Source of the DNA: Candidatus Heimdallarchaeum aukensis
GTDB lineage: Archaea > Asgardarchaeota > Heimdallarchaeia > Heimdallarchaeales > Heimdallarchaeaceae
Direction of reading: 5' to 3'
DNA length: 64,000 nucleotides
Assembly: GCA_021513695.1 (NCBI GenBank)
Contig: CP084166.1
Location: 1,664,001 to 1,728,000, forward strand
Part shown: in pieces, positions 1 to 64,000 of the stretch
How positions within the stretch are numbered: position 1 is the first letter of the stretch
Layout of the letters: every line of letters begins with the position of its first letter
Program-made: the position numbers and the translations under genes
Notes under the pieces: model-generated
Databases searched by the model: none
What the model was told of the DNA's origin: nothing
What the model saw: only the letters and a program-made list of their open reading frames with translations

Positions 1-101
1 GTACCTTTTCGTACTTCACCAGTCTTAGCTGCATTTTCTAAAATATTCAACGATTCTTTAACTAATTCTTCTGGAATTTCAAACTTTTTATAAATTGCCA
101 T
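1..101 (-). CDS. rpl7ae: 50S ribosomal protein L7Ae (N-terminal fragment, gene continues off the window edge)
   Basis: Reverse complement of 1..101 translates to MAIYKKFEIPEELVKESLNILENAAKTGEVRKG. This matches the conserved L7Ae N-terminus (YVKFEVP...A.ETGK.KKGTNE). Start codon is complement of 99..101, preceded by GGTGA on the minus strand. Confidence 0.6.
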   Translation of the reverse strand, partial: MAIYKKFEIPEELVKESLNILENAAKTGEVRKG

Positions 102-265
102 TTTTTCACCTCAGGAACTTAAAGCCCTTCATAAGGTCATCTGTAACAAACGTATTAATTTTATTTAAAAGGATTAGTATTTGAGAGAAAAGAAAACAAG
201 ATGTTGCAAGAAAGAGGGATTTTCAATAGAAAAAATGTGAAAGAAGAAAAGAAGAAAGCACATGA

Positions 266-985
266 TTATATCTGCAATTTTTCTTTTAGTTTTTCCTTAA
301 TATCTATATCTTTTGTGAAGCGATAGTGTAAATAGAGTAGAAATAAGCCTATCACTACAGTAGGGGTTAAGACGAACAACGACCAGCTTATTGTCCTTGA
401 GATAATTATTTCAAGACAAAATGTTAACCCTCCTATTCCAAATAAAATAAAAGCAGCAATATTTGCTCCCTTTTTCTTTACTAATATTGAAGCAAGTACG
501 ACCAATGAGGAGAATAAGATAGTAACAATTACAATAGGAAGGGCATAGGTAACATACCATTCTAATCTCCAATCATCAAAGTAATCCACCAAGGCCAAGA
601 ATCCCATGACAAATGAAACTTCACCCAGAACTAGAACAACTGGCTTCTTTGGAAACAACAAAGGGATTGCTGTAGTACCCCAAATAAATAAAAATGCTAA
701 CATCGGAAACCTAGCCCATGTTATACTTTTATTGATTATCAAATCTAAAAAGGTTGTAATCAAAAATGGTAAAGTAAGAGATATACTTACTATTTCTAAA
801 GCAAACATTCTTTTTTCTTTGTCAGTTCTTTTTCTTACTGGATTTTCTTCAATTGGTTCATCAGGATATTTTTTAGTAACCCGTGTCTCACTAACACCTT
901 CTAATTTTTGTATAGGAGTATCACATAAAGGGCATTTTTCTACTCCTGCATCAACCTCTACTCCACATCTAGAACAATATGGCAT
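266..985 (-). CDS. membrane protein with N-terminal C4 zinc ribbon
   Basis: The ORF begins MPYCSRCGVEVDAGVEKCPLCDTPI (CxxC-x13-CxxC). About 6 hydrophobic transmembrane-like segments follow. No recognisable enzymatic motif. Confidence 0.45.
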   Translation of the reverse strand: MPYCSRCGVEVDAGVEKCPLCDTPIQKLEGVSETRVTKKYPDEPIEENPVRKRTDKEKRMFALEIVSISLTLPFLITTFLDLIINKSITWARFPMLAFLFIWGTTAIPLLFPKKPVVLVLGEVSFVMGFLALVDYFDDWRLEWYVTYALPIVIVTILFSSLVVLASILVKKKGANIAAFILFGIGGLTFCLEIIISRTISWSLFVLTPTVVIGLFLLYLHYRFTKDIDIKEKLKEKLQI

Positions 986-1079
986 GTTTTTTACTCAGTC
1001 ACAGTATTTTTTAAATTTATGCTTGAATAATTTCAATCTAACTTTAACAAAAAAAATAGAGTAATTTCTCAAAAAAACC

Positions 1080-2432
1080 TTAATTAGATTCAACCTTAAC
1101 TGGAATACCCATTTTAACAATTTTTCTAAAGAAAGTTTTTTCCAGTTCTTTACAGTCACTGACATTTCCAAAGTTGATATACATTTTATCTTTAAAACTA
1201 ACAACACCACAGCTTACTTTTCTTGTAGGGTTAGTTCCAGGAAGAAATTGAAAATCCTCAATATGCTCTTCTATTTCTGAGGGAAGTTTTACAAGTCCTA
1301 AGTTTGACAGAGAACCAGAGTATCTTTTTTCACCATAACTCATGTAAATAAGTCGACCAAATAACTTTTTAACAAATAAGGGCATTATCCGCAGAATAGG
1401 ATTAAGTTCAGCTCTTACATTTTGCCTAATACTCTGGCTGATGTACTTATCATTGAGTTCGGTTCGCATGAAGTGGTATACTTCTTTCACTATTTCATTG
1501 AAAGTAAATTTACCAAGGCGAGGATCAATCCCAGGAGTAACAAATAAGGAAAAATTTCTCATGGTTTTACTAGGATAAATACGACGAAGATTTATGGGAA
1601 TTGAGACTCTTATAGGCTTTAATTTTCTCTTTGACTTATTTTTTAAAAGATTGAACTGAATTTCTTGTAAAGAGTCCAAATATATAGCTACGAGAAACTC
1701 AGTTACAGTCACATTATATTCTTTAGCTTTTTTTATGAATTCTTTTACAGGTATTATTCCTGTAGTAACATGATAAACACCTTCTTTTTCAAGTTTATAG
1801 GGGAGTCTGAATGCTTTTGGAGGAAGTTTGATCGAAGGTAAATCTTTATCATAGAATTTTTTGTAAGAATCTTCATATTCCTCAAAATTTGGTTCGTCGC
1901 TAATATCAAAAGCACCTTCAATTTTTGAGACTTCAACACCACGTAATTTCAAATATTCCACAACAAGAGTTTTTAGAAATATAATTCCACCTGTACCATC
2001 AGTTATTGAGTGGTGAAATTCAACTGCGATACGATTTTTGAAAGCTCTTACTCTTAAAGGAAAAGTACCTCTTTTTCTTACACGTAGTTCTTTACAAGGA
2101 TATTTTGAATCTGCTTCTACACGGGGAAAAGTTTTTAGCTTTCGGAGGTAATACCAAAAAAGACCAGGACGTAGATTTACTCTAAAATAAGGAAAGCGAA
2201 CTATGGTTCTATTGAGTGCAGTTTGAAGAAGGTTAACATTAATAGGTTCTTTTAAAGTTGCAGATAGTCGAAAAAGAGCAGGTATCCTTGATGAAGAGAC
2301 CAGTGAAAAGATTATCGCTGCATTATCTAAGCGAAACCATTCACGGAAACTTTCTTTATTTTCATTCATTTCTATCACAAATGCACTCTTAGACCTAATT
2401 GTTTTATCTTCATAAAGATATATCCAACGCAC
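1080..2432 (-). CDS. HHxxxDG acyltransferase, condensation-domain / WS-DGAT-like superfamily (paralog 1)
   Basis: Contains EFHHSITDGTGG, the catalytic HHxxxDG motif of CoA-dependent acyltransferases (NRPS condensation, WS/DGAT, PapA5). About 450 aa with a standalone domain architecture. Roughly 60% identical by eye to the next ORF. Confidence 0.55.
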   Translation of the reverse strand: MRWIYLYEDKTIRSKSAFVIEMNENKESFREWFRLDNAAIIFSLVSSSRIPALFRLSATLKEPINVNLLQTALNRTIVRFPYFRVNLRPGLFWYYLRKLKTFPRVEADSKYPCKELRVRKRGTFPLRVRAFKNRIAVEFHHSITDGTGGIIFLKTLVVEYLKLRGVEVSKIEGAFDISDEPNFEEYEDSYKKFYDKDLPSIKLPPKAFRLPYKLEKEGVYHVTTGIIPVKEFIKKAKEYNVTVTEFLVAIYLDSLQEIQFNLLKNKSKRKLKPIRVSIPINLRRIYPSKTMRNFSLFVTPGIDPRLGKFTFNEIVKEVYHFMRTELNDKYISQSIRQNVRAELNPILRIMPLFVKKLFGRLIYMSYGEKRYSGSLSNLGLVKLPSEIEEHIEDFQFLPGTNPTRKVSCGVVSFKDKMYINFGNVSDCKELEKTFFRKIVKMGIPVKVESN

Positions 2433-2491
2433 TATTTATACTTTCATTTAGCAAAATAATAAAGAAGTAAATTTAATTATAACCAATTTTT

Positions 2492-3826
2492 TTAATTGGT
2501 TTCAATCTTTACTCTCAATCCTAGTTTTCTTAATCTTGTGAAAAACAACCTCTCAACTTCTGATTCTTTCACCACTCTCCCAAAGTTAATATATAAATTA
2601 TCTTTAAAACTTACAATTGCACAACCTGTTTTTAATACTGGACTAGGGGCGGGAAGGAATTGAAAGTCTTCAATGTAGTTTTCTAATGGAACAGGCATTG
2701 AGACTTTACCTAAATTAGTTAAGACGCCAGAATAAAGAAACTCTCCAAGATGGTTATAAATTAATTTTCCAAACATTTTTTTGATGAATAATGGTGTTGT
2801 TTGCATAAGGGGATGAAGTTCTCCTCGTACATTTCTAGCGATTTGTTGATTAATATACTTATCATTTACTTCTATTCTCATATAATGATATACTTCTTTT
2901 ACTATTTCATCAAAAGTAAATTTACCAAGACGAGGATCAATCCCAGGAGTAACATAGAGAGAAAAGTTTCTCATGGTTTTACTGGGATAAATGCGACGAA
3001 GATTCACAGGAATCATTAACCGTATTGGTTTCAGTAATCTCTTTTTTTGCTTTTCAGGTAAAGAAAATAGAATTTCTTGTAAAACATCAATATAAACAGC
3101 TGAAATGAATTCGGTTAAAGATACAGAATGGCTTTTCGTGATCTTCAGTAAATCCCGTATCGGAACTATTCCAGTAGTAATATGATAAATACCCTTTTTT
3201 TCAAGCTTATAAGGAAGATGGAAAGCCCGCATAATCTTTTCAGGTTCAGGAACGGTTTTCTCATAATACCGCTTAAAAGCATCTTCAAATTCTTCAGGGT
3301 CGGGTTTCTGATCAGGACGAAAAACATCTTTCCAATCTTCTACATTAACCCCTAAAAGATTAAAATATTCACCCACTAGAGCTCGGAGAAAAGTTAAAGC
3401 TCCTGTACCATCAGTTAAAGAATGATGGAACTCCACTGCAATGCGATTCTGATAAGCACGAACACGAAAAGGAAGAAAACCACGCCTTCTTATTGGCATT
3501 TTTTGACAAGGATTACGTTCATCTAAGATAACTTTAGGCTTTCCTCTAATTTCACGCCAATGATACCAAGAAAAACCAGGACGTAAATTAACGGAATAAT
3601 ATGGAAAACGAGGGAGAATATTCTCAAAAGCTTGTTGCAAAATATTAACTTTCACTGGTTCTTTAAGAGTAGAGGATAGTCTGAATAAACAAGGGATCCT
3701 CCGACTAGAAACCAAACTAAATAGAGTAGCGGCATTATCCAAAAGATAACGATTGTTTTTACAAACGAGTTCTCTACTCACTATAAGTTCATTCATATTT
3801 TCTTTATCAGGGTGTGATTGTTTCAA
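2492..3826 (-). CDS. HHxxxDG acyltransferase, condensation-domain / WS-DGAT-like superfamily (paralog 2)
   Basis: Contains EFHHSLTDGTGA. Many blocks are shared with the upstream paralog (RIPxLFRLS, NLRPGxxWY, NRIAVEFHHS, IYPSKTMRNFSL, GIDPRLGKFTF, EDFQFLP). This is a tandem duplicate. Confidence 0.55.
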   Translation of the reverse strand: MKQSHPDKENMNELIVSRELVCKNNRYLLDNAATLFSLVSSRRIPCLFRLSSTLKEPVKVNILQQAFENILPRFPYYSVNLRPGFSWYHWREIRGKPKVILDERNPCQKMPIRRRGFLPFRVRAYQNRIAVEFHHSLTDGTGALTFLRALVGEYFNLLGVNVEDWKDVFRPDQKPDPEEFEDAFKRYYEKTVPEPEKIMRAFHLPYKLEKKGIYHITTGIVPIRDLLKITKSHSVSLTEFISAVYIDVLQEILFSLPEKQKKRLLKPIRLMIPVNLRRIYPSKTMRNFSLYVTPGIDPRLGKFTFDEIVKEVYHYMRIEVNDKYINQQIARNVRGELHPLMQTTPLFIKKMFGKLIYNHLGEFLYSGVLTNLGKVSMPVPLENYIEDFQFLPAPSPVLKTGCAIVSFKDNLYINFGRVVKESEVERLFFTRLRKLGLRVKIETN

Positions 3827-3902
3827 ATTCTCACCAACATACTCATTAGAAATTAACTACTTATTTGTTTACTAAACATTATTTAGGTAGATATTTAATG
3901 CT

Positions 3903-4724
3903 TCATTTTGCTGAAGAAGATGAATGAATAAAAAACTTTGCAATTCGTGTAGCAATATAAGCAACAACAGATAGTCCAAAAAGTAAGTATAACCCACTAT
4001 CAACTAATAAAGCAGCTGTCGCCCAATAAATGAAAGAAACAAACTTTTTAGTGAGAGTAAGATCACGAAGCAAATAGGGAATACGTAAAATAAGAGTAGC
4101 AGCAATAACATAAAGCATGGGAGCAAAACCTATGGAGATAAGTTTAGCTCGCAAAGTGGGGCCACGTCGGAAAGTAGTAAACTCTGGATGAAAATCAGGG
4201 CTCTTCCTTTTCTCGTACTTGGAGAGTAAAATAGGTATTGGGACAGTAACTTTGGAGAGAGAATCTTTTCTAACATGTATAAAGTGAAATCCACGTTCTT
4301 CAAAAAGTGCAATTAATTTGTAAGCAGCTTCAAAATCAACCTTTAAATCATAAGCAACAAGTTTTTTTGTACGAATACGAATTAAATAAGCTTTGTCATA
4401 AGATAACAAATAGATACCAAATAGTTCAGAGAAAAGCCACTCCTTATTATTTTTAGGCTCTCGAATGATAAATTTATCAACATTAAAATCAATGATTATT
4501 TCTCCACGGATAATTAAATAAACTAAAGTAAGCAAAAGAGCGTTTAACAAACCAAAATAAAACCAAAGACTTAAACCAAATAAATGTCCAATATGAATAT
4601 CATTTCGATAAGGGATATAATAAGCTAAAGAAGTAACTACAATAAGCAAAAATAGGGTAGAGTACCTAACACGCATCCGTTGCTCAAAATATCCATTATC
4701 AAAGGAGTAATCCATAGTTGTCAA
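3903..4724 (-). CDS. hypothetical polytopic membrane protein
   Basis: 273 aa with hydrophobic helices at both ends and a charged central domain. Same strand as the acyltransferase pair, immediately downstream of it. Confidence 0.4.
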   Translation of the reverse strand: MTTMDYSFDNGYFEQRMRVRYSTLFLLIVVTSLAYYIPYRNDIHIGHLFGLSLWFYFGLLNALLLTLVYLIIRGEIIIDFNVDKFIIREPKNNKEWLFSELFGIYLLSYDKAYLIRIRTKKLVAYDLKVDFEAAYKLIALFEERGFHFIHVRKDSLSKVTVPIPILLSKYEKRKSPDFHPEFTTFRRGPTLRAKLISIGFAPMLYVIAATLILRIPYLLRDLTLTKKFVSFIYWATAALLVDSGLYLLFGLSVVAYIATRIAKFFIHSSSSAK

Positions 4725-4840
4725 GATGTAATAAACAAGGAAACATTATAAAACTTTTTCATTATAATAATATTCTCCAAGGATAAAATAGTTAAAAATA
4801 AAGAAAAAGAAAAAAATAAAGAAGTAGAGAGAGAGAAGAA

Positions 4841-5395
4841 CTAAAAACTAAAGTCATCAAATTCTTGTTCCTGAATATATTGGGATAAGGATAACTCCAA
4901 AAAAGGAGAAAGAGCAACATAAGACCATTGACCAATTACTTCAACAAAAATAATCAAATCAGGATTTTCTAAATCAACCTTTCCAGAAGAAATCTTAGTA
5001 GCAATAGAGGAGATAATAGACTTTCTATCTAACTGAGTGTGCCGACGACGTAAAAGGATTTTCCATTTCTGCTCCGGCCCAATTTCACAAGAGAAGAGAG
5101 AACCAATTTGTGCAAAATTGTCTAAAGAAGAAGAAATTTCATACTGAAAAGGAACCAACTTTAGAGTGTATCTGAAAATAGAAGGATCAGACTCAACTAT
5201 ATCAGACAAAAGCTGTAAAGTATAAACAGAATCAGGATCAAAAAAAGCTAAAGATAAACCAGAAATTTTCTTAATGGGATAAACAGTAACATTATCATAA
5301 TCTAATAATTCAGTAAGAGCGTAATAGACCTCACTAGATGCACTTCGCTCAAAATTTCTAGCACTAGAAATAACAAAACCATTCTTTTTGTTCAT
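4841..5395 (-). CDS. THUMP domain-containing protein (tRNA-modification associated)
   Basis: C-terminal region GKVDLENPDLIIFVEVIGQWSYVALS resembles the THUMP signature (VDLknPDvvi.vei.g..ayvsl). About 184 aa, as in archaeal stand-alone THUMP proteins. Divergent from the tRNA gene. Confidence 0.5.
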   Translation of the reverse strand: MNKKNGFVISSARNFERSASSEVYYALTELLDYDNVTVYPIKKISGLSLAFFDPDSVYTLQLLSDIVESDPSIFRYTLKLVPFQYEISSSLDNFAQIGSLFSCEIGPEQKWKILLRRRHTQLDRKSIISSIATKISSGKVDLENPDLIIFVEVIGQWSYVALSPFLELSLSQYIQEQEFDDFSF

Positions 5396-5571
5396 AAGAA
5401 AGATGAAAAATAAAGATTTTAAAAGATTGCTTAAAGAGAAGAGAGAAAAAAAAGAAAAAAAAGAGAAAAAAGAGAATAAAGAGACGAACTATGCAAACAA
5501 TAAGAACAGAAAAGAAAAGTTAATAAAAGGTGTAAAAGAGTAGAAACAAGAAACATAAAAAAACAAAAAAA

Positions 5572-5693
5572 AGCGCGGTGGGATAGATGGTCAAGTCCGC
5601 TGGGCTCATATTTTAGCCCGCTTTAGAGCCTATAGCCGGGTTCTATAAGGAGAAACCCAGAGATCGGTGGTTCAAATCCACCCCGCGCTACCA
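5572..5693 (+). tRNA. initiator tRNA-Met (anticodon CAU) with a 44-nt intron at the canonical 37/38 position (5611..5654) and an encoded CCA
   Basis: Acceptor stem AGCGCGG/CCGCGCU with an A1:U72 pair, the archaeal initiator hallmark. D arm GGAU/GUCC around the loop AGAUGGUCAA. Anticodon arm CUGGG-CUCAUAA-CCCAG with three G:C pairs next to the loop. T arm GGUGG-UUCAAAU-CCACC, discriminator A73, CCA at 5691..5693. The intron is TTTTAGCCCG...AAGGAGAA. Confidence 0.8.
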
Positions 5694-5695
5694 GT

Positions 5696-5712
5696 CTTTT
5701 ATTTTTACAATT
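5696..5712 (+). terminator. oligo-T tract downstream of tRNA (archaeal-type terminator candidate)
   Basis: CTTTTATTTTTAC lies immediately after the CCA end. Archaeal RNAP terminates at oligo-T runs. Confidence 0.3.
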
Positions 5713-5848
5713 TTGTTATTTTTGTTTTCTATTTCTCTTAATTTTCATTTACTCTTTTACTAATTTCCATTTTTCTATTTCTTTTATTGTTTCAAATTTT
5801 ATTCTCCTTTTGTAAGCATTTAAATATTTGATTTTCATTTTTTATCTA

Positions 5849-6790
5849 ATGTCTGATGATTACATCGTTCAAGTTAAGCATTTATCCCGTCGTTTTGGTT
5901 CTCGTATGGTTGTTTATAATCTTTCCATGAATATTCCCAAAGGTTACATTTATGGTTTATTAGGTCCCAATGGTGCTGGTAAAAGTACTACTATTAAGAC
6001 TTTAACTGGCCGCATTCGCCCTACTTCTGGTAATGTTCGTGTTTTTGGTTTAGACCCTTGGACACATCGTAAGCTAATTAATTTTCGTCTTGGTTATTTA
6101 CCTGAGAACCCTTCTTTTTATCAAGATATGAAAGTTTTATCCTTTACTCGTCTTATGGCTCGTCTTTACAACTTTTCTCGTTCTGAAGCTCTTTCTCGTG
6201 CGCGTATTGTTTTAGATTTACTGGGATTGGGGCGTTTTGAAGATTACCGAGTTGGTAATTTATCTCAAGGTCAAAAACAACGTCTAGGCTTTGCTTGTGC
6301 CATCCTTAACGAACCTGAATTCCTTATTTTGGATGAGCCTACAGCTAATCTTGACCCTGAAGGTCGTGTTTATGTTATGGAATTAATTTCTCGTTTACGA
6401 GATGAAGGTAAAACTATTCTCATCAGCAGTCACATTTTACCTGAGATTGAGCGTATGTGTGACCATATTGGTATTATTTCTAATGGTCATCTTTTGACTT
6501 CTCAAAAGACTACTCAATTGATCAAAGATGTTTATGATCTTGAGTACAAGATTGTTGTTTCCGACCCTGAAACTTTGGTTAAGGAGTTTTCTGGCTGGGA
6601 TTTTATAGCTAATTTTACTCTTGAAGATAACCTAATTATTGTTGAAATCAAAAATGATCGCCTTAATGACTTATGGAAGGCCGTTCCCAAATTTTGCTCT
6701 GAAAATAACATTGAACTTCGTACTATGTCCCCTGTTAAAGATCCTTTGGAAAAGGTTTTCTTATCATTAGTTCACACTGGAGGTGCTTAA
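5849..6790 (+). CDS. ABC transporter ATP-binding protein (ABC-2 type)
   Basis: Walker A GPNGAGKST, signature LSQGQKQR, Walker B ILDEPTANLD and the H-loop are all present. The ORF track starts at TTG 5828; ATG at 5849 (MSDDYIV) is the more plausible start. Confidence 0.85.
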   Translation: MSDDYIVQVKHLSRRFGSRMVVYNLSMNIPKGYIYGLLGPNGAGKSTTIKTLTGRIRPTSGNVRVFGLDPWTHRKLINFRLGYLPENPSFYQDMKVLSFTRLMARLYNFSRSEALSRARIVLDLLGLGRFEDYRVGNLSQGQKQRLGFACAILNEPEFLILDEPTANLDPEGRVYVMELISRLRDEGKTILISSHILPEIERMCDHIGIISNGHLLTSQKTTQLIKDVYDLEYKIVVSDPETLVKEFSGWDFIANFTLEDNLIIVEIKNDRLNDLWKAVPKFCSENNIELRTMSPVKDPLEKVFLSLVHTGGA

Positions 6791-6792
6791 TT

Positions 6793-7665
6793 TTGAATAA
6801 CAGTTTCGCGACAGTTTTCAACAGATTTGGTAATTTTTATCGCCGTTCTGGTTTATCTTTGAAATCTTTCATTATTTCAAAACATACTTTTAATCAGAAT
6901 CTTAAAAACAAGCGTTTTTACATTATTTTCTTTTACTTTTTACTTCCTGTTTTAGGTAGTATTTTCGACGTTTTAATTTCTGAACCTTCTTATTATTCTG
7001 GAAAAGCTTACGCTGTTTATCAAATTCATCAGTCTCTCAATAATACTTTACAAGTTTGGTGGATGTCCATTTTTGGTCAATTATTTATTATCCTTATTGC
7101 AAGTGACGCTATTTCTAGTGAGTTTGAGAAAGGGACCATCTTGTCTCTTAAATCTCGCCCTATTAGTGACATAGACATTTTTTTGGGTAAGTTTATTGGA
7201 ATTACTCTTCTTTCTTCTATATTGGTTATTCCTGGGGGATTTATTATTTATCTCACTCAAATTTGGACTTATTCTCCAAAGAATTTTTGGTGGGTGTTCT
7301 GGCACTCTCTTGACGAATTAATTGTCAGTCTGTTAGTTGTAATATTGGGTTTTATGTTACTTCTAAGCATCTGTTTTCTCTTCTCTTCAATATTCAACAA
7401 ATCTCTTCAAGCTACTTTAGTTTCTTTACTTGTTATCTTTGCTGTCCAGCTCCTATCCTCTGTCTTTTCTTTTTCTGATAATTTAATAAGTAAATTTAAC
7501 ATCACTCGCTATTTACAACATTTTCTCAACCCTGTTCTATACAATGTCAATACAATAACTACATCAGGATCCATTACAAACGAGCTTATAGGCTTTATTG
7601 CTTTAATAGTCATTTTACAGATTATTGGTTTTTGGATTTTTAGTAAAAAGGAGGTTCATCAATGA
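6793..7665 (+). CDS. ABC-2 family transporter permease
   Basis: Six hydrophobic helices. TTG start sits 2 nt after the ATPase stop. The ORF end overlaps the next gene by 4 nt, giving an operon arrangement. Confidence 0.6.
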   Translation: MNNSFATVFNRFGNFYRRSGLSLKSFIISKHTFNQNLKNKRFYIIFFYFLLPVLGSIFDVLISEPSYYSGKAYAVYQIHQSLNNTLQVWWMSIFGQLFIILIASDAISSEFEKGTILSLKSRPISDIDIFLGKFIGITLLSSILVIPGGFIIYLTQIWTYSPKNFWWVFWHSLDELIVSLLVVILGFMLLLSICFLFSSIFNKSLQATLVSLLVIFAVQLLSSVFSFSDNLISKFNITRYLQHFLNPVLYNVNTITTSGSITNELIGFIALIVILQIIGFWIFSKKEVHQ

Positions 7666-8726
7666 AATTTAGATCTATTTCTCGAATAATGTGTTTAACT
7701 CTCGTTCTTTTTATTTTTAGTTCATCTATTATCTTTGCTGCAGAAACTACAACAGAGCAAGGAGCTAAAACCAGACTAGAGTTGTTAAAAGAATTTGTTC
7801 AGGATAATTACTTAAACGACAGTTTTTCTAACGAACTCGGACAGAACTCCTCTGTTGAATCCACTTACTATGGTGTTTTATTGTCTGATTATTTGAAAAT
7901 TAGTTATGACGTTTACGACATTATTTTCTACATCCAGAAACATCAGAAAAGCAATTATGGTTTTTCTAACCAAGTGGATCAAGAAACAACCATTAATGCT
8001 ACCTTTTTTGCTGTTCAAACATTAAAACAATTAGGTATTGGTAGCGAAGATCTTAACCATTGGCAGATTTTTCAATATCTTAACGAAACCATTTCTGAGA
8101 TTCTTTATAACCCCTCGACCTATGTTAATTTAACCACACAAGATATTTATTCCATTTATCGTTTCTTTCTAACTAGCTCTATTTTGAATGAAACTGTACT
8201 ATTTCCTTATAATTCCTTACTTGCCGCTCTAAAGCACATACAGTTCACAAATGGTACTTTCCCAAGTTTCTATTACGCTATTGAAGTTGTTTACCTTCTT
8301 TCTCTTTTTGAACAGTCGCCTATCGATGTACAAGGAACAATTCGTTATCTCAAGTCATTTCGTTTTAATGATACTGGATTTGCAAAAGACTCCTCTGACG
8401 TCATTTCTATAAAAGATACTTACTACGCAATCTCTACGATTTCTATGTTAGGTGGAGAAATCGAAAATAAGAATAAGATTGTCGATGCTATTTTAGATCT
8501 GCAAGCTCCTGAGGGAGGTTTTATGGATAAAAAAGGTCATAAGCCTACTCTTGAGAGTTCTTATCTCGCTTACCAGATCCTTGTTTTAGTCAACAATATA
8601 AACAGTTTAAACCAGCTAGCCTTTTTAGAATCTACTGGTTTTCTGAATTTTAACTTTATAATAATAGGGAGCATAACTCTATTTTCGTTGTTTATAATCA
8701 GAAAAAAAAGAAATAAAAAAGTTTAA
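7662..8726 (+). CDS. secreted, C-terminally membrane-anchored protein with prenyltransferase/squalene-oxidase-like (alpha-alpha toroid) repeats
   Basis: N-terminal signal peptide MKFRSISRIMCLTLVLFIFSSSIIFA. About six repeats with YY(G/A)(V/I) and GGF-type motifs (STYYGVLL, TFFAVQTL, FYYAIEVV, DTYYAIST, QAPEGGFMDKKGH, SSYLAYQIL). C-terminal transmembrane helix plus RKKRNKK tail. The 4-nt start overlap couples it to the permease. Confidence 0.45.
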   Translation: MKFRSISRIMCLTLVLFIFSSSIIFAAETTTEQGAKTRLELLKEFVQDNYLNDSFSNELGQNSSVESTYYGVLLSDYLKISYDVYDIIFYIQKHQKSNYGFSNQVDQETTINATFFAVQTLKQLGIGSEDLNHWQIFQYLNETISEILYNPSTYVNLTTQDIYSIYRFFLTSSILNETVLFPYNSLLAALKHIQFTNGTFPSFYYAIEVVYLLSLFEQSPIDVQGTIRYLKSFRFNDTGFAKDSSDVISIKDTYYAISTISMLGGEIENKNKIVDAILDLQAPEGGFMDKKGHKPTLESSYLAYQILVLVNNINSLNQLAFLESTGFLNFNFIIIGSITLFSLFIIRKKRNKKV

Positions 8727-8746
8727 TTTTTTTTAATTTCTATATT

Positions 8747-9751
8747 TTACTCTTTATAACCCCATTTTTCTATCATGTCTTTCCATTCAGCAGTTATCTT
8801 CTCTTTTTCTTCTGGAGGAATGGAATAATTTGCAGCCTTAAATTCTTTAATTGACTCAAGATATGTGTTAATTATTGGCCTTACTTTGTTAAAGTCTCCC
8901 AAAGATAGTTTCTCATAAATTCTTTCAAGATTCTCTATCGGATTTGCTATTAGATCTTCGTATTTTACTTCCACATACTGCCCCTCTGGGAGATTTTGAA
9001 TGTCCTCATATAATTTTTTATGCATTGTTTTATAAGTTGAGAAAATTAGTTCATCAAGGTCATAGGTTCTTTTTTGAAATTCATAGTATTTAATGTTATA
9101 TCGGTGTAATTTTCTTGTTGAATAGAATACATGATAAGGATTTCTATAAATATGCACAAATTTTGCTTTGGGAAAAATTTCATGCAAGATTTTCACTTTT
9201 GCAGTATCAGATGGATTCTTTAGTACTAGCTGTTTTCCTCCTTTAGTCAGTGTTAATTTCTTTATCATGTACTCAAAACTATTCTTAAACTCTTGAACGA
9301 CCTTTTCTTCTGCATTTTCAAATGTTAATGTTTTCATATATTTGTTTAAATGTCTTGGAAAGGCAATCGCTGCTAGAGGAGAATGGAGACATAAACTCAT
9401 TATTGCGAATTCATGCTCATGTGGCATACGGGGAGACATTCTTACATTATCTGTTGGTCTTTTTTTAGGAGTGAATGGGGCCATTAAATTATGAATTAGT
9501 TTATTACTTCCACATATTAGATGTGGAAAAGCTGTTTCTGCCATTGACATATATTCAAATTGTGGATCTAATGTTAATAATGTATGAAGATGTGTTGTCC
9601 CACTTCTCCAATGTCCAATAACAAAAATAGGTTCTTTATCTACAGTAATTTGTTTTATTTTTTTACCAAAACGAATTTTCTCATACCAGCGGAGAGGTGC
9701 TGTAACTAATACAATAAGCGTGATCCCAATAAATTTTGGAATATATTTCAT
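8747..9751 (-). CDS. sulfotransferase-family protein
   Basis: GHWRSGTTHLHTLL matches the 5'-phosphosulfate-binding motif (K/R-S-G-T-T). RNPYHVFYS matches the 3'-phosphate-binding RNP..S motif of PAPS-dependent sulfotransferases. N-terminal transmembrane helix. Confidence 0.55.
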   Translation of the reverse strand: MKYIPKFIGITLIVLVTAPLRWYEKIRFGKKIKQITVDKEPIFVIGHWRSGTTHLHTLLTLDPQFEYMSMAETAFPHLICGSNKLIHNLMAPFTPKKRPTDNVRMSPRMPHEHEFAIMSLCLHSPLAAIAFPRHLNKYMKTLTFENAEEKVVQEFKNSFEYMIKKLTLTKGGKQLVLKNPSDTAKVKILHEIFPKAKFVHIYRNPYHVFYSTRKLHRYNIKYYEFQKRTYDLDELIFSTYKTMHKKLYEDIQNLPEGQYVEVKYEDLIANPIENLERIYEKLSLGDFNKVRPIINTYLESIKEFKAANYSIPPEEKEKITAEWKDMIEKWGYKE

Positions 9752-9967
9752 CTTAATTCTGAACTTTATTTGCCATAAAAGTTTAAACCAAGTAATCGTG
9801 TTACATCCAATAATGATGATAACCTCCTCTATTTAGGAAAAAGACTACACTTTTAAATTTTAATATGTGCTAGCGCAAAGAATTAAACGACACTAAAAAA
9901 TATTTTGTTGATTAAAAAATATTTTTGAAAGAGAAAGATTTATGTTTTGTTGCGATTTTTGTTTTCA

Positions 9968-11581
9968 ATGATTAGTGGAAGCAAGTCTATTAGGGTGCCA
10001 ATATATGGAAAAAGAGGAATGGTTGCATCGAGTCAACCTTTAGCTTCAGAGGCAGGAATGAGGATCTTACAACAAGGAGGTAATGCTGCAGATGCAGCTG
10101 TTGCAGTTGCTGCTGCCCTAAATGTTACTGAACCCACCTCTACTGGAATAGGAGGAGACTGTTTTTGTTTGTATTGGGATAATAAGAAAAAAGAAGTTAC
10201 AGGAATTAATGGAAGTGGGAGAGCACCTAGTGAGTTATCTTTAGAGTTTTTACAAGAACAAGGGATAACAGATAGCTTACCACCCTTTAGTGTTCACACA
10301 GTAACAGTTCCTGGTGCTGCTGCAGGATGGGCAGACACTATAGAAAGATATGGAACAATGTCATTAAAAGAGGTTTTAGCTCCTGCTATCGAATTGGCTG
10401 AAGAAGGTTTTCCTGTTTCTCCAATAACTGCTTTTTTTTGGGATAGAGGTGTCACGCAATTAAAGAATGGGCCAAATGCAGAAGAGTTACTAATCAATGG
10501 AAGAGCACCAAGAGAAGGGGAAATAATGAAAAACCCCACATTAGCAAGCACATTTCGTGAATTAGCAGAACACGGAAAAGCGGGTTTTTACGAGGGTAGA
10601 ATAGCTGAATCTATCATTGATCTATTACAATCTCTTGGAGGAGTGATGACTTTAGAGGACCTAAAAAATCATAGAAGTACATTTGACAAGCCTATCTCCG
10701 TAAATTATAGGGGAGTTGATATTTTTGAAATTCCGCCTAATGGACAAGGAATAACAGCTTTAATTGCATTAAATATTCTTGAAGAGTTCGATCTCACAAA
10801 TATTCAACATTTATCTTCAGAATATTTTCATCTTCTTATTGAAATCATGAGAATTTCTTTTGCAGATACAAGGTGGTATGTAGCTGATCCTGATGTTGTT
10901 TCTGTTCCAACTTCTGAACTTCTCTCTAAAGAATATGCAATAGAAAGGAAAAAATTATTTAATCCAAAAAAAGCCACAATAGATGTTAAGAGAGGAACTC
11001 CTTTTTCCAGTTCAGATACAGTATATTTCTGCGTGGTTGATGGAGAAGGAAATGCCTGTAGTTTTATTAATTCGAATTATATGGGATTTGGAACAGGACT
11101 TATTCCAAAAAACTGTGGATTCACTCTGCAAAATAGAGGAGCTAATTTTTCTCTTGATCCAAAGCATCCAAATGCTTTAGCTCCAAACAAAAGACCATAT
11201 CACACAATAATACCAGGAATGGCAATAAAGAACAGAGAATTATACGCCCCCTTTGGTGTTATGGGGGGTTTCATGCAACCTCAAGGTCACGTTCAGATAT
11301 TAGTAAATATGATAGATTATGGCATGAATCCTCAACAAACACTAGATACACCCAGATTTTGCATCAGGGATGGAACAAGCAAGGGAAAAGTAGCTTTAGA
11401 AGAGAGTATAGATGTAACGGTAATGAGTGAATTAGCGAGAATGGGACACGAGGTTGTCCCAGTAACTGGCTGGGCAAGAGCTGTCTTTGGTAGAGGACAA
11501 ATAATTAAGAGAGATCCTGAAACTGGAGTTCTTTGTGGAGGAACAGACCCTAGAGCAGACGGTACAGTTATTGCATGGTAA
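9968..11581 (+). CDS. ggt: gamma-glutamyltranspeptidase (GGT family)
   Basis: TGIGGDCFCLYWD, VYFCVVDGEGNACSFINS(N), a GMxxxGG-like block and GGTDPRADG are GGT family hallmarks, including the catalytic Thr context. The track starts at TTG 9947; ATG is at 9968. Confidence 0.8.
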   Translation: MISGSKSIRVPIYGKRGMVASSQPLASEAGMRILQQGGNAADAAVAVAAALNVTEPTSTGIGGDCFCLYWDNKKKEVTGINGSGRAPSELSLEFLQEQGITDSLPPFSVHTVTVPGAAAGWADTIERYGTMSLKEVLAPAIELAEEGFPVSPITAFFWDRGVTQLKNGPNAEELLINGRAPREGEIMKNPTLASTFRELAEHGKAGFYEGRIAESIIDLLQSLGGVMTLEDLKNHRSTFDKPISVNYRGVDIFEIPPNGQGITALIALNILEEFDLTNIQHLSSEYFHLLIEIMRISFADTRWYVADPDVVSVPTSELLSKEYAIERKKLFNPKKATIDVKRGTPFSSSDTVYFCVVDGEGNACSFINSNYMGFGTGLIPKNCGFTLQNRGANFSLDPKHPNALAPNKRPYHTIIPGMAIKNRELYAPFGVMGGFMQPQGHVQILVNMIDYGMNPQQTLDTPRFCIRDGTSKGKVALEESIDVTVMSELARMGHEVVPVTGWARAVFGRGQIIKRDPETGVLCGGTDPRADGTVIAW

Positions 11582-11599
11582 AAGAAGGACTTTAATAAA

Positions 11600-13042
11600 T
11601 TAATTTGAAAAGACTAGAGATTTTACTACCACGGGAACAACCAAACCTCCTGCTTTAGGTTTGTCTATATCTATAAAATCTCCTTCTTCCACATCTATTT
11701 CATCAATAGAAACAATATTCTGTTTAACAGCTGTTTCTCTCACCATCACATTTCCTACAGAATTTGCTATATCTTTTTCAAAAACCAAGATAACTGGTAA
11801 TTCATTCTCTATTGTCTTGGGAATTGCTTTTTCTATCCCTTTTACAAAAGTAGTTAAACCTGCATAAGAACCACCTATTGCGCCCTTGAAGAGCAATGCA
11901 ACAACATCTTGGCCATCTATCTTATCAAACAGTTTATAACTTTTAATTATAGCTTTTGAAACAGTTTCAATACTTAACTGCTTTCCATTTAACTTTGGTT
12001 CGATTACAGGAATATTGTGTAAAGGTAGAATATCATTGTCAGAAACGTGTGTTGTAACACCAGAAACTTTGAGAGTATACTGTCCCGCACCTATTACTGT
12101 TGCTCTGATGAGCTCTTTAGGGGTATAAAGAGACAAGTTATGTTTTTTCACTAACTTTAGAATTTCAATACCCAAGTACTTACCAAGATCATTGTAATCT
12201 TCAGTTGTCCGTTCATAAATATATTCTGCCACGCCTCCAGAAAATGAATATTGATCAATTTCCTCTTCAAATGAAAGGGGATTAGTCATAAGCAAGTTTT
12301 GTGCAAGATTTGATGAATTTTTTTTGAAGAGGAGATCAAACAAACTTTCTGCGAGATATTTAGCTATTTTTTGCTTCGTTTCTTCAGAAATAGAAATTCC
12401 ATAGTCAAACTTTATTCCAATTATTGGCTCAAGATGACGAATGGGTTCTTCTATTCGAATGATTCTATTCTCGGAGTCAAAAGCTAATAATCTTCCTCCC
12501 ACATTTACACATGAAGCATCTACAACTTTACCATTGGAAACAACTGCAATATTAGATGTACCGCCACCAATATCAATATTAATAACATTTTTTTTATTTT
12601 CTTTTGAATACTTAACTGCTCCAGAACCCATAGCAGCAATAACGGATTCAAAATTGGGTCCTGCTGTAGCAGCAACAAATCGACCAGCTTTGTGTGCAAG
12701 AGCTTTTACTAAGTCTTCAGCATTGTGTTTTTTTGCGCTTTCACCAGTGATTATCACAGCTCCTGTGTCAATATCTTCTGGTTTAATATTTGCTTTTTTG
12801 TACTCTTCTTTAAGAAATTTGATGAGTTCAAAGTAGTCAATAGTTTGATTTTCAATATCAATTGGAGTAAGAATTATATTTCCTCTGTATAATATTTTTC
12901 TTTCTGTAACTTCGAATTTTAATCTTCCTTGTGGAGAATATACTTTCTCCAGCTTTAATAAAGAATACACAATGTGGCTTGTGGTAGTTCCTACATCGAT
13001 CCCTAGACTTTTCAAGTATATAGGTTTGTGCTCCTCATCCAT
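11600..13042 (-). CDS. eutA: EutA-like protein (ethanolamine ammonia-lyase reactivase family, ASKHA ATPase fold)
   Basis: Extended similarity to EutA across the whole length. LGIDVGTTTSHIVYS matches GIDIGTTTTQVIFS. AVIITGESAKK, NIDIGGGTSNIAV, CVNVGGRLL and the C-terminus GDFIDIDKPKAGGLVVPVVVKSLVFS match GDYIDIGTPLFGGSVVPVTVKSLAFPS. Confidence 0.7.
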   Translation of the reverse strand: MDEEHKPIYLKSLGIDVGTTTSHIVYSLLKLEKVYSPQGRLKFEVTERKILYRGNIILTPIDIENQTIDYFELIKFLKEEYKKANIKPEDIDTGAVIITGESAKKHNAEDLVKALAHKAGRFVAATAGPNFESVIAAMGSGAVKYSKENKKNVINIDIGGGTSNIAVVSNGKVVDASCVNVGGRLLAFDSENRIIRIEEPIRHLEPIIGIKFDYGISISEETKQKIAKYLAESLFDLLFKKNSSNLAQNLLMTNPLSFEEEIDQYSFSGGVAEYIYERTTEDYNDLGKYLGIEILKLVKKHNLSLYTPKELIRATVIGAGQYTLKVSGVTTHVSDNDILPLHNIPVIEPKLNGKQLSIETVSKAIIKSYKLFDKIDGQDVVALLFKGAIGGSYAGLTTFVKGIEKAIPKTIENELPVILVFEKDIANSVGNVMVRETAVKQNIVSIDEIDVEEGDFIDIDKPKAGGLVVPVVVKSLVFSN

Positions 13043-13184
13043 CCTAGTTCATAAAAAGGGATTCTACCTCTCTTTTAAATCTTTGTTTAAACGATAGATT
13101 ACAAATGGATTTTATTGATTTTCAAAACACGCCCAAAAAAACAATAAACTTTAAAATGTCTAATAAAACACCTAATTTAGATTA

Positions 13185-14174
13185 GTGATGTCGCAATTAA
13201 ATGTTGAAAAAACAGATTCATCTGAAGAAACTAAACTTGGTCCAAGAACAGAAAAAGAAGTTTGGCAAGATTGGGGAAAAAGTATTCTTTCATGGCTAAC
13301 TGATAAAATTCATTCTCCAATGGGTGTTTGGTTTATCAGTATCTGGTTAGTGAGTATCATCACAATGGGAATCACAAATATATTAAGAGGAGAATCATTT
13401 TTCAAGGGACCTAGTTACTGGATAGGAACGTTTCTTACTTATGGTTTGAATGTTGGACAAGATCCTACGTACAGATTCATTGCTAAGCCAGTAATTAATT
13501 GGATTTTCGCTCCAATGGTTGTCATTACTTTAGGGATAACCCTATTTGTTTTACCAGATTGTGGATTCTTTAGAAATGGAGCTTTTCCAAAAGAAGAACT
13601 TGATTTCCAAAAAACATATATGTTTTTCAACACTGAAGTCTGGGGAAGCGATTTAGTTAACCCAAATCATCCAAAATGGACAGCAATGTATCTTTGGATA
13701 GTGTGGATGCCAGTAATTCTAGGAACTGCAATTGCGTCTATATACAATTTTATCGTATTTAAGAAAATCCAAAAAAGAAAAAGAGCTATTCCGAAACCAA
13801 CTAACAGCTTACTATATAGCTTGATAGCATCTTTTATCGTTGGGATTGCAATGGCTCTAATGACAGGTAATATAGAGCTACGCTTTAGTGGAATCTTAAG
13901 ATCAATATTCATTGAAAGAAAGACAAATAGCTTCTTTATTTACGGAACTCAATACAATCTAAGTGGTCAATATCATCCCATTGGTTTAGCATTAACAATG
14001 TGGTTGATTAATTTTATACCCTTTGCTATTGTTTATCTGATGTTTTTGATCACAATGAATATTGATAAAATATGGATAAATAGAGAAAAAATTATTGAAA
14101 ATATAAAGACAAAAATAAAAAGAGAAAAAGTTGTTGATTTATTCCACGAGCAGCAAAAAATAAATCAAAACTAA
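13185..14174 (+). CDS. hypothetical polytopic membrane protein
   Basis: 329 aa with multiple hydrophobic helices and no recognisable catalytic motif. Divergent from the EutA-like gene. Confidence 0.4.
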   Translation: MMSQLNVEKTDSSEETKLGPRTEKEVWQDWGKSILSWLTDKIHSPMGVWFISIWLVSIITMGITNILRGESFFKGPSYWIGTFLTYGLNVGQDPTYRFIAKPVINWIFAPMVVITLGITLFVLPDCGFFRNGAFPKEELDFQKTYMFFNTEVWGSDLVNPNHPKWTAMYLWIVWMPVILGTAIASIYNFIVFKKIQKRKRAIPKPTNSLLYSLIASFIVGIAMALMTGNIELRFSGILRSIFIERKTNSFFIYGTQYNLSGQYHPIGLALTMWLINFIPFAIVYLMFLITMNIDKIWINREKIIENIKTKIKREKVVDLFHEQQKINQN

Positions 14175-14321
14175 TTTCTACAAATTTTTTCTTTTTTTCA
14201 GTTAAAGTCATTTAAATGCTTATAAAGGAACAATACTGAGAAGAATTTTTATGTTAAATCAACTGTATTAAATGGAATAATATATAATTCAAAGAAAAAT
14301 AAGTATAGTAGAAAGAAATAA

Positions 14322-15248
14322 ATGAACACCAATACTAGTTTAAAAAACAAATTTGATTCAAGTAGTAAAACAAAAGTTGTTTTATTAGCGGAGGATTTAA
14401 TAAAAATTTATAAAACAGGCGAAAGTGAAACACAAGCACTTAGAGGTGTTTCGCTGAAAGTTCATGAAGGAGAAAAAGTTTTTCTTATTGGTCCATCTGG
14501 AAGCGGAAAAACAACGTTAGTAAACATTCTAGCAGGAATTGATAAACCTACTTCTGGCAAAGTGTTTTGGGGAGATTTAAATGAAGATATCACAAGAAGC
14601 TCTCATGAAGAGATTATAAGAAATAGAAGAAATTATGTAGGAGTAATTTTTCAAGATTCAAAGCTTATACCACATTTAACAGTAGAAGAGAACATTAGAT
14701 TAACTGCTCATTATGCTAATTTAGACTTTGAAGAGACAGAGAGAAGATTAGAATTTATCCTAAAATTTATGGGGATATGGGATAAGAGAAATAAAAAACA
14801 GAACAGACTGTCAGGAGGAGAACAAAAAAGAGCAGCAATTGCCTCCACTTTAATTACGAACCCTAGAATAATTATAGGAGACGAACCGACAGGCAATCTA
14901 GATATAGTAACGTCTAGTAAAATTCTGGACTTGTTGGATAAAATTAACGTAGAATTAAATGTTGCTCTACTAATAGTCACCCACTCACAACTCGTCGCAC
15001 AAAGAGCTGATAGAATTATAGAATTTAGCGATGGAGTAATTCTAGCGCAGCATGGTAAGGATATACGTTTAAGAGAGCTAAAGCAAACCAGAGAATTAGA
15101 AATAGATAGACAAAATAGAATCCACATTCCACAATCAATTCTTGAAGAACTAAATAATCCAAAACATTTTACAATAAATTTAGAAAACAAAAAAATAGTC
15201 TTAAAACCCATATATCAACAAGAAGATGAAAATGAAAATAATAGCTAA
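14322..15248 (+). CDS. ABC transporter ATP-binding protein (MacB/LolD/FtsE-like) with C-terminal AbrB/SpoVT-like domain
   Basis: Walker A GPSGSGKTT, signature LSGGEQKRAAIA, Walker B IIGDEPTGNLD, H-loop THS. The C-terminal about 45 aa, RIHIPQSILEELNNPKHFTINLENKKIVLKPI, fits the swapped-hairpin AbrB/SpoVT pattern (r.tIPkeiree...gd.v.....ivLkp). Confidence 0.75.
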   Translation: MNTNTSLKNKFDSSSKTKVVLLAEDLIKIYKTGESETQALRGVSLKVHEGEKVFLIGPSGSGKTTLVNILAGIDKPTSGKVFWGDLNEDITRSSHEEIIRNRRNYVGVIFQDSKLIPHLTVEENIRLTAHYANLDFEETERRLEFILKFMGIWDKRNKKQNRLSGGEQKRAAIASTLITNPRIIIGDEPTGNLDIVTSSKILDLLDKINVELNVALLIVTHSQLVAQRADRIIEFSDGVILAQHGKDIRLRELKQTRELEIDRQNRIHIPQSILEELNNPKHFTINLENKKIVLKPIYQQEDENENNS

Positions 15249-15309
15249 AGCTAGAACTGCATTACATCATATATTTAAATCTAAAACAAAATCGTGAGAG
15301 AGTATCAAA

Positions 15310-15759
15310 ATGAAAGAGGACAATAAAGTATTAAACAATAAAAAGGAAATAAAAAATCAAGCGAAAATTGAGAAAACGCAAATAAAAGCTAAATGGGATG
15401 TAATTTTACTTACAGGCTTTTTTTCATCGTTGTTATTTTTTATATTAGATGTAATAATAGTGCTCATTTTCATACTTGGTTTAAAGAGAGATGCAATATT
15501 AACTCTTGTAGCGTTTGAATATGTTTTATTAGGAGAAGTAGCAATTGTTGTAATATGGGGGGCTTGTATAGGAAATATAAAACAATCAGTTGTAATTCAA
15601 AAGGTAAAAGAAAAAATTACAAAGTCTGAAACAATAAACAAATTTACGATTAAAGAAGCTACTTTCAATGCCATTTCATACTATTTTGCTGGGCTATTTC
15701 TATTCATTTATCTGATTGTTCTTCATAAAATATTGCAAATTTTGGTTAAAATTGCATAA
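15310..15759 (+). CDS. small membrane protein (about 4 TM)
   Basis: Hydrophobic 149-aa ORF following the ABC ATPase. Too small to be a canonical FtsX/MacB permease. Confidence 0.35.
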   Translation: MKEDNKVLNNKKEIKNQAKIEKTQIKAKWDVILLTGFFSSLLFFILDVIIVLIFILGLKRDAILTLVAFEYVLLGEVAIVVIWGACIGNIKQSVVIQKVKEKITKSETINKFTIKEATFNAISYYFAGLFLFIYLIVLHKILQILVKIA

Positions 15760-15923
15760 AAAGTAATAAGTAAAAAACTATGAATTTCAGTTAAAAATTT
15801 AAGAAAAACATGTTTAATTTAAATTTATCTGCTTATAATACCCAAAAAGTTTATTAAGTTTCTGTTGATTCTATAATTGCCTCCATTTATTTACTTTAGA
15901 TGGAAAAAAAGGTGAAATAAAAA

Positions 15924-17690
15924 ATGAATAAAAAAGCATTTTTAGGGATTGCACTGATATTTGTTGTTAGTGCATCAATGATCCCAGCATCCGCTGCAGA
16001 AGGAGACATTATACCTGCTTTCTATATTAACTTACTATCACCTAACACCAACCCTGCCAGAAATCAATGGGCTGCATTAATGGAAAACCAATTACCAAAA
16101 ATAGGAATTGGTATAGCTTTCCATGAGTCCACTGGTTGGGGTAACATCATGCCTCGTACATGGGCTTATCCAGTTGGTGAAGAAGGTAAGTTTGACTACA
16201 TCCCAACATATGAAGATGGTGGTTATGACATCCTTTTTGTAGGTTGGAGCTGGGGATTAGATTGGGATCCAACAGGTCTTTATGATTCAGCCAGTATTGT
16301 TCCTGCTGGAGACAATATGTACCAATACAGTAATCCTACTTTTGATGAAAAACTAGTAGAATATACTACTGAACTTGATGATACTGCTCGTATCGCTAAG
16401 GCTAAAGAATTACAAGCTATTCTCTATGATGATTTACCAGCAATTACACTCATCTATCCTAGAGAAGTATTTGGATTCTCTAAAGCTTTGAGTGGAATTG
16501 ATACCCTATTATTAGGTACAAGTGCTCATCGTCCAGAAAACTGGAGAACAACAGAAGCTGATTCTACCATTACTTATGCACTTCCTGCTGAATTAACAGA
16601 ATATAACATCTTTGTCCAAGAATCATATTATGATGCTCAATGGATGAGCTGTGTCTACTATGGTCTCTTCGGACGAAGTCAAGATGAACACTTAATGGTA
16701 CCAGTTTTAGCTGACAGTTACACTGTTTCAGACGATAAATTGGTATTCACTGTTGATATTAGTCCTGATGCCTACTTCAGCAATGGAGATCCAGTAACTG
16801 CATATGATGTTGACTACACATATGAATTACACATGACCCCTGCAGTTGCATCCAGTTCTTATGGTTATCTAACAACCTTCTTTGAGGACAATGATTCAAT
16901 TGTAGCTTTGGATGATGATACCGTTCAATTTACTTTGAAACAACCATATGCTTTCGCATTAGGTCTTCTAAGTTATGGTATAATCAACAAGAACTTAGTT
17001 CAAGCATACATTGATGAAAACGGTTATGACATGGGAGCTCTAGATACTGCTTTAGTTACTGGAGCAGGTCCATACATGCTAGACATTAATGACTATGACA
17101 CAGCTACAAGCACTGTAACTCTACATCCCAATCCTCATTGGGCTTTAACAGATGATGATCTTGTTGAAAGTTTAATCTTCACATTCATATCTGGTAAAGA
17201 TACAGCCATTGCTGCTCTCGCTGATGGAACAGTAGATATTGTTGACTCACAATACGCTCCTGTTGAATCAGATTATGAGGGAATTGATGCAAACGTTGTA
17301 GTTGCTAAAACTCCAGCTACACAAGAAATGGCTATTAACTTGAAGCACCCAATCATTGGTACTGGAGAACTCACTCCTGCTGGAACAGCTGATGCAGCAA
17401 AAAGCATCAGAAAAGCAATTAGCCATGCTGTTCCTCGTGACACCATCGTAACAGAAATTCTACAAGGTCTTGGAGCACCTGGTGTAAACCCAATGCCTGA
17501 TGCTTCAGTAGGTTTTGACACCAGTTTAGAACCATACACCTATGATCTTGAATTAGCTAAATCTTTGATTGAAGCTGCTGGATACACATTAGAAACTGAA
17601 ACAGCTGTTAAAACTGGAATCGCAGGATTAGTTTTCATTTCCTTCTTAGGTGTTGCTTCTTTAGTAGCATTAAGAAGATTTAGAAAATAA
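15924..17690 (+). CDS. extracellular solute-binding protein, family 5-like (Opp/Dpp type), with signal peptide and C-terminal TM anchor
   Basis: Signal peptide MNKKAFLGIALIFVVSASMIPASA. Large D/T/A/G-rich periplasmic-type domain of the size and composition of family-5 SBPs. C-terminal hydrophobic anchor GIAGLVFISFLGVASLVAL followed by RRFRK, as in archaeal SBPs. GGTGA ribosome-binding site at 15911. Confidence 0.5.
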   Translation: MNKKAFLGIALIFVVSASMIPASAAEGDIIPAFYINLLSPNTNPARNQWAALMENQLPKIGIGIAFHESTGWGNIMPRTWAYPVGEEGKFDYIPTYEDGGYDILFVGWSWGLDWDPTGLYDSASIVPAGDNMYQYSNPTFDEKLVEYTTELDDTARIAKAKELQAILYDDLPAITLIYPREVFGFSKALSGIDTLLLGTSAHRPENWRTTEADSTITYALPAELTEYNIFVQESYYDAQWMSCVYYGLFGRSQDEHLMVPVLADSYTVSDDKLVFTVDISPDAYFSNGDPVTAYDVDYTYELHMTPAVASSSYGYLTTFFEDNDSIVALDDDTVQFTLKQPYAFALGLLSYGIINKNLVQAYIDENGYDMGALDTALVTGAGPYMLDINDYDTATSTVTLHPNPHWALTDDDLVESLIFTFISGKDTAIAALADGTVDIVDSQYAPVESDYEGIDANVVVAKTPATQEMAINLKHPIIGTGELTPAGTADAAKSIRKAISHAVPRDTIVTEILQGLGAPGVNPMPDASVGFDTSLEPYTYDLELAKSLIEAAGYTLETETAVKTGIAGLVFISFLGVASLVALRRFRK

Positions 17691-17697
17691 AATTAAA

Positions 17698-17720
17698 TTT
17701 CTTTTTTTTTCTTTTTATTT
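17698..17720 (+). terminator. long oligo-T tract after the SBP gene
   Basis: TTTCTTTTTTTTTCTTTTTATTT lies immediately after the TAA stop. Confidence 0.35.
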
Positions 17721-17844
17721 ATTGATAAAATGTTTTATCTGTAGGCTATTTGTACATTCTCTGAAATTGTGTTTAGCTTTTGTAACAATTCTTAGAAATA
17801 TAGACCCTGAAAAATGAGAGGTTTACTAACTCTTTTATGGCTTT

Positions 17845-18171
17845 TTATTCTTTGGATTGTTTTTTAGCAAACTCACTTATTGGAAAAATTAGACCGAGTT
17901 CTATTAATAGAGTAAGCATCTTTTTGAAATTAACTACCTTGTAGGTTTTTTTAAGAGAAATTTGCTTTACCATTCTATTCTTAATCAGATAATTCAAACA
18001 TTTTTCTACTGATTCATGATTGATTCCTGTCACTTCAGCTAGTTCATCAAGTGTCATTCCTTCTTCATACATACTGAGTGAAACACCTACAACGCCTAAA
18101 TTTATTCTTTCCATTACTTCAGTTGGTAACATTTCAGAAAGATCTTTTTTTTCTTCAGTTTTTTCATCCAT
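17845..18171 (-). CDS. winged-helix DNA-binding protein (putative transcriptional regulator)
   Basis: The segment MTLDELAEVTGINHESVEKCLNYLIKNRMVKQ forms a helix-turn-helix recognition helix. Small 108-aa protein co-directional with the PRTase gene. Confidence 0.45.
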   Translation of the reverse strand: MDEKTEEKKDLSEMLPTEVMERINLGVVGVSLSMYEEGMTLDELAEVTGINHESVEKCLNYLIKNRMVKQISLKKTYKVVNFKKMLTLLIELGLIFPISEFAKKQSKE

Positions 18172-18183
18172 TTTAACTACACC

Positions 18184-18774
18184 TCACTTTTTAGTGAGAA
18201 CTTTTTCAAAATAGGATTCTACGAGATGAGGAGGAATGCCAATATCTTTCAACTGTTTTTTGATTTCAAGCACATTATGCTCTTCTTTTAATTCCTTGTA
18301 TTGGAAAGCTATAAATTCTCCATATTCCCAAGGATAAACTATCCATTTATCTGTTAAAGTAATGTAAAAATCTGGTACAATTACACTATGTTTTTTATAA
18401 TGTAGTGTCGCAGTTTTGATAGATTTTGGCTCTTTTGATTTTATGTGTTCCACTGCAGCCTGAAGACTTTTTCCTGAATCAGCTACGTCATCTACTATCA
18501 ATATTTTTTTATTTTTTACTTCAGCTGTTAGTTCTTGTGTTATAATTGGATTTTCTCTTACTTGTGAAGTATCTCGATAAAATTCTATTTTTATATTAGC
18601 GGTAAATTTATTTCCATAGAAATCAGAAAGCAATCGAGCTGGAATCCACCCACCACGAGCGATACCCACAATGATATCAGGAAATTCGTTAGCATTTATT
18701 AGTTTTTCAAACAAATAGTAACACATGTTGTATGCTTCATCCCAGCTTATTATTTCATACTGCAAAACTAGCAC
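18184..18774 (-). CDS. purine phosphoribosyltransferase (type I PRTase; hypoxanthine/guanine-xanthine PRT-like)
   Basis: PRPP-binding motif KKILIVDDVADSGKSL. Upstream loop IIVGIARGGWIPARLL is typical of archaeal HGPRT/Gpt-like enzymes. Confidence 0.7.
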   Translation of the reverse strand: MLVLQYEIISWDEAYNMCYYLFEKLINANEFPDIIVGIARGGWIPARLLSDFYGNKFTANIKIEFYRDTSQVRENPIITQELTAEVKNKKILIVDDVADSGKSLQAAVEHIKSKEPKSIKTATLHYKKHSVIVPDFYITLTDKWIVYPWEYGEFIAFQYKELKEEHNVLEIKKQLKDIGIPPHLVESYFEKVLTKK

Positions 18775-18831
18775 CTCAAGGATATATATCTGTTAAAGCT
18801 AATTTTTAAAAATATTGTTAAAGCTGCTACA

Positions 18832-19593
18832 GGTAGTGTCTAGTTTTCTTCCGACAAAATATTTGTGGGGACTCTAATAGTAAGATATGAAAACACAAAA
18901 ACTATCTACTCTTTTTAAGAGATGCAGAGTCCCCAAAAAAATAATAATAAAAGCGATTTATGAATATATTGGTTCAAAGAATGGTTTGAGGACAGTAGCA
19001 TGGAAGAATGGTTTAACGCATCAAACATTATGGTATTGGGTAAAGAAGTTCAGGCTCTTTAGGGAAAGTTTACATAGAGTTGTAGCAGAGAGAGGGGGAA
19101 TGCCAGAGATTATAGTAGTAGATGAAACAGAGATTAAGACCTCTCAAGGCTCAATGTATATGTGGTTCGCGTTAGATCCTTACAACAAGACTTTACTGGG
19201 TTTTAGTATTACTAAAGGACGGAGTAATCTTGAATGTTTACTAACTTTCCGTTATTGGCTCAAATGTTGGGGTTTTAAGCCCCGTATTGTCGTTACAGAT
19301 GCAGGAGTATGGTATCCTGTCTTACTTCGTCTCGGTATCAAAATCTCCGTTATCAAAGGTGGTTTACGCTCCTATATTGAACGTTTTAATGCTACTCTTA
19401 AGAGTTATCGTTGGTTTCATTCTATTCTCCACTGCACTTGTCCTATCCGTGCCGTCTATGGCTCTACTCATCTTTCTGGTTTTCTTACTCTCTTTATGCT
19501 CCATTATAATTTCGTTCGTCCTCATCAGAGCTTGGGACATCCTCCCCTTAGTTCCTTTTTACCTAGGAGGTGGTATAAAAACTAGACACTACC
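18832..19593 (+). mobile_element. compact insertion sequence (762 bp) with perfect 16-bp terminal inverted repeats and a 9-bp target-site duplication
   Basis: Left inverted repeat GGTAGTGTCTAGTTTT (18832..18847). Right inverted repeat AAAACTAGACACTACC (19578..19593) is the exact reverse complement. Both are flanked by the direct repeat GCTGCTACA (18823..18831 and 19594..19602). It encodes a single DDE transposase. Confidence 0.75.
18887..19585 (+). CDS. DDE transposase (rve/integrase-core type) with N-terminal HTH
   Basis: N-terminal HTH (GLTHQTLWYWVKKF). Catalytic D in VVDETEIK, D in VVTDAGVWY, E in ERFNATLK, plus the YNFVRPHQSLG motif typical of rve-core transposases (IS481/IS3-like). Confidence 0.7.
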   Translation: MKTQKLSTLFKRCRVPKKIIIKAIYEYIGSKNGLRTVAWKNGLTHQTLWYWVKKFRLFRESLHRVVAERGGMPEIIVVDETEIKTSQGSMYMWFALDPYNKTLLGFSITKGRSNLECLLTFRYWLKCWGFKPRIVVTDAGVWYPVLLRLGIKISVIKGGLRSYIERFNATLKSYRWFHSILHCTCPIRAVYGSTHLSGFLTLFMLHYNFVRPHQSLGHPPLSSFLPRRWYKN

Positions 19594-19661
19594 GCTGCTA
19601 CAACCCCTTAATATTATAAAAGTATCTTAGAAAAGTATTTAATACGTGAATCTTATCTTTA

Positions 19662-21947
19662 TTGAATAAACTTTTAGGTGATGATTTGTCATTCATAGAA
19701 CATTTGAATTTAACAGAAGATGAAAAAAAGATATATGCGTTTTTACTTAACTTTGGAAATTTGACAGCGATAGAACTAGCTAATTTTGCAGGAAAGAATT
19801 TTCAGACTGTAATAAATGCTTTAAACTCTTTAATTGAAAAAGGAGCAGTTGGTGAAACTAAAGGATATATCAAGAAGTATTTTGCTAGAATCCCATTATC
19901 ATATCTTGGAGAAAAGAGCTCAAATATTTCCAATCAAATCAACGAAAATCTTACTAAGGCCACTTCTTCTCTAACAAATGAAAAAGAAAAGCTCACAGAA
20001 CTTGCAACCAAAACAAAAACTGTGATTTCAGAAGAAATTGAGCGCAAGAAAAAAAGTTTAGATTCACAGATGAATACAAAAAAAGATGAAATACATTCCA
20101 ATATATCAGAAATTAAAGAAGAGGATTCAAACAAAATTGCAGAAATCCGATCTCAAATGGGAGAGGATATCAATTCTTTAAAGGATGAAATTACTTCAGA
20201 ACTTAGAGATAGTACGGGAAAAGCTTTAGAATCAATTTCTACTTCAAAAAAATCAATAGCGGATTCAAAAACAGAACTCATAACAAACTTAGAAAATAAT
20301 TCAGCAAAAATTATTGAGGAAACTGCAACTTCAGTCAAGACAAAAAGTGATGATATAAATAATGCAGTATCTAATCTTCAACCAAAATTAGAAGAATTGA
20401 AAGCTACCTATGTAAAAGAATTTGATGAAATTAGCAATATCACAAAAACAAACTTTGATCTAGCTAGATTAGATCTAAAGGAATTTAATGATAAACAAGC
20501 AACAAAAACTATTGATTATTCTCAAAACATAACAACAGAATTAGGTAAAACTCTAGACAATGCAACAGTGACAGTAAAAAGCCATTTAGATACGCTCAAT
20601 AATAACTTGGAAAATTTGTTAAATACCAAGACTGAGGAAATGGTACTGAAAATTAAAGAAACCTTAGCATCCTTGAGCAATGAAATCGAAGCAATAAAAG
20701 GTGATCTTGTAGCAGAGATGGTACAACAAAAAAGTGCTGTTTTAGCATCTACATTACTGAAAATAAAAGATGAGCTAGCCATCAAATTCACAGAGTTCTC
20801 AAACGAAGAACAACGAAGGAAACAGGAATTTATGAGTGAGAAAGATATTTTTTCACAAAAATTAGATGCCTATTATAATGAGACTATAGATGAATTTACC
20901 AAGAAAATTGAAGAAATAAAAACTAACGCTGAACAGAAAGTCAGCAGCATTAATTCAAAAGCTTTGGCTGAATTTACTTCACTCTCTGAACAGATAGTGT
21001 CGATCTTGTCTGAACACCAAGAAACTTTTAGTAAGAAAATAAACGACATTAAAAGCACAATTAGTGAAGAATTAGAAAAAAATGCTAATGTAAACAATGA
21101 AACGTTATCTAACATTGAGAATATGCTTAAAGCCATTATTGAAACCAACTCAACAAAAATAGAAGACTTATACGAAAAAACAAAAACAACTATAGAAACA
21201 CAAACAAAGATAATTCAGGAAGCAATTTTAAGCACAGTTGACAAAATAGTCAATGACACATTGGAAACAGCAAAAGCATTAGTTTCCATTTCAAAAGGCG
21301 AGATCGATAAAACAAAGAATTTCATCGAAGAGATGATAGAAAAGGAAATAGAAAACAGTTTTGGAATAATGGAAGAGACACATTCAAATCTCGAAAATCT
21401 AGCTAAAGAACTGATGAGTGTTTCTGTGAAGCTTGGTGAAGATTTTCAAACTTTAGAAGCAAAAACAACAGCAGTTAAAGAACCGGAAATAAATACAACT
21501 GCGATTATAGGTGTTGATGCAGTTGAAGAACACATAAAAGAGATATTGAAAAATGTACAAAGAAAGGGGACATTATTTGTACCAACAAAAAGGTCTGTTC
21601 CAGTAGAAGTCTTAAAAGCATTAAAAGGAACTGTGCAAATTACAGTAGTTACTAAAATTGACGAGGAGATGGACAAAGAGTGGATAAATGATTTGCTGAA
21701 TAATACACAAGCAAACATCATGATCAGAACAATACGAGAAGGAGGATTAGGTGGAGGAATGGGAACAGATATGCCTGTAATCTATGCTGTAGAGAGAGAC
21801 AGTTCTGAGGTGCTAGTAGCAATTGAAGATGAAACTACTAAAGAAGTAGTTGGGATACTATCAAACTCTACCGAATTTGCAAAAGTCCTATCATACACCA
21901 TACTTAGCAATTACTTAAGCGGAGCAGCTTCCAGACAAATAAGGTAA
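19662..21947 (+). CDS. TrmB-like winged-helix N-terminal domain fused to a coiled-coil region of about 600 aa and a C-terminal globular domain
   Basis: N-terminus LTEDEKKIYAFLLNFGNLTAIELANFAGKNFQTVINALNSLIEKGAV is a TrmB/MarR-type wHTH. Residues about 90-650 are E/K/T/S/N-rich heptad-like sequence. The C-terminal 130 aa are non-repetitive. TTG start. Confidence 0.5.
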   Translation: MNKLLGDDLSFIEHLNLTEDEKKIYAFLLNFGNLTAIELANFAGKNFQTVINALNSLIEKGAVGETKGYIKKYFARIPLSYLGEKSSNISNQINENLTKATSSLTNEKEKLTELATKTKTVISEEIERKKKSLDSQMNTKKDEIHSNISEIKEEDSNKIAEIRSQMGEDINSLKDEITSELRDSTGKALESISTSKKSIADSKTELITNLENNSAKIIEETATSVKTKSDDINNAVSNLQPKLEELKATYVKEFDEISNITKTNFDLARLDLKEFNDKQATKTIDYSQNITTELGKTLDNATVTVKSHLDTLNNNLENLLNTKTEEMVLKIKETLASLSNEIEAIKGDLVAEMVQQKSAVLASTLLKIKDELAIKFTEFSNEEQRRKQEFMSEKDIFSQKLDAYYNETIDEFTKKIEEIKTNAEQKVSSINSKALAEFTSLSEQIVSILSEHQETFSKKINDIKSTISEELEKNANVNNETLSNIENMLKAIIETNSTKIEDLYEKTKTTIETQTKIIQEAILSTVDKIVNDTLETAKALVSISKGEIDKTKNFIEEMIEKEIENSFGIMEETHSNLENLAKELMSVSVKLGEDFQTLEAKTTAVKEPEINTTAIIGVDAVEEHIKEILKNVQRKGTLFVPTKRSVPVEVLKALKGTVQITVVTKIDEEMDKEWINDLLNNTQANIMIRTIREGGLGGGMGTDMPVIYAVERDSSEVLVAIEDETTKEVVGILSNSTEFAKVLSYTILSNYLSGAASRQIR

Positions 21948-22076
21948 AAAACCCTTTTTTTTATTCTTTTTTCGCAAAAAATGCTAATTTCAAGGTATGA
22001 ATCACAGTTAGGTTTTTAGCGTAAAGATTATAAGCGAAAACAATTTTCCCTAGTTAACAACAAAGGTGAATAAAAA

Positions 22077-22253
22077 ATGCCAACAGTAGTAGATGAATCA
22101 TGTTGTGTAGGCTGTGGAGCTTGTGTAGATGTCTGCCCAGAGAACGTTTACGACCTTATAAATGACATTGCTGTTCCTGTTCGTAAAGAAGATTGCACAG
22201 ACTGCGGCCTATGTATTGACGAATGTCCTTCAGAATGTATTGATTTTGAATAA
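22077..22253 (+). CDS. 2x[4Fe-4S] ferredoxin (58 aa; below the ORF-track size cutoff)
   Basis: Translation is MPTVVDESCCVGCGACVDVCPENVYDLINDIAVPVRKEDCTDCGLCIDECPSECIDFE, with two CxxCxxCxxxCP clusters. GGTGA lies upstream. Confidence 0.65.
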   Translation: MPTVVDESCCVGCGACVDVCPENVYDLINDIAVPVRKEDCTDCGLCIDECPSECIDFE

Positions 22254-22336
22254 AGCAATATCTTTGCTTTTTCTTTTTGTTTTTAAATGCTATTTTCTAA
22301 ATTTTTAATTCGCACAGAAAAAAGAGATATTAAGTT

Positions 22337-22846
22337 TTAACCAAATTTTTTGTCACATCTCCCTCTATATTTACAATCCAAGCAAAATTCTCTTTCCCAA
22401 ATTCTTTGAAAAAAGTCTACTAACTTCCATATTTCCAAATAGTCCTCAATAATCACACCAATTTCCCAATTTCTTGCTGTGTCCTCAACTTTTCCCATTC
22501 CTGTTCCAGTCAAGTTTCCAGAGCCTACATATGCTTTTTTCCCATCAACAATAAACACCTTTCCATGGCTTCTTGGACAATGAAAAATTAGGGAGGGATC
22601 ATACTGTTCTATTTTCTTAACTAAAGTTGATTGTGTTGAATCCTTTCCGCTAATAATTCTTAAATCAATATCCTTACTCAATGCGATCAAAACTTCAGAG
22701 ATACGATATGTTTTTTTTGAAATAATTTGTACTCTAAAATCACTGGATACCCCTGTCATTATCCACAGACTTTCTTTTGCTTTAAACGCTACTTTACGTA
22801 AAAACTCGTCATAAATTTCTTTATTTACTATTACAGAGTTAGACAT
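22337..22846 (-). CDS. PLD-superfamily (single HKD motif) Nuc-like endonuclease / phosphodiesterase
   Basis: HGKVFIVDGKKAYVGSGNLT matches HxK(x4)D(x6)GSxN. The 169-aa single-HKD size fits Nuc/BfiI-type nucleases that dimerise. The C-terminal CLDCKYRGRCDKK may bind metal. Confidence 0.55.
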   Translation of the reverse strand: MSNSVIVNKEIYDEFLRKVAFKAKESLWIMTGVSSDFRVQIISKKTYRISEVLIALSKDIDLRIISGKDSTQSTLVKKIEQYDPSLIFHCPRSHGKVFIVDGKKAYVGSGNLTGTGMGKVEDTARNWEIGVIIEDYLEIWKLVDFFQRIWEREFCLDCKYRGRCDKKFG

Positions 22847-22947
22847 TAATTACCTCATTGGCTTTAGTTTTTTAAACTCTGCTAAAAAAAGTCTAGTTAT
22901 TAAATGTTTTATTAAACCTTAAATACTGAAACCACAGTTGTTGAATA

Positions 22948-25938
22948 ATGGAAAATATCGAAGCTGTGTGTATCAAAATTCTCTCTCAAAAGGGAGGAGA
23001 AAATCCCCTCACTTCATTATTAGTTGAAATAAACAAAATTCAATATGTTCTTAATCTTTGGACTCCTTGGAATGAAATTGGTGATTACATTCAACCTTAT
23101 ACCAAGATACGTGCTTTTAACGTTGACAAGATAAAAAATAGTGACTCGATCTACTATTCTGCCGGAAAAAAGGCCATAGTTGTCGTAGATCCAGATATTC
23201 TAATTAATGCGTCTACAATTGGAAATATTTCCTATTGCCCAAGAAGTTATTACATCAGTGAAAAAATGGGAGATACTCTTTCTCCTTTATCTGCAATTAA
23301 AGGAACAATTGTTCATGTAGCTTTGAGTACAGCTATCGCTTCTGGAAACTCTCCCACGGAAGTATTATCTGATGTTATTGATTACTATTCAATCCAATTC
23401 GAGCAACTAGGTTACTCTCGAGAAAATATTGAAACAGAAGTCTACAAAATGGTTGAAGCACTAGATCAATTTATTAAAACTCTTCCCACAGAAACAATTC
23501 CCGAGTCACTCTTTTTCTCACCTTACTTAGGAATCAGAGGAAGAATTGATGTACTTGCAGAGCGTATTTACGAACTTAAAACAGCTAAACTTGGTACAGA
23601 TGATGATGCACGATTTTCAGATATGATGCAAGTAACTCTTTATTCTTTTGGTTTAACAGATATGAAGGAAAGTATAGCACAAACAGATGGAACTGTTTTA
23701 TATGTAGGTTCAGAAACTCTTCAACCAAAAGAAGTAAACATTAGTTGGGGAATCTTAAGATATGCTATTCAAATGCGTAATATTGCCTATAGAATCTCTT
23801 TTTTAGATTATATTCCTCCTATTCTTGGCGAAAACCAATCCAGAAAATGCAGTAAATGTTCAGTTCAAGTTATGTGTAGCCTTTTTTGCGCAGGGTTAAA
23901 TCAATTTAGGAATTGTGAAATATGTAATCATTCTCATTTTTGCAGTAAAACAGTTTTATCTGAAAAAGAGCAAGAATATTTCAATAAATATAGTTACTTG
24001 TTGTCTCAGGAAAGGCTAGAAACAAACCGCAATTTAGCTGATTTGTGGAATCTTTCTCTAGAAGAGAGAGTAGAAAAAGGAAAAACTATAGTTAACTTAG
24101 TATTAAAAAATGAAATTTTAGAAAATGGAATAAGGACATTAGTTTTTTCTTGTAACAATCAGTCAGAGATAAGAGAAGGAGATGTTATCATCTTAAGTGA
24201 CGGGGAAGTAATTTCCAATCCAATTAGTACAGGAACTGTGACTAACATTACATCAACATCTATAGAAATAGAAACAAAAGCTCATCCTGAAAAAGTTTCT
24301 GTAATTGATTTGTATTCTATTGATGTGGGATTTAATCGTCAACAAAGAGGATTATTCAACTTTATTTTTAAATCTAATAATTTTAAAGATATAATCTTGG
24401 GGCATAAACCTCCTGTTATAAAAAAAGTCAAAGGAAATTTTGTACCTAACAATTCTTCTCAAAATGAAGCTATCCAAAAGATTCTTGGTACTGAAAATTA
24501 CTTATTGATTCAAGGCCCTGCAGGAACAGGAAAAACACATGTAATTGCCAAATCTGCAATTTTACTCGCTGATAAAAAAGAGAAGGTGCTTTTAACAGCT
24601 TATACAAATCGAGCTGTTGACAACATGTGTAAATATCTATTAGAAAATGGTTATCAAAATTTTGTTAGGTTAGGCTCTACGCATGCCACACAGAGAAAAA
24701 TAAGAAAATACACTTTGTTTTCAATATTGAAGAAAAATAAAAATAAAAAAGTACTCGATCTTCTTGACGAATATCAAATAATTGTTGCCACAACATCCAC
24801 TATTTCTTCACCAGTTTATTCTAATCTTGGAATACAAACAGTAATCGTTGATGAAGCAAGCCAGATGACTGAAACAACTCTGCTTTCTGCTTTAATAGAA
24901 GGTAAGAAATTTATTCTTGTTGGAGACCACAAGCAATTGCCCCCTGTTATTCAAAGTGTGCTGTGTAAAAACGAGGGGTTTGATATTTCATTATTTGAGA
25001 AATTGGCCAAATCTAATCCCCAATTTGTTCATTTACTAACAATCCAATTTAGAATGAATGAGAAAATAATGGAATTTTCAAACAAAAAGTTTTATGAGAA
25101 CAAACTAGAATGTTTTGATAACCTAATTGCACTCCAAAACTTATATGACTTAGGAAATTTCGCAGGAGATTTTCAGCAATTTGAAAATAAGGCTATCTAT
25201 GACCCAAAAATGCCTTTAGTATACGTTCAAGTAAATGGAAAATTCAATCCTGAAAAAAAACTGAATGCTATGGAAGCTGAAATTGTTGCTACAATAGCTA
25301 AAAACTTTTTGAGATTAGGAATAAGCACTGAACAAATTGGAGTTATTGCACCTTATCGAGGGCAAGTAGGTGAAATAAGAAGATATATACCAGGTGTTTC
25401 GGTCGATACTGTAGATAGGTTTCAAGGTTCTGACCGAGAGATTATAATTCTCTCATTAACAGAAACAAATATTCACGGTTTTAAGGGATTTTCAGATGAA
25501 AGAAGACTCAATGTTGCTATTACGCGGGCTAAAAAGAAACTGGTAGTAGTTGGAAACCCAAATCTTACTGAGGGAGAGTTAGGAGAGTACATTAGTTATC
25601 TAAGAGATAATGTAGAAAATGTTCAAGTTAAAGAGATAGAAGAAAGAGAGGAATTGATAGAAAAACAAATAAGAACGGTCATAGTTGCTGATTCCATATC
25701 AAAAGTTGCTTCATTTTTCAAAAAAGTTAAGGCAAAAGGAAAAGAATTATACAAATCAAAAGAAGAAATAAACAAATGTCCAATTTGTTTCCAACAAGTT
25801 TATGAGAATGCTATTCAATGTCCAATTTGTGAAAAACTTTATCATTACACTCACTTAATCCAATGGATTAAAGAAAAAGGAAGATGCCCTTACTGCAAAA
25901 CATCTTTATCTATATATTCTGTCTATGCAGAAGAGTAA
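22948..25938 (+). CDS. Cas4/Dna2-like PD-(D/E)xK nuclease (Fe-S cluster) fused to an SF1B Upf1/Dna2-like helicase, with a C-terminal RING/PHD-like zinc finger
   Basis: N-terminal nuclease carries RecB motifs: GRIDVL (motif II), YELKTAK (E-x-K) and QVTLY (QxxxY). A Cas4/Dna2-type 4-Cys set is present: YCPRSY plus CSKCSVQVMCSLFC. Helicase motifs include Walker A GPAGTGKTHV, motif II VIVDEASQ, VGDHKQLPP, DRFQGSDREIIILS and motif VI NVAITRAKKKLVVVG. The C-terminus reads CPIC-x10-CPIC-x4-H-x2-H-x12-CPYC. Confidence 0.7.
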   Translation: MENIEAVCIKILSQKGGENPLTSLLVEINKIQYVLNLWTPWNEIGDYIQPYTKIRAFNVDKIKNSDSIYYSAGKKAIVVVDPDILINASTIGNISYCPRSYYISEKMGDTLSPLSAIKGTIVHVALSTAIASGNSPTEVLSDVIDYYSIQFEQLGYSRENIETEVYKMVEALDQFIKTLPTETIPESLFFSPYLGIRGRIDVLAERIYELKTAKLGTDDDARFSDMMQVTLYSFGLTDMKESIAQTDGTVLYVGSETLQPKEVNISWGILRYAIQMRNIAYRISFLDYIPPILGENQSRKCSKCSVQVMCSLFCAGLNQFRNCEICNHSHFCSKTVLSEKEQEYFNKYSYLLSQERLETNRNLADLWNLSLEERVEKGKTIVNLVLKNEILENGIRTLVFSCNNQSEIREGDVIILSDGEVISNPISTGTVTNITSTSIEIETKAHPEKVSVIDLYSIDVGFNRQQRGLFNFIFKSNNFKDIILGHKPPVIKKVKGNFVPNNSSQNEAIQKILGTENYLLIQGPAGTGKTHVIAKSAILLADKKEKVLLTAYTNRAVDNMCKYLLENGYQNFVRLGSTHATQRKIRKYTLFSILKKNKNKKVLDLLDEYQIIVATTSTISSPVYSNLGIQTVIVDEASQMTETTLLSALIEGKKFILVGDHKQLPPVIQSVLCKNEGFDISLFEKLAKSNPQFVHLLTIQFRMNEKIMEFSNKKFYENKLECFDNLIALQNLYDLGNFAGDFQQFENKAIYDPKMPLVYVQVNGKFNPEKKLNAMEAEIVATIAKNFLRLGISTEQIGVIAPYRGQVGEIRRYIPGVSVDTVDRFQGSDREIIILSLTETNIHGFKGFSDERRLNVAITRAKKKLVVVGNPNLTEGELGEYISYLRDNVENVQVKEIEEREELIEKQIRTVIVADSISKVASFFKKVKAKGKELYKSKEEINKCPICFQQVYENAIQCPICEKLYHYTHLIQWIKEKGRCPYCKTSLSIYSVYAEE

Positions 25939-25953
25939 GGCGAAAAAATATAA

Positions 25954-27480
25954 CTAATTAAAAAACTCATCTAGCGATGGTTGTTGCTTTTTATTCTTTT
26001 TTTGTTTCTTCTGCATCTCTTTCACTTTGGATTCCTTACTTTTTTGAGCTGTGGATTCAGTGTTTTTTTCTTTTTTCTTTTTCTTACTTTTTTTAACATT
26101 CAGTTCTTCAGTTTCTTCATCTCGCTTTTCTTCTTCAAAGTGTGAAATTAAAGGTGTTACTTTTGAAGGAGGAGACGAGAGAGTTACTTCTTTTGCAAAA
26201 TCAACATACAATTCATCCATATATTCCAGAATTAACTTTGTTTGTTTAGCATTTTTTTCAGTTAAATAATCGATCTCATCTGCTTCAAGATTCAACCAAG
26301 TAGCTATTCCTGCAGCCATTTTTGCATCATTTTTAAAAATGGATCTCATGTATGGATAAATGTCTTGTTTAAATTGAGAAGAAGAGCAGTGAAATTTTGA
26401 TTTGCTTTTTTTAATGATTGACGTGAGCTTAGCTTCTTTCATTCTTAATCTGCCAATTTTCGCCCAGTAGGAGGGAAAAGTATATCTGACTTGCTTATAG
26501 GGCGAAGTTTTCATTAATCCTACACTAGAAATAAATACAAAAAAATATTTCAGAAAAATCCAATTTTGAGTTAAATATGCTTGAGATAAATAGAAGTCTG
26601 CTTCCGCTATAAGTGAATACATATTATCTAATTCTTTTGGACTTTTAGCTTGCTTATAGCTGTGCTCGTCTACGTAATTTAACAACTCTCTGTAATCTAC
26701 ATCTAAGCCCTCAATAGCTTTTCTTGCTGATTCTAAGCTTTTTGCGTAATAAATTTTTGATAATGCTTGATTTAGTTTTTGTTCTTGATTTCTTTGGGAA
26801 AATTCAAATTTTACATCAACCGATAATGAATCTTTAAGAGCAATACTTTCTAAATCATTCAAAGCTGAACGTGCATCACCTGAGCTGTTTTTTGCGATGT
26901 CCAATAAAACTTCATCATCAATTGTAAGATTCTCTTTTTTAACAATACGCCTTAGTAACTCAATTATTTCATCAATTGTTAAATGATGAAATTCAACAAT
27001 TTTCATGTGCCTTTTTACAGAACTTAACGATTTAGCTTCAACATCATTAGCTGTGGCAATGATGGGAATTTGAGTTCCCTTAATTGCTTTTTCTAAAGCT
27101 TTTCCTCCTCCTCTATCTTGATTTCCAAATAATCCATCAGCTTCATCAACAATGATCATTTTTCTAACTGTTCCACCTTGCAAAACTGTTCCTTCAGTGG
27201 AAGCCTTACCAACAAGTAATTCAACAGCTTTTTTATTTCTTTTATCACTTGCATTGACTTCAATATACTCATAATTATATTTTCTAGCTAAATATAAGGC
27301 TACGCTTGTTTTTCCTACTCCAGCAGGACCAACTAATAAAATAACTTTTTTCTTTTCTTGATTCCAATTTCGTAGCCATCTTTCAATTTCTTTTACTACA
27401 AGCTTATTTCCAACAAAATCATCAAGTACTTTGGGTCTATATTTCTCCACAAATGGTAAATTAAGAGATTCGGAACTCAT
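25954..27480 (-). CDS. rfcL: replication factor C large subunit
   Basis: EKYRPKVLDDFVGN, Walker A GPAGVGKTS and Walker B IIVDEADG are present. There is a long Lys-rich C-terminal tail ending in the PIP-box QPSLDEFF. Start taken at MSSESLN (27480) rather than the upstream track start. Confidence 0.8.
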   Translation of the reverse strand: MSSESLNLPFVEKYRPKVLDDFVGNKLVVKEIERWLRNWNQEKKKVILLVGPAGVGKTSVALYLARKYNYEYIEVNASDKRNKKAVELLVGKASTEGTVLQGGTVRKMIIVDEADGLFGNQDRGGGKALEKAIKGTQIPIIATANDVEAKSLSSVKRHMKIVEFHHLTIDEIIELLRRIVKKENLTIDDEVLLDIAKNSSGDARSALNDLESIALKDSLSVDVKFEFSQRNQEQKLNQALSKIYYAKSLESARKAIEGLDVDYRELLNYVDEHSYKQAKSPKELDNMYSLIAEADFYLSQAYLTQNWIFLKYFFVFISSVGLMKTSPYKQVRYTFPSYWAKIGRLRMKEAKLTSIIKKSKSKFHCSSSQFKQDIYPYMRSIFKNDAKMAAGIATWLNLEADEIDYLTEKNAKQTKLILEYMDELYVDFAKEVTLSSPPSKVTPLISHFEEEKRDEETEELNVKKSKKKKKEKNTESTAQKSKESKVKEMQKKQKKNKKQQPSLDEFFN

Positions 27481-27538
27481 AAGGCAAAATAGAATAAAAG
27501 TTTTAACTATAAAAAATATTCTCAAGAAGAGAATGGAG

Positions 27539-28222
27539 CTATTCTTTCTTATCTTTTATATCTTTGGTAAACAGCATTTTTCCTAGAATTCCTCCTATTC
27601 CTCCTCCGATAAGACCGATAATTCCTACAAAAATAAATGAACCTATAACTAGGGTAAAAAAAAACATAACAAAAAATAATAGAAAACCTGATATTCCAGC
27701 AATATTCCAATCAAAGGATACAGCCATTATTGAAAAAACAATATCTAGAAAAATAAATGATAAAGTTGCAGAAGTAGAACCAGCTCGTAATCCTCCTCTT
27801 GATACTAGACCTCCAGCGAAGGAGCCAACTAACCATATTCCAAGGATAAGAAAATATAACCCTGCGTTTCCAAATTTATTACCAATAGCAAACGATTGAT
27901 CTATGTTCAATTCAGAAAACATTGGTAAAAAGCCGATAGGTAAATTAAACTTAAACGGAATAAAGAGGTTCACAATTAACAACATTAACAAAATTGTAAA
28001 AAAATGTCCTCCAAAACCATATCTGTCAACTAGATAATCATGAGCTTCAATTAATGGAACAATATCAATTGTAGGCCATAAAATGAACATAATTAATACT
28101 ACTACAAGTGTGCAAGTCACAAAACCAATAAAAGATCTTACTATTCTTCGTCCAAACATCTTGTAAATATTGTCTCTTCTGTTATTTATTTCTTTGCAAA
28201 AAAACGAGAAATTATCTCCCAA
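27539..28222 (-). CDS. hypothetical glycine-rich polytopic membrane protein
   Basis: 227 aa with about 6 TM helices and GxxxG-rich stretches (IGLIGGGIGGILG). No catalytic motifs. Confidence 0.4.
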   Translation of the reverse strand: MGDNFSFFCKEINNRRDNIYKMFGRRIVRSFIGFVTCTLVVVLIMFILWPTIDIVPLIEAHDYLVDRYGFGGHFFTILLMLLIVNLFIPFKFNLPIGFLPMFSELNIDQSFAIGNKFGNAGLYFLILGIWLVGSFAGGLVSRGGLRAGSTSATLSFIFLDIVFSIMAVSFDWNIAGISGFLLFFVMFFFTLVIGSFIFVGIIGLIGGGIGGILGKMLFTKDIKDKKE

Positions 28223-28254
28223 AAATTTTTATCAGTATTAACTTTCTTTTAAGT

Positions 28255-29082
28255 ATGGTTTTAATTGGACAAACATTACAAGCCTATAAAGGTCTAAGTA
28301 CAGAACAACTCTTACTTTTTGTAAAGGCATTAGGTTTTGAATCTTGTGAAATAAATCCAGCAGGAACTTCTTTAAATAATGTAGAAAAAATAATCTCTAA
28401 AGTCGGAAAAATGAAGTTGACCTTTCATCTTCCTATACAAGGAATTGAAGGATATGATTTTTCGCAAGAAGATAAAGCTGACCAAATCAATAATGTTATT
28501 TCCCTCATAAATAACTATGGAGAAAAACTTAACCTTCTTCTAGCTGTTGTTCACCCCCCTGAAGGGAACGGTAATATTGAAGTTTTAGTGAAAAATCTAA
28601 AAAAATTAAATATTCCAATTGTTTTAGAAAATGTTGTATGGTACTCAAATGAGGAGTTTAAAGAAATTTATGAAAAACTTAAGATTGAACTAGGGGATCA
28701 ATTGAAAGGCTGGTTATTTGATGTTGCTCATTCTTATTTGAGAAATGGGAGAAAACATTATTTAGATATTCTAGATTTACTTCCTTTTTCAGAATTAGAA
28801 GAGATACATCTATCAGACTGTTTAGAAGGAGAAGATTCTCACTATGCTTTCGGAGCAGGAATTCTCCCCATTGACGAGATATTAAGAGAAATTAAAGAAA
28901 GAGGGTATAATAAAATTATAGTAAATGAAATTGATGCACACCCTACAATTTGGGACGTAATTGATTCCTACAGAAAAGTGGCTAGAACATTTAAGAAAAA
29001 ATTATATCGAAAGGTCACATTTAGACTAGCGATAACTAAGCCAATAATACAAGCAAAACTAAAGAAAAATAAGATAATTTAA
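28255..29082 (+). CDS. xylose-isomerase-like TIM-barrel protein (sugar phosphate isomerase/epimerase or AP-endonuclease-2 family)
   Basis: LVLENVV, WLFDVAHSY and EIHLSDC are blocks typical of metal-binding strands in the xylose-isomerase-like TIM barrel. Confidence 0.4.
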   Translation: MVLIGQTLQAYKGLSTEQLLLFVKALGFESCEINPAGTSLNNVEKIISKVGKMKLTFHLPIQGIEGYDFSQEDKADQINNVISLINNYGEKLNLLLAVVHPPEGNGNIEVLVKNLKKLNIPIVLENVVWYSNEEFKEIYEKLKIELGDQLKGWLFDVAHSYLRNGRKHYLDILDLLPFSELEEIHLSDCLEGEDSHYAFGAGILPIDEILREIKERGYNKIIVNEIDAHPTIWDVIDSYRKVARTFKKKLYRKVTFRLAITKPIIQAKLKKNKII

Positions 29083-29096
29083 TTTTTATTTTTTTA

Positions 29097-29354
29097 TTAG
29101 TGTTCAGTTGTTTTTTGAATTATTTTTAGAGAAACATCTATAAGCTTAAGATAAGAGTTCATTGCAGCACGAGCTGAAACACTGTCTTTTGCTTTAATTA
29201 ATAGAAAAAGATCTTTTTTATCTCTATTAATAGAAGCAACAGCCCTATCAGTGACTAGATTTTTTGTTTCAATTTCTAAACTTGACGCAATAATTTTACA
29301 CATATTTTCATCTTCAAAAGATATTTTTGAAGTAAACTCTATCTCATTAATCAT
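29097..29354 (-). CDS. pcc1: KEOPS complex subunit Pcc1
   Basis: 85 aa. AKDSVSARAAMNSYLKLIDVSLKI matches the Pcc1 signature (A.D..alRA.lNsylr.i). It sits at the distal end of the exosome superoperon, where Pcc1 is typically found. Confidence 0.5.
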   Translation of the reverse strand: MINEIEFTSKISFEDENMCKIIASSLEIETKNLVTDRAVASINRDKKDLFLLIKAKDSVSARAAMNSYLKLIDVSLKIIQKTTEH

Positions 29355-29365
29355 TTTAGAACCAC

Positions 29366-29944
29366 TTAATTTGCTGTCTCAATCTTTCGTGAAACTATCT
29401 TTATTTTCATTCTGGGTCCAACGGAGTTATTTTCTGAATCTAAAAATTCTATAAAAATTATCCGTTCATCTTTATCTATATAATCAGCATACATTGTTAA
29501 ATAACTATTTCTTTCAAGGTCATCAATATTCTGTTCTGTAATATTAAATATCGTTCTCAATATTCTCTCTTCACTTATATCTATATTGGAGATCAAGATA
29601 AGATTGCTAGGTTGTCTAATTTTTTTTGCATGATAATCACGAGACAAAGTTAGCCCTCTAAGTTTAATTGCAAATGGAAGCTCCTCATGTTCAGAGCTTG
29701 ATAAGTTGAAAACTCTCCAGAAATTTGGATTACCTTTAACTGAATTTATGACAACTGCAACTTCAAATCCTTCAGAATGTAATTTTGTTAAAGTAAAACT
29801 TAAGTTCTGCGTGCCTCTTGTAAATTTTTTAGAGCTTGGGATAACGCTTACAATGTCTTTAAGAAATGTTCTTGTTTTATTTGACGGATCACGTGATGTT
29901 GTAAAAGCTACTTTAGTCATACCTTTGTTAAATAACCTATACAT
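29366..29944 (-). CDS. Brix-domain ribosome biogenesis protein (Imp4/Brix family)
   Basis: N-terminus VAFTTSRDPSNKTRTFLKDI is typical of the archaeal Brix domain (ittSrkps...). Its size and superoperon position after L37Ae fit. Confidence 0.6.
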   Translation of the reverse strand: MYRLFNKGMTKVAFTTSRDPSNKTRTFLKDIVSVIPSSKKFTRGTQNLSFTLTKLHSEGFEVAVVINSVKGNPNFWRVFNLSSSEHEELPFAIKLRGLTLSRDYHAKKIRQPSNLILISNIDISEERILRTIFNITEQNIDDLERNSYLTMYADYIDKDERIIFIEFLDSENNSVGPRMKIKIVSRKIETAN

Positions 29945-29997
29945 AAAAAGATAATGATTTTAGGTAAAAATTGGAAAGTATAAAATAATGAAAAAAT

Positions 29998-30270
29998 TTA
30001 CTCTGAACTTTCTGCGATTCTTGTAATTCTTCTTAAAATACTTCTTCCTGCACTTGTTTGTGGTTCCCAAGCTCCGCCAGCTCTTTTTTCTCCACAAGAG
30101 GTACATACCCAAATTCCTAAACCATCACGCTTAAATGTGCGTTTTAAACACCTAGGGCATTTATATTTTGCTTTACTTCTATTTTCTACTTCTCTTACAC
30201 GTTTTCGAATGGTACTTCCATAACGTGTTCCGAATCGTCCAGTTGAACCAACTTTTTTTGTACGAGCCAT
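29998..30270 (-). CDS. rpl37ae: 50S ribosomal protein L37Ae
   Basis: MARTKKVGSTGRFGTRYGSTIRKRV plus the C4 zinc ribbon CPRC...CTSC. Confidence 0.85.
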   Translation of the reverse strand: MARTKKVGSTGRFGTRYGSTIRKRVREVENRSKAKYKCPRCLKRTFKRDGLGIWVCTSCGEKRAGGAWEPQTSAGRSILRRITRIAESSE

Positions 30271-30362
30271 AGTAATCACGAAAGTTTTTCTTCTATATCC
30301 TTACTATCAAAAAAAAAAGTGTATTTTTTAACGTTTCGTTATTGAAGATTAAAAAAAGGGAT

Positions 30363-31196
30363 TTAATTTCCCTTCTTCTTAAATTCCTCTATTGCTTTTA
30401 ACAATTCTGCTCGATAGCTCTTTGAAACTTCAAGACATTCTTTAGCTATAGGAACAAGTTCATCAGGTTTTAAGACCCCTATTCCTCCTTTTTGAGCAGA
30501 AACAATGTGTTCTTCTTCATCAAATCCAAAAGTAATTCTGCAATCTGCAATTCTTTCTTCTTTTAATATTGGATCTATGATTCTATGTTTTCCTATTTTA
30601 TAGCTAGTTACAGTTACAGGATAATGATCTAATTCAAGGACCTCTTTTTCGTCAAGGACTTCAGGTTCTCCTTCTTCATTTATTTTTACTTTAGGAATCT
30701 TTGTTGTAGATAATGCAGCTAAGGAAGCCAAGGTTGCAGCATCAATCAGATTCCCGTCAGCATTCAAAACATACATATCAATGAAGAGTATCCAAACATA
30801 TTTTCCTGGTACAATACATAGCTTTGAGAGATCAATACAATGTGATTCTCTAATTGCTCTATCTGTAACTCGTGCTAATTCTATTGCATCGTCTCCTGGA
30901 GGACCAGATTCATAATATGGTGATGCAATAGGTGAAAGTTCTGCACTTGTTGTAATCACTCCAGAGTCTGGAGTATCTGGAAAAGGAGAACCTAGTGTTG
31001 CTTTTACACCAGCAATAATCTTTGTTTCACCTAGAGTTACTATAGCTGAACCTTCTGCTTTTGTTTCAACAAAATTCAACTCAAATTTAATTGGTCTATG
31101 TTCCTGTTTTTCTCTTCCTCCAATTCTCTTTCCTTGATCTAATAACGTTAAAATGTAATCTTTTTCTATTTCTGAAACAACATAATCATCTGACAT
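30363..31196 (-). CDS. rrp42: exosome complex component Rrp42 (RNase PH-like, inactive subunit)
   Basis: RNase PH-like fold (GRIGGREKQEHRPIKFE..., GSAIVTLGETKIIAGVKA). Located directly downstream of Rrp41. Confidence 0.8.
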   Translation of the reverse strand: MSDDYVVSEIEKDYILTLLDQGKRIGGREKQEHRPIKFELNFVETKAEGSAIVTLGETKIIAGVKATLGSPFPDTPDSGVITTSAELSPIASPYYESGPPGDDAIELARVTDRAIRESHCIDLSKLCIVPGKYVWILFIDMYVLNADGNLIDAATLASLAALSTTKIPKVKINEEGEPEVLDEKEVLELDHYPVTVTSYKIGKHRIIDPILKEERIADCRITFGFDEEEHIVSAQKGGIGVLKPDELVPIAKECLEVSKSYRAELLKAIEEFKKKGN

Positions 31197-31198
31197 TT

Positions 31199-32380
31199 TT
31201 ATTCCTCCAAGTCATTTATTTCTTCATGCTCTGTTTCATCGTCCTCTGATTCAGTGGTATTAGTAGTTGTAGTATCATCATTTTCTTCAGGTTTTTCAGT
31301 TCCTAGACTGTTTAGTTCCTTTTCTAATTCTTTTTCATCTTCATCTAGCTCTTCATTCAGTTCTTCGGCTATGTCACTAACTAAATCTTGATGCTCATCA
31401 GTTTCAACTTCAGAGACTTCTTCAACTTCAGAGACTTCTTCAACTTCAGAGACTTCTTCAACTTCAGAGACTTCCTCAATTTCTATGGTTGTTTTTTCAC
31501 CAGTCTTCTTTTCTTCAGTTTCTTCAGACGCAACAGCTTCATCAATAGCTGTTTCATCAACTGAAGCTTCGCTTTCAGCTAAAGATTGGCTTACAATTTC
31601 CATGGTATCCTCTTCTTCTGCTTCTTCCTCTTCTGGTTCTCCAGCAAATTCTGCTCTAATTTGAGCATATTTTTCTCTTAAAGCTTCCTTCTGAATTTCA
31701 TATATTTGCTTAGCACCTTCAATTGCTAGTTTTACTGCTTCTTCAAATTGCTCAATTGTAAAAACTCCATCTAATTGCAAGAGAGAGATTTCGTCCAATG
31801 TTGCAGAATATCCAATTGGGATATCGCCAGAGCCTTTTTGATCTTCAATATCATGAAGATCCAATACTACTGTGTCATTTACCAACCCAGCTGCGACCCC
31901 TGAAATTATTCCTCGCATGGGGATACCAGCATCAGCCAAAGCTGTGCATGCGGCAGTTAAGCTTGCACACCTTGTTCCACCATCTGCTTGTAAAACTTGA
32001 ATATAAATATCAATTGTCGTTCTTGGAAAATCCTTGGTAAGGATCACAGAATTTAAAGCATCTGATATGACTTTTGATATTTCTCTTTCCCTTCTTGAGG
32101 GAGCAGGGCTTTTTCTTTCAGCTACAGAAAAAGTCGACATTCTATAATAACACTGAACCAATGCTCTATCGGGTAAAGCTAAATGTTTTGGATGAAGTTC
32201 TCTTGGTCCATAAACTGCAGCTAGAATTTTATTATTTCCCATATATATGAGAGCACTACCATCAGCATTATTTAAAACACCTACTTCTATTTTCGTAGGA
32301 CGAAGTTCATTAAATTTTCTTCCATCAGTTCTTTTTCCTGTTTTTTCATCAATTAATTTTACTGAACCATCACCGGCCAT
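31199..32380 (-). CDS. rrp41: exosome complex exonuclease Rrp41 (RNase PH) with an acidic C-terminal extension of about 145 aa containing tandem EVSEVE repeats
   Basis: Residues 1 to about 245 carry the RNase PH catalytic core (GRKFNELRP, TGKRTDGR, LQADGGTR). Residues 250-393 are about 45% Asp/Glu, with 4x EEVSEV encoded by 18-bp DNA repeats. Confidence 0.85.
   Translation of the reverse strand: MAGDGSVKLIDEKTGKRTDGRKFNELRPTKIEVGVLNNADGSALIYMGNNKILAAVYGPRELHPKHLALPDRALVQCYYRMSTFSVAERKSPAPSRREREISKVISDALNSVILTKDFPRTTIDIYIQVLQADGGTRCASLTAACTALADAGIPMRGIISGVAAGLVNDTVVLDLHDIEDQKGSGDIPIGYSATLDEISLLQLDGVFTIEQFEEAVKLAIEGAKQIYEIQKEALREKYAQIRAEFAGEPEEEEAEEEDTMEIVSQSLAESEASVDETAIDEAVASEETEEKKTGEKTTIEIEEVSEVEEVSEVEEVSEVEEVSEVETDEHQDLVSDIAEELNEELDEDEKELEKELNSLGTEKPEENDDTTTTNTTESEDDETEHEEINDLEE
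31402..31478. repeat. 4 copies of an 18-bp tandem repeat (CAACTTCAGAGACTTCTT) inside the rrp41 3' region
   Basis: Direct reading of sequence. Encodes (EVSEVE)n in the Rrp41 tail on the minus strand. Confidence 0.8.
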
Positions 32381-32384
32381 ATAA

Positions 32385-33071
32385 TCACCTTTTTGAGTTT
32401 AAAAATTCATTAATTCTATTCGTTAGATTTTGTGTATGAGCTTCTCGCTCAATTTTCTTAATTGCTTCAATAGCACGTAATTCGTCTTGAATTTTTTTTC
32501 CTTGAACCCATATTCTTCCGTTTTGCCCTGTTATAATTTGGCATCTTGTTAATCTTTTTATCATATTTATCATACTACCTTTCTTTCCTATCACTCTTGG
32601 AATATGAGCAGCTTCAATTTCTATTACTCTCCCTCCTTTTAATTTTCCAAGTCCACGCTCTTTGGTTGAAAGGTTAGGATCTTTTGTTCTATCAAAAGCA
32701 ATTATTTTTGCTAAAACGATATCTCCAACATCGAAAATTTTTCTTGCGTCAGCCATTATTGGGTCAAAACGTTTTGTTACAGCATTCATACTTGTGAGAA
32801 CACCAACATATGGAGAACCAATGTCTAGTATCCAGTTTGTTAATCCAACATCTATAACTAATCCAATTACTAGATCTCCTGCTCTTGGCAGATATTTACC
32901 TTTTAATGATTTTACAGAGATATAATCTCCTCGATCTCTAAATAATCCAACAACAGTAGCATAGTAATTGTTGTCTTGTCTTACGACTCCACTACCATAC
33001 TTAAAATGACCGGTCGCAAGTTTATCTCCCGGTACAACTATGGCATGATTTTCAAAAAATATTTCATTCAT
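32385..33071 (-). CDS. rrp4: exosome complex RNA-binding subunit Rrp4 (S1 + KH)
   Basis: N-terminal domain VVPGDKL. S1-like domain with GDLVIGLV. KH motif IPRVIGKKGSMINMIKRLTRCQIITGQNGRIWV. Sits upstream of rrp41 in the canonical order. Confidence 0.75.
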   Translation of the reverse strand: MNEIFFENHAIVVPGDKLATGHFKYGSGVVRQDNNYYATVVGLFRDRGDYISVKSLKGKYLPRAGDLVIGLVIDVGLTNWILDIGSPYVGVLTSMNAVTKRFDPIMADARKIFDVGDIVLAKIIAFDRTKDPNLSTKERGLGKLKGGRVIEIEAAHIPRVIGKKGSMINMIKRLTRCQIITGQNGRIWVQGKKIQDELRAIEAIKKIEREAHTQNLTNRINEFLNSKR

Positions 33072-33117
33072 ATTTTTTCACAACTCCTAATAATAATTGT
33101 TTCTTTACACCATTTCT

Positions 33118-33870
33118 TTATTCGGATAATCGCTCTAACACTTTTACTTGCGATTTTCCTTTTGACTTTGTCATTATTTCATCTAAGAAGTCTGCTTGTA
33201 ATCCAGCGGGTATTTGAATAACAGCAACTAGTGAACCGTCATCAAGCCATTCTTCCTGTAACAATTCTCCTTTACCGTGCAAAACTCCATAAATTGGTCC
33301 GGTATAGCTAGGAGGTATTTTTACAGCTAATTTTACAGTTTCTAGCCTAATTGGCATGACGGGTTTTAATAGTTTAATAATTTCATGAGCTTGATCTTTA
33401 ACTGGTTCATTAAACTTTATATTCACTCCAAGATCCAAAATGGCTTTTTCTAATCGATCCTTTGGAATTGGGGTATTTGTACGAGGATTTATACAATGTA
33501 GATGAATATAATCAACAATTTCTGCTCTCTTTTCTTTTTGGATTTCTTGTCTTTGCTCTTGTGTGAGCTGTAAATTTCCTTCTTTAAGTATTTTTACTGC
33601 TATTTCCCGTTCTGTTAGATCTCCAAAAACAGCTATAATGTCATCTTCACTTGCTTTTTCTCCTCTTGAAAGATTTTCATAGACGGTATATGACTCAAAA
33701 ATATCATCAACAGGAACATCTTCTCCTTGCCTAAACAACCAAGCAGGTTCAGGATTAACCAATAATTCAAACCTTCTACCATGTGTTTGCAATCGAACTA
33801 TCGATTTTCCTCTCAAATCAATACGTCTATCAATAGTGCTGCCAGTATATCCATGACCCATTTTTTTCAC
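33118..33870 (-). CDS. SBDS-family ribosome maturation protein
   Basis: RLQTHGRRFELLVNP...AWLFRQGED...ENLSRGEKASEDDI...ILKEGNLQLTQEQR matches the SBDS N-terminal FYSH domain. It is upstream of rrp4 as in the archaeal exosome superoperon. Confidence 0.7.
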   Translation of the reverse strand: MKKMGHGYTGSTIDRRIDLRGKSIVRLQTHGRRFELLVNPEPAWLFRQGEDVPVDDIFESYTVYENLSRGEKASEDDIIAVFGDLTEREIAVKILKEGNLQLTQEQRQEIQKEKRAEIVDYIHLHCINPRTNTPIPKDRLEKAILDLGVNIKFNEPVKDQAHEIIKLLKPVMPIRLETVKLAVKIPPSYTGPIYGVLHGKGELLQEEWLDDGSLVAVIQIPAGLQADFLDEIMTKSKGKSQVKVLERLSE

Positions 33871-34023
33871 ACTCTAAAATGTCAAAGTTGAAATTTTCCT
33901 TTTTAATAAGATATTCAACACCTAATTTATAAGGCTTATTAAGATTGAGAATAAACAAATATTATATCAATACTTAAAAAAAGTAGAGGAACAGACACAT
34001 AAATAAGAAAGTAGTTGAAATAT

Positions 34024-34863
34024 ATGCCTGAGGGTCCCGAAGTAGAATGTGTAAAAAATGCATTACAAAAACTTGTAGGTGAAAAAATCAAAAAAATAGG
34101 ATTAACAGAGCAATCACAAAAATATAAGAAATATCAAGGAAAAAGTAAACAATTTGAATATTTTATTGGAAAAACTATCAGAAAAATCACTAGATATGGA
34201 AAATATCTTGTTTGGGAATTCGACTCCAAAAAAGTGATCCTTAATCATCTAGGGATGACAGGAATGTGGTATTTAAGTAATAATGGAGAGGATATAAAAA
34301 GTGCAACTCATCCTAAACTATTTATAGAAACAGTATCTGGAATCAATGCTGTTTTTAGTGATATTAGAAATTTTGGTCAATTAAGAATTTTTAACAATCT
34401 TTCGGAAATAAAGAAATATTCTCCCATAAAGGATCTTGGGATAGATGGATTAACTCTGCCCTTTCCAACTGAACTTTTTATTAAAAAATTAGATGAGAAA
34501 AAGTATGTGAATAAACAGATTGCTAACATTCTACTTGATCAGAAATTAGTTGCAGGAATAGGTAATATCTATAAATCTGAATCCTTACATCTAGCAAAAA
34601 TAGATCCCCGTAAAATTGTAAAGAATCTTTCATTAGAAGAGAAAAAAAGATTAGCTAGTGCTATTTCACAAATACTTCAAAAGGCAGTAAAAAGTGGTGG
34701 AAGCTCAATAAGTACTTATAGATTGCCATCAGGAGAAGAAGGTAGTGGACAACAATGGCATCAGGTATATCGAAAGCAATATTGCGCAAACTGTAACTCA
34801 AAAATCGAAAAAATAATTCAAAACAAAAGAACAACATACTTTTGTCCAAAATGTCAAAAGTAA
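34024..34863 (+). CDS. Fpg/Nei-family DNA glycosylase (formamidopyrimidine-DNA glycosylase / endonuclease VIII)
   Basis: N-terminal MPEGPEVE (catalytic Pro2, Glu3), internal H2TH region, C-terminal zinc finger CANCNSKIEKIIQNKRTTYFCPKCQ. Confidence 0.75.
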   Translation: MPEGPEVECVKNALQKLVGEKIKKIGLTEQSQKYKKYQGKSKQFEYFIGKTIRKITRYGKYLVWEFDSKKVILNHLGMTGMWYLSNNGEDIKSATHPKLFIETVSGINAVFSDIRNFGQLRIFNNLSEIKKYSPIKDLGIDGLTLPFPTELFIKKLDEKKYVNKQIANILLDQKLVAGIGNIYKSESLHLAKIDPRKIVKNLSLEEKKRLASAISQILQKAVKSGGSSISTYRLPSGEEGSGQQWHQVYRKQYCANCNSKIEKIIQNKRTTYFCPKCQK

Positions 34864-34937
34864 TTTAGAAGTCCAAACCTAGACAATCACGAAGTTACTC
34901 CAAAACAGTTAAATCTGTAATAACAAAGTTAGTCTTA

Positions 34938-36908
34938 ATGAGTCTGGAGAATTTAATAGAAATTGTTTCAAAAGAATTATCTGGTGAACGTGCAAAAAGA
35001 TACACAGCAAAAGTTTCTAGCTATCATAGAATACAAGCTAGTTCAGGATTTTTTGATGCAATAGAATTTATAAGAAGTGAACTTGAGAGATTAGGAGATA
35101 AAAATTATAAAATTGAAGAATTTATCGCTGATGGGAAAAAAAATAATTATTCTTGGTATTCACCAATTTCTTGGGAAATTAACGATGGTTTTCTAAGAAT
35201 GATAGAACCTGAAAATCTTTACTTATGTAGGTTTAATGAAACACCAGAAAGCATTGCAACACATTCAAAAGAAACAGATATTAAAGCAGAATTAGTTGAT
35301 ATTGAGGATGCAACCAATAAAGAACTCCTCAAAAAAGAAAATATTGAAGGGAAGATTGTATTAACAAGTGCCTCTGTTAAAAACATAAAAGAAAAAATTT
35401 ACAAATTAGGTGCTCTAGGAGTAATAATTTATCCTTCAGAAAAACGAGCAGTGGGAAAAGAAAATTTAATTCAATATGTTGGATTGTGGCCAAATGAATC
35501 AGATGCGGAAATGACAACATTTGGTTTTTCAATATCTAGAAAACAAGCAATAATGCTGAAGAACTATCTTAAAAAAGAAAAAGTGCTTCTTCATGCAAAA
35601 ATTGATTCTAAGCTTTATGCTGGAAAGCTCCACGTTTTGACAACAAAAATAGATGGAAATAGAGAAAGTGATGAAGAAATCGTTCTAATAGCCCACATTT
35701 GTCATCCCTACCCTTCTGCTAATGATAATGCATCAGGAAGTGGACTGCTATTAGAGATATATAGAACATTAAAAAAACTAATAGAAAAAAAGATTGTTGT
35801 TCCTAAAAGATCAATCAGATTTTTATGGGTACCAGAATTTAATGGAACAATTCCTTGGATAAAAAAACAAATAGAAAAAGGTACGTGGAATCCTGTTTTC
35901 TGCATTAATTTAGATATGGTAGGAGAACATCCAGGAATAATTGGAGAACCATTTACTGTAAGTCAATCAAGTGTTTCCACACCATTTTTTCTTAATGATT
36001 TAATAGCAGAATTAATAGAAAAATGCAAGGATAACCCATTATTAATTGAACAATCAGGTTGGAGCCACCCCTGGAATTGCAGAATGAAACCTTTTGCAGG
36101 AGGTTCTGATCACATCTTATTTACTGATGAACCAGTTAGAATTCCTTCTGTGATGTTTGGGCATGAAGACAGATTTTGGCATACAAACTTAGATACGATA
36201 GAGAAGGTTGATCCAACAGAACTAAAACGAGTTGGTGTCCTGGCAGCTTCTACAGTTTTGTCATCCTTAAATGAAACACAATTCAGTAATGAAATTCTAT
36301 TATCATATCTTACAGGATTTCTTAACAGAAAAAGTCAAGTTATTAAATTTTTACAGACTGAATTAAAAAAATTACAGAAAAGAAGTAACAATAATCTTGA
36401 AATGAAAATATTAGAAAGAGTGGGTGATTCCTTTTTCTTTAATGAGAAAGAAAAGGTAAGAAGTATTAAAACCAATTTTAAAAATTTTAATAAAGAATTG
36501 TTGGATTTTATAGAGTCAGAGCTAAAACACACAAAAAATGAATTAAACAAATTAACATTAAAAAATAAGGTAGACAATAATTTTGAGATTGATGAATTGT
36601 ACTTGAAAAAAGTTGAAAGAAGATGGGAAGGGCCATTTAACATTAGCGAGATTTTTTCTTTGTTAAACGAAGAGAAGAAAGAACAAGATATTCTCACAAA
36701 AGAAGAAAAAACCTTGATTAAGAAGTTTATTCAATCATCTTATTTTGGTGGTTCAGTTCTTGAACTAATAAATTTAATTAATAACGAGAGAACATTACTT
36801 AATATTTTAGTAGAGTATACTTTAACCTTTTACAATATTCCAGAGTTAAATGTAATAGAAAATTTCTTTAAATACCTAAAATCTAAGGAACTTATTAGAT
36901 TAGTATAA
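34938..36908 (+). CDS. M28-like (Zn-aminopeptidase fold) protein with PA-like insert and long C-terminal helical extension
   Basis: IVLIAHICHPYPSANDNASGSGLLLEI and INLDMVGEH resemble M28 metal-binding blocks (H.D..GANDDGSG / D.vG). The first ligand block is atypical (HIC instead of HxD). The C-terminal 200 aa are K/E/N-rich helical. Confidence 0.4.
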   Translation: MSLENLIEIVSKELSGERAKRYTAKVSSYHRIQASSGFFDAIEFIRSELERLGDKNYKIEEFIADGKKNNYSWYSPISWEINDGFLRMIEPENLYLCRFNETPESIATHSKETDIKAELVDIEDATNKELLKKENIEGKIVLTSASVKNIKEKIYKLGALGVIIYPSEKRAVGKENLIQYVGLWPNESDAEMTTFGFSISRKQAIMLKNYLKKEKVLLHAKIDSKLYAGKLHVLTTKIDGNRESDEEIVLIAHICHPYPSANDNASGSGLLLEIYRTLKKLIEKKIVVPKRSIRFLWVPEFNGTIPWIKKQIEKGTWNPVFCINLDMVGEHPGIIGEPFTVSQSSVSTPFFLNDLIAELIEKCKDNPLLIEQSGWSHPWNCRMKPFAGGSDHILFTDEPVRIPSVMFGHEDRFWHTNLDTIEKVDPTELKRVGVLAASTVLSSLNETQFSNEILLSYLTGFLNRKSQVIKFLQTELKKLQKRSNNNLEMKILERVGDSFFFNEKEKVRSIKTNFKNFNKELLDFIESELKHTKNELNKLTLKNKVDNNFEIDELYLKKVERRWEGPFNISEIFSLLNEEKKEQDILTKEEKTLIKKFIQSSYFGGSVLELINLINNERTLLNILVEYTLTFYNIPELNVIENFFKYLKSKELIRLV

Positions 36909-37093
36909 AAACTAAGGAATGATTATATTCCTTAGCATTTTTTGAAACAACAGATTGAGTATAGAAGTAAAAGCATTGGATAGATTATCCACATAAGAGT
37001 TTTAAGATATATTATTTCAGAAACGAAATTATTTTAATATATGAAAGGTATACACCTTTAAGGAATTTAATTATATAGTTGGAGAAAAATAAA

Positions 37094-37999
37094 ATGTCTA
37101 AAGATCAAATAAAAAGTTTAGTTAATTCAGTAGCTGTATTAAAAGAAATGGTAGAAAATATTGTCAAAGTCGTACAAAAAAGATTTGAAGAGTTTGAGAA
37201 AGAAATTACAGCAATAAAAAATGAACTCCAAGAGATCCGAACAGGAACTAGTGTAGAAAGTTCTTATGATTATACAGCATTAGAAAAGAAGTTAAACAAA
37301 TTAGAAACTCGATTCGAAAAATTAAATGAAAAGTTCCTTCTATCAATCGCTGCAAAAACTGTTGAAAAAAGAGAAACAGAAGTAATTCCTAAAACTCCAG
37401 CAGTAGAACCTAAACCAGCACCACAAGTAACAACTCCAGTAGCAGAATCTAAACCAGCACCACAAGTAACAACTCCAGTAGCAGAATCTAAACCAGCACC
37501 ACAAGTAACAACTCCAGTAGCAGAATCTAAACCAGCACCACAAGTAACAACTCCAGCAGCAGAATCTAAACCAGCACCACAAGTAACAACTCCAGTAGTA
37601 GAACCAAAACCAACTCCTCAAGTAACAACTCCAGCACCACAAGTAACAACACCGCCACCAGAACCAAAACCAACTCCTCAAGTAACAACTCCAGCACCAC
37701 AAGTAACAACACCGCCACCAGAACCAAAACCAACTCCACAAGTAACAGCACCAGCTACAAAACCCGTCCCCTCTAGTGAGAGAGATGTTAGTCCAATAGC
37801 TAAAGAAGCGCCTAGTGCACCAATACCTGCTCCTCCAAAGCTTGAACAACCAACCTCACCTCAATCGTTTAGTCCATCACGCATTGACACTGTAGCAAGA
37901 TCATTAGAAAAAAAAGAAACACCAAGTACAGCAGAGGAACCAGCTTCAGGAGACAAAGCTGAATTGCTAAAAGCGTTAAAGAAATTAGAAGAGTTATAA
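37094..37999 (+). CDS. coiled-coil N-terminal domain + Pro/Thr-rich tandem-repeat protein
   Basis: N-terminal about 100 aa are heptad-like (LVNSVAVLKEMVENIVKVVQKRFEEFEKEITAIKNELQEI). Then about 7 copies of ESKPAPQVTTPVA and 2 copies of a 20-aa PT-rich unit. The track starts at TTG 37079; ATG is at 37094. Confidence 0.5.
   Translation: MSKDQIKSLVNSVAVLKEMVENIVKVVQKRFEEFEKEITAIKNELQEIRTGTSVESSYDYTALEKKLNKLETRFEKLNEKFLLSIAAKTVEKRETEVIPKTPAVEPKPAPQVTTPVAESKPAPQVTTPVAESKPAPQVTTPVAESKPAPQVTTPAAESKPAPQVTTPVVEPKPTPQVTTPAPQVTTPPPEPKPTPQVTTPAPQVTTPPPEPKPTPQVTAPATKPVPSSERDVSPIAKEAPSAPIPAPPKLEQPTSPQSFSPSRIDTVARSLEKKETPSTAEEPASGDKAELLKALKKLEEL
37402..37750. repeat. tandem 39-bp repeats (x5) followed by 60-bp repeats (x2+) within a coding region
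   Basis: AGCAGAATCTAAACCAGCACCACAAGTAACAACTCCAGT is repeated almost perfectly. A GAACCAAAACCAACTCCTCAAGTAACAACTCCAGCACCACAAGTAACAACACCGCCACCA unit is repeated after it. Confidence 0.85.
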
Positions 38000-38067
38000 T
38001 CTTTATTTTTTAAAGTAAAAATTATAATAAGAAAAAATTCTTTAATGCTTGAAAATCATTGTATTTA

Positions 38068-39105
38068 ATGATTTTTCCTTTTATAATTTATCTATTAGCA
38101 TTTGTTTTACCAGCATTAATTTCTCTAGCCATATTTCCAATTTTTATAAGAAAAATGTTATCTATAGGTAAATATGGGATTGATATTCACAAGAAAGAAC
38201 AACCGAAAGTCGCCGAAATGGGGGGTATAGTTACTTTATCTGCAATAATTATTAGTTCAGTAATTCTAATATTATTGATTCAAGATCAGTCAATAAAATT
38301 AGAGATTATGATATTTACCATAACTTTAACTATTGCAGGAATTATAGGTATAGTTGATGATATTCGTCCATTAGGAGCGATTACAAAACCCATACTTTTA
38401 TTATTTGCAGCATTACCAATAATAATTTCTGGATATTTTACTCCGCAACCAGTATTACCGTTTGTTGGAAAAACTAGGCTAACAATTGTTTATTATCTAT
38501 TACTCCCATTTGTAATCTCTGTTACATCTAATGCGGTTAACATGATTGATGTTTATAATGGTTCTATGGCTTCAACTACAATAATTATTTTAATATGCAT
38601 TTTTATCTCAAATGGAATAATAAATGGTTTCCAATTTACTACTCTTAGCACAACCAACATTTACATTTTAATTATGATAGCTGCAGCTTTTTCTTTTTGG
38701 ATTTTCAATCGGTATCCTGCAAAAGTTTTTGCGGGAGATACTGGCAGTTTAATTTTTGGAGCATCACTTGGTGCAATAGCTGTACTAGGTAAGTTAGAAA
38801 TAGTCGTTATTATTGCAATGATTCCTTTAATAATGAACTCTTTTGGAATAATAAGTAGTGTAAAAGGATTGAAAGAAAGAAGAGAAATTAAAGTACGTCC
38901 AACTTCGATGACTGAAGATTGGAAGCTTCAAGCAACAAGAGATTCCCAAGCCCCAATCACATTAGCAGGACTAGTATTACAAAAAGGGCCGCTACGTGAA
39001 GATGATGTAGTTAAAGCTTTTAATATCTTAGTCATCATCAGTGGATTTTTGTCCATAATTACAGCGATATTAATCTGGGTAACAGAAACTTTTTTGGTGA
39101 ATTAA
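38068..39105 (+). CDS. UDP-GlcNAc:dolichyl-phosphate GlcNAc-1-phosphate transferase-like (GT4 / MraY-WecA-AglH family)
   Basis: Polytopic membrane protein with NAVNMIDVYNG(S) and FAGDTGSLIFG motifs, the conserved Asp-containing loops of the MraY/WecA/AglH family. Confidence 0.7.
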   Translation: MIFPFIIYLLAFVLPALISLAIFPIFIRKMLSIGKYGIDIHKKEQPKVAEMGGIVTLSAIIISSVILILLIQDQSIKLEIMIFTITLTIAGIIGIVDDIRPLGAITKPILLLFAALPIIISGYFTPQPVLPFVGKTRLTIVYYLLLPFVISVTSNAVNMIDVYNGSMASTTIIILICIFISNGIINGFQFTTLSTTNIYILIMIAAAFSFWIFNRYPAKVFAGDTGSLIFGASLGAIAVLGKLEIVVIIAMIPLIMNSFGIISSVKGLKERREIKVRPTSMTEDWKLQATRDSQAPITLAGLVLQKGPLREDDVVKAFNILVIISGFLSIITAILIWVTETFLVN

Positions 39106-39378
39106 ATGAAGTATTATAAAATAGTTCCAAGATTGAAGAATATAATAGGATTAGAATTTTTTGTCTTTATAAGTTTTTTAGCTATCTGTGAATTAATCAA
39201 TATATTGATAGTGAATCTTGTTCCAAATACTAGTAATACATTCTGGGCTTTTGTATACGGAATTTTAGAAATAGGAGGAAGTGCAGTCCTAGTAGGAATT
39301 TGGTTGATAATTTGGTACGTTTTGACAAAAAAACTAATGAAAAATGATAACGAAACCGAATCTATAGAAGAGGAATAA
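39106..39378 (+). CDS. small membrane protein (2-3 TM), translationally coupled to the GT4 gene
   Basis: Starts 1 nt after the GT4 stop. Hydrophobic. Confidence 0.35.
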   Translation: MKYYKIVPRLKNIIGLEFFVFISFLAICELINILIVNLVPNTSNTFWAFVYGILEIGGSAVLVGIWLIIWYVLTKKLMKNDNETESIEEE

Positions 39379-39407
39379 AAACAGAAAGAAAAATAAATAC
39401 ATAAAAG

Positions 39408-40073
39408 TTATGAAGAAACTTTTTGTGATTCTAAAAGATATAATCTTTTCTTTAATGAATGATACTTTTTAGCAAATTCTAGGCTAGAGACTTCATAATC
39501 CTCAAACTGTTGTTCAAGTGCAAATAATTCATTCTCAACTTTTAATATTTCATCCTCAAGTAGTTTTGATTTCTCTTGAGCAATAACATTTTCAGAAACA
39601 CTGCTTCTCTCTTTTCGCTCGATCTCTGCTAATTCCCTCTTTTTCTGTTCTAATATTCGAACTAATTGAGATTTTTGATTATTTAACATCGCAATTTCTG
39701 ATGTTGGATCTTCCCATGTAGTTTCAGCATATGAAACCATTTTTGCTCTTACTCTTTGAAACAGACGCTTTACTTCTGCAATTACTTGAAAAATATGATA
39801 AGTTGGCCTCCACCGAGCTAACATTCTCATAGAAAGGATTCCATCTTCGACATTTGGATGTTCCATGGGAGTATTGACATAGATAGTTGGAGGAACATTT
39901 GGAAAATCATTAGGAATAACAATTTCTATTTCAGCATTTTTGGTGCCATTATAGGTTTGAACTGGAACAAAACCTTTCCATATTCTTAAATTGCCATCTT
40001 TAGGTTCAAAACCATAAGCTCTTTCATAAATAAATTGGGCCTCTCGACTTAGAATTTCATCGGAAATGGTCAT
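39408..40073 (-). CDS. UEV (inactive ubiquitin-E2 variant) domain + coiled-coil protein, TSG101/Vps23 (ESCRT-I)-like
   Basis: N-terminal about 120 aa, IEIVIPNDFPNVPPTIYVNTPMEHPNVEDGILSMRMLARWRP, has the E2/UEV beta-hairpin-PP-HPN-x3-G layout. Ser/Met stand where the catalytic Cys would be, so it is non-catalytic. The C-terminal 100 aa are continuous heptad coiled coil. Confidence 0.55.
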   Translation of the reverse strand: MTISDEILSREAQFIYERAYGFEPKDGNLRIWKGFVPVQTYNGTKNAEIEIVIPNDFPNVPPTIYVNTPMEHPNVEDGILSMRMLARWRPTYHIFQVIAEVKRLFQRVRAKMVSYAETTWEDPTSEIAMLNNQKSQLVRILEQKKRELAEIERKERSSVSENVIAQEKSKLLEDEILKVENELFALEQQFEDYEVSSLEFAKKYHSLKKRLYLLESQKVSS

Positions 40074-40278
40074 ATTTAATCAACGCTCCTTGAATCTAAA
40101 TAGCGAATCCACTATAAATAGCTTCCTTTTTAACTTTAAAGAATTCTATTTTATTTACAATATCAAATATTTCATTTCTAAAACTTTGTTTTTGATAATA
40201 GCTAAATATTTTCTCAAAATTAGGTATCTCTAACTTTAAAAATAAAATAGTTTGAGTTAGATTCAAACAGTGGAAAAA

Positions 40279-42114
40279 ATGAGAATCGCTATCATCGATA
40301 TAGAAAAATGTAAACCTTCAAAGTGTGGCAAAGTGTGTTACAAATACTGCCCTCCAGTTAGAATGGGACAGGAAACTATTACATTTGATGGACCAGAAAA
40401 TAAAGCAATAATACATGAAGAACTGTGTACTGGTTGTGGTATTTGCATTAAAAAATGTCCTTTCCATTGTATAAAGATCATAAATTTGCCTGAAGAGCTG
40501 GATGATCAAGTCACACACAGATATAGCATTAATGGCTTCAAATTACATCGACTACCAATGCCTGCATTTGGAAGTGTGATTGGATTAGTGGGTCAAAATG
40601 GTTCAGGAAAAACTACAACCCTTAATATTCTATCAGGAGAGTTAAAACCAAATCTTGGTAATTACGAGAATCCTCCTGAATGGGACGAAGTAATAGAACA
40701 TTACAGAGGAACAATAATACAAGATTACTTTTCAAAGCTAGTAAATAAAGAATTAAGAGTAGTAAAAAAACCACAAAGCGTTGACAGACTACCAAGAGTA
40801 GTTAAAGGAAAAGTCTTCGAATTGTTGAAAAAAGTCGACGAAAGGGGAATTATAGACGAAATAAAAACAGAGTTTTCTTTAGAAAATGTATGGAACAGAG
40901 AGATTTCTAAACTTAGTGGAGGAGAACTTCAACGACTTGCGATTGCTGCCACAGTGGCAAGAGATGCTGATGTATACATGTTTGATGAACCAACAAGTTA
41001 CTTAGATATAAATGAAAGAGTTCGTATTTCTAAATATATTAATGATATGCAAGCAGCAAATAGAACAATTATTGTAGTTGAACATGACTTAGCAATGCTG
41101 GATTATGTAAGTGAAAATATTCATATTTATTATGGACAAGCGGGAGCTTATGGAATTGTAAGTCAACCAATGAGTGTCCGTGAGGGAATAAATGTTTTCT
41201 TAGATGGCTATATACCCTCAGAAAACATGCGATTCAGAGATACAAGTATAGTTTTTAGAAAAGCTTCACTTGCTTCAACAAGCTTATCACATAGAATTGC
41301 AATTAGATATGGAGATATAACAAAAGAATTCGATACATTTAAACTACAAGTAAAAGGAGGAGAAATACATAAGGGAGAAGTTGTAGGAATAATAGGTCCG
41401 AATGGTATTGGTAAAACAACTTTTGTCAAGATACTAGCAGGAGTTCTAGAACCCACTACAATGTCTCAACCTGTTGAATTATTAAGTGAAATCCTTGAAA
41501 TAGATAAGAAACAAGCAGATGATGAAGAGAGAAAAGTTATTGTTAGTCATAAACCCCAATACCTCTACACTGAATCAGAAGAAACAGTCGAAAGCTATCT
41601 AGGAAAAATAAGCCCTGAAATTTTTACGGGGGCATGGTTCAGAACAGAAATAGTTAGACCACTAGATATAGAGAAATTAAAAGATCAACCATTAAGTGAA
41701 TTGTCAGGGGGAGAACTTCAAAGAGTCTCTATTGCAGCGTGTCTATCTAGAAAAGCACATTTATATCTGTTAGATGAACCATCAGCATATATTTCTGCAG
41801 AAGATAGAGTAAGCACTGCAAGAGTGATAAAAAGAGTAATCAGTCATTATGAAGCAACAGCACTAGTAGTAGAACACGATGTTATGATGCTTAATTTTCT
41901 AAGTGATAATCTCATTGTCTTTGACGGAACTCCAGGAAGAGAAGGAAAAAGCACTTCTATTATGTCTCTACAACAAGGAATGAATAAGTTTCTCAAAAAA
42001 ATGGAAATAACTTTCAGACAAGACCCAAAAACCCTTCGACCACGCGTTAATAAGAAAGATTCTCAATTGGATAAAAAACAAAAAGCTGAAGGAAAATATT
42101 TTGTTGCTCTTTAA
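40279..42114 (+). CDS. abcE1: ABCE1 (RNase L inhibitor / Rli1 ribosome recycling factor)
   Basis: N-terminal Fe-S domain (CKPSKCGKVCYKYCP; CTGCGICIKKCP) and two ABC cassettes (GQNGSGKTT / LSGGELQR and GPNGIGKTT / LSGGELQR). Confidence 0.9.
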   Translation: MRIAIIDIEKCKPSKCGKVCYKYCPPVRMGQETITFDGPENKAIIHEELCTGCGICIKKCPFHCIKIINLPEELDDQVTHRYSINGFKLHRLPMPAFGSVIGLVGQNGSGKTTTLNILSGELKPNLGNYENPPEWDEVIEHYRGTIIQDYFSKLVNKELRVVKKPQSVDRLPRVVKGKVFELLKKVDERGIIDEIKTEFSLENVWNREISKLSGGELQRLAIAATVARDADVYMFDEPTSYLDINERVRISKYINDMQAANRTIIVVEHDLAMLDYVSENIHIYYGQAGAYGIVSQPMSVREGINVFLDGYIPSENMRFRDTSIVFRKASLASTSLSHRIAIRYGDITKEFDTFKLQVKGGEIHKGEVVGIIGPNGIGKTTFVKILAGVLEPTTMSQPVELLSEILEIDKKQADDEERKVIVSHKPQYLYTESEETVESYLGKISPEIFTGAWFRTEIVRPLDIEKLKDQPLSELSGGELQRVSIAACLSRKAHLYLLDEPSAYISAEDRVSTARVIKRVISHYEATALVVEHDVMMLNFLSDNLIVFDGTPGREGKSTSIMSLQQGMNKFLKKMEITFRQDPKTLRPRVNKKDSQLDKKQKAEGKYFVAL

Positions 42115-42118
42115 ACCT

Positions 42119-42580
42119 TCACTTTTTATCTTTTAAATGATTAAACCATTCTGGAAGTTTAATTTCATCTATTGGTACACTATCTCCAGGTAAATATGGT
42201 TTGATATCCAACACTGGAGTTCCATCTATGGCATCAATTCTATCGATAAATATCTTATTTTCCTCTATTTTCAGAACTTTAACCTTAGTCAATCCAATAG
42301 GGTTAGGTCTAGCAGGACTACGACAAGCGAAAACTCCTGTTTCCACTTCCATATCGAGATTTGGAGGATGAGCTAACACTTGTGAACGATCTTTTGGTGT
42401 ATCCCTCATTGAAATCCACCATAATACAAAAATATAATTGAAAAATTGGAGATGCCTTAATCCTGGAGAATAATGTTTAGACAATTCAATAAAACAAGAA
42501 TCTTCTTCAACTCTAACTTTCCCAATTTGCTGTACTTTGAAATATGACATAATGTCACTTTTTTTCTCATTTCTTATCAA
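42119..42580 (-). CDS. TsaA/TrmO-like (YaeB/UPF0066 family) tRNA methyltransferase
   Basis: RSPARPNPIGLT and GTPVLDIKPY blocks match the TrmO/TsaA family signature. The true start is possibly the internal Met at about 42550. Confidence 0.6.
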   Translation of the reverse strand: MIRNEKKSDIMSYFKVQQIGKVRVEEDSCFIELSKHYSPGLRHLQFFNYIFVLWWISMRDTPKDRSQVLAHPPNLDMEVETGVFACRSPARPNPIGLTKVKVLKIEENKIFIDRIDAIDGTPVLDIKPYLPGDSVPIDEIKLPEWFNHLKDKK

Positions 42581-42697
42581 ACTTTCTCTTTAAATTAAGA
42601 TTATGACTATTTATCTGAAATGAGTATTACAAAAGTATATAGTAAAAAAAGACTATTCTAGTCTATTATTTTGAAAAAAGAATAGGAGACGGATTAT

Positions 42698-42928
42698 TTG
42701 AAAATAACAAGTAACCAATATTTAAATGATAGATATGATATTAATCACAGCCAATCATTCAATGAAAAGCAAACTAAAGAAACACTTATTGTTTTTCAAT
42801 GTGCAGAATGTGGAACAAACTATTTTTTTCCACCGACAAGATGTAAGCAAGCAAATTGCAAAAATATTCACTTTAAGCCTATTATAGTCTCAGGAATAGA
42901 AAAAGAAAAAATCTATAGCGGGTTTTAA
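42698..42928 (+). CDS. small zinc-ribbon protein
   Basis: CAECGTNYFFPPTRCKQANCKNIHF carries a CxxC...CxxxxC arrangement. 76 aa, no further similarity recognised. Confidence 0.3.
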   Translation: MKITSNQYLNDRYDINHSQSFNEKQTKETLIVFQCAECGTNYFFPPTRCKQANCKNIHFKPIIVSGIEKEKIYSGF

Positions 42929-43068
42929 ATATACTTTTTAATTATAAAATTGAATAATTTTTTTGTTTCAGAGGTGTTGTAAAAATAAACATAAATAATA
43001 AGCTTTAAAATTTAACTTCAAAATTTGCATTAACAACGAGATGTCGAAAGGAATCGTTGGTGAGTATA

Positions 43069-43698
43069 ATGGCAAAAAGTATGTACAGATATATCGGTGA
43101 TTTTTGGAAGAAAAGAAACAGTCCAGAATTCAAGGAATTAATGCGAACAAGGATTATCGCATGGAGAAGAGAAGGAACACTTCAAAGAGTAGAAAGACCA
43201 ACAAGAATAGATAGAGCAAGAGCTCTAGGCTATAAAGCAAAACAAGGATATATTGTTGTTCGTTCAAGAGTAAGAAGAGGAGGAAGAAGAAAGAAGCGAC
43301 CTGTTCGAGGAAGAAAGTCAAGAAACTTAGGTGTAAACAAAATCACTCCAAAAAAGAGCATAAAATTAATTGCTGAAGAACGTGCTGCAAGAAAATATCC
43401 AAACTTAGAAGTTCTGAATAGCTATTGGGTTGGACAAGATGGAAGACACAAATGGTTTGAAATAATCATGGTTGATCCTCAACACCCAGCAATAGCAAAA
43501 GATCATCGAACTTCCTGGCTATCAGACTTTGAATACAGAGGAGACAAAAAATATTACTTAAAACGTGGTAACCAGAGAGGAAGAGTATTCAGAGGAAAAA
43601 CTAGCGCAGGAAAGAAGATGAGAGGACAAAGGAAAAAAGGTAAAGGAACAGAAAAGAACAGACCTTCTTTAAGAAGACATCGCCGAAGAGGAAATTAA
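43069..43698 (+). CDS. rpl15e: 50S ribosomal protein L15e
   Basis: [15 protein letters not shown]...[45 protein letters not shown] matches the L15e signature. Confidence 0.85.
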
Positions 43699-43755
43699 AG
43701 ACCTTTTTTCTACTTTATCATTTTTTCTTTTAAACCAGTTAATTGAGGGAAACAA

Positions 43756-44214
43756 TTGACCATTGAAATAAATAGAATTGAACTCATTATGTCAGTTCAC
43801 GCAACTGAAAGCATGAAAAAAAATGACCAAGCCTTGACAAATATTATTTCTGAAGAGTTATTAAAAAAGAATAAAATAATTACTGAAGAATTTGAGGGAG
43901 GATATGGAAATCCAATAATCATAAAGAAAGTTGAACTAGCAAGAAAAAAAGACATAGAGGAATTTATTACTTTTTTCTCAGAAAGGTTGACTGAAGAAAG
44001 CAAGAAAAAACTTTTTTCAGAATTTGAAGAAAGATTTGATGAAAACAAAAATAGATTCTATATAAGAATAGAAAAAGAAGAAGCGTATAAAGGAATTTTA
44101 AAAACAGAAAATAGCCCAAGAAATGTAAAAATTGAGTTAAGACTAAAAACTTTTGATATCAATCCCGATTATAAAAAATTCCTAACAAACAAAGGAATAT
44201 TAAAAGAGAATTAA
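43756..44214 (+). CDS. hypothetical acidic protein
   Basis: ORF of 152 aa between rpl15e and ileS. No motifs recognised. Start uncertain. Confidence 0.3.
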   Translation: MTIEINRIELIMSVHATESMKKNDQALTNIISEELLKKNKIITEEFEGGYGNPIIIKKVELARKKDIEEFITFFSERLTEESKKKLFSEFEERFDENKNRFYIRIEKEEAYKGILKTENSPRNVKIELRLKTFDINPDYKKFLTNKGILKEN

Positions 44215-44248
44215 AAAAGGAAATAATAGATAAAAACTTTAGAAAAAG

Positions 44249-47200
44249 TTAGACTTTGTCTATTCCTATCGTAATTTTGTGATTATCAAATTCCCAATCT
44301 TTGACAAATTCAGATTTGGCGGTACCAAAAGTAAGCTCGGTTGCTAGTGTTTCTTCCATTATATAATCCTTGAACTGAGTGATAGATTCTTTGCCAAAAC
44401 CATCAGTGGTTATAGTTAGTTTTATTTTTTGTGTATATTCTAGATTCATATCTTTACGCATGGTTTGAATACGGCGTACAACATCACGAACATAACCTTC
44501 ACGTCGTAATTCATCTGTAAGTTCGGTATTTAGAAGTATCTGGTAACTACCAACTTCTTGACCTTCAAATCCCTCACTAACCTTTATCTGATAGATTATA
44601 TCATCAGGAGTGAGAACATAGTCGACACCGTCAACAGTTATTGTAACATTTTCTCCAGAACTAAATTTCTCCACATAACCGCGAGCAACAGAAGAATCGA
44701 GAGCTTCAAGATACTGCTTTATTTTAGAGATAGCACCTTTAACCTTCTTGGCAAGAACTTTGAAATTAGGTTTGAGAGTATAGCTTATCAGTTCCTCAGA
44801 ACCTGTTTTTACAGTTAATTGTTTAACATTTAACTCTTCAAGTATTACTTTTTCATATTTTGTCAAGATAGGATCTTTCTCGTGGGGAGTTACTACTATA
44901 AGTTCAGATAAAGGTTGGCGCATCTTTATATTTGCACTAGAACGAAGGCTTCGTCCTGCAGTTACAATCTTCAACACTATATCCATTTCTGATGAAAGCT
45001 GCTCATTAACATATTCCTTTTTGAAGGCAGGAAAGTCACATAAATGAACGCTTTCTGGGGCAGAACTGTCAACATTAAGAACTAGATTCTGGTACATTCG
45101 TTCAGTTAAGAAGGGGATAAATGGAGCTAGAAGCTTAATTAAGGTAACTAAAACTTCGTAAGTAGTAGAATAAGCAGACTTTTTGTCTTTATCGAGTTCC
45201 TCTTTCCAGAAACGACGGCGAGATTGACGAAGATACCAGTTTGAAAAATTGTCTACAAAAGACTCGAAAGCTTTTACCGCTAAATGAACAGAAAGATCAT
45301 CCATAGCCTTAGTAACTTTATCAACCAAATATTCTAATTCACTAAGTAACCAACGATCTAACTCCGGACGTTCAGAGAAGGAAACATTGAATTTAGAGGG
45401 AGAAAAGTTATCGACATTGGCATTGGAAACAAAGAATGAGTAACTATTCCACAAAGTAAGGATAAATTTACGCAAAGACTCTTGAACTAAACGATCAGAA
45501 AAGCGTGCATCACTCCAAGTAGGAGATGAGTAAAGATACCAACGTATAGCATCAGCTCCATGTACATTTATTATCTCCTCAGGAGCGATATAGTTACCCA
45601 AACGCTTACTAAGCTTACGACCAGTTTCATCTAAGATAAGACCCATAGTCAAGACAGACTTATAGGCAGAGGTGTCAAAAAGAAGGGTACTGATAGCCAA
45701 AAGACTGTAAAACCACCCTCTTGTCTGGTCAATAGCCTCGGTTATGAAATCAAACGGAAAATATTTCTTAAACATATCATTGGATTTTTCGAATGGGTAG
45801 TGGAATTGAGCAAAAGGTGCAGCTCCACTATCGTACCAGCAATCTATTACATAAGGTACTCTTTCTGCTTCTTCTTCACATTCTGGGCATTTGAATTTTA
45901 TTTCATCCACCCATGGTCTATGTAAGTTAAAATCTTTTGCAAATTCTTTTCCATATAGTTCTCTTAATTCTGCTTTGCTTCCTACAAATGTTCTATGCCC
46001 ATTTTTACATATCCATATTGGTAATGGTGTTCCCCAATATCTGTTTCTTGATAGCGCCCAATCTCTCACGTTCTCTATGAAATTCCCAAATCGTCCATGT
46101 TTCAAATATTCTGGTTTCCAGAATATCTTTTCGTTGTTTTCTATTAATTTTTCTTTCATTTTTGTCATTTCTATGTACCAAGTTGGTGTCGAGTAGTATA
46201 GTAGTGGCGAATCACATCTTGGGCAGAATGGATACGTATGTTTATATTTCTCTTTTTTCCATAACAGTCCTCTCTCTCTCAATTGTTCTATTATTTTTGG
46301 GTCAGCTTTTTTCACGTGTAATCCTTTAAAATCAGTTATTCTTTCATCAAATGTTCCATCTTCCAGCACTGGATTGAGAACTGGTAATTTGTATTTTCTT
46401 CCTGTTTCTGCGTCATCTTCTCCAAATGCTGGTGCAGAATGTACTATTCCTGTTCCTTCTGTTGTTGTTACATAATCAGCTAGTGTTACATAAAATGCTT
46501 TTTTCTTTGGTTTTATATATGGAAATAGTTGCTCATACTTTTTCTTTTCTAGTTCTTTTCCTTTGAATTTCTTTAATACTTTATATTCTTCTTTTAGAAG
46601 TACTTTTGCTCTTTCTTCTGCTAGTATCAATTTTTCTCCATTATACTCTATCCACACATAATCTATTTCTGGATGAGCTGTTAGACATACATTGCTTATT
46701 AAAGTCCATGGAGTTGTTGTCCAAGCTAGGAAATATGTGTCTTCAAAATCTTTGGCTTTAAACTTTACAAATATTGCAGGATCAGTTGTTTCTTTCATCC
46801 CTTGTCCTGCTTCGTGAGTAGATAATGGTGTTCCGCATCTTGTACAGTAAGGAACTACTTTATGTCCTAGATATATCAACCCTTTTTTCCATATTTCTTT
46901 TAATGACCACCATACGCTTTCTATGTAATTTTCATCTAGAGTTATATAGGGGTGGTCCATATCTAGCCAAAAGCCTATTCTGTTTGTCATATCTCGCCAA
47001 GCTTTTTCGTATTTGAACACACTCTCTTTGCATTCTTGGTTAAATTCTTTTATTCCATACTTTTCTATCTCGTTCTTATCTTTTATACCAAGGGCTTTTT
47101 CTACTTCTCTTTCAACTGGTAAACCGTGTGTATCCCAACCAGCTATTCTAGGTTGAACATCATAACCTTTCATTGTCTTATATCGTAAGAACACATCTTT

Positions 47201-47407
47201 AATAGAACGAGTTAATACGTGACCCATATGAGGTTGACCATTTGCTGTTGGAGGGCCTTCTAACCATCTGAACAGTTCTTTTCCTTTATTTTTCTCTCTT
47301 GATTTTTCAAATACTTTCTTTTCTTTCCAGAATTTTAGTACATTTTCTTCTTCTTTTGCAAACTCTTGTGTCGTTTTCACAGGTTCAAAAACGTTACCAC
47401 TACTCAT
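44249..47407 (-). CDS. ileS: isoleucyl-tRNA synthetase (archaeal type)
   Basis: HIGH-type motif PPTANGQPHMGH, KMSKS-type motif KLSKRLGN, the CP1 editing domain and C-terminal zinc-binding cysteines are present. 1052 aa. Confidence 0.9.
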   Translation of the reverse strand: MSSGNVFEPVKTTQEFAKEEENVLKFWKEKKVFEKSREKNKGKELFRWLEGPPTANGQPHMGHVLTRSIKDVFLRYKTMKGYDVQPRIAGWDTHGLPVEREVEKALGIKDKNEIEKYGIKEFNQECKESVFKYEKAWRDMTNRIGFWLDMDHPYITLDENYIESVWWSLKEIWKKGLIYLGHKVVPYCTRCGTPLSTHEAGQGMKETTDPAIFVKFKAKDFEDTYFLAWTTTPWTLISNVCLTAHPEIDYVWIEYNGEKLILAEERAKVLLKEEYKVLKKFKGKELEKKKYEQLFPYIKPKKKAFYVTLADYVTTTEGTGIVHSAPAFGEDDAETGRKYKLPVLNPVLEDGTFDERITDFKGLHVKKADPKIIEQLRERGLLWKKEKYKHTYPFCPRCDSPLLYYSTPTWYIEMTKMKEKLIENNEKIFWKPEYLKHGRFGNFIENVRDWALSRNRYWGTPLPIWICKNGHRTFVGSKAELRELYGKEFAKDFNLHRPWVDEIKFKCPECEEEAERVPYVIDCWYDSGAAPFAQFHYPFEKSNDMFKKYFPFDFITEAIDQTRGWFYSLLAISTLLFDTSAYKSVLTMGLILDETGRKLSKRLGNYIAPEEIINVHGADAIRWYLYSSPTWSDARFSDRLVQESLRKFILTLWNSYSFFVSNANVDNFSPSKFNVSFSERPELDRWLLSELEYLVDKVTKAMDDLSVHLAVKAFESFVDNFSNWYLRQSRRRFWKEELDKDKKSAYSTTYEVLVTLIKLLAPFIPFLTERMYQNLVLNVDSSAPESVHLCDFPAFKKEYVNEQLSSEMDIVLKIVTAGRSLRSSANIKMRQPLSELIVVTPHEKDPILTKYEKVILEELNVKQLTVKTGSEELISYTLKPNFKVLAKKVKGAISKIKQYLEALDSSVARGYVEKFSSGENVTITVDGVDYVLTPDDIIYQIKVSEGFEGQEVGSYQILLNTELTDELRREGYVRDVVRRIQTMRKDMNLEYTQKIKLTITTDGFGKESITQFKDYIMEETLATELTFGTAKSEFVKDWEFDNHKITIGIDKV

Positions 47408-47764
47408 TCATTTTTCCTCTCCTAAAAAATTATTAGTAAATCTTCGATGGACTGCGCTAAGAGTACGTGTAAAAAATGTTTCCTTAGTGAATTTCGCGAT
47501 CCATCCTTTTTTTTACCTCAACAGTCTATTTTTATCCTTTATTTTAAATCTTTCTTTTCTTCTTACCTTATATTTTACTTTGAAGTCAATTTTTCTCACT
47601 TTTCTAGAATTCTCACTTTTCCCTTATTTAGGAATTTATTCTATGCTTTTATCCTTACACATCAATTTTTTCAAACAAGCATTGTAAAATAATGAAAAAG
47701 TAAAAATTATTGGATCTTAGTTTTTCAAAAGTATAAGAATATAAAAAGCACTTTCATCCTTTTT

Positions 47765-47977
47765 TTAACGTATAAAAATACTTAATATTGTCGTAATTAT
47801 CAACACTGTTACCCCAGCAACCACTAACCAAAACACTATATCAAACAGATAAATCATTTTTGGAACTTTTACTTTTTCCCATTTCCTTACTACAGTTTTG
47901 TTTAAATTCTTTTCTGAGCTCATTTTTCCACCTTTCTCCTTATTATCTATACCTTTCCTATTCCACTTTTCTCCCAT
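47765..47977 (-). CDS. small single-pass membrane protein
   Basis: K-rich N-terminus then one TM helix (IYLFDIVFWLVVAGVTVLIITTILSIF). Overlaps the 5' end of the next ORF unless it starts at the internal Met. Confidence 0.25.
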   Translation of the reverse strand: MGEKWNRKGIDNKEKGGKMSSEKNLNKTVVRKWEKVKVPKMIYLFDIVFWLVVAGVTVLIITTILSIFIR

Positions 47978-48465
47978 TTCTGAAATTGTTCAAGTAAGTT
48001 TTCTATTTCCCCGGATACACCTTTTTTGTCTACGAAAACAGTTTTTCCTTTAATTCGTATATTGTCTGTTGGTAAATCTAGCAAAAACTTCTGCAATGCT
48101 AGTTCATCAGTAAATCCTAACAGTTCAGCCATTGTCTCTATTTCTATTTCTTCATATTTCATTAATATTTGTTCAAATTTTGCTTTTCTTTCTTCCTCTG
48201 TTAATTCCTTAATTATTTTTTCTCCTTTCTTCTTTATTTTGACAAATCTGTCTTCTTTTAGCTCGCCCTCTATTTTTCTTTTTTCTATTAGTGATTGAAT
48301 TATAGCTCTTACTTCATCTTCTTCTATACCTGTGATTTCAGTTATTTTATTTACTTCTCTAACCATTTCAAGTTGAGTTAAAATTGTTTGTTCTTTTATT
48401 TGTCTCTGTATTTTTGGAATTTTCTTTTTTATATAATATCTTGAAAATGGACCTATGATTTTCAT
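47947..48465 (-). CDS. small protein with two predicted winged-helix modules
   Basis: Segments TQLEMVREVNKITEITGIEEDEVRAIIQSLIEKRKIEG and ETMAELLGFTDELALQKFLLDLPTDNIRIKGKTVFV each look like wHTH units. The linker is charged and helical. Confidence 0.35.
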   Translation of the reverse strand: MKIIGPFSRYYIKKKIPKIQRQIKEQTILTQLEMVREVNKITEITGIEEDEVRAIIQSLIEKRKIEGELKEDRFVKIKKKGEKIIKELTEEERKAKFEQILMKYEEIEIETMAELLGFTDELALQKFLLDLPTDNIRIKGKTVFVDKKGVSGEIENLLEQFQKWEKSGIGKV

Positions 48466-48599
48466 TTTATTCTTTTAATACTTGGTTGCTTTGACTATTT
48501 AATTTTTCTTAGAATTTTCTAATATTATTATAACAACAAGAGTAATGTTAAAAAGCTCCTTTCCTTTTTTTTATATGACTACATTATATGTAGTCGTTC

Positions 48600-48664
48600 G
48601 TGGCGATGACTTAACCGTCCCAGTCTGACTATTCAAATGATGACCCTACGACACAATGAGCCAC
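48600..48664 (+). ncRNA. candidate C/D box sRNA (2'-O-methylation guide)
   Basis: Terminal stem GTGGC/GCCAC. C-like box GCGATGA (48603..48609), D' CTGA (48625..48628), C' TGATGA (48638..48643). Exactly 12 nt later comes a degenerate D box ATGA (48656..48659) before the closing stem. A perfect 8-bp hairpin (48577..48595) lies just upstream. Confidence 0.3.
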
Positions 48665-48789
48665 ATTAATTAGTTCTTTTCGCTTTTTGCAGCAGTTTAC
48701 ATTTCTTTTTTCGTAATTGTAACTTGTTAATTGAACATTCTCTTTTAAAAAAGCAATATTTAATTAATTATTCAGTATTTTTTTCTTTA

Positions 48790-50370
48790 ATGAGTAACTC
48801 TTCTACTTTTCAAATTGTTATCCCTCAATCAGGACATCATGAACCAATTACTGTAATTAAGGAAATAAATAGATTAATTTTCACTGGAGATGCCTCAGGT
48901 AAAATTTGTATTTGGAATACATCTTTTGATTCTGAATTAGGTTTTATTAAAGCTCATTCCTCTTCTATTACTGATATTGAATGGTTCCCTTTTTCACCTT
49001 CTATTATCACATCATCACAGGGTTTAGATATTCGCTTATGGTCATGGGATAACTTTTCATTACTGCAATCGCAACAAGTTCATGGGTCCGTTGTTATTAA
49101 CATTGACTTTCTTGGTGACTATATTATCACAGGAGGACGTGACAGATTACTAAAGAAATGGTCTTTTTCTGAGGGAAAATTTCATCTTGTAAAACAGGTT
49201 AAAATTCCTTATTTAGAAGAGTTTTTTGTTTTTGACGATAAAATTCTTATTTCTTGTTCTGACGGATCAATTTCTATTTACGATTCAGATTTTAACCCCT
49301 TATCTTATTTAACCTTGAAAAGAAATAAACTTGTATCTGCAATTAGGAAATCAGGAAAATACCTTTCTACATACAAGAAAGACCCTTATACTGTTATTGG
49401 ACATTTGGAGGGTGTTCGAGGTCTTTCTGTTACTTGTTTCACTTTTGATGAAAAATTTCTTTATTTAGGACACTTCTATGGCATCATTACAGTATGGAAA
49501 AAGAAGGATTTCAAGCTTTCACATATTTTTGTTTCTCACGACAAAAATATTACGTCTATTCATATATTTAAAGGAAAAGTTGTAACAATTGCTCTTGATT
49601 CTAAGGTTGCAGTTTTTGATATAGCCAAAGAAAAACATCATTCCTATGAATTGCCTTATCGTCCTCTATGTTTAATTCAATTAAAAAATGAAAATTTTGT
49701 TATTGGGTTTGATAATGGTTTAATTGGAGTTTATGATAGTAATTTTAATGAAATCAAAAAAAGAGTTCCTGTTCAAAATATTAATTGTTGTTCAATTTCT
49801 CCTGAATTTATTTTAATAGGTACTAATAATGGGTATGTTAAACGATACACTATTCCAAATCTTGAAGAAATAGCACACTTCCATATTAATTCATCAATTC
49901 TAGGAATTTTCTACTATGATAGTATGATAGCTATTATTGATAGTGATAGTAATCTTAGAATATATGAAGCAAATTTAGCTTTTTCAGAGATTAAGCAATT
50001 ATTAATTCCTTTGAGAAAAGAAGAACTAACACTACAAGGATATAATAGATACATTGTTTTGTCTCCCAATTTGATCTTTGATTTTGAAAAGATGGAAATT
50101 ATGAAGGGAGAAGTCTCCTCTTCAACGAAAAAGAAATATTCAGAGTCAATAGTATACTCTTTTTCTTTTGAAACAGGAAATATTATTCTTAACATTGATG
50201 AAAATAAATTAAACATGTTTCTTGAAAAAGGAGACTACTCTGTCTATCCTGAAGGCATTTTGAGAAGTTTGAAAAAACTGATTCACAATGTTTCCTCACC
50301 TTTAAGACAGATTGGTGAATCTACTTGGATTAACATTGACATTCTTGAACAAGCAAGAAAACTCAGATGA
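48790..50370 (+). CDS. WD40-repeat (beta-propeller) protein
   Basis: Multiple WD-like repeats (GKICIWNT, DIRLWSWDN, LLKKWSF, ITVWKKKD) are spaced about 40-45 aa apart. The track starts at TTG 48724; ATG is at 48790. Confidence 0.55.
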   Translation: MSNSSTFQIVIPQSGHHEPITVIKEINRLIFTGDASGKICIWNTSFDSELGFIKAHSSSITDIEWFPFSPSIITSSQGLDIRLWSWDNFSLLQSQQVHGSVVINIDFLGDYIITGGRDRLLKKWSFSEGKFHLVKQVKIPYLEEFFVFDDKILISCSDGSISIYDSDFNPLSYLTLKRNKLVSAIRKSGKYLSTYKKDPYTVIGHLEGVRGLSVTCFTFDEKFLYLGHFYGIITVWKKKDFKLSHIFVSHDKNITSIHIFKGKVVTIALDSKVAVFDIAKEKHHSYELPYRPLCLIQLKNENFVIGFDNGLIGVYDSNFNEIKKRVPVQNINCCSISPEFILIGTNNGYVKRYTIPNLEEIAHFHINSSILGIFYYDSMIAIIDSDSNLRIYEANLAFSEIKQLLIPLRKEELTLQGYNRYIVLSPNLIFDFEKMEIMKGEVSSSTKKKYSESIVYSFSFETGNIILNIDENKLNMFLEKGDYSVYPEGILRSLKKLIHNVSSPLRQIGESTWINIDILEQARKLR

Positions 50371-50415
50371 CTGCATCTTCGATTTCTTTAATAATCTAAA
50401 CTATAACTCTTTGAT

Positions 50416-50997
50416 ATGCATAACATATTATTTATTACCCACAATAAACATAAATTCGAAGAAGCGTATGAAAAGGCTAAATTATTTAATATTAACTTGC
50501 AGTGGATTAACGTAGAGTACGAAGAAATTCAAGATGATAGTCTTGAAGAGATTGCTCGTTCAAGTTGTTTAAAAATCCTAGAACTTAGACCAGACTTAAA
50601 GGACAAATCTTTCTTCATTGAAGATGCTGGTTTGTTTATTGATTATCTGAAAGGTTTCCCTGGTCCTTATTCTTCATATGTATTCCGTACAATAGGTAAT
50701 CATGGCATTCTAAAATTGCTTTATGATGTTCCAGATAATAAACGTTCTGCTTTTTTTAAGTCAGTGATAGCTTATTACAACGCTGGACAAATTGAACTGT
50801 TCTCAGGGATAGCTCAAGGCAAAATAATCAAAGAATTAAGAGGAACACAGGGATTTGGTTTTGATCCTATTTTTATGCCAGTAGGGAGTAACAAAACTTT
50901 CGCTCAAATGAATAAAGAATCAAAGAATTTAAAAGGACACAGAGGAAAAAGTCTTCAAGAACTCTTCACGTCCCTATCAAACCGCCTTCGTCTCTAA
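50416..50997 (+). CDS. non-canonical purine NTP pyrophosphatase (Ham1/RdgB/ITPase)
   Basis: ITHNKHKFEE, FFIEDAGLFI and GFGFDPIF motifs are characteristic of the Ham1 family. Confidence 0.8.
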   Translation: MHNILFITHNKHKFEEAYEKAKLFNINLQWINVEYEEIQDDSLEEIARSSCLKILELRPDLKDKSFFIEDAGLFIDYLKGFPGPYSSYVFRTIGNHGILKLLYDVPDNKRSAFFKSVIAYYNAGQIELFSGIAQGKIIKELRGTQGFGFDPIFMPVGSNKTFAQMNKESKNLKGHRGKSLQELFTSLSNRLRL

Positions 50998-51014
50998 AAG
51001 ATAGGTGATAAATT

Positions 51015-51467
51015 ATGGCAAGAATGCATGCAAGAACAAAAGGAAAAGCTGGATCTACAAGACCTTATCGTAATGAAGCTCCAGATTGGTTGGAATATGA
51101 TAAAGAATTTATCTTAAAGAAGATAGAAGAACTTAGAAGGCAAGGTTTACCATCTGCAATGATTGGTGTAATATTGAGAGATCAATATGGAGTTCCTTCA
51201 GTTAAAGAAGTGTTAGGAAAAAAACTCGTTAAAATCTTAGAAGAAAAAGATTTGAAACCAAAGTATCCTGAAGATTTAACCGCACTAGTACGTAAAGCTG
51301 TTAACATCCGAAGGCATTTGGAAGAAAATCCAAAGGACTTACATAATCGTAGAGGACTTATGTTAGTCGAATCTAAGATTAGACGATTAGTTAAATACTA
51401 CAAGAGAAAAGGTGTATTTCCACCAAACTTCAAATATCAGCCAGATAAAGCTGGGTTATTGCTTTAG
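51015..51467 (+). CDS. rps15: 30S ribosomal protein S15 (uS15, S13e-type)
   Basis: [18 protein letters not shown] and the C-terminal [31 protein letters not shown] match the archaeal S15 signature. Confidence 0.85.
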
Positions 51468-51521
51468 GAACCAATTTTTCCTTTCGATAGTCTTTTATTT
51501 TTCTTTTTTTATGTTCAATAA

Positions 51522-52976
51522 GTGGAAAAGATGAGTGAAGAGGTCACTGAAGAGATTTATACAAACTTAAAAAATATGGCAAAAGAATTTTCATCTCTAA
51601 TCCAAAATACTCTTGGAACACATTTAATTTTAACAAATCCTACAATTGATGGGTTGTGTTCGTCATCAATTATATTTGACTTGTTATCAGATAAAAAAAG
51701 CGGAGTGCAAGTTTCTTTTAAAAAAACAACACGAAATTTACAGAAACTAAAAGAAAAAAAATTTGATAATATTTGGCTTATAAATTTTAAACTAACAAAA
51801 GAAGATATTGAGGTATTGAAAGAGAGCAATAAAACAATTTTTATTATAAATTATAGGATGAATAAAGAAGTTTTTTCAATGTTCAATAAGAATGAAATGA
51901 TGCATGTCTTATCTTCAGTGTCTCTAAATTTAAATGAAAGATTCCTTACTTCATCAGGGTTATTATATTTTGTAGCAAAAGCATATAAAGAGGACTATTA
52001 TAAATATGGAATTCAAGCTCTTTTAGGTGCTCTAGCTGAAGGGCAGATAGAAACATCAAATCAAGAGTTTATGGGTTTTAACAGATTTATTCTTAATGAA
52101 TTAATAGATGCAAATATTCTTTCTCTTGTTCATGGTACTAGAATAAGGGGTAGAGAAACAAAACCTATTCATTTAGCTCTTATGCACTCAATTGACCCAT
52201 ACTTTCCAGGTTTAACTGGAAATGAGGAAGCTTGTACTGCTTTCATTTCTAGAATTGGAATAACAATGAAAGATCAAAATAATGAATGGAGAAAAATAAG
52301 TGATCTCACAAAAAAAGAGATGCAAACATTAAATGATGCTTTAATTTCACTAATTGTTAGCGAAGGTAAAAATGTTAATGACATAAGTAAACTTATTGGA
52401 CCTATTTATGTTTTGAAAAATGAACAAAAAGAGACCTATACTAGAAACTTAGATGAGTTTTTACTCTTAATTGAGGGCGCTGTAAACCTTGAACTTTATG
52501 GTCTTGCTTTCGCTGTGCTATTAGGAAATAGAACATACCAATACAATCAAATTGTATATGAAATAGATAATTATTATGGAGAATCGAGCCAAATCATCGG
52601 TGAGATAGAGAATAATCAGATTACGTTAGAAGATAGAAAATATTTCACAGTAATCAAGGGGTTATCATCTCCAAACAACTATAATGTGTTGAAAAAACTT
52701 TGTCAAAGTGGAAAATTTGACCTTGATAAACCAATATTTTTCCTGTTTAAAAAACGAAAATACAGCGAAATCTTTGTTTACGAATCGTCTGTCCAAAAAA
52801 TCAAAGGATATCTAATATATCCTATCTTTGCAAAGTTAAAAGAAGAGAAAATTATAGAAGAAATTTCCGATAAAGATGACTTTTTTACCATAAAAATACT
52901 AAACGATTCCTTAGATAAAGCTTATTCTGAAATTGAGAATAAAATGGATTATCACTATCACGGAGAAAAGCAATGA
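51522..52976 (+). CDS. RecJ/Cdc45-like DHH-fold protein, probably catalytically inactive
   Basis: It sits directly downstream of rps15, the conserved position of the archaeal RecJ/GAN/Cdc45 homolog. The N-terminal block HLILTNPTIDGLCSSSIIFDLL aligns to DHH motif I (hhhhxhDxDGhxSxAIhxxxL), but the DxD aspartates are replaced by N-P-T. No intact DHH or GGGH motif is visible. Confidence 0.35.
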   Translation: MEKMSEEVTEEIYTNLKNMAKEFSSLIQNTLGTHLILTNPTIDGLCSSSIIFDLLSDKKSGVQVSFKKTTRNLQKLKEKKFDNIWLINFKLTKEDIEVLKESNKTIFIINYRMNKEVFSMFNKNEMMHVLSSVSLNLNERFLTSSGLLYFVAKAYKEDYYKYGIQALLGALAEGQIETSNQEFMGFNRFILNELIDANILSLVHGTRIRGRETKPIHLALMHSIDPYFPGLTGNEEACTAFISRIGITMKDQNNEWRKISDLTKKEMQTLNDALISLIVSEGKNVNDISKLIGPIYVLKNEQKETYTRNLDEFLLLIEGAVNLELYGLAFAVLLGNRTYQYNQIVYEIDNYYGESSQIIGEIENNQITLEDRKYFTVIKGLSSPNNYNVLKKLCQSGKFDLDKPIFFLFKKRKYSEIFVYESSVQKIKGYLIYPIFAKLKEEKIIEEISDKDDFFTIKILNDSLDKAYSEIENKMDYHYHGEKQ

Positions 52977-53025
52977 TGCCATTGACACTAAATATAAACT
53001 GATTATCCAATGGAGGATATTATAT

Positions 53026-53292
53026 ATGAAAAAAGTAAATAAAACAAAAACAAAGATCACCATAATTTGTAAAGATTCTCAAACTGCAAAAATAATAAAA
53101 GAGTGTTTAGAACCAGAAAACGATATTTTAGGCAATCGAACTCAAATTACATCGATTCTGAGAGAGAATAATTTAGAGATAACTATTAATTCTACAGCTT
53201 CAATTTCGTCCTTAAGAAATACTATAGATGATATTTTTCATACTATAAGATTAACAGAGAGTGTTTTATTAAAGACAGAACGAGAGGCATAA
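53026..53292 (+). CDS. hypothetical small protein
   Basis: About 88 aa starting MKKVNKTK, located between the RecJ-like gene and rps3ae. No motif recognised. Confidence 0.3.
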   Translation: MKKVNKTKTKITIICKDSQTAKIIKECLEPENDILGNRTQITSILRENNLEITINSTASISSLRNTIDDIFHTIRLTESVLLKTEREA

Positions 53293-53391
53293 AAGATTTG
53301 TAAGCATTCACAAGCTTTAAAATACCTTGCTCTGAATTGAAAATGTTCAGAAAATAGTGAGGAAAATCTGAAGTAATAGGAAGGTACAGCG

Positions 53392-54027
53392 ATGTCATCA
53401 AGTAGTAGACGTAAAAGAGCACAAAGAAAAGTCGTTGATAAGTTTAAATTAAAATCTTGGTATCAAGTACAAGCAGCGCCATATATCACAGATCAGGTTT
53501 TAGGAGAAACCATAGCAGATGATCCACAAAAACTATATGGCCGAGTCATTGAAATGGCTAAATTGGGGATACTAGATGATATTATTGCAGATTTAAATTT
53601 AAAGGTTAGATTCAAAATTGTTAATGTCGAAGGTACAGTCTGTAGGACAGAATTTGTTGGACACGAAATCTCTAAAGAACAAATTCGTTCTCTTATCAGG
53701 AGAAATCGTAGTAGAGTAGAAAGCATACAAAATGTTACTACAAAAGACAAAGCTAAACTCAGGATTAGTACCATTATTGTTACTCCAATGAGATGTGGAA
53801 CAAGCACACAAAAAGTAATAAGAAAAGCAATACAAGAGTATATTGATAAGAAAGCTAAAGAAGAAACTTTTCAAACATTTGCTTTAAACTTAGTAAATAG
53901 AAGCATAGCTTCAGAAGTTGAAGCAATTGTAAATAAGATTTATCCAACTATTCTTGTAGAAATTAGAAAAAGCAAGGTATTAGCTTTTCCAGGTGGAAAA
54001 ACATTAGATAAGATTATTTCCGCCTAG
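53392..54027 (+). CDS. rps3ae: 30S ribosomal protein S3Ae (eS1)
   Basis: KVVDKFKLKSWYQVQAPYI matches the S3Ae N-terminal signature. 211 aa. Confidence 0.85.
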   Translation: MSSSSRRKRAQRKVVDKFKLKSWYQVQAAPYITDQVLGETIADDPQKLYGRVIEMAKLGILDDIIADLNLKVRFKIVNVEGTVCRTEFVGHEISKEQIRSLIRRNRSRVESIQNVTTKDKAKLRISTIIVTPMRCGTSTQKVIRKAIQEYIDKKAKEETFQTFALNLVNRSIASEVEAIVNKIYPTILVEIRKSKVLAFPGGKTLDKIISA

Positions 54028-54170
54028 TTTTATATTTATTTATTATTTTGTTTCTTTTTCATTAAGTTAATTTTTATTCAACTGACTTTTCTAAATAAAT
54101 CAGTAATGTCAACTTTTAAAAATAAACTTGTATCATCTGACAATAGTAAAGGAAAAGGTGAATACTAACT

Positions 54171-54566
54171 TTGTCCCAAGCACTAGAATTCAAATTAAAT
54201 ATTGGAGATAAAAAGGGTAAAGCTTATGTTAAAATTGTCAAAGAAGAACAGGCTAATGCATTAATTGGTTATAAAATCGGACAAACAGTTCAAGGAAGCC
54301 TTATTGGATTAGAGGACTGGACTTTTATTATAACTGGTGGAAGTGATAGATCAGGGTTCCCCATGAGAAAAAGTGTAGATGGTCCTGGAAGAAAAAAACA
54401 TCTTCTACGTGGTGGTGTAGGATATCACCCTCCTCGTAAAGGAAGAAGAGCTCGAAAGAGTGTTCGAGGAAATACAATTTCAGAAGCAATTTACCAAATT
54501 AACCTTAAGGTGGAAAAAGAAGGGAAAAAGCCTTTAGAAGAGCTTATAGGTGAAACCTCTTCATAA
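54171..54566 (+). CDS. rps6e: 30S ribosomal protein S6e
   Basis: FKLNIGDKKGKAYVKIV, GGSDRSGFPMRKSVDGPGRKK and LLRGGVGYHPPRKGRRARKSVRGNTIS match S6e. TTG start. Confidence 0.8.
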   Translation: MSQALEFKLNIGDKKGKAYVKIVKEEQANALIGYKIGQTVQGSLIGLEDWTFIITGGSDRSGFPMRKSVDGPGRKKHLLRGGVGYHPPRKGRRARKSVRGNTISEAIYQINLKVEKEGKKPLEELIGETSS

Positions 54567-54645
54567 TTTTTACCGAAACACTATTTTAATTACAATTTTT
54601 TAGTTCTGAAAAAACTTATATTTTTACAAAAATTTGAGCTAAATA

Positions 54646-55128
54646 ATGAAAAAAAGAGATTCTTGGAATGAATATTTCTTAAAAATCGCTGACTTAGTAT
54701 CAACGAGATCTACGTCTCCTCATAGAAGGGTAGGTGCAGTACTAGTTAAAGACACACGGATTATCGCCACAGGTTATAACGGTACCCCAAGGGGTTTTCC
54801 ACATGAAATAGACACGGGCTGCCCTCGTGAAGAATTAAAACGTCAAGGAAAAATTAAATCAGGAGAGAGATATGAACTTTGTTCAGAAGTGCATGCAGAA
54901 ATAAATGCAATTATCCAATGCGCATTATATGGAGTATCATGTGAAAATGCAACTTTATATTGCTCTACTGTTCCTTGTAAACTTTGTGCTCGTGCATTAG
55001 TGAATGCAAAAATAAAGGAAGTTTTTGTTTTAGAGGATAACATGGGGGTAGACGGTCGAGACATTCTAAAAACAGCTAATATCCCAGTATATGTTTTAGA
55101 AAAAGAAAAGTTTAAGCAACTTGTTTAA
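54646..55128 (+). CDS. dCMP deaminase (cytidine/deoxycytidylate deaminase zinc-binding family)
   Basis: Zinc ligand motifs HAEINAI and PCKLCARAL. N-terminal NEYFLKIADLVSTRST... is typical of dCMP deaminase (ComEB-like). Confidence 0.75.
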   Translation: MKKRDSWNEYFLKIADLVSTRSTSPHRRVGAVLVKDTRIIATGYNGTPRGFPHEIDTGCPREELKRQGKIKSGERYELCSEVHAEINAIIQCALYGVSCENATLYCSTVPCKLCARALVNAKIKEVFVLEDNMGVDGRDILKTANIPVYVLEKEKFKQLV

Positions 55129-55142
55129 ATGAAGTTAAACAC

Positions 55143-55469
55143 TTATTCAATTGCACTTTTTGCTTTTTTTATTGTTCCTGAAATATAAACGGGGAATATT
55201 ATTACTGGAATAGAATTAATTTCGTTAATCAAGGCCATTGTTATAAGAGTGTTTTTAAGTGATTTTTGAGTACAACGCAACAATCCTTTTCCATCTTGTT
55301 CTCTATATTCTTCAAAAAAAAGACCAGCTTCAGTTGTTTTAGTAATTCCAAACAAGAGCTGATATTTTTGCCAAAATATCCTCTTAATGTCAGATAACTT
55401 TAATACTTCTTTTGCAATGGTTTTATAAACAATGTATCTGTCACGTATATTATCAATCATTTTTCTCAC
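55143..55469 (-). CDS. hypothetical protein
   Basis: 108 aa. It overlaps the 3' end of the upstream ORF by 17 nt, so it may be co-transcribed. No motif recognised. Confidence 0.3.
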   Translation of the reverse strand: MRKMIDNIRDRYIVYKTIAKEVLKLSDIKRIFWQKYQLLFGITKTTEAGLFFEEYREQDGKGLLRCTQKSLKNTLITMALINEINSIPVIIFPVYISGTIKKAKSAIE

Positions 55470-56301
55470 CTACTATTTCAACCCCATCAAAAACATATTT
55501 TTCACTTAGTCTAGTTAAGTTTGAAATAAGAATTGTTAATTGTTCATTAAAAACTGCATTTTTTGATTTATTAAAGGGTATTCCAATTAATTCTCCAAGA
55601 TAGCGTAATTGTTGCGATGTTCTTAGATGATAAGGTGTCATTGGTCTAACTGTAAGAATAAACTTATTTTTTTTGGCTATCAAATTTGTAATTTTTTTTG
55701 CTGAACGTATAGTCAAACTTAATTGTTTTGTATCGTTAGATTGAATTAAATGGTCTAAACATAATTCAAAGGTCATATTATGTTGTTTCGCTAGCGATAT
55801 CAGTCCTTCATCAACTGCTTTTTTATTGGAAATATCTATCGTCAAATAGTCGACTCTTCGATCATGGGTAGCCCACTTCGCTACCTCCAAATTATTACAA
55901 AAAACACTAATAATTTCAAACTTTTTTCGATATTTATTTAGTTCATTTTTTAAATTAACTATAGACTCTCCTCTCAAAGTTTTTCTAGAGAAAAGGAAAG
56001 TAGTATTTGGGGAGTTTCTTATTTCTTTAACAGCGCATTTTATTCTATCGTCATCTGTTTCACATTCTTGAATTTGTGAGAATATTGATGAGATGGCTTT
56101 TACTTTTTCACGTGAATCTTTTATTTTCTCTTGTATAAACTGATCAATCTTTTTTCTCTCATAATTTTCTATGCCCAAGAGCTTAATACCTAGTTTTTTA
56201 GAAAAAACAATGAATTCTAGCAATCTATCGTTATCTTTTACCTCAATAAAATTTTCACATGATAGAATTGAGAGTTTATTTTTTGTCTCACCAATTAACA
56301 T
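55453..56301 (-). CDS. hypothetical protein; possibly RNase P protein subunit Rpp30-like TIM barrel
   Basis: Weak resemblance only, by size and the C-terminal ILTVRPMTPYHLRT...GIP region. No metal-ligand motifs confirmed. Confidence 0.25.
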   Translation of the reverse strand: MLIGETKNKLSILSCENFIEVKDNDRLLEFIVFSKKLGIKLLGIENYERKKIDQFIQEKIKDSREKVKAISSIFSQIQECETDDDRIKCAVKEIRNSPNTTFLFSRKTLRGESIVNLKNELNKYRKKFEIISVFCNNLEVAKWATHDRRVDYLTIDISNKKAVDEGLISLAKQHNMTFELCLDHLIQSNDTKQLSLTIRSAKKITNLIAKKNKFILTVRPMTPYHLRTSQQLRYLGELIGIPFNKSKNAVFNEQLTILISNLTRLSEKYVFDGVEIVGEKND

Positions 56302-56462
56302 TTTTTCATAACCATATAATCAAAAACTTCAGAATTCAAAAACGTTTTTTTAGACTAAAATTCAAAAAAAATAAGCCAACCTAAATAGCTAACCAATTAA
56401 TTTATAAGTAGTATATTGATTTCCATCAAGAAGTAACCTCAATTAAGAATGGTGATATAAAT

Positions 56463-56927
56463 ATGAGTATTTATCAAACATTTTGGAAAGATAAAAGAAA
56501 TCGTACTGCACTAGTATCCTCTATTATAGCTATTGCAATGCTCATTTTAGTCATTTTCCTAGCATCTTTAAAGCAGGACTTTGTCCCTGATTGGTTAAAG
56601 TGGATGTATACACCTGGAGAATATAATATTGGTTTGACAATTATTACTTTTGTTTGCTTGGCAATCCTTTATTTATTTACATTAATAGCCATTGCAACAA
56701 TAAATGAAATAAGAGCAAACCTACCAGGTTGGGGAAGTATCATTTTAAGTACGATTATTACATTTCTCATTGGAATAATGGCCACATTCATAAAACCTGA
56801 AGAAGCAGAAAAATACTGGAATTATACAGCAGGAATGAGATGGACAATTTTTGGTTCTTTGTTTGCATTTGTAATTTTAAGCGTAGTTTACTTGTTTTTC
56901 ACAGAAACCCCAGAAGAAACAAACTAA
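56463..56927 (+). CDS. small polytopic membrane protein
   Basis: Four hydrophobic helices. 154 aa. Confidence 0.4.
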   Translation: MSIYQTFWKDKRNRTALVSSIIAIAMLILVIFLASLKQDFVPDWLKWMYTPGEYNIGLTIITFVCLAILYLFTLIAIATINEIRANLPGWGSIILSTIITFLIGIMATFIKPEEAEKYWNYTAGMRWTIFGSLFAFVILSVVYLFFTETPEETN

Positions 56928-57038
56928 CATTTTTCTTATTTTTTTGTCGCTTATTATTATTAAATCAGAATTTAGTATCATTTTTCATTAAATAATTACT
57001 CATTAAAAAAATAAACTTCAGGCGTTTATTTATGGAGG

Positions 57039-57464
57039 TTAAGCGTTTACTTCACTTAATACTATTTCTTTTATTTCTGGAATCTCTTTTAATATAAGTT
57101 TAATTTCTTCAGCTGTTTTGCTTAAATCTTTCTTCTGGAAAAACCCTTCCCAAAGACACTTATTCTCCATAAGGCATAAGCCAGTGCTATAAATAACTTT
57201 ACTTGCAAATTCTGAGATTTTAGTCATGACCTTTGCTACAATCTCTGGTGTGAGTGGATATATCGAAATGGATAGTCTAAGTATTGAACTAGTTACAGGG
57301 AAAAAGTATAATGCTCTTGCATTTTTTGCATATATACTTAAGATTGGTCCATCTTTAGTCATTTTAGATAGTTCTTCTTTTATATCCTCTGAAATTTCAA
57401 CATCCATCGCATTCTCGTAAACTTTTGAATATGTCAACATAGATGTTTTGTTCATAGAAATCAC
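57039..57464 (-). CDS. hypothetical protein, possibly V4R-like (Bet3/TRAPP-related) small-molecule-binding domain
   Basis: The C-terminal half contains GLCLMENKCLWEGF, reminiscent of the conserved Cys-x5-Cys-x-(W/F)-x-G motif of V4R domains. Very tentative. Confidence 0.25.
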   Translation of the reverse strand: MISMNKTSMLTYSKVYENAMDVEISEDIKEELSKMTKDGPILSIYAKNARALYFFPVTSSILRLSISIYPLTPEIVAKVMTKISEFASKVIYSTGLCLMENKCLWEGFFQKKDLSKTAEEIKLILKEIPEIKEIVLSEVNA

Positions 57465-57639
57465 TTTTTAGATATTCAAGCTAACATAACATGAACTAGT
57501 TATTAACTTTAATGCTGTTAAAAACTATTAATTTCCATATATTAGTTTTTCTTTTTTTTTAATGAAATCTTTTTTTAATTCTTCTAGTATAATCACCCAA
57601 TTGTTTAAAAATAATTTTGAAAGAAGTAATACGGTTAAA

Positions 57640-58854
57640 ATGAATTTCGCTATAATTAATGGAGTAATATATACTGTCAATAAAAAAAATGCAGTTATTA
57701 AAAATGGTACAATTCTTGTAAAAGACGGTAAAATAGAAAAAATATCTCCTGAAATAATAAAGCCAGAAGGATATGAAGTAATTGATGCCGCAGGAGGACA
57801 CATTCTTCCTGGTTTCATTGATTCTCACACTCATCAAGGGCTATTTGATGGTTCTGTAGGTTGGGCTGGTTTTGATGGAAATGAAATGACTGACCCTGCA
57901 ACGCCTTATGTAAGAGCTATTGATGCTATTAATCCTGAGGATCCAGCATTAGTTGAAGCAAGAATTGGTGGAGTTACCACTATTCAAACAGGTCCAGGAT
58001 CAGGAAATGTAATAGGGGGAACGGATACTATTATTAAAACTTGGTCTGAAAGCAAAATAATAGATGATATGATATTAAAGGAACCATCGTGTTTAAAGTC
58101 AGCCCTAGGTGAAAACCCAAAAAGAGTCTATGGGACAGATAAGAAACTTCCTTCAACAAGAATGGGAAATGCTGCAGTATTTAGAAAAGCTTTTGTTGAA
58201 GCTCAAAACTATGCTAAAAAATGGGAAGAATATGAAACAAAGAAGAAGCTTGCTCTTGAAAAAGGAGATAAGGACAAAATACCTTCTGAACCTGAACGAG
58301 ACATAGGCAAAGAGGTACTTGTGAAAGTATTACGTAAAGAAATTCCTTTAAACATGCATTGCCATCAAGCAAACGATATTGTCACAGCAATTAGGTTAGC
58401 TGAAGAATTTGATATAAACCTTGTCTTAATTCACGCTACTGAAGGACATAAGATTGCAGATTACATTGCAAAGAAAGGAGTATCAGCTTCTGTCGGACCT
58501 TCATTAGTGGGTTTTGAGAAAGTAGAACTTAGAGATATAACATTTAAAACACCAGCTATTCTTTGGAAAGCTGGAGTAAAAATTTCAATACAAAGTGATT
58601 CATTTACAAGACTATGCTATTTTCCGATTTTGCCATGTATGGCTATAAAAGAAGGATTACCAGTGGATGAAGCATTAAGAGCTGTTACAATAAATGCTGC
58701 AGAGATGATAGGTGTTAGTGATCGAATTGGTAGTTTAGAGGAAGGAAAAGATGCTGACCTTGTAATTTGGTCTGATCATCCTCTAAAGAATTTCTATGCT
58801 CAAAACAAACTTACCATGATTAATGGAAGTATAGCCTACAAAAAAGAAGAGTAA
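57640..58854 (+). CDS. metal-dependent amidohydrolase-superfamily protein
   Basis: LPGFIDSHTHQG is the HxH metal-binding motif of strand 1 of amidohydrolases. Downstream His/Asp ligands are present (HCHQANDIV, IHATEGH, WSDHP). ATG at 57640 preferred over the upstream 57562 start. Confidence 0.7.
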   Translation: MNFAIINGVIYTVNKKNAVIKNGTILVKDGKIEKISPEIIKPEGYEVIDAAGGHILPGFIDSHTHQGLFDGSVGWAGFDGNEMTDPATPYVRAIDAINPEDPALVEARIGGVTTIQTGPGSGNVIGGTDTIIKTWSESKIIDDMILKEPSCLKSALGENPKRVYGTDKKLPSTRMGNAAVFRKAFVEAQNYAKKWEEYETKKKLALEKGDKDKIPSEPERDIGKEVLVKVLRKEIPLNMHCHQANDIVTAIRLAEEFDINLVLIHATEGHKIADYIAKKGVSASVGPSLVGFEKVELRDITFKTPAILWKAGVKISIQSDSFTRLCYFPILPCMAIKEGLPVDEALRAVTINAAEMIGVSDRIGSLEEGKDADLVIWSDHPLKNFYAQNKLTMINGSIAYKKEE

Positions 58855-58861
58855 GTATTAA

Positions 58862-59215
58862 TTAAGCTCGTTCATAATAACCTGGAGTTCTATGAGGACC
58901 AAAAGATTCTAGTCCCTCTTCTTTCAATTGCAACAATAACTCCTCTTTCTCTTTTTCTGATATTTCATTTCTTTTAAACAAAAAATTAATTATCTCTATT
59001 GCCTCATCAACTGTCTTGCATCGACATATAAAATCTACAACTCCTGGCTCATAACCTCTGAATTTTCTTATTTTTTTTGTTCCTTTGCTTGTTCTTGCCT
59101 CGTGTTCAGCTAGAATCTGTTCACTTTCTTTTAGTTCTCTATAAATTGCTGGAAAAAATTCTTTGATGTTTTCCTCCAAATCTCCAGAGTTAGCTTTTTT
59201 TTGCTTATCTTCCAT
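58862..59215 (-). CDS. hypothetical protein
   Basis: 117 aa, charged and helical. No motif recognised. Confidence 0.3.
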   Translation of the reverse strand: MEDKQKKANSGDLEENIKEFFPAIYRELKESEQILAEHEARTSKGTKKIRKFRGYEPGVVDFICRCKTVDEAIEIINFLFKRNEISEKEKEELLLQLKEEGLESFGPHRTPGYYERA

Positions 59216-59311
59216 AATTAAAGATAAAATTTACTAATTAAAAGACTTATGATTTATAATTTTGAAGTTTAATTTCTAATATTGACGATTTAAACTTTGT
59301 TTTTTTGAAAC

Positions 59312-60112
59312 TTAATTAACAGTGAGATCTACTGCAATATGCGCGATATTTGGCGATAAAGAGCGTATTTTTCTTGTAAATTGTATACTAATTTTATTTG
59401 TTAAGCTATTTTCTCTAACTACCTTCTCCAATCTTTCTTTAGCAATCTTTTCAATATCATTTTTATTTTCCTTTTTTCCTATATATCCAGAAATTTGCCA
59501 GTGTATAGTCCCCTTTTCATCAGACAAAGCTTTTATTGCTAACGAAAGAGCTCTGTCAGCGAGCATTGGAAGAGGTAAAATTATTCTATCAGCATAATTG
59601 ATAAATTGTTTTTTCACTATTTCAAAAGCATCTCCTAAGTAAGGAATTACATTATTTTTACATTTATTAGCTTCAATATTTTTGATCATATACTGATAAG
59701 CAACAGGATTTAACTCGATACTATGAATCACTGAAGAAGGCTTTTTTCTTGCTATGCAAATAGAAAAAGGTCCAACCCCTGAAAAAAAGTTTATTATTTT
59801 CTCATTTTCCTGCACCTTGCTTGCAATACGTTGCCTTTCAAAGCTTAGCCTAGGGGAGAAGAATACTTTTGCCGGATTGAGATAAAATTTGCAACCATAT
59901 TCTCTATGAATTGTATCAAATTTTTTTTCTCCCATAAAGTATCTTAAAGAGGGAACTCTTTCTTCATTGGAGACTTTATTAGTTTGCAAGAGAACTGTTC
60001 GTATATACTTTTTTTTTGATAATTGCTCTTCTGCAAATCTTTTTAAGTCTTTTAAATTCCCCTTTGACCTAATAATTAGTATATGACCTATTTGCTCAGA
60101 AATAACATTCAT
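59312..60112 (-). CDS. tRNA methyltransferase, Trm5/Taw2 (Met-10+) class I SAM-MTase family
   Basis: SAM-binding motif INFFSGVGPFSICIA (compare DxFAGVGPFxI) and a downstream NP/acidic block. The 266-aa size fits the Trm5/Taw2/Tyw2 family. Confidence 0.6.
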   Translation of the reverse strand: MNVISEQIGHILIIRSKGNLKDLKRFAEEQLSKKKYIRTVLLQTNKVSNEERVPSLRYFMGEKKFDTIHREYGCKFYLNPAKVFFSPRLSFERQRIASKVQENEKIINFFSGVGPFSICIARKKPSSVIHSIELNPVAYQYMIKNIEANKCKNNVIPYLGDAFEIVKKQFINYADRIILPLPMLADRALSLAIKALSDEKGTIHWQISGYIGKKENKNDIEKIAKERLEKVVRENSLTNKISIQFTRKIRSLSPNIAHIAVDLTVN

Positions 60113-60171
60113 AGTTTCTTGTAAAATGTATTACAGAATAGTTTAAAATCTTAATTGTATATTAACCAATA

Positions 60172-61335
60172 ATGAAAAGAGTTTTTGTTATTGGAGTAGG
60201 TCTAACTAAGTTTGGAAAGCATGAACACTTAAGTACAAGAGATCTTTTTTTTCATGCTTCAAAAAAAGCCATCGCAGATGCAAAAATAGATATTAACGAT
60301 GTAGATGGGATATACTTTGGTAATCTCTCTTCTGACAGATTTGAACATCAAGCACATACAGCAGCAATTAATGCTTCAAATTTTTCCTCACGTAATTTTC
60401 CTTCTACAAGGATAGAAGACGCTTGTGCTTCTGGAGGAGTAGCGGTAGCTCAAGCATATTTAGCGATAAAATCGGGTCTTCACGACACAATTCTTGTAGG
60501 CGGAGCAGAAAAGATGACAAATCTAAGTACTCCAGAAGTTACAGATGTTTTAGGTACATGTGCAGATAATATTTTTGAACTCCCACACGGTATAACATTT
60601 CCTGGATTATATGCGTTAATGGCCAGAGCTCATATGCATAAGTACGGAACTACAAAGGAGCATTTGTCAATGGTTGCTGTAAAGAATCACTTTAACGCTT
60701 TAAAGAATCCTTATGCTCAATTTCACAAAGAAATAACTTTAGAAAAAGCGATGAACTCTGTAATTGTTTCAGACCCATTAAATTTGTATGATTGTTCGCC
60801 CATCACTGACGGAGGTGCTGCACTTATATTAACTACAGAGGAAAAAATAAAAAATCTTGACGTCACACCCGTAGAAATTGTAGGTGTGGGGCAAGCTTCT
60901 GATTCTATTAGTTTAGCGAACAGAAAATCACTTACAAGCATTGAAGCAAACAAAATTGCATCAAAACGAGCTTATAATATGGCTGAAATTACTCCAAAAA
61001 ACATAGATGTTGCAGAAGTACATGATTGTTTTACGATTGCGGAAATAATTACCACTGAAGATTTAGGCTTTTTTGAAGAAGGAAAAGGAGGAAAAGCGGT
61101 TGAGGAAGGGATAACGTCTATAGATGGAGATTTACCAATAAATACAGACGGGGGATTAAAAGCCAAAGGTCATCCTATTGGAGCTACAGGAGTTGCTCAG
61201 ATAATTGAACTAGTTCACCAGATCAGAGGAACAGCAGGAGATAGGCAATTAAATGGAGTAAAATACGGACTTGCTCAAAACATGGGCGGTTCTGGGGCAA
61301 CTAGCGTGGTACATATTCTTAAGGAGGTTGATTAA
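60172..61335 (+). CDS. thiolase-family protein (acetyl-CoA C-acetyltransferase-like, archaeal type)
   Basis: Catalytic Cys in EDACASGG. C-terminal blocks NTDGGLKAKGHPIGATG and NMGGSGAT. Confidence 0.85.
   Translation: MKRVFVIGVGLTKFGKHEHLSTRDLFFHASKKAIADAKIDINDVDGIYFGNLSSDRFEHQAHTAAINASNFSSRNFPSTRIEDACASGGVAVAQAYLAIKSGLHDTILVGGAEKMTNLSTPEVTDVLGTCADNIFELPHGITFPGLYALMARAHMHKYGTTKEHLSMVAVKNHFNALKNPYAQFHKEITLEKAMNSVIVSDPLNLYDCSPITDGGAALILTTEEKIKNLDVTPVEIVGVGQASDSISLANRKSLTSIEANKIASKRAYNMAEITPKNIDVAEVHDCFTIAEIITTEDLGFFEEGKGGKAVEEGITSIDGDLPINTDGGLKAKGHPIGATGVAQIIELVHQIRGTAGDRQLNGVKYGLAQNMGGSGATSVVHILKEVD
61321..61327 (+). promoter_or_regulatory. Shine-Dalgarno-like AAGGAGG upstream of the DUF35 GTG start
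   Basis: GGAGG lies 9 nt before GTG 61337, inside the 3' end of the thiolase gene. This suggests translational coupling. Confidence 0.4.
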
Positions 61336-61336
61336 A

Positions 61337-61708
61337 GTGGATTCAATTCTAAATAGTTTTATTGACGGACTAAAAAACGAGAAAATTCTATACAATCGGT
61401 GCAATCAGTGTGAAAAAGATTTTCTTCCACCAGCATACCATTGTCCCACTTGTGGTAACGACAAACTAGAAATTAAGGAGGCCAAAAAAGAAGGCACAAT
61501 CGAAACCTTTACTGTTGTTCATGTTGCTCCAACAGATTTTATTGAAGAAGCCCCATATATCGTAGGGATAGTTCAACTCAATAATAATCTAAGAATAATG
61601 GCGCGTATTAAAACTACACAAATTGAGAATATAAGAATAGGAGACAAAGTAAAAGCGGCATTTGATAAAAACAAGCAAGATGTGTCTATTCTTTTCTTTA
61701 CTTTTTAG
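61337..61708 (+). CDS. DUF35-type OB-fold/zinc-ribbon protein (thiolase/HMG-CoA synthase partner)
   Basis: CNQCEKDFLPPAYHCPTCG rubredoxin-like zinc ribbon followed by an OB-fold segment. Immediately follows the thiolase gene as in archaeal thiolase-DUF35 pairs. GTG start 2 nt after the thiolase stop. Confidence 0.7.
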   Translation: MDSILNSFIDGLKNEKILYNRCNQCEKDFLPPAYHCPTCGNDKLEIKEAKKEGTIETFTVVHVAPTDFIEEAPYIVGIVQLNNNLRIMARIKTTQIENIRIGDKVKAAFDKNKQDVSILFFTF

Positions 61709-61712
61709 TTTT

Positions 61713-62111
61713 TTATATTTCTCCTACAAGTTTCAATTGTTTTTTTCCAACTAACGTAATGCACAAAATCCCTTCTTTATGCAACCTTTTTCTCAGATTT
61801 ACATCCGTTGTTGCTACAATTCCATTATATTGTTTGGCCAGACGAATCAATTCATCATCAGTGTGCTCTTCAGTTTTTGATGGTAGAATTTCATATTTTT
61901 GAGCTATTGATAAAGCTAGTTTTGCTTTTTTTTGTACAGCTGATTTTCCGTTATTTATCAAGTTTTGTAGTTCTTTTATCACGACTTCTGGTATGACTAC
62001 TTTTAAAGAAAAAGGGAGAGTTTCTAATTGTCCTAAGTTTACTTTTTTCTCTGCTGGTAACATCAAGATACAACTATCTAGAAGTATTAACCGTTTTTTT
62101 GTTGAGATCAT
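61713..62111 (-). CDS. PIN-domain protein
   Basis: N-terminal LILLDSCILM with acidic residues and a C-terminal TTDVNLRKRL block, arranged like PIN catalytic Asp positions. Start overlaps the aIF2-gamma stop by 4 nt. Confidence 0.5.
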   Translation of the reverse strand: MISTKKRLILLDSCILMLPAEKKVNLGQLETLPFSLKVVIPEVVIKELQNLINNGKSAVQKKAKLALSIAQKYEILPSKTEEHTDDELIRLAKQYNGIVATTDVNLRKRLHKEGILCITLVGKKQLKLVGEI

Positions 62112-63391
62112 TTGTCATCAATTATTTCTCCAACTCCAATTAGACGGAATCTTCTTTGAATCCTTCGGGATATAGCAACTTTTTCTTTAACTCGTGAAGC
62201 TATTTCTCTTGTTAACTTAACTTTTACCCAATCCCCTTTAATATCTGTAATTACACCAGCAGTTTTAGCCGTCCCAACATTTAACATTAAAGTTTCATTT
62301 TTAGCTAATGGTTGAACCTCTGTAATTTCTTCAGAACCCACAACATATTTCATCAGTTGAACTTTCATTGTTAACTCGCTAAGTATTGGTGGCGAATGAC
62401 CTGGAGAAGTTACAATGTTTCCAGACATTTTGTCAGCTCTAGCAAAAGATGGATCCAAATCTGTTCCTAATCCAACTAATCCACCAGGATGAGCAATGTC
62501 TGTAAATCCTTGGTCTCCAATTGCAATACTTACCACTTTGGTCTTTATTGGAACATATTCGGTTTTTTTACCTCTTTTAAGAGAAAGACCAGGTACAATC
62601 TCAATTTCATCACCAACTCTTACCACTCCACTCTTAATAGAGCCACCTAACACTGCTCCCTTGAGTTTTTTGGGTTTTGTCCCTGGCCGATTGATATCAA
62701 AAGAACGTGCAACATGCATTTCAAATGGGCTTTCTTCATCTACTTTAGGACTTGGTATAGTTTCCTCAATTGCTTTAATTAGTAGATCTAAATTTGCTTT
62801 ATGCATTGCACTAATTGGAATAATAGGAGCATTTTCAGCGATTGTTCCTTTTATAAAATCCTTTATCTGTTGATAGTTTTTCTTTGCTTGTTCCTCTGAT
62901 ACAAGTTCAATTTTATTTTGAGCTATTACAATATTTGAGATACCTAAAATTTCCATAGCAGCTAGATGCTCACGAGTTTGAGGTTGAGGACACTCTGTAT
63001 TAGCTGCAATAAGTAGAATTGCACCATCCATTATATTTGCTCCAGAAAGGAGTGTTGCCATGAGTATTTCATGACCAGGACAATCAACAAAAGAGACTTT
63101 TCGTAATAATTCTGTCTCAACTTTATGAATAGGACATATTTTCTCTGTGGTGTAACACTCAGGGTCACTACATTGAGGACACTTTCTAAATTCAGCATCT
63201 GCATACCCAAGTCTTATGGAAATTCCTCTTTTTAATTCTTCTGAGTGGGTATCAGGAAATTTTCCAGAAAGAGCTTGAACTAGCGTTGATTTACCATTAT
63301 CTACATGTCCAATTGTCCCGATATTTACTTCAGCTTGGATAATAGGCTCACTCTTTTTATTAGACGGTGTGTTCTTTTGTTCTTTGCTCAT
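62108..63391 (-). CDS. eif2g: translation initiation factor 2 subunit gamma (aIF2-gamma)
   Basis: G1 GHVDNGKST, zinc ribbon CPQC...CPIHK, G3 DCPGH, G4 NKIE. Domains II and III follow. Confidence 0.9.
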   Translation of the reverse strand: MSKEQKNTPSNKKSEPIIQAEVNIGTIGHVDNGKSTLVQALSGKFPDTHSEELKRGISIRLGYADAEFRKCPQCSDPECYTTEKICPIHKVETELLRKVSFVDCPGHEILMATLLSGANIMDGAILLIAANTECPQPQTREHLAAMEILGISNIVIAQNKIELVSEEQAKKNYQQIKDFIKGTIAENAPIIPISAMHKANLDLLIKAIEETIPSPKVDEESPFEMHVARSFDINRPGTKPKKLKGAVLGGSIKSGVVRVGDEIEIVPGLSLKRGKKTEYVPIKTKVVSIAIGDQGFTDIAHPGGLVGLGTDLDPSFARADKMSGNIVTSPGHSPPILSELTMKVQLMKYVVGSEEITEVQPLAKNETLMLNVGTAKTAGVITDIKGDWVKVKLTREIASRVKEKVAISRRIQRRFRLIGVGEIIDDK

Positions 63392-63883
63392 CTTAAGTCT
63401 TTATTATCTACTGGATTAATATAGTTAATGGTGTTTAACCATGCTAAATTTTTGTTTACATATTTTATAGGATAGTTGCATACAAAAAAATAGGAAAATA
63501 CATGAAAAGAAAAAAAAATAATACGTATTAAATAATGATTTCTAATTATCATGCAAAAACAGCAACAAAAAAAATAAACAACTCATTTTTTGAACTAATA
63601 CAGAGATATTCATTAATTTTTAATCAACTATTTAATAGATAGTTGGTTTGTTTTTCAGTCCATCACACCGAAATAGAACAATTTTACAAATTTCCTGCAA
63701 AAATTTAAACATCAAGAATAATTATTATTTTTTTCTTGTAAAAAATAGATGCAAGATAAAAAATTTCACGAGTTATGCCATTTTCACTAGTTTAAACTAT
63801 TTAAACCAGCGTTTTTGGTAAAAGGATTTAAAAAGACAACTGAAAACGTTAATTTAACCTACAAAAAGGGATGTATCTGAAAA

Positions 63884-64000
63884 ATGGCAATTTCTTCAGG
63901 AACAACAAACCTAAATTTAGATACGCAGAAAATTGAACTGCTAGAAAAACTACCTCCAAGCGCAAGAAGAGTTTTTAAGATCGTGAAAGAAAAAGGCCCA
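63884..64000 (+). CDS. 5' end of an ORF, possibly a wHTH protein (continues beyond the window)
   Basis: ATG at 63884 gives MAISSGTTNLNLDTQKIELLEKLPPSARRVFKIVKEKGP, open to the window edge. The ELLEKLPPSARRVFKIV stretch resembles the N-terminus of an HTH-type regulator. Confidence 0.25.
   Translation, partial: MAISSGTTNLNLDTQKIELLEKLPPSARRVFKIVKEKGP

Follow-up and report, generated by a model that had tools for sequence, protein, structure and literature searches.

A duplicated condensation-fold enzyme of a Heimdall-group archaeon belongs to an unstudied gene pair shared with anaerobic bacteria

Two tandemly duplicated enzymes of Candidatus Heimdallarchaeum aukensis were found to belong to an unstudied gene pair, an enzyme and a zinc-ribbon membrane protein (DUF6320), that is common to this Heimdall-group Asgard archaeon and anaerobic bacteria. 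The locus lies in a 64-kb window, by which is meant the whole stretch of 64,000 nucleotides that was analyzed. It is read here, with a probability of roughly 0.55, as an acyltransferase module with two components, associated with the membrane and belonging to an uncharacterized family. To our knowledge, no member of either the enzyme family or DUF6320 has been characterized. Literature searches returned nothing on DUF6320, and searches on ester-linked lipids and acyltransferases of Heimdallarchaeia and on bacterial relatives of AATase returned nothing on the enzyme family. COG4908 came up in one paper alone, reportedly a comparative-genomics study of Mycobacterium tuberculosis.

Gene layout, catalytic motif and fold

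The features of the locus, all on the minus strand, are as follows.
266..985 (-): DUF6320 protein UJG39639.1, in which a Cys4 zinc ribbon at the N-terminus is joined by a linker to six transmembrane helices
923..976 (-): zinc ribbon of the DUF6320 protein, CSRCGVEV...CPLC, with C4, C7, C18 and C21 invariant in 62 homologues
1080..2432 (-): ORF1 (K9W45_07150), stand-alone condensation/CAT-fold enzyme, the faster-evolving paralogue
1995..2015 (-): catalytic motif of ORF1, HHSITDG, with H141 invariant in the family and the first His variable
2492..3826 (-): ORF2 (K9W45_07155), paralogous condensation/CAT-fold enzyme, the more conservative copy
3407..3427 (-): catalytic motif of ORF2, HHSLTDG
3903..4724 (-): 273-aa membrane protein (K9W45_07160), with TM-like hydrophobic stretches at both ends and a non-hydrophobic middle

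An earlier note on this DNA had described two ORFs of 444 to 450 amino acids carrying an HHxxxDG motif, and both the ORFs and the motifs are present. ORF1 is 450 aa long when counted from a GTG start and ORF2 is 444 aa long when counted from a TTG start. The true start of ORF1 is most likely the ATG at 2369, giving a protein of 429 aa, because the NCBI annotation of K9W45_07150 agrees with it, because an orthologue that is 88% identical (P0002) begins there, and because the TATAAATA box overlaps the upstream GTG. The identity between the two proteins, given before as about 60%, was 57% by BLASTP over 418 aa with no gaps. The enzymes are indeed stand-alone; neither adenylation nor carrier domains lie near them.

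Both proteins are members of the HHxxxDG condensation/CAT-fold superfamily, as judged from fold and motif conservation. The motif is no chance match, since its second histidine (H141 in ORF1 numbering) is kept in 91/91 enzyme-family sequences, and D145 and G146 in 90/91, within a fold of the HxxxD acyltransferase superfamily; the earlier note had named a coincidental motif in an unrelated family as the outcome that would count against it. The first histidine is missing in 43% of the family. The enzymes have the two-lobed, CAT-like alpha/beta fold, and sequence register and secondary-structure context place the conserved HxxxD(G) loop after an N-lobe beta-strand. In ORF1 this loop follows the strand at 134-140 and precedes the helix at 146-163, is in register with the HHAMVDG of AtfA in a profile alignment (hhalign), and lies within residues 135-259, which match Pfam Condensation profile positions 133-267.

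ORF1 and ORF2 are old paralogues, and both have retained the catalytic residues. ORF2 is nearer than ORF1 to the single-copy Heimdall orthologues. The host belongs to the Heimdallarchaeia, not to the Lokiarchaeia. At least 566 species-level genomes carry the family, whose homologues are mostly bacterial, in keeping with the earlier description of it as essentially bacterial.

The DUF6320 partner and other neighbors

The membrane protein that the earlier note placed after the enzymes is the 273-aa gene (4724-3903), which, as the genes are transcribed, lies upstream of both. This protein is an orphan restricted to the Heimdall group, and the linked partner of the enzymes is instead the DUF6320 gene downstream of them (985-266), outside the region that the note covered. 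The DUF6320 protein scored 40.5 bits against PF19845, above the gathering threshold of 29.9, and is named DUF6320 domain-containing protein by NCBI. In Bacteria and Heimdallarchaeia alike, evolution has conserved DUF6320 as the partner of the enzyme; the two families show gene linkage and co-phylogeny, and the pair occurs widely among anaerobic Bacillota and Spirochaetota. Six Heimdall enzyme paralogues have no adjacent DUF6320, and when an alternative conserved neighbor was sought for them, only unrelated flavodoxin-like and other genes were seen.

Physical contact between enzyme and DUF6320 would fit the genetic evidence. No natural fusion of the two was found; a 717-aa ORF in a Spirochaete locus that was considered as one proved, from its domain coordinates, to be an ORF extended out of frame through GC-rich DNA; the true gene order there is enzyme, enzyme, DUF6320. 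The enzyme and DUF6320 genes of this window may not be co-transcribed, because there are T-runs after ORF1 and a TATA-like box ahead of DUF6320. A structural search with DUF6320 gave no informative match.

The 273-aa protein may be a lineage-specific accessory. It is syntenic with the enzyme/DUF6320 module in nine archaeal loci, in three different arrangements, and matched no Pfam or NCBIfam model. Remote homology was uninformative for this protein because only nine homologue clusters are available, and a profile run exhaustively against 1.84 billion proteins found only four representatives. A neighboring block of genes for an ABC-2 transporter, a prenyltransferase-fold protein and a sulfotransferase was considered as a possible part of the system, since sulfolipid biosynthesis offers a parallel. 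Three related Heimdallarchaeaceae genomes are the only ones in which the block lies close by; none of the other loci that were read for gene content carries it, and it was thus treated as synteny by descent. A defense-system reading was also set aside, as none of the five proteins had a PADLOC match at E<=0.01.

Known relatives and alternative readings

The earlier note had labeled the enzymes as WS/DGAT-type. As wax-ester or triacylglycerol synthases, or as makers of ester glycerolipids, they would supply bacterial/eukaryote-type ester or storage lipids. The catalytic loop aligns with that of AtfA, but the family fails every WS/DGAT profile. Against TIGR02946 (curated cutoff 309.95 bits) ORF2 scored 10.6 bits and ORF1 gave no match, while a genuine AtfA sequence scored 530 bits; none of the 91 family members matched the WS/DGAT Pfam models (PF03007, PF06974); hhalign of the family against AtfA gave a probability of 26%; and WS/DGAT (Marinobacter structure 6chj) ranked tenth among the structural matches of the enzyme. 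The conserved motifs of the family (W-Y-R-L-D-N-A-A, T-M-R-N-F and I-D-P-R-L-G) differ from those of WS/DGAT. The families differ also in partner requirement, in that the present enzymes are almost always paired with DUF6320, whereas we know of no need of WS/DGAT enzymes for a dedicated polytopic partner. Genes for glycerolipid or fatty-acid synthesis are not linked to the enzymes, either here or in related loci, and the WS/DGAT reading is considered quite unlikely. The earlier note had also raised ester-linked lipids and wax/acyl-ester storage compounds. Nothing in the analysis pointed to ester-linked membrane lipids or to stores of wax or triacylglycerol; the 64-kb window contains no PlsC, PlsY, GPAT, ACP or FAS genes.

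The sole Pfam model recurring across the enzyme family was AATase (PF07247), matched by 66 of the 91 members at E<=0.01 and by ORF1 at 30.4 bits (gathering threshold 22), and the UniRef name of the proteins is 'Alcohol acetyltransferase'. These matches would suit an Atf-like alcohol O-acetyl- or acyltransferase whose acceptor is a hydrophobic alcohol, small or sterol-like, that is esterified so that it can be detoxified or exported. In yeast, Atf2 and Say1 form a cycle of esterification and esterase action, and a similar cycle might operate in some bacteria: in 14 loci of Christensenellaceae, Oscillospiraceae and Ruminococcus, the enzyme and DUF6320 genes are immediately preceded by an Abhydrolase_3 gene for which Say1_Mug180 is a secondary match (41 bits). 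This esterase, however, occurs in a single bacterial clade only, and the Heimdall loci lack it. The AATase match of ORF1 spans only positions 280-469 of the 500-position profile, ORF2 scored 14.1 bits, under the threshold, and the likeness to the fungal alcohol acetyltransferases Atf1 and Atf2 is weak and confined to the C-terminal lobe, with no orthology shown. An Atf-like role has a low probability.

Neither ORF1 nor a 91-sequence profile found anything relevant when searched against PDB sequences. The nearest solved structure is AzeD of Pseudomonas aeruginosa (PDB 8s6l; 13% identity), the founder of the 'C_standalone' clade. AzeD lacks the first histidine of the motif, as do the 43% of family members noted above. 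The chemistry of the enzymes is uncertain because AzeD is a dehydratase; its pathway is an NRPS pathway. By extension, the enzymes could act on a small metabolite as non-acyl-transferring dehydratases, epimerases or cyclases, like AzeD or the CmodAA domains. The low identity argues against this, as do the absence of NRPS, PKS or other natural-product genes from the loci examined, a near-obligate polytopic membrane partner of a kind not reported for AzeD homologues, and the conservation of D145 and G146 as in transferases; such a function is judged unlikely.

A carrier-protein-dependent tailoring enzyme like PapA5, supplied with acyl groups by a PKS, NRPS or ACP, is the least probable alternative, and a highly improbable one. 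PapA5, the phthiocerol dimycocerosyl transferase of M. tuberculosis (PDB 1q9j), is about 12% identical to the enzyme, with no match at the sequence level, and the PapA_C model was matched by none of the 91 members. The PF00668 Condensation model gave 17.5 bits, below its gathering threshold of 30.6, and matched 5/91 members at E<=0.01. No carrier or adenylation genes were present in the annotated flanks; no carrier-protein, adenylation or ketosynthase domain appeared in the Pfam lists of five loci; and neither these nor any other gene family recurred broadly in 86 loci. PKS and MmpL genes are likewise absent from the vicinity of the enzyme family, which occurs in anaerobic Bacillota, Spirochaetota and Heimdallarchaeia and is paired with the DUF6320 zinc-ribbon membrane protein, a type of partner not reported for PapA5. 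Another pairing with a membrane protein, that of the BAHD-fold CER2-like proteins with the condensing enzyme KCS6/CER6 (PDB 9uu3, 9kqg), is eukaryotic and involves a membrane partner unrelated to DUF6320. CER2-like proteins are non-catalytic modulators.

A proposed membrane acyltransferase module and its significance

In the two-component acyltransferase module proposed here, the catalytic subunit would be a soluble, cytosolic, stand-alone condensation/CAT-fold enzyme, nearest to PapA5 and AzeD. His141, a residue of the loop E-F-x-H-x-[LI]-T-D-G-T-G, would serve as general base or transition-state stabilizer while the acyl group of a thioester donor passes to the hydroxyl (or amine) of a hydrophobic acceptor, probably one embedded in the membrane. 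Acyl-CoA is favored as the most likely donor because no carrier-protein gene is linked. DUF6320, by means of its cytosolic Cys4 zinc ribbon and six TM helices, would dock the enzyme at the inner membrane face and present the acceptor or take up the product.

The pair appears to have been inherited and transferred as a unit, and may have moved between anaerobic Bacillota/Spirochaetota and Heimdallarchaeia. The enzyme gene would then have been duplicated in tandem in Heimdallarchaeaceae, where the lineage-specific 273-aa membrane protein presumably became linked.

A bolder and distinctly improbable version is that the pair is an unrecognized membrane acylation machine, making and perhaps translocating an ester-linked acyl lipid, that Heimdallarchaeia acquired from anaerobic bacteria and then expanded. 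Were this true, the machine would be a non-canonical route to fatty-acyl ester lipids in PlsC-less Heimdallarchaeia, which would bear on the 'lipid divide'. Heimdallarchaeia are the closest archaeal relatives of eukaryotes, and a product that was an acyl-ester lipid, at present a possibility only, would bear on the handling of fatty acyl groups in the archaeal ancestors of eukaryotes. Stand-alone condensation-fold enzymes such as PapA5, WS/DGAT, BAHD and AzeD are varied in the chemistry they perform on lipids and metabolites. Identification of the product would give a function to the enzyme and DUF6320, two large families now called 'hypothetical', and would also provide a clear case of a two-gene module of bacteria entering Heimdallarchaeia and being duplicated there.

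The gene cluster and its surroundings

Four co-directional genes occupy positions 266-4724 on the minus strand of the window, and all four products were identical to Candidatus Heimdallarchaeum aukensis database entries.

Cluster genes and HHxxxDG motifs, in window coordinates
4724-3903 (-), 273-aa membrane protein, K9W45_07160
3826-2492 (-), ORF2, 444 aa, K9W45_07155
3427-3407 (-), HHxxxDG motif of ORF2, verified
2432-1080 (-), ORF1, 450 aa from a GTG start, K9W45_07150
2015-1995 (-), HHxxxDG motif of ORF1, verified
985-266 (-), 239-aa DUF6320 protein, UJG39639.1

The tandem paralogous ORFs described in the earlier note, each with its motif, were thus recovered, and the identity estimated there at about 60% was found to be 57% over 418 gap-free residues. 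No third copy of the enzyme was found elsewhere in the window. The true start of ORF1 is probably the ATG at 2369, yielding 429 aa: the NCBI annotation agrees, an 88%-identical orthologue begins at that ATG, and the upstream GTG is overlapped by a TATAAATA box. The 273-aa membrane protein, which had been placed after the enzymes, instead lies on their upstream side; another membrane-protein gene, encoding DUF6320, lies downstream of the enzymes, outside the region that note had covered. The host class is Heimdallarchaeia, not Lokiarchaeia. Antisense to the DUF6320 gene, a 152-aa ORF (606-1064, +) was seen again in 10 loci; it reflects conservation of the sense strand and is almost certainly not a gene.

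The 273-aa family was restricted to Heimdall-type genomes (nine clusters, four representatives among 1.84 billion proteins) and was absent from the bacterial loci. Its gene adjoined the enzyme/DUF6320 module in nine archaeal loci, in three arrangements (co-directional, divergent, or with a THUMP gene on either side), and the product is possibly a lineage-specific accessory rather than a core component. The THUMP gene, encoding a stand-alone 184-aa protein at 4841-5395 (-), adjoined the 273-aa gene in eight Heimdall loci in varying orientations (the window and relatives' loci L018, L019, L021, L022, L027, L087 and L089). A block at 5828-9751 encoded an ABC ATPase, an ABC-2 permease, a 354-aa protein (prenyltransferase alpha/alpha-toroid domain; apparent signal peptide and apparent TM anchor at the C terminus) and, in convergent orientation, a sulfotransferase (PF13469). 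L088 and L089 are rearranged yet retain this block beside the enzyme cluster; in the remaining loci examined for gene content it showed no linkage to the module. The block possibly represents an exported or surface-modifying system. In related Heimdallarchaeaceae, mevalonate-pathway kinases (GHMP kinase, AA_kinase) and a geranylgeranyl reductase lay a few kb from the enzyme cluster (about 9155-13488 in L087/L088, 1-1868 in L089), in a region that precedes the window start; this proximity is probably conserved archaeal synteny, not a functional link.

The rest of the window held typical Asgard housekeeping and eukaryote-signature genes, with the following features.

Other features of the window
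5572-5690 (+), Rfam tRNA match, 52 bits over 119 nt; no tRNA called by ARAGORN anywhere in the window; most likely an archaeal tRNA with an intron
18887-19585 (+), 232-aa ORF with weak rve integrase core matches, possibly a mobile-element remnant
19662-21947 (+), 761-aa protein, TrmB-type HTH at the N terminus, then a long helical stretch with below-threshold apolipoprotein-like repeat matches
22948-25938 (+), 996-aa protein with an unusual combination of Dna2/PD-(D/E)XK nuclease, SF1 helicase and C-terminal RING finger (PF13639, 24.5 bits, under the threshold of 27.3)
39408-40073 (-) and 47947-50370, eukaryote-signature-type genes: E2/UEV ubiquitin-conjugating-like protein with coiled-coil tail, PCI-domain protein, WD40 protein

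Identity of the enzyme family

The enzymes represent a new family-level variant inside a well-known superfamily. Across 91 sequences the family motif was E-[FY]-x-H-x-[LI]-T-D-G-T-G, located between a strand (134-140, ORF1 numbering) and a helix (146-163). E138, H141 and G148 were invariant and D145 and G146 were present in 90 of 91; 39 of the sequences had C, S or Y in place of the first His. The motif aligned in register with HHAMVDG of AtfA, at an overall hhalign probability of only 26%; the AtfA query itself scored 530 bits against TIGR02946. Membership of the HHxxxDG acyltransferase superfamily, as first proposed, is therefore established. The narrower WS/DGAT-type assignment is refuted: against TIGR02946, ORF2 scored 10.6 bits (cutoff 309.95), ORF1 gave no match, and none of the 91 members matched the WS/DGAT models. 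None matched the PapA_C, BAHD or CAT models either. Among the other profiles named in the earlier note, AATase weakly matched ORF1 (30.4 bits, gathering threshold 22, C-terminal lobe only) and 66 of 91 members, and Condensation fell short (17.5 bits, threshold 30.6; 5 of 91 members). No relevant sequence-level match to a solved structure was found for the family.

The DUF6320 partner and a proposed function

The downstream protein matched the DUF6320 model at 40.5 bits (threshold 29.9). It comprised an N-terminal zinc ribbon with four invariant Cys, then a charged linker leading into six TM helices; W90, P150, N175, W201-S202 and H220 were conserved. It resembled no solved structure in the structure comparison, and no paper mentioning DUF6320 was found in the literature search. 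Neither ORF1 nor ORF2 contained a TM-like segment, which predicts a cytosolic location for both enzymes.

In the model with the best support, a soluble acyltransferase of the condensation fold would dock on a dedicated membrane partner and transfer an acyl group to a hydrophobic acceptor on the cytosolic side of the membrane. Acyl-CoA would serve as donor, since no carrier or adenylation gene was linked. Two hints favor this model, namely BAHD-fold proteins bound to membrane enzymes in solved structures and a Say1-like esterase gene in Clostridia. The latter, an Abhydrolase_3 esterase (162 bits; secondary match to Say1 steryl-acetyl hydrolase, 41 bits), immediately preceded the enzyme and DUF6320 genes in 14 loci from Christensenellaceae, Oscillospiraceae and Ruminococcus (L058, L067, L069-L074, L078, L079, L081, L083, L084 and L086), possibly forming an acylation/deacylation operon. 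The main caveat is that the enzyme may perform non-transferase chemistry, because AzeD, the closest solved structure and one with a degenerate first His, is a dehydratase.

No finding connected the module with wax esters, with triacylglycerol or with ester phospholipids. The co-occurrence with ester-lipid genes raised in the earlier note did not appear in the window, which held no glycerolipid acyltransferase, ACP or FAS gene, and PlsC is reported to be missing from both Heimdallarchaeum species (Wu et al., PMC8813620). Relevance of these enzymes to the lipid divide is speculative and quite improbable.

Conservation and descent of the enzyme/DUF6320 pair

In the first three loci compared (T. 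stercorarium, Paramaledivibacter and a Heimdall MAG), DUF6320 immediately followed the enzyme and the other neighbors differed. A scan of GTDB species representatives gave at least 566 loci with enzyme relatives, the best 80 of which were retained, and DUF6320 was located in relatives' loci by iterated HMM searches of ORFs. Where flank was sufficient, all 59 bacterial loci and 18 of the 24 archaeal loci had DUF6320 next to the enzyme on the same strand, mostly directly downstream, with the two ORFs frequently overlapping; in one Heimdall group it lay upstream. Pairwise distances of enzyme and DUF6320 were correlated (r=0.72, Mantel p=0.001), and both trees placed the same three Spirochaete loci within the archaeal clade; enzyme and DUF6320 therefore evolve and move together as one unit.

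A neighbor-joining tree built from 92 enzymes grouped every one of the 28 archaeal sequences with three Spirochaete sequences in a single clade (bootstrap 76), which upon midpoint rooting was nested within Bacillota and Spirochaetota diversity on a weakly supported backbone. The much larger distribution in bacteria is consistent with one ancient transfer of the pair between domains. Transfer from bacteria to Heimdallarchaeia is the most probable direction, not a proven one, and later transfer of the pair to some Spirochaetes is possible.

In two other Heimdallarchaeaceae genomes, ORF1 and ORF2 each have orthologues with which they grouped (bootstrap values of 94 and 100), so the tandem duplication predates those lineages. 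ORF1 evolves faster (63% identity versus 76% for ORF2 between the same genomes), and single-copy Heimdall genes were nearer to ORF2. Both copies retained the conserved positions apart from a few, mostly conservative, substitutions, a pattern that fits sub- or neo-functionalization with both still active. Independent tandem copies occurred in bacteria (L065, L075, L082). Extra Heimdall paralogues without an adjacent DUF6320 formed separate clades (L020, L030, L041, L044, L076, L077); a conserved flavodoxin-like gene (~165 aa) lay upstream of the paralogue in L076 and L077, and a 2-oxoacid dehydrogenase-type acyltransferase gene (DHDIVDG motif) in L030.

The enzyme/DUF6320 module is a real, well-conserved and uncharacterized system, and what is new about it is the near-obligate pairing of the two proteins and the sharing of that pairing between domains.

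Follow-up and report, generated by a model that had tools for sequence, protein, structure and literature searches.

A stand-alone EutA-family ATPase of Heimdallarchaeaceae that may serve a client other than ethanolamine ammonia-lyase

EutA is the bacterial repair ATPase for the vitamin B12 enzyme ethanolamine ammonia-lyase. It swaps Co(II)Cbl for AdoCbl on this enzyme, which is itself able to function without any EutA (PMC9426561). Nothing in the literature searched tied EutA to a function in Asgard archaea or to aldehyde:ferredoxin oxidoreductases (AORs), and ethanolamine ammonia-lyase was nowhere mentioned alongside the Asgard archaea, whether under that name or as Loki, Thor or Heimdall archaea; the genome paper of Candidatus Heimdallarchaeum endolithica and its 25 supplements make no mention of ethanolamine, eutB, EutA or cobalamin genes. 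Here, a EutA-like gene is described in a 64-kb stretch of the Candidatus Heimdallarchaeum aukensis genome (the window). An earlier note on this DNA had called the gene an orphan EutA homolog, similar to EutA from end to end, and had suggested a different radical or B12 enzyme as its client.

A full-length EutA-family protein with intact ATPase motifs

The EutA-like coding sequence occupies positions 11600-13042 of the window on the minus strand (480 amino acids, ATG start, stop codon at 11600-11602). In a search with the PF06277 (EutA) profile, residues 10-478 matched nearly the whole profile (positions 3-474 of 475) and scored 475.3 bits, the cut-off being 27 (E = 2.9e-142). With E. coli EutA as query, tblastn showed 34% identity across residues 6-467 (E = 1e-69). 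Judged from the sequence, this match is far beyond chance, in agreement with the end-to-end similarity reported in the earlier note, and the window protein is almost certainly a EutA-family ATPase. The NCBIfam equivalogs NF007991-NF007994 were also considered as a functional test and were dropped. The best score of the window protein was 413 bits (NF007992) against a cut-off of 598, and Firmicute, Fusobacterium and E. coli EutA exceed the equivalog cut-offs (627-1095 bits); however, these cut-offs are not discriminating because true, eutBC-linked haloarchaeal EutA proteins also fall below them (359 and 382 bits).

The nucleotide-binding motifs are intact, including both of the ASKHA phosphate loops that had been proposed. 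In the phosphate-1 loop SLGIDVGTTTSH (residues 12-23; 12974-13009, minus strand), S12, G14, D16, G18 and T21 are invariant across 24 sequences, E. coli EutA among them. It is followed by a conserved segment, TGAVIITGESAKKHNA (residues 93-108; 12719-12766, minus strand), where neither the orphan nor the eutBC-linked sequences vary at G94, T99, G100, E101, N107 and A108. In the phosphate-2 loop NIDIGGGTSNIA (residues 155-166; 12545-12580, minus strand), D157, G159, G160, G161 and N164 are invariant, and it is this stretch that gives rise to weak matches of the protein to MreB, FtsA and EutJ. The adenosine-binding motif SFSGGVAEYIY (residues 266-276; 12215-12247, minus strand), of which the core FSGGVAEY is likewise present, has G269, G270 and E273 invariant. 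Residues D16, G18, T21, D157, G159-161, G269, G270 and E273 are the same in E. coli EutA and 70 relatives.

An AF2 model of the protein (pLDDT 85.7) showed a two-lobed ASKHA fold with an extra C-terminal domain; the homology survived both the profile search and the structure prediction. This alpha/beta domain lies outside the ASKHA core (residues 336-480; 11603-12037, minus strand) and carries the GDxIDxx...VVPVxVKxL block of the family. The block had been given earlier as GDYIDIG...VVPV.VKSL, which is approximately right but not literal: it runs as EEGDFIDID...VVPVVVKSLVF (11609-11689, minus strand) and reads EEGDFIDIDKPKAGGLVVPVVVKSLVF. Structure comparison of the C-terminal domain gave no informative structural relative. 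Identity to eutBC-linked EutA is 31% in this domain compared with 38% in the ASKHA core, and the conserved residues specific to orphan sequences cluster here. Across eutBC-linked and orphan sequences, 56 positions are invariant, all nucleotide-binding motifs among them, and only three positions carry conserved residues that differ from one group to the other; with so slight a divergence, the sequence is compatible with reactivation of a cobalamin enzyme. The gene is under strong purifying selection (dN/dS of 0.049 relative to the 92% identical ortholog of Ca. Heimdallarchaeum endolithica, closed genome CP084167.1).

Genomic surroundings and clade separation

The EutA-like gene is convergent with a gamma-glutamyltranspeptidase (GGT) gene (9947-11581, plus strand; PF01019, 520 bits; TIGR00066, 417 bits), with 18 bp between the two stop codons. 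A divergent intergenic region of 142 bp (13043-13184) separates its start from the gene of a lineage-specific membrane protein (13185-14174, plus strand) with no Pfam or NCBIfam match; both neighbours are as the earlier note had described them. An A/T-rich TTTAAA element read ~30 nt upstream of the EutA-like ATG is a putative promoter of the gene. Beyond the membrane protein, Pfam scans indicate that the plus strand continues with genes for an ABC ATPase (14322-15248), then a small membrane protein (15310-15759), and lastly a SBP_bac_5 solute-binding protein (15924-17690). For the lineage-specific membrane protein, 47 homologs were found, and those with a named source all come from Heimdall or other Asgard archaea.

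This arrangement was compared with that around relatives of the gene. GGT adjoins the EutA-like gene in all 17 Heimdallarchaeaceae loci and in no other lineage, and the membrane protein/ABC cluster adjoins it in 15 of the 17. In one rearranged Heimdallarchaeaceae locus (L020) the membrane protein/transporter cluster is lost and the EutA-like gene kept, with GGT still adjacent and now co-directional; in H. endolithica the spacer between the EutA-like and membrane protein genes is interrupted by an IS element. In Asgard archaea the EutA-like gene is never accompanied by a co-directional partner that is conserved, and no partner gene is conserved across the Asgard lineages, the neighbours in Heimdall, Thor and Loki archaea being mutually non-homologous. 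Clustering of 1195 neighbour proteins showed lineage-level synteny only, and the adjacency of GGT and the membrane protein is family-level synteny only.

As had been claimed, the 64 kb yielded no other eut gene. A Pfam scan of 51 ORFs of at least 120 amino acids, which included every non-nested ORF of the window, detected no EutB, EutC, BMC, EutN, B12-binding or AOR domain, and in a six-frame tblastn of the window with all 16 E. coli Eut proteins EutA was the sole match. The orphan status also holds beyond the window: eutB and eutC were found within ~10 kb in none of 89 related loci, and the count was likewise zero for both the set of 53 Asgard loci and that of 37 Desulfobacterota loci with close relatives. 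As a positive control, the same query was applied to nine reference loci, seven of which are eutBC-linked. In all seven it located eutBC directly beside eutA, in haloarchaea (two loci) as well as in Firmicutes and Fusobacterium. The genomic linkage to eutB/eutC that is expected of a functional EutA was absent both in the 64 kb and in the ~10 kb around relatives.

In an NJ tree of 99 sequences (200 bootstraps), the eutBC-linked references, a small set of eight sequences, were split from all orphan sequences with 97.5% bootstrap support, and the window protein was not placed among them. The orphan clade comprises Asgard archaea and Desulfobacterota, and the Asgard members include two paralog groups, group 1, which contains the window protein, and group 2, whose members have an N-terminal extension. 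It is likely that the window protein does not serve ethanolamine ammonia-lyase, and in the reading favoured below it belongs to a EutA branch that is not part of ethanolamine catabolism. Because this branch was never found beside ethanolamine genes, the database name 'ethanolamine ammonia-lyase reactivating factor EutA' is probably wrong for the window gene.

Desulfobacterota relatives and candidate clients

The Desulfobacterota members of the clade are 43-48% identical to the window protein, and in the NJ tree they are nearest to Asgard group 2, not to group 1. Their genes lie in an operon with the order c5, AOR, polyferredoxin, EutA-like gene and IclR and with gaps of 3-34 nt, in which the AOR is a tungsten-type enzyme of 646 amino acids and the polyferredoxin has 167 amino acids. 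Genes for ThiS/ThiF-like, radical-SAM-like, DUF5981 and TmcC-like proteins lie beside it, and the conserved operon protein c12 (460-535 amino acids) gave weak radical-SAM-like NCBIfam matches and no PDB relative, even in a profile search. An AOR gene is within 10 kb in 28 of the 37 Desulfobacterota loci, and two Asgard loci have a polyferredoxin-AOR pair ~9 kb from the EutA-like gene. A search for homologs of the Desulfobacterales AOR, meant to show whether Asgard AORs are its nearest outgroup, did not reach beyond close relatives: each of the best 120 matches had an identity of 88% or more, and the named ones were all from Desulfobacterales/Deltaproteobacteria. AOR with polyferredoxin is the only consistent operon partner in the clade, and is so in bacteria only; the tungsten/molybdenum-pterin AOR with polyferredoxin is accordingly the only client class with contextual support. 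That the client of the window protein itself is of the AOR type is a tentative suggestion, and an unlikely one.

We favour, while regarding the case as evenly balanced, a reading in which the window gene encodes a functional stand-alone EutA-family ASKHA ATPase that acts as a remodelling or cofactor-exchange chaperone for a client other than ethanolamine ammonia-lyase. By analogy with EutA, the two phosphate loops and the adenosine motif would make up the cleft in which ATP is bound and hydrolysed, and the ATP cycle would open a client enzyme with a tightly held cofactor, such that a damaged or missing cofactor could be released and replaced. The C-terminal domain would probably recognise the client, which, because the EutA-like gene is monocistronic, would be encoded elsewhere in the genome.

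A conventional EutA, serving an ethanolamine ammonia-lyase encoded by eutBC at another place in the genome, beyond the window, is quite unlikely. The NCBI label of close relatives, the full-length collinear homology to E. coli EutA and an NF007992 score above those of the haloarchaeal eutBC-linked proteins favour it; however, the adjacency of eutBC in the linked reference loci and its absence within ~10 kb from all 53 Asgard and 37 Desulfobacterota loci, the bootstrap-supported split, the lack of any link between ethanolamine ammonia-lyase and Asgard archaea in the literature searched, and the capacity of the enzyme to operate without EutA (PMC9426561) all argue against it. Reactivation of another AdoCbl enzyme encoded elsewhere (for instance methylmalonyl-CoA mutase, a class II ribonucleotide reductase, or a mutase acting on lysine, ornithine or glutamate), with damaged cobalamin exchanged for AdoCbl, has its nearest biochemical precedent in EutA acting on ethanolamine ammonia-lyase (PMC9426561), and the 56 shared invariant positions with few class-specific differences, the presence of B12 in Asgard enrichment media and a MetH-like B12-binding-domain protein 4.4 kb upstream in L020 are consistent with it. 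Nevertheless, this single MetH-like protein is the exception: searches seeded with E. coli ScpA, ArgK and MetH, which are blind to aminomutases, glutamate mutase and class II ribonucleotide reductase, found no MCM, MeaB or B12-binding-domain gene in the window or elsewhere among the 90 loci, and no B12 Pfam domain occurs in any Pfam-labelled neighbourhood. Known AdoCbl mutases rely on other chaperones (MeaB-type G-proteins and MutL-type ATPases). An AdoCbl client is in our judgement unlikely, and of the interpretation in the earlier note the orphan status stands, whereas the B12 or radical-enzyme client found no support in gene context.

The neighbours themselves might supply the function. 5-oxoprolinase is another ASKHA ATPase, and the window protein could act with GGT, the SBP_bac_5/ABC transporter and the membrane protein of Heimdallarchaeaceae to import and degrade gamma-glutamyl compounds or peptides, for instance through a 5-oxoprolinase-like ATP-dependent step. 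Such a role would agree with the conserved adjacency of GGT, which persists in the rearranged L020, and with a GGACT-family gene 7 kb away in locus L007, but it is very improbable: GGT is convergent and the membrane protein divergent, so there is no operon, and no similarity to the hydantoinase/oxoprolinase family was found with Pfam or NCBIfam. The whole region is syntenic across the family, a Dna2 and a THUMP gene included, and the adjacency may therefore be inherited gene order; these neighbours are absent from beside the gene in Thor, Loki, Hod and Hermod archaea and in bacteria, and within the family the loss of the transporter cluster from L020 and the IS element in the H. endolithica spacer also weigh against a functional tie. 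Re-use of the EutA scaffold in this clade for something other than a chaperone, be it a kinase or phosphatase of small molecules or an actin-like ATPase that self-assembles, is improbable as well, since the EutA score exceeds by far the 31 bits or less obtained for kinase, phosphatase and filament families, the EutA-specific C-terminal domain and motifs are fully kept, and the structural ranking within the ASKHA fold is generic (12-20% identity).

If the window gene does encode a stand-alone chaperone for a client other than ethanolamine ammonia-lyase, the name EutA would mislead in dozens of Asgard genomes, those of the closest archaeal relatives of eukaryotes, by introducing false ethanolamine or B12 metabolism into reconstructions. 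The finding also defines a conserved family of actin-fold ATPases in Asgard archaea that is under strong constraint. The bacterial operons provide a testable handle on whether EutA-type 'reactivases' service non-cobalamin cofactors. Tungsten AORs are oxygen-labile and of biotechnological interest, and we know of no dedicated repair or insertion ATPase for them. A broader scheme, which we offer as speculation and consider unlikely as a whole, is that the 'EutA' proteins of Asgard archaea and Desulfobacterota are a new class of ATP-dependent repair or maturation factors for tungsten/molybdenum-pterin AOR-type oxidoreductases, which would be the first non-cobalamin clients of the EutA fold, and that their genes passed between Asgard archaea and sulfate-reducing bacteria and, in the archaea, expanded into two or more paralog groups, of which one has a novel zinc-ribbon-like N-terminal extension.

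Comparison with known systems

Two other systems were rejected as identities of the window protein. HgdC/BcrAD-type electron activators ('archerases', PF01869) require a cysteine-held bridging [4Fe-4S] cluster, whereas the window protein has a single cysteine (C178), which is alanine in 13 of 71 relatives, and with this lone, non-conserved residue it cannot hold such a cluster. The DdrAB/GdrAB reactivases (PDB 2D0O) gave no match at the sequence level, and DdrA ranked below Ppx, FtsA, PilM and MreB; the window protein also differs from them in lacking a separate DdrB-like subunit, and its C-terminal domain does not convincingly resemble DdrB or a B12 domain in fold.

The E. coli/Salmonella EutA (PF06277) is collinear with the window protein without large indels, agrees with it fully in the nucleotide-binding motifs, carries the same block near the C-terminus, and shares its two-part build of an ASKHA core and a C-terminal domain of ~145 amino acids. 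The window gene differs in being monocistronic, in having no eut or microcompartment gene near it and in belonging to a separate clade. Compared with the EutA-like genes of Desulfobacterota, it has none of the AOR, polyferredoxin, ThiS/ThiF-like and other genes that lie beside the bacterial gene, whereas the proteins themselves belong to the same orphan clade, have the same length and motifs, and are alike in never being encoded beside eutBC.

The window gene encodes an EutA-family ASKHA ATPase

The coding sequence at 11600..13042 on the minus strand (ATG start, 480 aa) matched the Pfam EutA profile PF06277 along its full length (residues 10-478 against profile positions 3-474 of 475; E 2.9e-142, 475 bits), and residues 6-467 of EutA from the annotated E. 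coli K-12 eut operon aligned with it at 34% identity (E 1e-69). Alignment of the window protein with 22 relatives and E. coli EutA contained more than 60 invariant columns, including the phosphate 1 motif SLGIDVGTTTSH, the phosphate 2 motif NIDIGGGTSNIA, the adenosine motif FSGGVAEY, RATVIGAG, and a C-terminal GDFIDID...VVPVVVKSLVF block. The full-length profile match, the E. coli alignment and the invariant motifs show that the gene encodes an EutA-family ASKHA ATPase, validating the end-to-end EutA similarity reported in an earlier note, which had proposed the PF06277 search as a check; the C-terminal block quoted there is present, with small differences in spelling. Weak additional matches to MreB, FtsA, BcrAD, Ppx and EutJ covered only the phosphate-2 loop, a stretch common to all actin-fold ATPases.

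AlphaFold2 modelling from 71 sequences gave a confident structure (pLDDT 85.7, pTM 0.78), and ranking of this model within the ASKHA fold placed Ppx/GppA highest (up to 18.8), followed by FtsA (16.3), PilM (16.1), MreB (15.3), EutJ (14.9), an HgdC-type activator (14.7), DdrA (13.1) and RACo (12.6); no solved structure of any EutA was found at sequence level. The only cysteine of the protein is not conserved, which excludes an Fe-S "archerase" mechanism.

The gene was shown to be real, intact and selectively constrained, with dN 0.04, dS 0.8 and dN/dS 0.049 against the ortholog in the closed Ca. Heimdallarchaeum endolithica genome (CP084167.1; 92% identity, collinear locus), similar to the 0.061 of the adjacent gamma-glutamyltranspeptidase (GGT) gene, and a mean column identity of 56% for the family across Asgard lineages. 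A protein from a Heimdallarchaeaceae MAG is 99% identical to the window protein.

The surrounding window (G+C ~32%) carries archaeal/Asgard housekeeping genes encoding exosome subunits, SBDS, the RFC large subunit, ABCE1, eIF2-gamma and ribosomal proteins L15e, S15, S3Ae and S6e. As the earlier note had described, the immediate neighbours are a GGT gene (convergent, 18 bp between stop codons) and a membrane-protein gene (divergent, 142 bp spacer) whose product matched nothing in Pfam or NCBIfam; all named sources of its 47 homologs are Heimdall or Asgard archaea. Downstream of the latter lie genes for an ABC ATPase, a small membrane protein and an SBP_bac_5 binding protein; the ABC ATPase (14322-15248, plus strand) is extended at its C-terminus by ~60 aa that weakly match MraZ/AbrB-like sequences (E 0.0079). 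Further afield are a 119-nt tRNA gene (5572-5690, plus strand; Rfam 52 bits, missed by ARAGORN) that most likely contains an intron, tRNA introns being common in archaea; an rve_3 integrase-like ORF (18887-19585, plus strand) ~6 kb from the EutA-like gene; and a Dna2-like nuclease-helicase (22948-25938, plus strand) with PD-(D/E)XK and SF1 helicase domains and a C-terminal RING-finger match (zf-RING_2, E 3.4e-5), which stays beside the EutA-like region in Heimdallarchaeaceae. Eukaryote-like genes encode an E2/UEV-type ubiquitin-conjugating enzyme homolog (39408-40073, minus strand), a small protein with a PCI-domain match (47947-48465, minus strand) and a 548-aa WD40 propeller protein (48724-50370, plus strand).

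EutA-like genes outside eut loci

Pfam scans of 51 window ORFs with a length of 120 aa or more, including all non-nested ones, detected no domain of EutB, EutC, microcompartment shell, B12-binding or aldehyde:ferredoxin oxidoreductase (AOR) type. When the 16 E. coli Eut proteins were compared with all six frames by tblastn, a search that reached short shell genes too, EutA alone was matched, in agreement with the earlier statement that the 64 kb hold no other eut genes. A word-index search returned 7801 proteins at E <=1e-10; Heimdall, Thor, Loki and Hod archaea accounted for nearly all of the best 120. Exhaustive searching among representatives clustered at 50% identity returned 703 at E <=1e-30, ~20 of them at least 41% identical to the window protein. 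Scanning species-representative genomes yielded 80 loci, comprising 10 of Heimdallarchaeaceae type (65-68% identity), 33 from other Asgard archaea (labelled Thor, Promethearchaeota/Loki, Hod, Hermod, Bathyarchaeia or "uncultured archaeon") and, unexpectedly, 37 from Desulfobacterota (44-49%). With the window and further loci added, the set comprised 17 Heimdallarchaeaceae, 36 other Asgard and 37 Desulfobacterota loci.

In tblastn with E. coli queries, EutA was matched in all 90 loci (the window and 89 others) and no other Eut protein in any. This absence is meaningful because identical queries recovered eutB (54-63% identity) and eutC directly adjoining eutA in seven of nine EutA-carrying replicons from a plasmid collection, used as a positive control (Acetoanaerobium, C. 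difficile, Brevibacillus, Listeria, Fusobacterium, and the haloarchaea Natronorubrum and Haladaptatus). The EutA-like gene is thus outside any eut locus, and no examined member of its clade is linked to eutBC. The remaining two control replicons, from Sinorhizobium and Phyllobacterium, carry further orphans, with two EutA-matching places each (L093 and L096, respectively); the Phyllobacterium gene (L096 5675-8446) lies directly downstream of a gene for a 412-aa cupin protein and also adjoins class II aldolases and a NikR/HoxN nickel system.

None of the four NCBIfam EutA equivalog cut-offs was reached by the window protein (best 413 bits against 598), a Desulfobacterota protein (387 bits), a protein of the second Asgard paralog group (group 2; 377 bits) or alphaproteobacterial orphans (315-317 bits), whereas Firmicute, Fusobacterium and E. 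coli EutA scored above; as a functional criterion the cut-off is non-diagnostic, since eutBC-linked haloarchaeal EutA (359 and 382 bits) also fall below. Orphans and eutBC-linked proteins have 56 invariant positions in common and three that are conserved differently; 12 positions are conserved only in orphans, seven of them in the C-terminal domain, where the window protein is 31% identical to eutBC-linked EutA against 38% in the core. At sequence level, this would weakly fit a conserved ATPase engine joined to a diverged client-recognition domain.

Phylogeny and gene context in Asgard archaea and Desulfobacterota

A neighbour-joining (not maximum likelihood) tree of 99 distinct sequences (475 columns, 200 bootstraps), with few canonical references, separated the eight eutBC-linked references from all orphans (97.5%), grouped Asgard and Desulfobacterota sequences without the alphaproteobacterial orphans (79%), and recovered Desulfobacterota as monophyletic (100%) and nested with group 2 as its sister (100%), with 0% for monophyly of all Asgard sequences. 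This grouping pattern implies that the gene was transferred between Asgard archaea and Desulfobacterota. Identity to the window protein, which belongs to group 1, was 66-74% in Heimdallarchaeaceae, 43-48% in Desulfobacterota, 41-46% in group 2, 36% in alphaproteobacterial orphans and 34-40% in eutBC-linked EutA. Group 2 proteins (606-771 aa; L072 6234-11400, L073 57-3931, L078 7551-11400, L086, L032, L050, L058, L066, L076, L081, L083, L089) carry a conserved, helical N-terminal extension of 135-300 aa with no Pfam or NCBIfam match, to which long forms add a zinc-ribbon-like CxxC...(H/C)(H/C), e.g. CTVC...ELPKHC; Thorarchaeota have long (~680 aa) and short (~610 aa) forms in tandem.

Clustering of 1195 neighbour proteins showed that the order SBP5 < small TM < ABC < TM < / EutA-like > / < GGT is kept in 16 of 17 Heimdallarchaeaceae loci, together with wider synteny; in L020, the transporter cluster is lost and the EutA-like gene and GGT are kept. 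The transporter cluster appears restricted to Heimdallarchaeaceae. In H. endolithica (L103 8925-9796, CP084167.1), an IS element (HTH_32 and rve integrase), different from the integrase-like ORF of the window, interrupts the spacer between the EutA-like and membrane-protein genes. A Logan contig encoding an identical EutA-like protein (L002 2608-4218) has GGT broken into three ORFs (102, 105 and 356 aa), which can be attributed either to a pseudogene or to an assembly or frameshift error. In Thor, Hermod and related lineages, the flanking genes encode PALP, a Pyridox_ox_2 protein, an ACT-domain protein, nitroreductase, a 374-421-aa protein and MscS, all divergent from or convergent to the EutA-like gene. 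As adjacent genes are not homologous across Asgard lineages, the Asgard EutA-like gene is a stand-alone cistron, and its local context is little informative on function.

Desulfobacterota carry the gene in a conserved co-directional cluster of two arrangements (loci within L022-L090, and L102 5726-13745). In 11 loci, the genes directly upstream encode a 95-aa protein, a 646-aa AOR (AFOR_N and AFOR_C) and a 167-aa polyferredoxin; in 11 others, they are ThiS-like, ferredoxin and DUF5981 genes, and the AOR module is nearby. The surrounding genes encode ThiF, another ThiS, IclR, a membrane anchor of TmcC/HmcE type and a conserved radical-SAM-like protein. In 28 of the 37 loci, an AOR is encoded within 10 kb of the EutA-like gene. 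An independent AOR-first look-up of precomputed Pfam labels returned ThiS < ThiF < c12 > c5 > AOR > Fdx > EutA (PF06277) > IclR, in which gaps measured 19, 34 and 3 nt. These data show that the bacterial clade members are operonic with tungsten-type AOR, polyferredoxin and pterin-sulfuration-like genes.

In the Desulfobacterales operon, the AOR is at least 88% identical across more than 120 database clusters; the c5 protein is 87-95 aa, and the DUF5981/ferredoxin/ThiS module and TmcC-like anchor are often present. The c12 protein (460-535 aa; L039 3087-4511 plus 12 homologs in alignment A4) contains an invariant C-x31-C-x2-C and many invariant His/Trp, with no Pfam match, weak NCBIfam radical-SAM-like matches and no PDB relative even by profile.

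Candidate clients and relation to known systems

EutA is an ATP-driven remodelling or cofactor-exchange chaperone for ethanolamine ammonia-lyase (PMC9426561). By analogy, the window protein may act as such a chaperone, on a client that would be encoded away from the EutA-like locus. An AOR-type enzyme is ranked first because it is the only candidate with contextual support; this support is indirect, because the sister of the bacterial clade is the other Asgard paralog group, group 2. Among Asgard loci, a polyferredoxin-AOR pair occurs in only two, ~9 kb from the EutA-like gene.

Another AdoCbl enzyme ranks second. Searching neighbour proteins and six-frame loci with E. coli ScpA (MCM), ArgK (MeaB) and the MetH B12 domain gave one match in 90 loci, and Pfam-labelled neighbourhoods contained no B12 domain; this cobalamin test is partial, as the seeds are blind to aminomutases, glutamate mutase and class II RNR. 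The match, in the rearranged Heimdallarchaeaceae locus L020 (1299-2372, minus strand), is to a MetH-like B12-binding domain (E 5e-9) in a 357-aa protein encoded 4.4 kb upstream of the EutA-like gene. Ethanolamine ammonia-lyase itself, with eutBC distant in the genome, ranks third. Two further readings, a non-chaperone role and a function connected with GGT and the transporter, have little support. Annotation of Asgard gene products as "EutA" should not count as evidence of ethanolamine or B12 metabolism.

In the literature searched, Asgard EutA homologs were not discussed beyond the listing of EutA as an actin-superfamily member (PMC5597319), and no EutA-AOR link was found. The fold and family of the window protein are already known; its genomic and phylogenetic setting is new, and its client is probably new as well.

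Follow-up and report, generated by a model that had tools for sequence, protein, structure and literature searches.

A chromosomal Dna2 nuclease-helicase with a conserved C-terminal RING-H2-like finger in Candidatus Heimdallarchaeum aukensis

A 996-aa protein encoded within the window, the 64 kb stretch of Ca. Heimdallarchaeum aukensis DNA in which all coordinates given here are counted, combines a complete Dna2 nuclease-helicase with a RING-H2-like finger at its C terminus. It is probably an ordinary, vertically inherited chromosomal Dna2 that carries a conserved RING with a putative role as an E3 ligase, the adjacent PLD gene being a neighbour acquired in one subclade. The ferredoxin, single-HKD PLD, 996-aa protein and RFC large subunit (RfcL) listed in an earlier note on this DNA are all present as open reading frames with Pfam or NCBIfam matches (Table 1), the RfcL match being above its cut-off, and the divergent arrangement it described, with about 100 bp between the PLD and Dna2 starts, agrees with the 101 bp counted. 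RfcL is convergent with Dna2, ending 15 bp past the Dna2 stop, and its true start is probably Met16, at 27480. By eye only, A/T-rich TATA-like boxes can be seen in the intergenic region approximately 25-30 nt upstream of both starts, and GAGGT precedes the PLD ATG.

Table 1. Genes and protein domains of the Dna2-RING locus, in window coordinates.
Feature	Position	Strand	Basis
2x[4Fe-4S] ferredoxin, 58 aa	22077-22253	+	ORF; Fer4 5e-13 (Pfam)
Single-HKD PLD-family phosphodiesterase, 169 aa	22337-22846	-	ORF; PLDc_2 9.5e-11 (Pfam)
Divergent intergenic region, 101 bp, PLD start to Dna2 start	22847-22947	.	Sequence
Dna2-RING gene, 996 aa	22948-25938	+	ORF; Pfam and structure matches
N-terminal beta-rich, OB-like domain, aa 1-80	22948-23187	+	Six strands, pLDDT ~90 (AF2 model)
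RecB/PD-(D/E)xK nuclease domain, aa 85-335	23200-23952	+	Invariant catalytic and Fe-S residues
Second Cys4 motif, C314-x8-C323-x2-C326-x5-C332	23887-23943	+	Alignment
Beta-barrel (1B/stalk-like) domain, aa 380-455	24085-24312	+	AF2 secondary structure; superposition on Dna2
SF1B helicase core, aa 500-872	24445-25563	+	AAA_11, AAA_12; motifs GPAGTGKT, DEASQ, QGSDRE, TRAKKKL
Variable linker, aa 873-941	25564-25770	+	Column identity; pLDDT dips
RING-H2-like finger, aa 942-985	25771-25902	+	Alignments, profiles, fold search
RFC large subunit (RfcL)	25954-27525	-	ORF; NCBIfam PRK04195 2e-96

The identification as Dna2 rests on profile matches, on mouse DNA2 as the best structural match, on a fold match along the full length and on the invariance of the catalytic residues. 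Pfam models for Dna2 (PF08696; 7e-13, 49 bits against a cut-off of 22.4), PDDEXK_1, AAA_11 (7.5e-37), AAA_12 (4.7e-47) and, at residues 942-984, zf-RING_2 all match the protein, in line with the domains for which the earlier note had proposed HMM searches. The closest solved structure by sequence is mouse DNA2 (5eaw, 3.7e-60), the helicase of which gives a 200-bit alignment. The AF2 model (pLDDT 86.4, pTM 0.87) likewise has mouse Dna2 as its top Foldseek match (5ean; E 5.5e-53, TM 0.72/0.69, 1027 columns), and this alignment extends over nearly the full length of the model; the runners-up, Ighmbp2 and Upf1, match the helicase part only. Across 43 aligned sequences, no change is seen in the nuclease residues D201, E209, K211, Q228 and Y232, in the Fe-S cysteines C97, C301, C304 and C310 or in the helicase motifs, and the RecB catalytic residues, whose integrity the note had left to an alignment, are intact; the catalytic and Fe-S residues are also kept in halobacterial and bacterial relatives. 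The motifs it had quoted can all be found, with YCPRSY, GRIDVL, ELK, QVTLY, CSKCSVQVMC, GPAGTGKT, DEASQ, QGSDRE and TRAKKKL conserved in 21 to 43 orthologs. Judged by sequence and predicted structure, the protein has the full Dna2 architecture of OB-like N-terminus, RecB nuclease with Fe-S staple, beta-barrel and SF1B helicase. The second Cys4 motif lies directly C-terminal of the Fe-S motif and is again invariant in 43 sequences; it is kept in the second Heimdall clade and present in Sericytochromatia homologs, and is missing in the alignment from Hodarchaeota-type and halobacterial proteins.

The finger reads C944-x2-C947-x10-C958-x2-C961-x4-H966-x2-H969-x10-C980-x2-C983, with all eight predicted zinc ligands in the order C4H2C2 and at cross-brace spacing; a short insertion shifts the fourth ligand, a cysteine, and histidine serves as the sixth. 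The cysteines and histidines had been correctly recognised in the earlier note, except that the last spacer, given as x12, measures x10. Residues I946, W973 and P981 are of the E2-contact type and K984 of the linchpin type. None of the eight ligands varies in 19 diverse tails or in 60 distinct tails; among the latter, the residue before C2 is I/L/V/F in 60/60, tryptophan is found in 56/60, proline after C7 in 55/60 and Lys/Arg after C8 in 50/60. Hodarchaeota-type tails have Val in place of the E2-contact Pro and Gln in place of the linchpin Lys, which implies that E3 competence may not be universal. The zf-RING_2 model matches 19/19 tails (best 3e-9), and the window tail by itself reaches 31.5 bits (cut-off 27.3). 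When the PDB was searched by profile, the matches were RING-H2 E3 ligases (Arkadia at 2.3e-10, RNF165, gp78 and HRD1), and the predicted structure of the finger that the note had called for (AF2 tail model, pLDDT 84.5) matches RING and U-box E3 domains in Foldseek with a TM of ~0.7 and an rmsd of 1.2 Å. Of the description 'RING/PHD-like', RING stands and PHD does not. These profile and model matches identify the finger as RING-H2-like, of the ubiquitin-ligase type, and E3 activity of the protein is suggested by its sequence.

The mean column identity of the RING (0.74 in the family, 0.57 in the class) is at the level of the catalytic domains (0.72-0.76 and 0.51-0.59); that of the linker is 0.49 and 0.32, and its pLDDT is low at residues 897-905 and 929-937. 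Hence across the class Heimdallarchaeia the aligned sequences have a RING as well conserved as the catalytic domains, joined to them by a variable linker. All Dna2 relatives in records that bear the name Heimdallarchaeota, Kariarchaeaceae or Hodarchaeota have the finger, and the bacterial, bathyarchaeal and halobacterial relatives compared lack it. The strict finger motif occurs in 16 clusters at 50% identity, which a rough NJ tree places together without resolving the link to eukaryotic Dna2; named carriers are mostly from the three groups above, with two loci titled Thorarchaeota. The 64 kb analysed here is a part of this genome, which may also encode a second, RING-less Dna2 paralog. Such invariance argues against the finger being an accident of one genome, and sister genomes retain it where the note had allowed that they might not. 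The first of its two readings, in which a true archaeal Dna2 has acquired a RING-type module, is borne out by the complete Dna2 architecture and by the invariant finger in the named Heimdall-type records.

Approximately 25 genomes, at 53-58% Dna2 identity, share the gene order RfcL, PRTase, TrmB-coiled-coil, Fd, Dna2, ABC transporter, and the housekeeping neighbourhood is syntenic over 50-60% protein identity. The window also carries exosome-like genes, Pcc1, Fpg and RNase P p30, and the GC content of the region (0.315-0.328) does not differ from that of the remainder. Conserved gene order, housekeeping company and the lack of a GC anomaly argue for a housekeeping, vertically inherited Dna2, and the neighbourhood is not a defence island. 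Of the Heimdallarchaeaceae loci with a usable upstream flank, only one does not have the ferredoxin, at 76-100% identity, immediately upstream of Dna2; it was not found near Dna2 in the more distant Heimdall lineages examined. The convergent RfcL, which had been cited in support of a replicative Dna2, is indeed adjacent, but this adjacency is found only in the genus Heimdallarchaeum and is the product of a genus-specific 8-kb inversion, RfcL being located 4-5 kb upstream of Dna2 in other family members; it consequently carries less weight. Both ferredoxin and RfcL are syntenic neighbours whose partnership with Dna2 is only putative.

By analogy with the eukaryotic enzyme, single-stranded DNA would thread into the nuclease domain by its free 5' end and be cut, with the 5'-3' motor following behind; long flaps, stalled forks or resected ends would be the substrates. 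The RING may then bring a charged E2~ubiquitin from the Asgard ubiquitin system to the DNA-processing site, where the protein, acting also as an E3 ligase, could modify itself, leading to turnover or release, or alternatively a protein bound to that DNA, for example the clamp or an ssDNA-binding protein. A doubtful, though possible, alternative is that the finger is a RING-fold zinc module devoid of E3 activity, serving a structural, protein- or DNA-binding, replisome docking or dimerisation role. Many RING-fold domains are not ligases, the C4H2C2 ligand order is not the canonical C3H2C3 or C3HC4, and Hodarchaeota-type tails no longer have the E2-contact Pro and the linchpin Lys. Furthermore, no E1, E2 or ubiquitin gene adjoins Dna2-RING in the eight context types examined. 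Against this, the three E2-contact positions and the linchpin are kept in 83-100% of the 60 tails, the top profile matches are active RING-H2 ligases, the window has a UEV-Vps23-like gene at 39408-40073, and an Asgard E1/E2/RING-E3 cascade has been reconstituted and is active in vitro (bioRxiv 10.1101/2023.07.25.550441).

The PLD protein matches PLDc_2 at 42 bits (cut-off 27), and five aligned orthologs share the motif H94-x-K96-x4-D101-x6-G108-S-x-N111 and four invariant cysteines (C90, C155, C158 and C164); it is a small single-HKD phosphodiesterase, probably a nuclease that dimerises and has a Cys4 metal site. The pairing with Dna2, the conservation of which the earlier note had proposed to check, is missing from most lineages: PLD occurs in 5 of approximately 30 sampled in the family, all closely related. 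The gene would have entered the slot between ferredoxin and Dna2 in one Heimdallarchaeaceae subclade. That it is instead a true accessory partner of Dna2 in the Heimdallarchaeum subclade, a second nuclease co-regulated with it through the divergent promoter region they share and working on the same DNA intermediates, seems unlikely. All five PLD-bearing lineages have it in the identical slot, divergent from Dna2, the family is very narrow (3 clusters among 5.8 billion proteins), and its CPRxHxK...C-x2-C-x5-C pattern recalls the Dna2/Cas4 staple; however, a fixed slot is equally expected from one insertion followed by vertical inheritance, in approximately 10 loci the slot is empty and in 8 it is occupied by an unrelated longin-like gene, and no PLD-Dna2 co-occurrence is seen outside the subclade in the other Heimdall contexts examined. 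A functional link is possible, being compatible with the data but not demanded by them. Far less plausible is the second reading of the note, a two-gene module against mobile elements similar to Nhi or to Mokosh type I (MkoA helicase plus MkoB PLD). The divergent genes 101 bp apart, a PADLOC match of the 996-aa protein to MkoA (2.4e-67), weak PLD matches to MkoB (3.7e-5) and DrmC (3e-11), and the nearest plasmid homolog of PLD, from Segatella (29% identity, with the same four-Cys pattern), which sits among WYL, AAA ATPase, PD-(D/E)xK and S8 peptidase genes resembling a defence island, can be cited for it. The MkoA match, however, covers only residues 605-880, a generic Upf1-like helicase core; the NCBIfam scores fall far short (DrmC 24.7 against a cut-off of 133, PLuB 263 against 999), and no Nhi model is among the best 25 PADLOC matches. 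The locus is syntenic and housekeeping, Dna2 is without PLD in most family members and all other Heimdall clades, no phage homolog was found, and PLD identity (48-93%) rises and falls with Dna2 identity (55-93%), in keeping with vertical descent. The distribution of PLD largely refutes such a module.

In comparison with known systems, the PLD resembles small single-HKD enzymes (Salmonella Nuc 1byr, NgoFVII-type, DrmC) in its length class (~155-170 aa) and its one HxKx4Dx6GSxN motif, so that the active site is expected to arise in a homodimer. Its matches to Nuc (E 0.18), RE_NgoFVII and DrmC are weak, and it differs in the invariant cysteines suggestive of a metal site; Nuc is not known to have such a four-cysteine site. 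Mokosh type I also places a Upf1-like SF1 helicase beside a PLD-family gene, and Nhi is also a nuclease-helicase fusion, but the MkoB model spans 610 positions against the 169-aa PLD (21 bits), and the Heimdall context is one of vertical inheritance with a PLD dispensable in most lineages. The eukaryotic helicases or translocases Rad5/HLTF/SHPRH, ZNFX1 and Upf1 (through its CH domain) likewise join a nucleic-acid motor to a RING-type module, ZNFX1 and Upf1 belonging to the same SF1B family and matching the helicase core in sequence or Foldseek searches; ZNFX1 has been reported as an E3 ligase (bioRxiv 10.1101/2025.10.14.682297). Rad5/HLTF has a SNF2 motor, however, the zinc modules of these proteins differ in position and type, and none has a RecB nuclease; the likeness is a functional analogy only, with no sign of a shared fusion origin.

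Eukaryotic Dna2 (mouse; PDB 5ean/5eaw/5eax) and archaeal Dna2 (Pyrococcus horikoshii and the halobacterial proteins) have the same domain order and fold, with intact motifs, and halobacterial Dna2 is 28-32% identical over residues ~9-877. The linker and RING (aa 873-996) are absent from the mouse chains aligned and from halobacterial, bathyarchaeal and bacterial relatives, the aligned mouse region lacks the second Cys4 motif, and, unlike yeast Dna2, the Heimdall protein has no long disordered extension at its N terminus. While the finger differs from RING-H2 E3 ligases (Arkadia/RNF111, RNF165, gp78/AMFR, HRD1 and EL5) in a CPxC knuckle for C3-x-H4, in His for Cys6 and in its fusion to a DNA nuclease-helicase, where a ligase role is putative, it shares with them the fold (rmsd 1.2-1.5 Å), profile E-values of 2e-10 to 1e-7, eight ligands at cross-brace spacing, and the Ile-type, Trp and Pro E2-contact positions with a Lys/Arg linchpin.

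The four genes that the earlier note had described at this locus, encoding a ferredoxin, a PLD-type nuclease, a nuclease-helicase and the RFC large subunit, were all recovered where it had placed them, and their domains are supported by Pfam or NCBIfam. The starts of the PLD and Dna2 genes, on opposite strands, are separated by 101 bp, and the GC content of the locus is unremarkable.

Features of the Dna2-RING locus, in window coordinates
Feature	Position	Strand	Description
Ferredoxin	22077-22253	+	58 aa; Fer4 families (Pfam)
PLD	22337-22846	-	169 aa; PLDc_2 42.1 bits vs cut-off 27 (Pfam)
Dna2-RING	22948-25938	+	996 aa; Dna2 PF08696, PDDEXK_1, AAA_11, AAA_12, zf-RING_2 at 942-984 (Pfam)
Second Cys4 motif	23887-23943	+	Dna2 aa 314-332, C314-x8-C323-x2-C326-x5-C332, directly after the Fe-S staple
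RfcL	25954-27525	-	RFC large subunit above NCBIfam cut-off; start likely Met16, at 27480

The domain composition of the 996-aa protein supports one of the two readings offered by the earlier note, namely that it is a genuine archaeal Dna2, and indicates that the enzyme is complete. The Pfam Dna2 profile matches residues 59-179 at 49.1 bits, against a gathering score of 22.4, and AAA_11 (7.5e-37) and AAA_12 (4.7e-47) identify an SF1B Upf1-like helicase. The RecB/PD-(D/E)xK residues D201, E209, K211, Q228 and Y232, which the note had singled out for checking in an alignment, are invariant in 43 sequences and kept in distant relatives. Cysteines C97, C301, C304 and C310 of the Fe-S staple are likewise invariant, as are all helicase motifs, Walker A and B included, in two alignments with 21 and 43 sequences. 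The staple aligns with the C-x2-C-x5-C of mouse DNA2, which is the best solved relative by sequence (3.7e-60, with the helicase part aligning at 200 bits).

The predicted structure is in agreement with this assignment. The full-length AlphaFold model (pLDDT 86.4, pTM 0.87) begins with a domain of six strands (aa 1-80), followed by the nuclease and a long helix, then by a beta-barrel (aa 380-455) and two RecA-like helicase domains, thereby matching the OB, nuclease, barrel, 1A and 2A architecture of the mouse Dna2 crystal structure. The top Foldseek hit is mouse Dna2 5ean_A (E 5.5e-53, TM 0.72/0.69, 1027 columns), and the mouse Dna2 structures 5ean, 5eax and 5eaw lead all others by far; Ighmbp2, Upf1, Sen1 and others cover the helicase half only. 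A further group of cysteines, the second Cys4 motif, could form a second Fe-S or Zn site. It is invariant in the 43 Heimdall sequences and in a second Heimdall clade; Hodarchaeota-type and halobacterial Dna2 lack it, and Sericytochromatia homologs have it.

The C-terminal finger (aa 942-985) is a RING, and an old one. Its ligands follow the pattern C-x2-C-x9-12-C-x2-C-x4-H-x2-H-x10-C-x2-C, with cross-brace spacing, in 60 distinct tails; the motif given in the earlier note is thus present, with a last spacer of 10 residues rather than the 12 claimed. All eight ligands are invariant in 19 aligned tails from diverse proteins with 28-62% identity. The ligand order is C4H2C2, which is neither the canonical C3HC4 nor C3H2C3. 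In an alignment with Arkadia, C961 falls on ligand 3, H966 on ligand 5 and H969 on ligand 6, where it replaces Cys6, which identifies the finger as a C4H2C2 variant and not a textbook C3H2C3 domain. Residues vary at the canonical His4 position, with H in 16/60 tails, and the invariant C958 of the CPxC knuckle presumably takes over the role of ligand 4.

Profile searches, predicted fold and contact residues all point to a RING. The Pfam zf-RING_2 profile matches every one of the 19 tails (best 3e-9) and zf-rbx1 matches 15 of them; the window tail scores 31.5 bits with zf-RING_2 when scanned alone, above the cut-off of 27.3, but 24.5, below the cut-off, in a full-length scan. When all PDB sequences are searched with a profile built from the tails, the RING-H2 ubiquitin ligases Arkadia (2.3e-10), RNF165, gp78, HRD1, RLIM, RNF38 and EL5 are retrieved. 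Structure prediction of the finger, as the earlier note had proposed, gave an AF2 model with pLDDT 84.5 and the beta-beta-alpha topology of a RING (strands 21-23 and 30-32, helix 33-43), for which Foldseek returns the RINGs of TRIM37, RNF165, gp78, TRAF6, HRD1 and Rad18 at TM 0.6-0.72 and rmsd 1.2-1.5 A. The positions that would contact an E2 are largely kept: the hydrophobic residue preceding C2 is I, L, V or F in 60/60 tails, the helix Trp is found in 56/60 and the Pro after C7 in 55/60, while the linchpin position directly after C8 holds Lys or Arg in 50/60. The main exceptions are Hodarchaeota-type tails, in which Val replaces the Pro and Gln the Lys. The note had left the module as RING- or PHD-type, and only the former part can be maintained, as a PHD finger would be expected to show C4HC3 ligands rather than C4H2C2, the PHD profile matches just 4/19 tails at E 0.0023 or worse, and PHD structures appear in the PDB profile search only at E ~0.005-0.01.

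The finger is as well conserved as the enzyme to which it is attached. Within the family, column conservation is 0.74 for the RING, 0.72-0.76 for the catalytic domains and 0.49 for the linker between helicase and RING (aa 873-941); across the class, the corresponding values are 0.57, 0.51-0.59 and 0.32. The sole conserved stretch of the linker is aa 905-925 (window 25660-25720, + strand), which contains IVAD-SISKVASFF with the consensus IVAExISKTAKxxKKV. The likeness of S-I-S-K-V-A-S-F-F to a PIP box is superficial, since the aromatic pair varies among orthologs.

The distribution of the fusion supports the conclusion that it is a conserved trait of Heimdallarchaeia. Heimdallarchaeaceae and Heimdallarchaeota MAGs contain about 25 orthologs, 977-1037 aa long and with 53-58% identity. 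A homolog scan using one genome per species gave 80 loci, among which identity to the window protein is 93% in H. endolithica and 53-58% in about 28 family members. More distant records, named Heimdallarchaeota or Hodarchaeota, have 32-34% identity in alignments that still reach residue 989, and for halobacterial Dna2 and a number of bacterial homologs, among them those of Sericytochromatia, identity is 26-33% and the alignment ends at about residue 870-877. A search of 1.84 billion cluster representatives for the strict RING motif at the C-terminus of Dna2-like proteins of about 1000 aa returned 16 clusters at 50% identity besides that of the query. The source names of RING-bearing members are mostly Heimdallarchaeota, Kariarchaeaceae and Hodarchaeota; two loci are titled 'Thorarchaeota', and the tail of one of these (L058) is nearly identical to that of a Heimdallarchaeota-titled locus. 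In a rough NJ tree of 857 columns, with weak deep branches, the RING-bearing sequences group together and are separated from halobacterial, Sericytochromatia and long sequences, and an 843-aa bathyarchaeotal protein without a RING is placed near them. The earlier note had reasoned that if sister genomes lacked both the finger and the neighbouring PLD gene, the arrangement would be a lineage-specific accident; the finger is kept across the Heimdall records, and it is the PLD gene that is wanting in most family loci. No account of the fusion was found in the searchable literature, nor any relevant paper on Dna2 in Asgard archaea or Heimdallarchaeota, on archaeal Dna2, or on an Asgard RING ubiquitin ligase from Heimdallarchaeia; a Haloferax review does not mention Dna2.

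The PLD gene has a very narrow distribution. The protein has a single HKD motif, HxKx4Dx6GSxN, in which H94, K96, D101, G108, S109 and N111 do not vary among 5 orthologs, and four invariant cysteines (C90, C155, C158 and C164) in the pattern CPRxHxK ... C-x2-C-x5-C, the spacing of which is that of the Cas4/Dna2 staple. The family comprises only three clusters among 5.8 billion proteins, together with a 48% homolog in the family locus L015, and every PLD found sits in the slot between the ferredoxin and Dna2 genes, divergent from the latter. In eight other genomes (L010, L012, L013, L014, L022, L023, L026 and L027) the slot is occupied by a conserved gene of 157-162 aa (MADDVFIIDSSGIPYYSRCFGGETCK...), unrelated to PLD, whose longin-like signal of Fuz/MON1 type is weak (E 0.002, below cut-off); an example is L010 7371-7847, minus strand. 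In about ten family loci the slot is empty, with a gap of ~113 bp. As PLD identity (48-93%) parallels that of Dna2 (55-93%), the data fit one insertion followed by vertical descent. The nearest plasmid homolog, from Segatella hominis (L089 6974-7507), has 29% identity and the same cysteine pattern, and no phage homologs were found. Its neighbours encode WYL, AAA ATPase, PD-(D/E)xK and S8 peptidase proteins, a weak hint that the wider PLD family may have roots in conflict systems. In the Heimdallarchaeaceae, PLD is best regarded as a lineage-specific neighbour of Dna2 with an interesting Cys4 pattern.

Gene order around Dna2 is conserved within Heimdallarchaeaceae: the genes for APendo, a membrane protein and RfcL flank a block of HTH, PRTase, TrmB-coiled-coil, ferredoxin, slot and Dna2 genes, beyond which lie an SBP and an ABC transporter. 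A comparison with L009, L015, L018, L020, L021, L027, L081 and L083 shows this block of ~8 kb (17845-25938) to be inverted in the window and H. endolithica (L001) relative to all other Heimdallarchaeaceae loci, and the inversion exchanges the RfcL side and the ABC-transporter side of the block. The convergent position of RfcL immediately downstream of Dna2 is a consequence of this genus-specific event; in non-inverted loci RfcL is 4-5 kb upstream of Dna2. Hence the adjacency, which the earlier note had taken as support for a replication/repair role, cannot serve as functional evidence. Among family loci with a usable upstream flank, all but one have the ferredoxin gene immediately before Dna2, and it is inverted in L018; near Dna2 in other Heimdall clades no ferredoxin was found, and unrelated metabolic or repair genes are present instead. 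The ferredoxin is taken as a case of synteny rather than as a partner of Dna2. The pairing with PLD and the proximity of the ferredoxin and RfcL genes are features of local gene order, of low general interest.

Several other elements of these loci can be recorded. In one Heimdallarchaeota MAG (L005), a 400-aa TnpB/IS200-605-like ORF (6681-7883, - strand) is directly upstream of Dna2, in the usual position of the ferredoxin, which was not detected in that locus. Inside the inverted block of the window, between the PRTase and TrmB-coiled-coil genes, is a 232-aa rve-type integrase core fragment (18887-19585, + strand; rve_3 1.8e-5, below cut-off), found neither in H. endolithica nor in any other locus and probably a genome-specific IS remnant. 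The TrmB-coiled-coil protein itself (19662-21947, + strand; 761 aa) has an N-terminal TrmB-type HTH, a coiled coil of ~600 residues with Apolipoprotein-profile matches below cut-off, and a C-terminal globular part; it is found, at ~32% identity, upstream of the ferredoxin in nearly all family loci. The remaining window genes are of housekeeping type (exosome-like, Pcc1, Fpg, RNase P p30 and M28 peptidase), and others resemble tRNA synthetase and translation-factor genes, judged by their opening residues. Two further window genes code for a 548-aa WD40 beta-propeller protein (48724-50370, + strand) and a 172-aa protein with a weak PCI-domain match (47947-48465, - strand), both eukaryote-like domain types typical of Asgard genomes.

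The second reading of the earlier note, a nuclease-helicase of Nhi/Dna2-like type paired with PLD as an anti-mobile-element defence module, has to be rejected, as the models of defence systems fail, the locus is syntenic and of housekeeping type, and PLD is narrowly distributed. The PADLOC match to MkoA of Mokosh type I (2.4e-67) spans only the Upf1-like core (residues 605-880), MkoB reaches just 21 bits on PLD and the context is one of housekeeping genes. The resemblance of PLD to DrmC of DISARM amounts to 24.7 bits against an NCBIfam cut-off of 133, and DrmA, DrmB, DrmE and methyltransferase neighbours are absent. No Nhi model is among the best 25 PADLOC matches, and the conserved, syntenic locus also argues against Nhi. 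The nuclease gives weak Cas4/Cas4d matches of 26-28 bits, and 20.5 against 560 for cas4g_cas1g, with no cas genes among the window ORFs scanned. PLuB, on which nothing relevant was found in the literature, scores 263 against a cut-off of 999. The PADLOC and NCBIfam matches to MkoA, PLuB, ProA, Hhe, DrmC and MkoB are therefore either to generic domains or far below cut-off.

A genuine Dna2 carrying a RING raises the question of a link to ubiquitin. The window encodes a 221-aa protein (39408-40073, - strand) in which an E2/UEV fold (UQ_con 2.1e-11, UEV 1.1e-6) precedes a coiled coil; the HPN motif is kept and Ser takes the position of the E2 catalytic Cys. It resembles the Asgard UEV-Vps23 (ESCRT-I) protein described in bioRxiv 10.1101/2023.07.25.550441, and its presence shows that ubiquitin-related machinery exists in the H. 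aukensis genome. That preprint reports reconstituted Asgard E1/E2/RING cascades; this study and the cascade paper it cites are the only work on characterised archaeal RING ligases in the literature searched.

By analogy with the structures of mouse Dna2, and with what is generally known of Dna2, ssDNA with a free 5' end would thread through the nuclease tunnel while the SF1B motor tracks 5'-3', and the enzyme would trim long flaps, reversed forks or resected ends. Given the E2-contact and linchpin residues and the Asgard cascades, the flexible RING tail might carry E2~Ub to DNA-bound Dna2; that the ubiquitin would be passed to Dna2 itself, or to another factor bound alongside it, for instance an ssDNA-binding protein or clamp, is pure speculation. 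The fusion can be put to a direct test and has implications for the history of ubiquitin signalling in DNA metabolism before eukaryotes: Dna2-RING can be cloned and offers a concrete means of asking whether ubiquitylation in Asgard archaea is linked to DNA metabolism, and it would add a substrate-targeted E3 to the still small set of characterised archaeal RING ligases.

Heimdallarchaeia are generally regarded as the archaeal class closest to eukaryotes, in which Dna2 is a core enzyme of replication and repair and separate RING ligases are in charge of ubiquitin signalling at forks. The alignments and models show a Dna2 into which a RING-H2-like domain is built, strongly conserved throughout Heimdallarchaeia. 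Tentatively, and with rather more doubt than confidence, Heimdallarchaeia Dna2 can be proposed to be a ubiquitin E3 ligase, its RING delivering ubiquitin either to the enzyme or to proteins located at 5' flaps, stalled forks or resected ends, with the second Cys4 motif and the Cys4 PLD perhaps acting as further metal- or redox-sensing parts. Ubiquitin-coupled control of replication and repair would on this proposal be older than eukaryotes, where it would later have been split among separate E3s such as Rad18 and Rad5.
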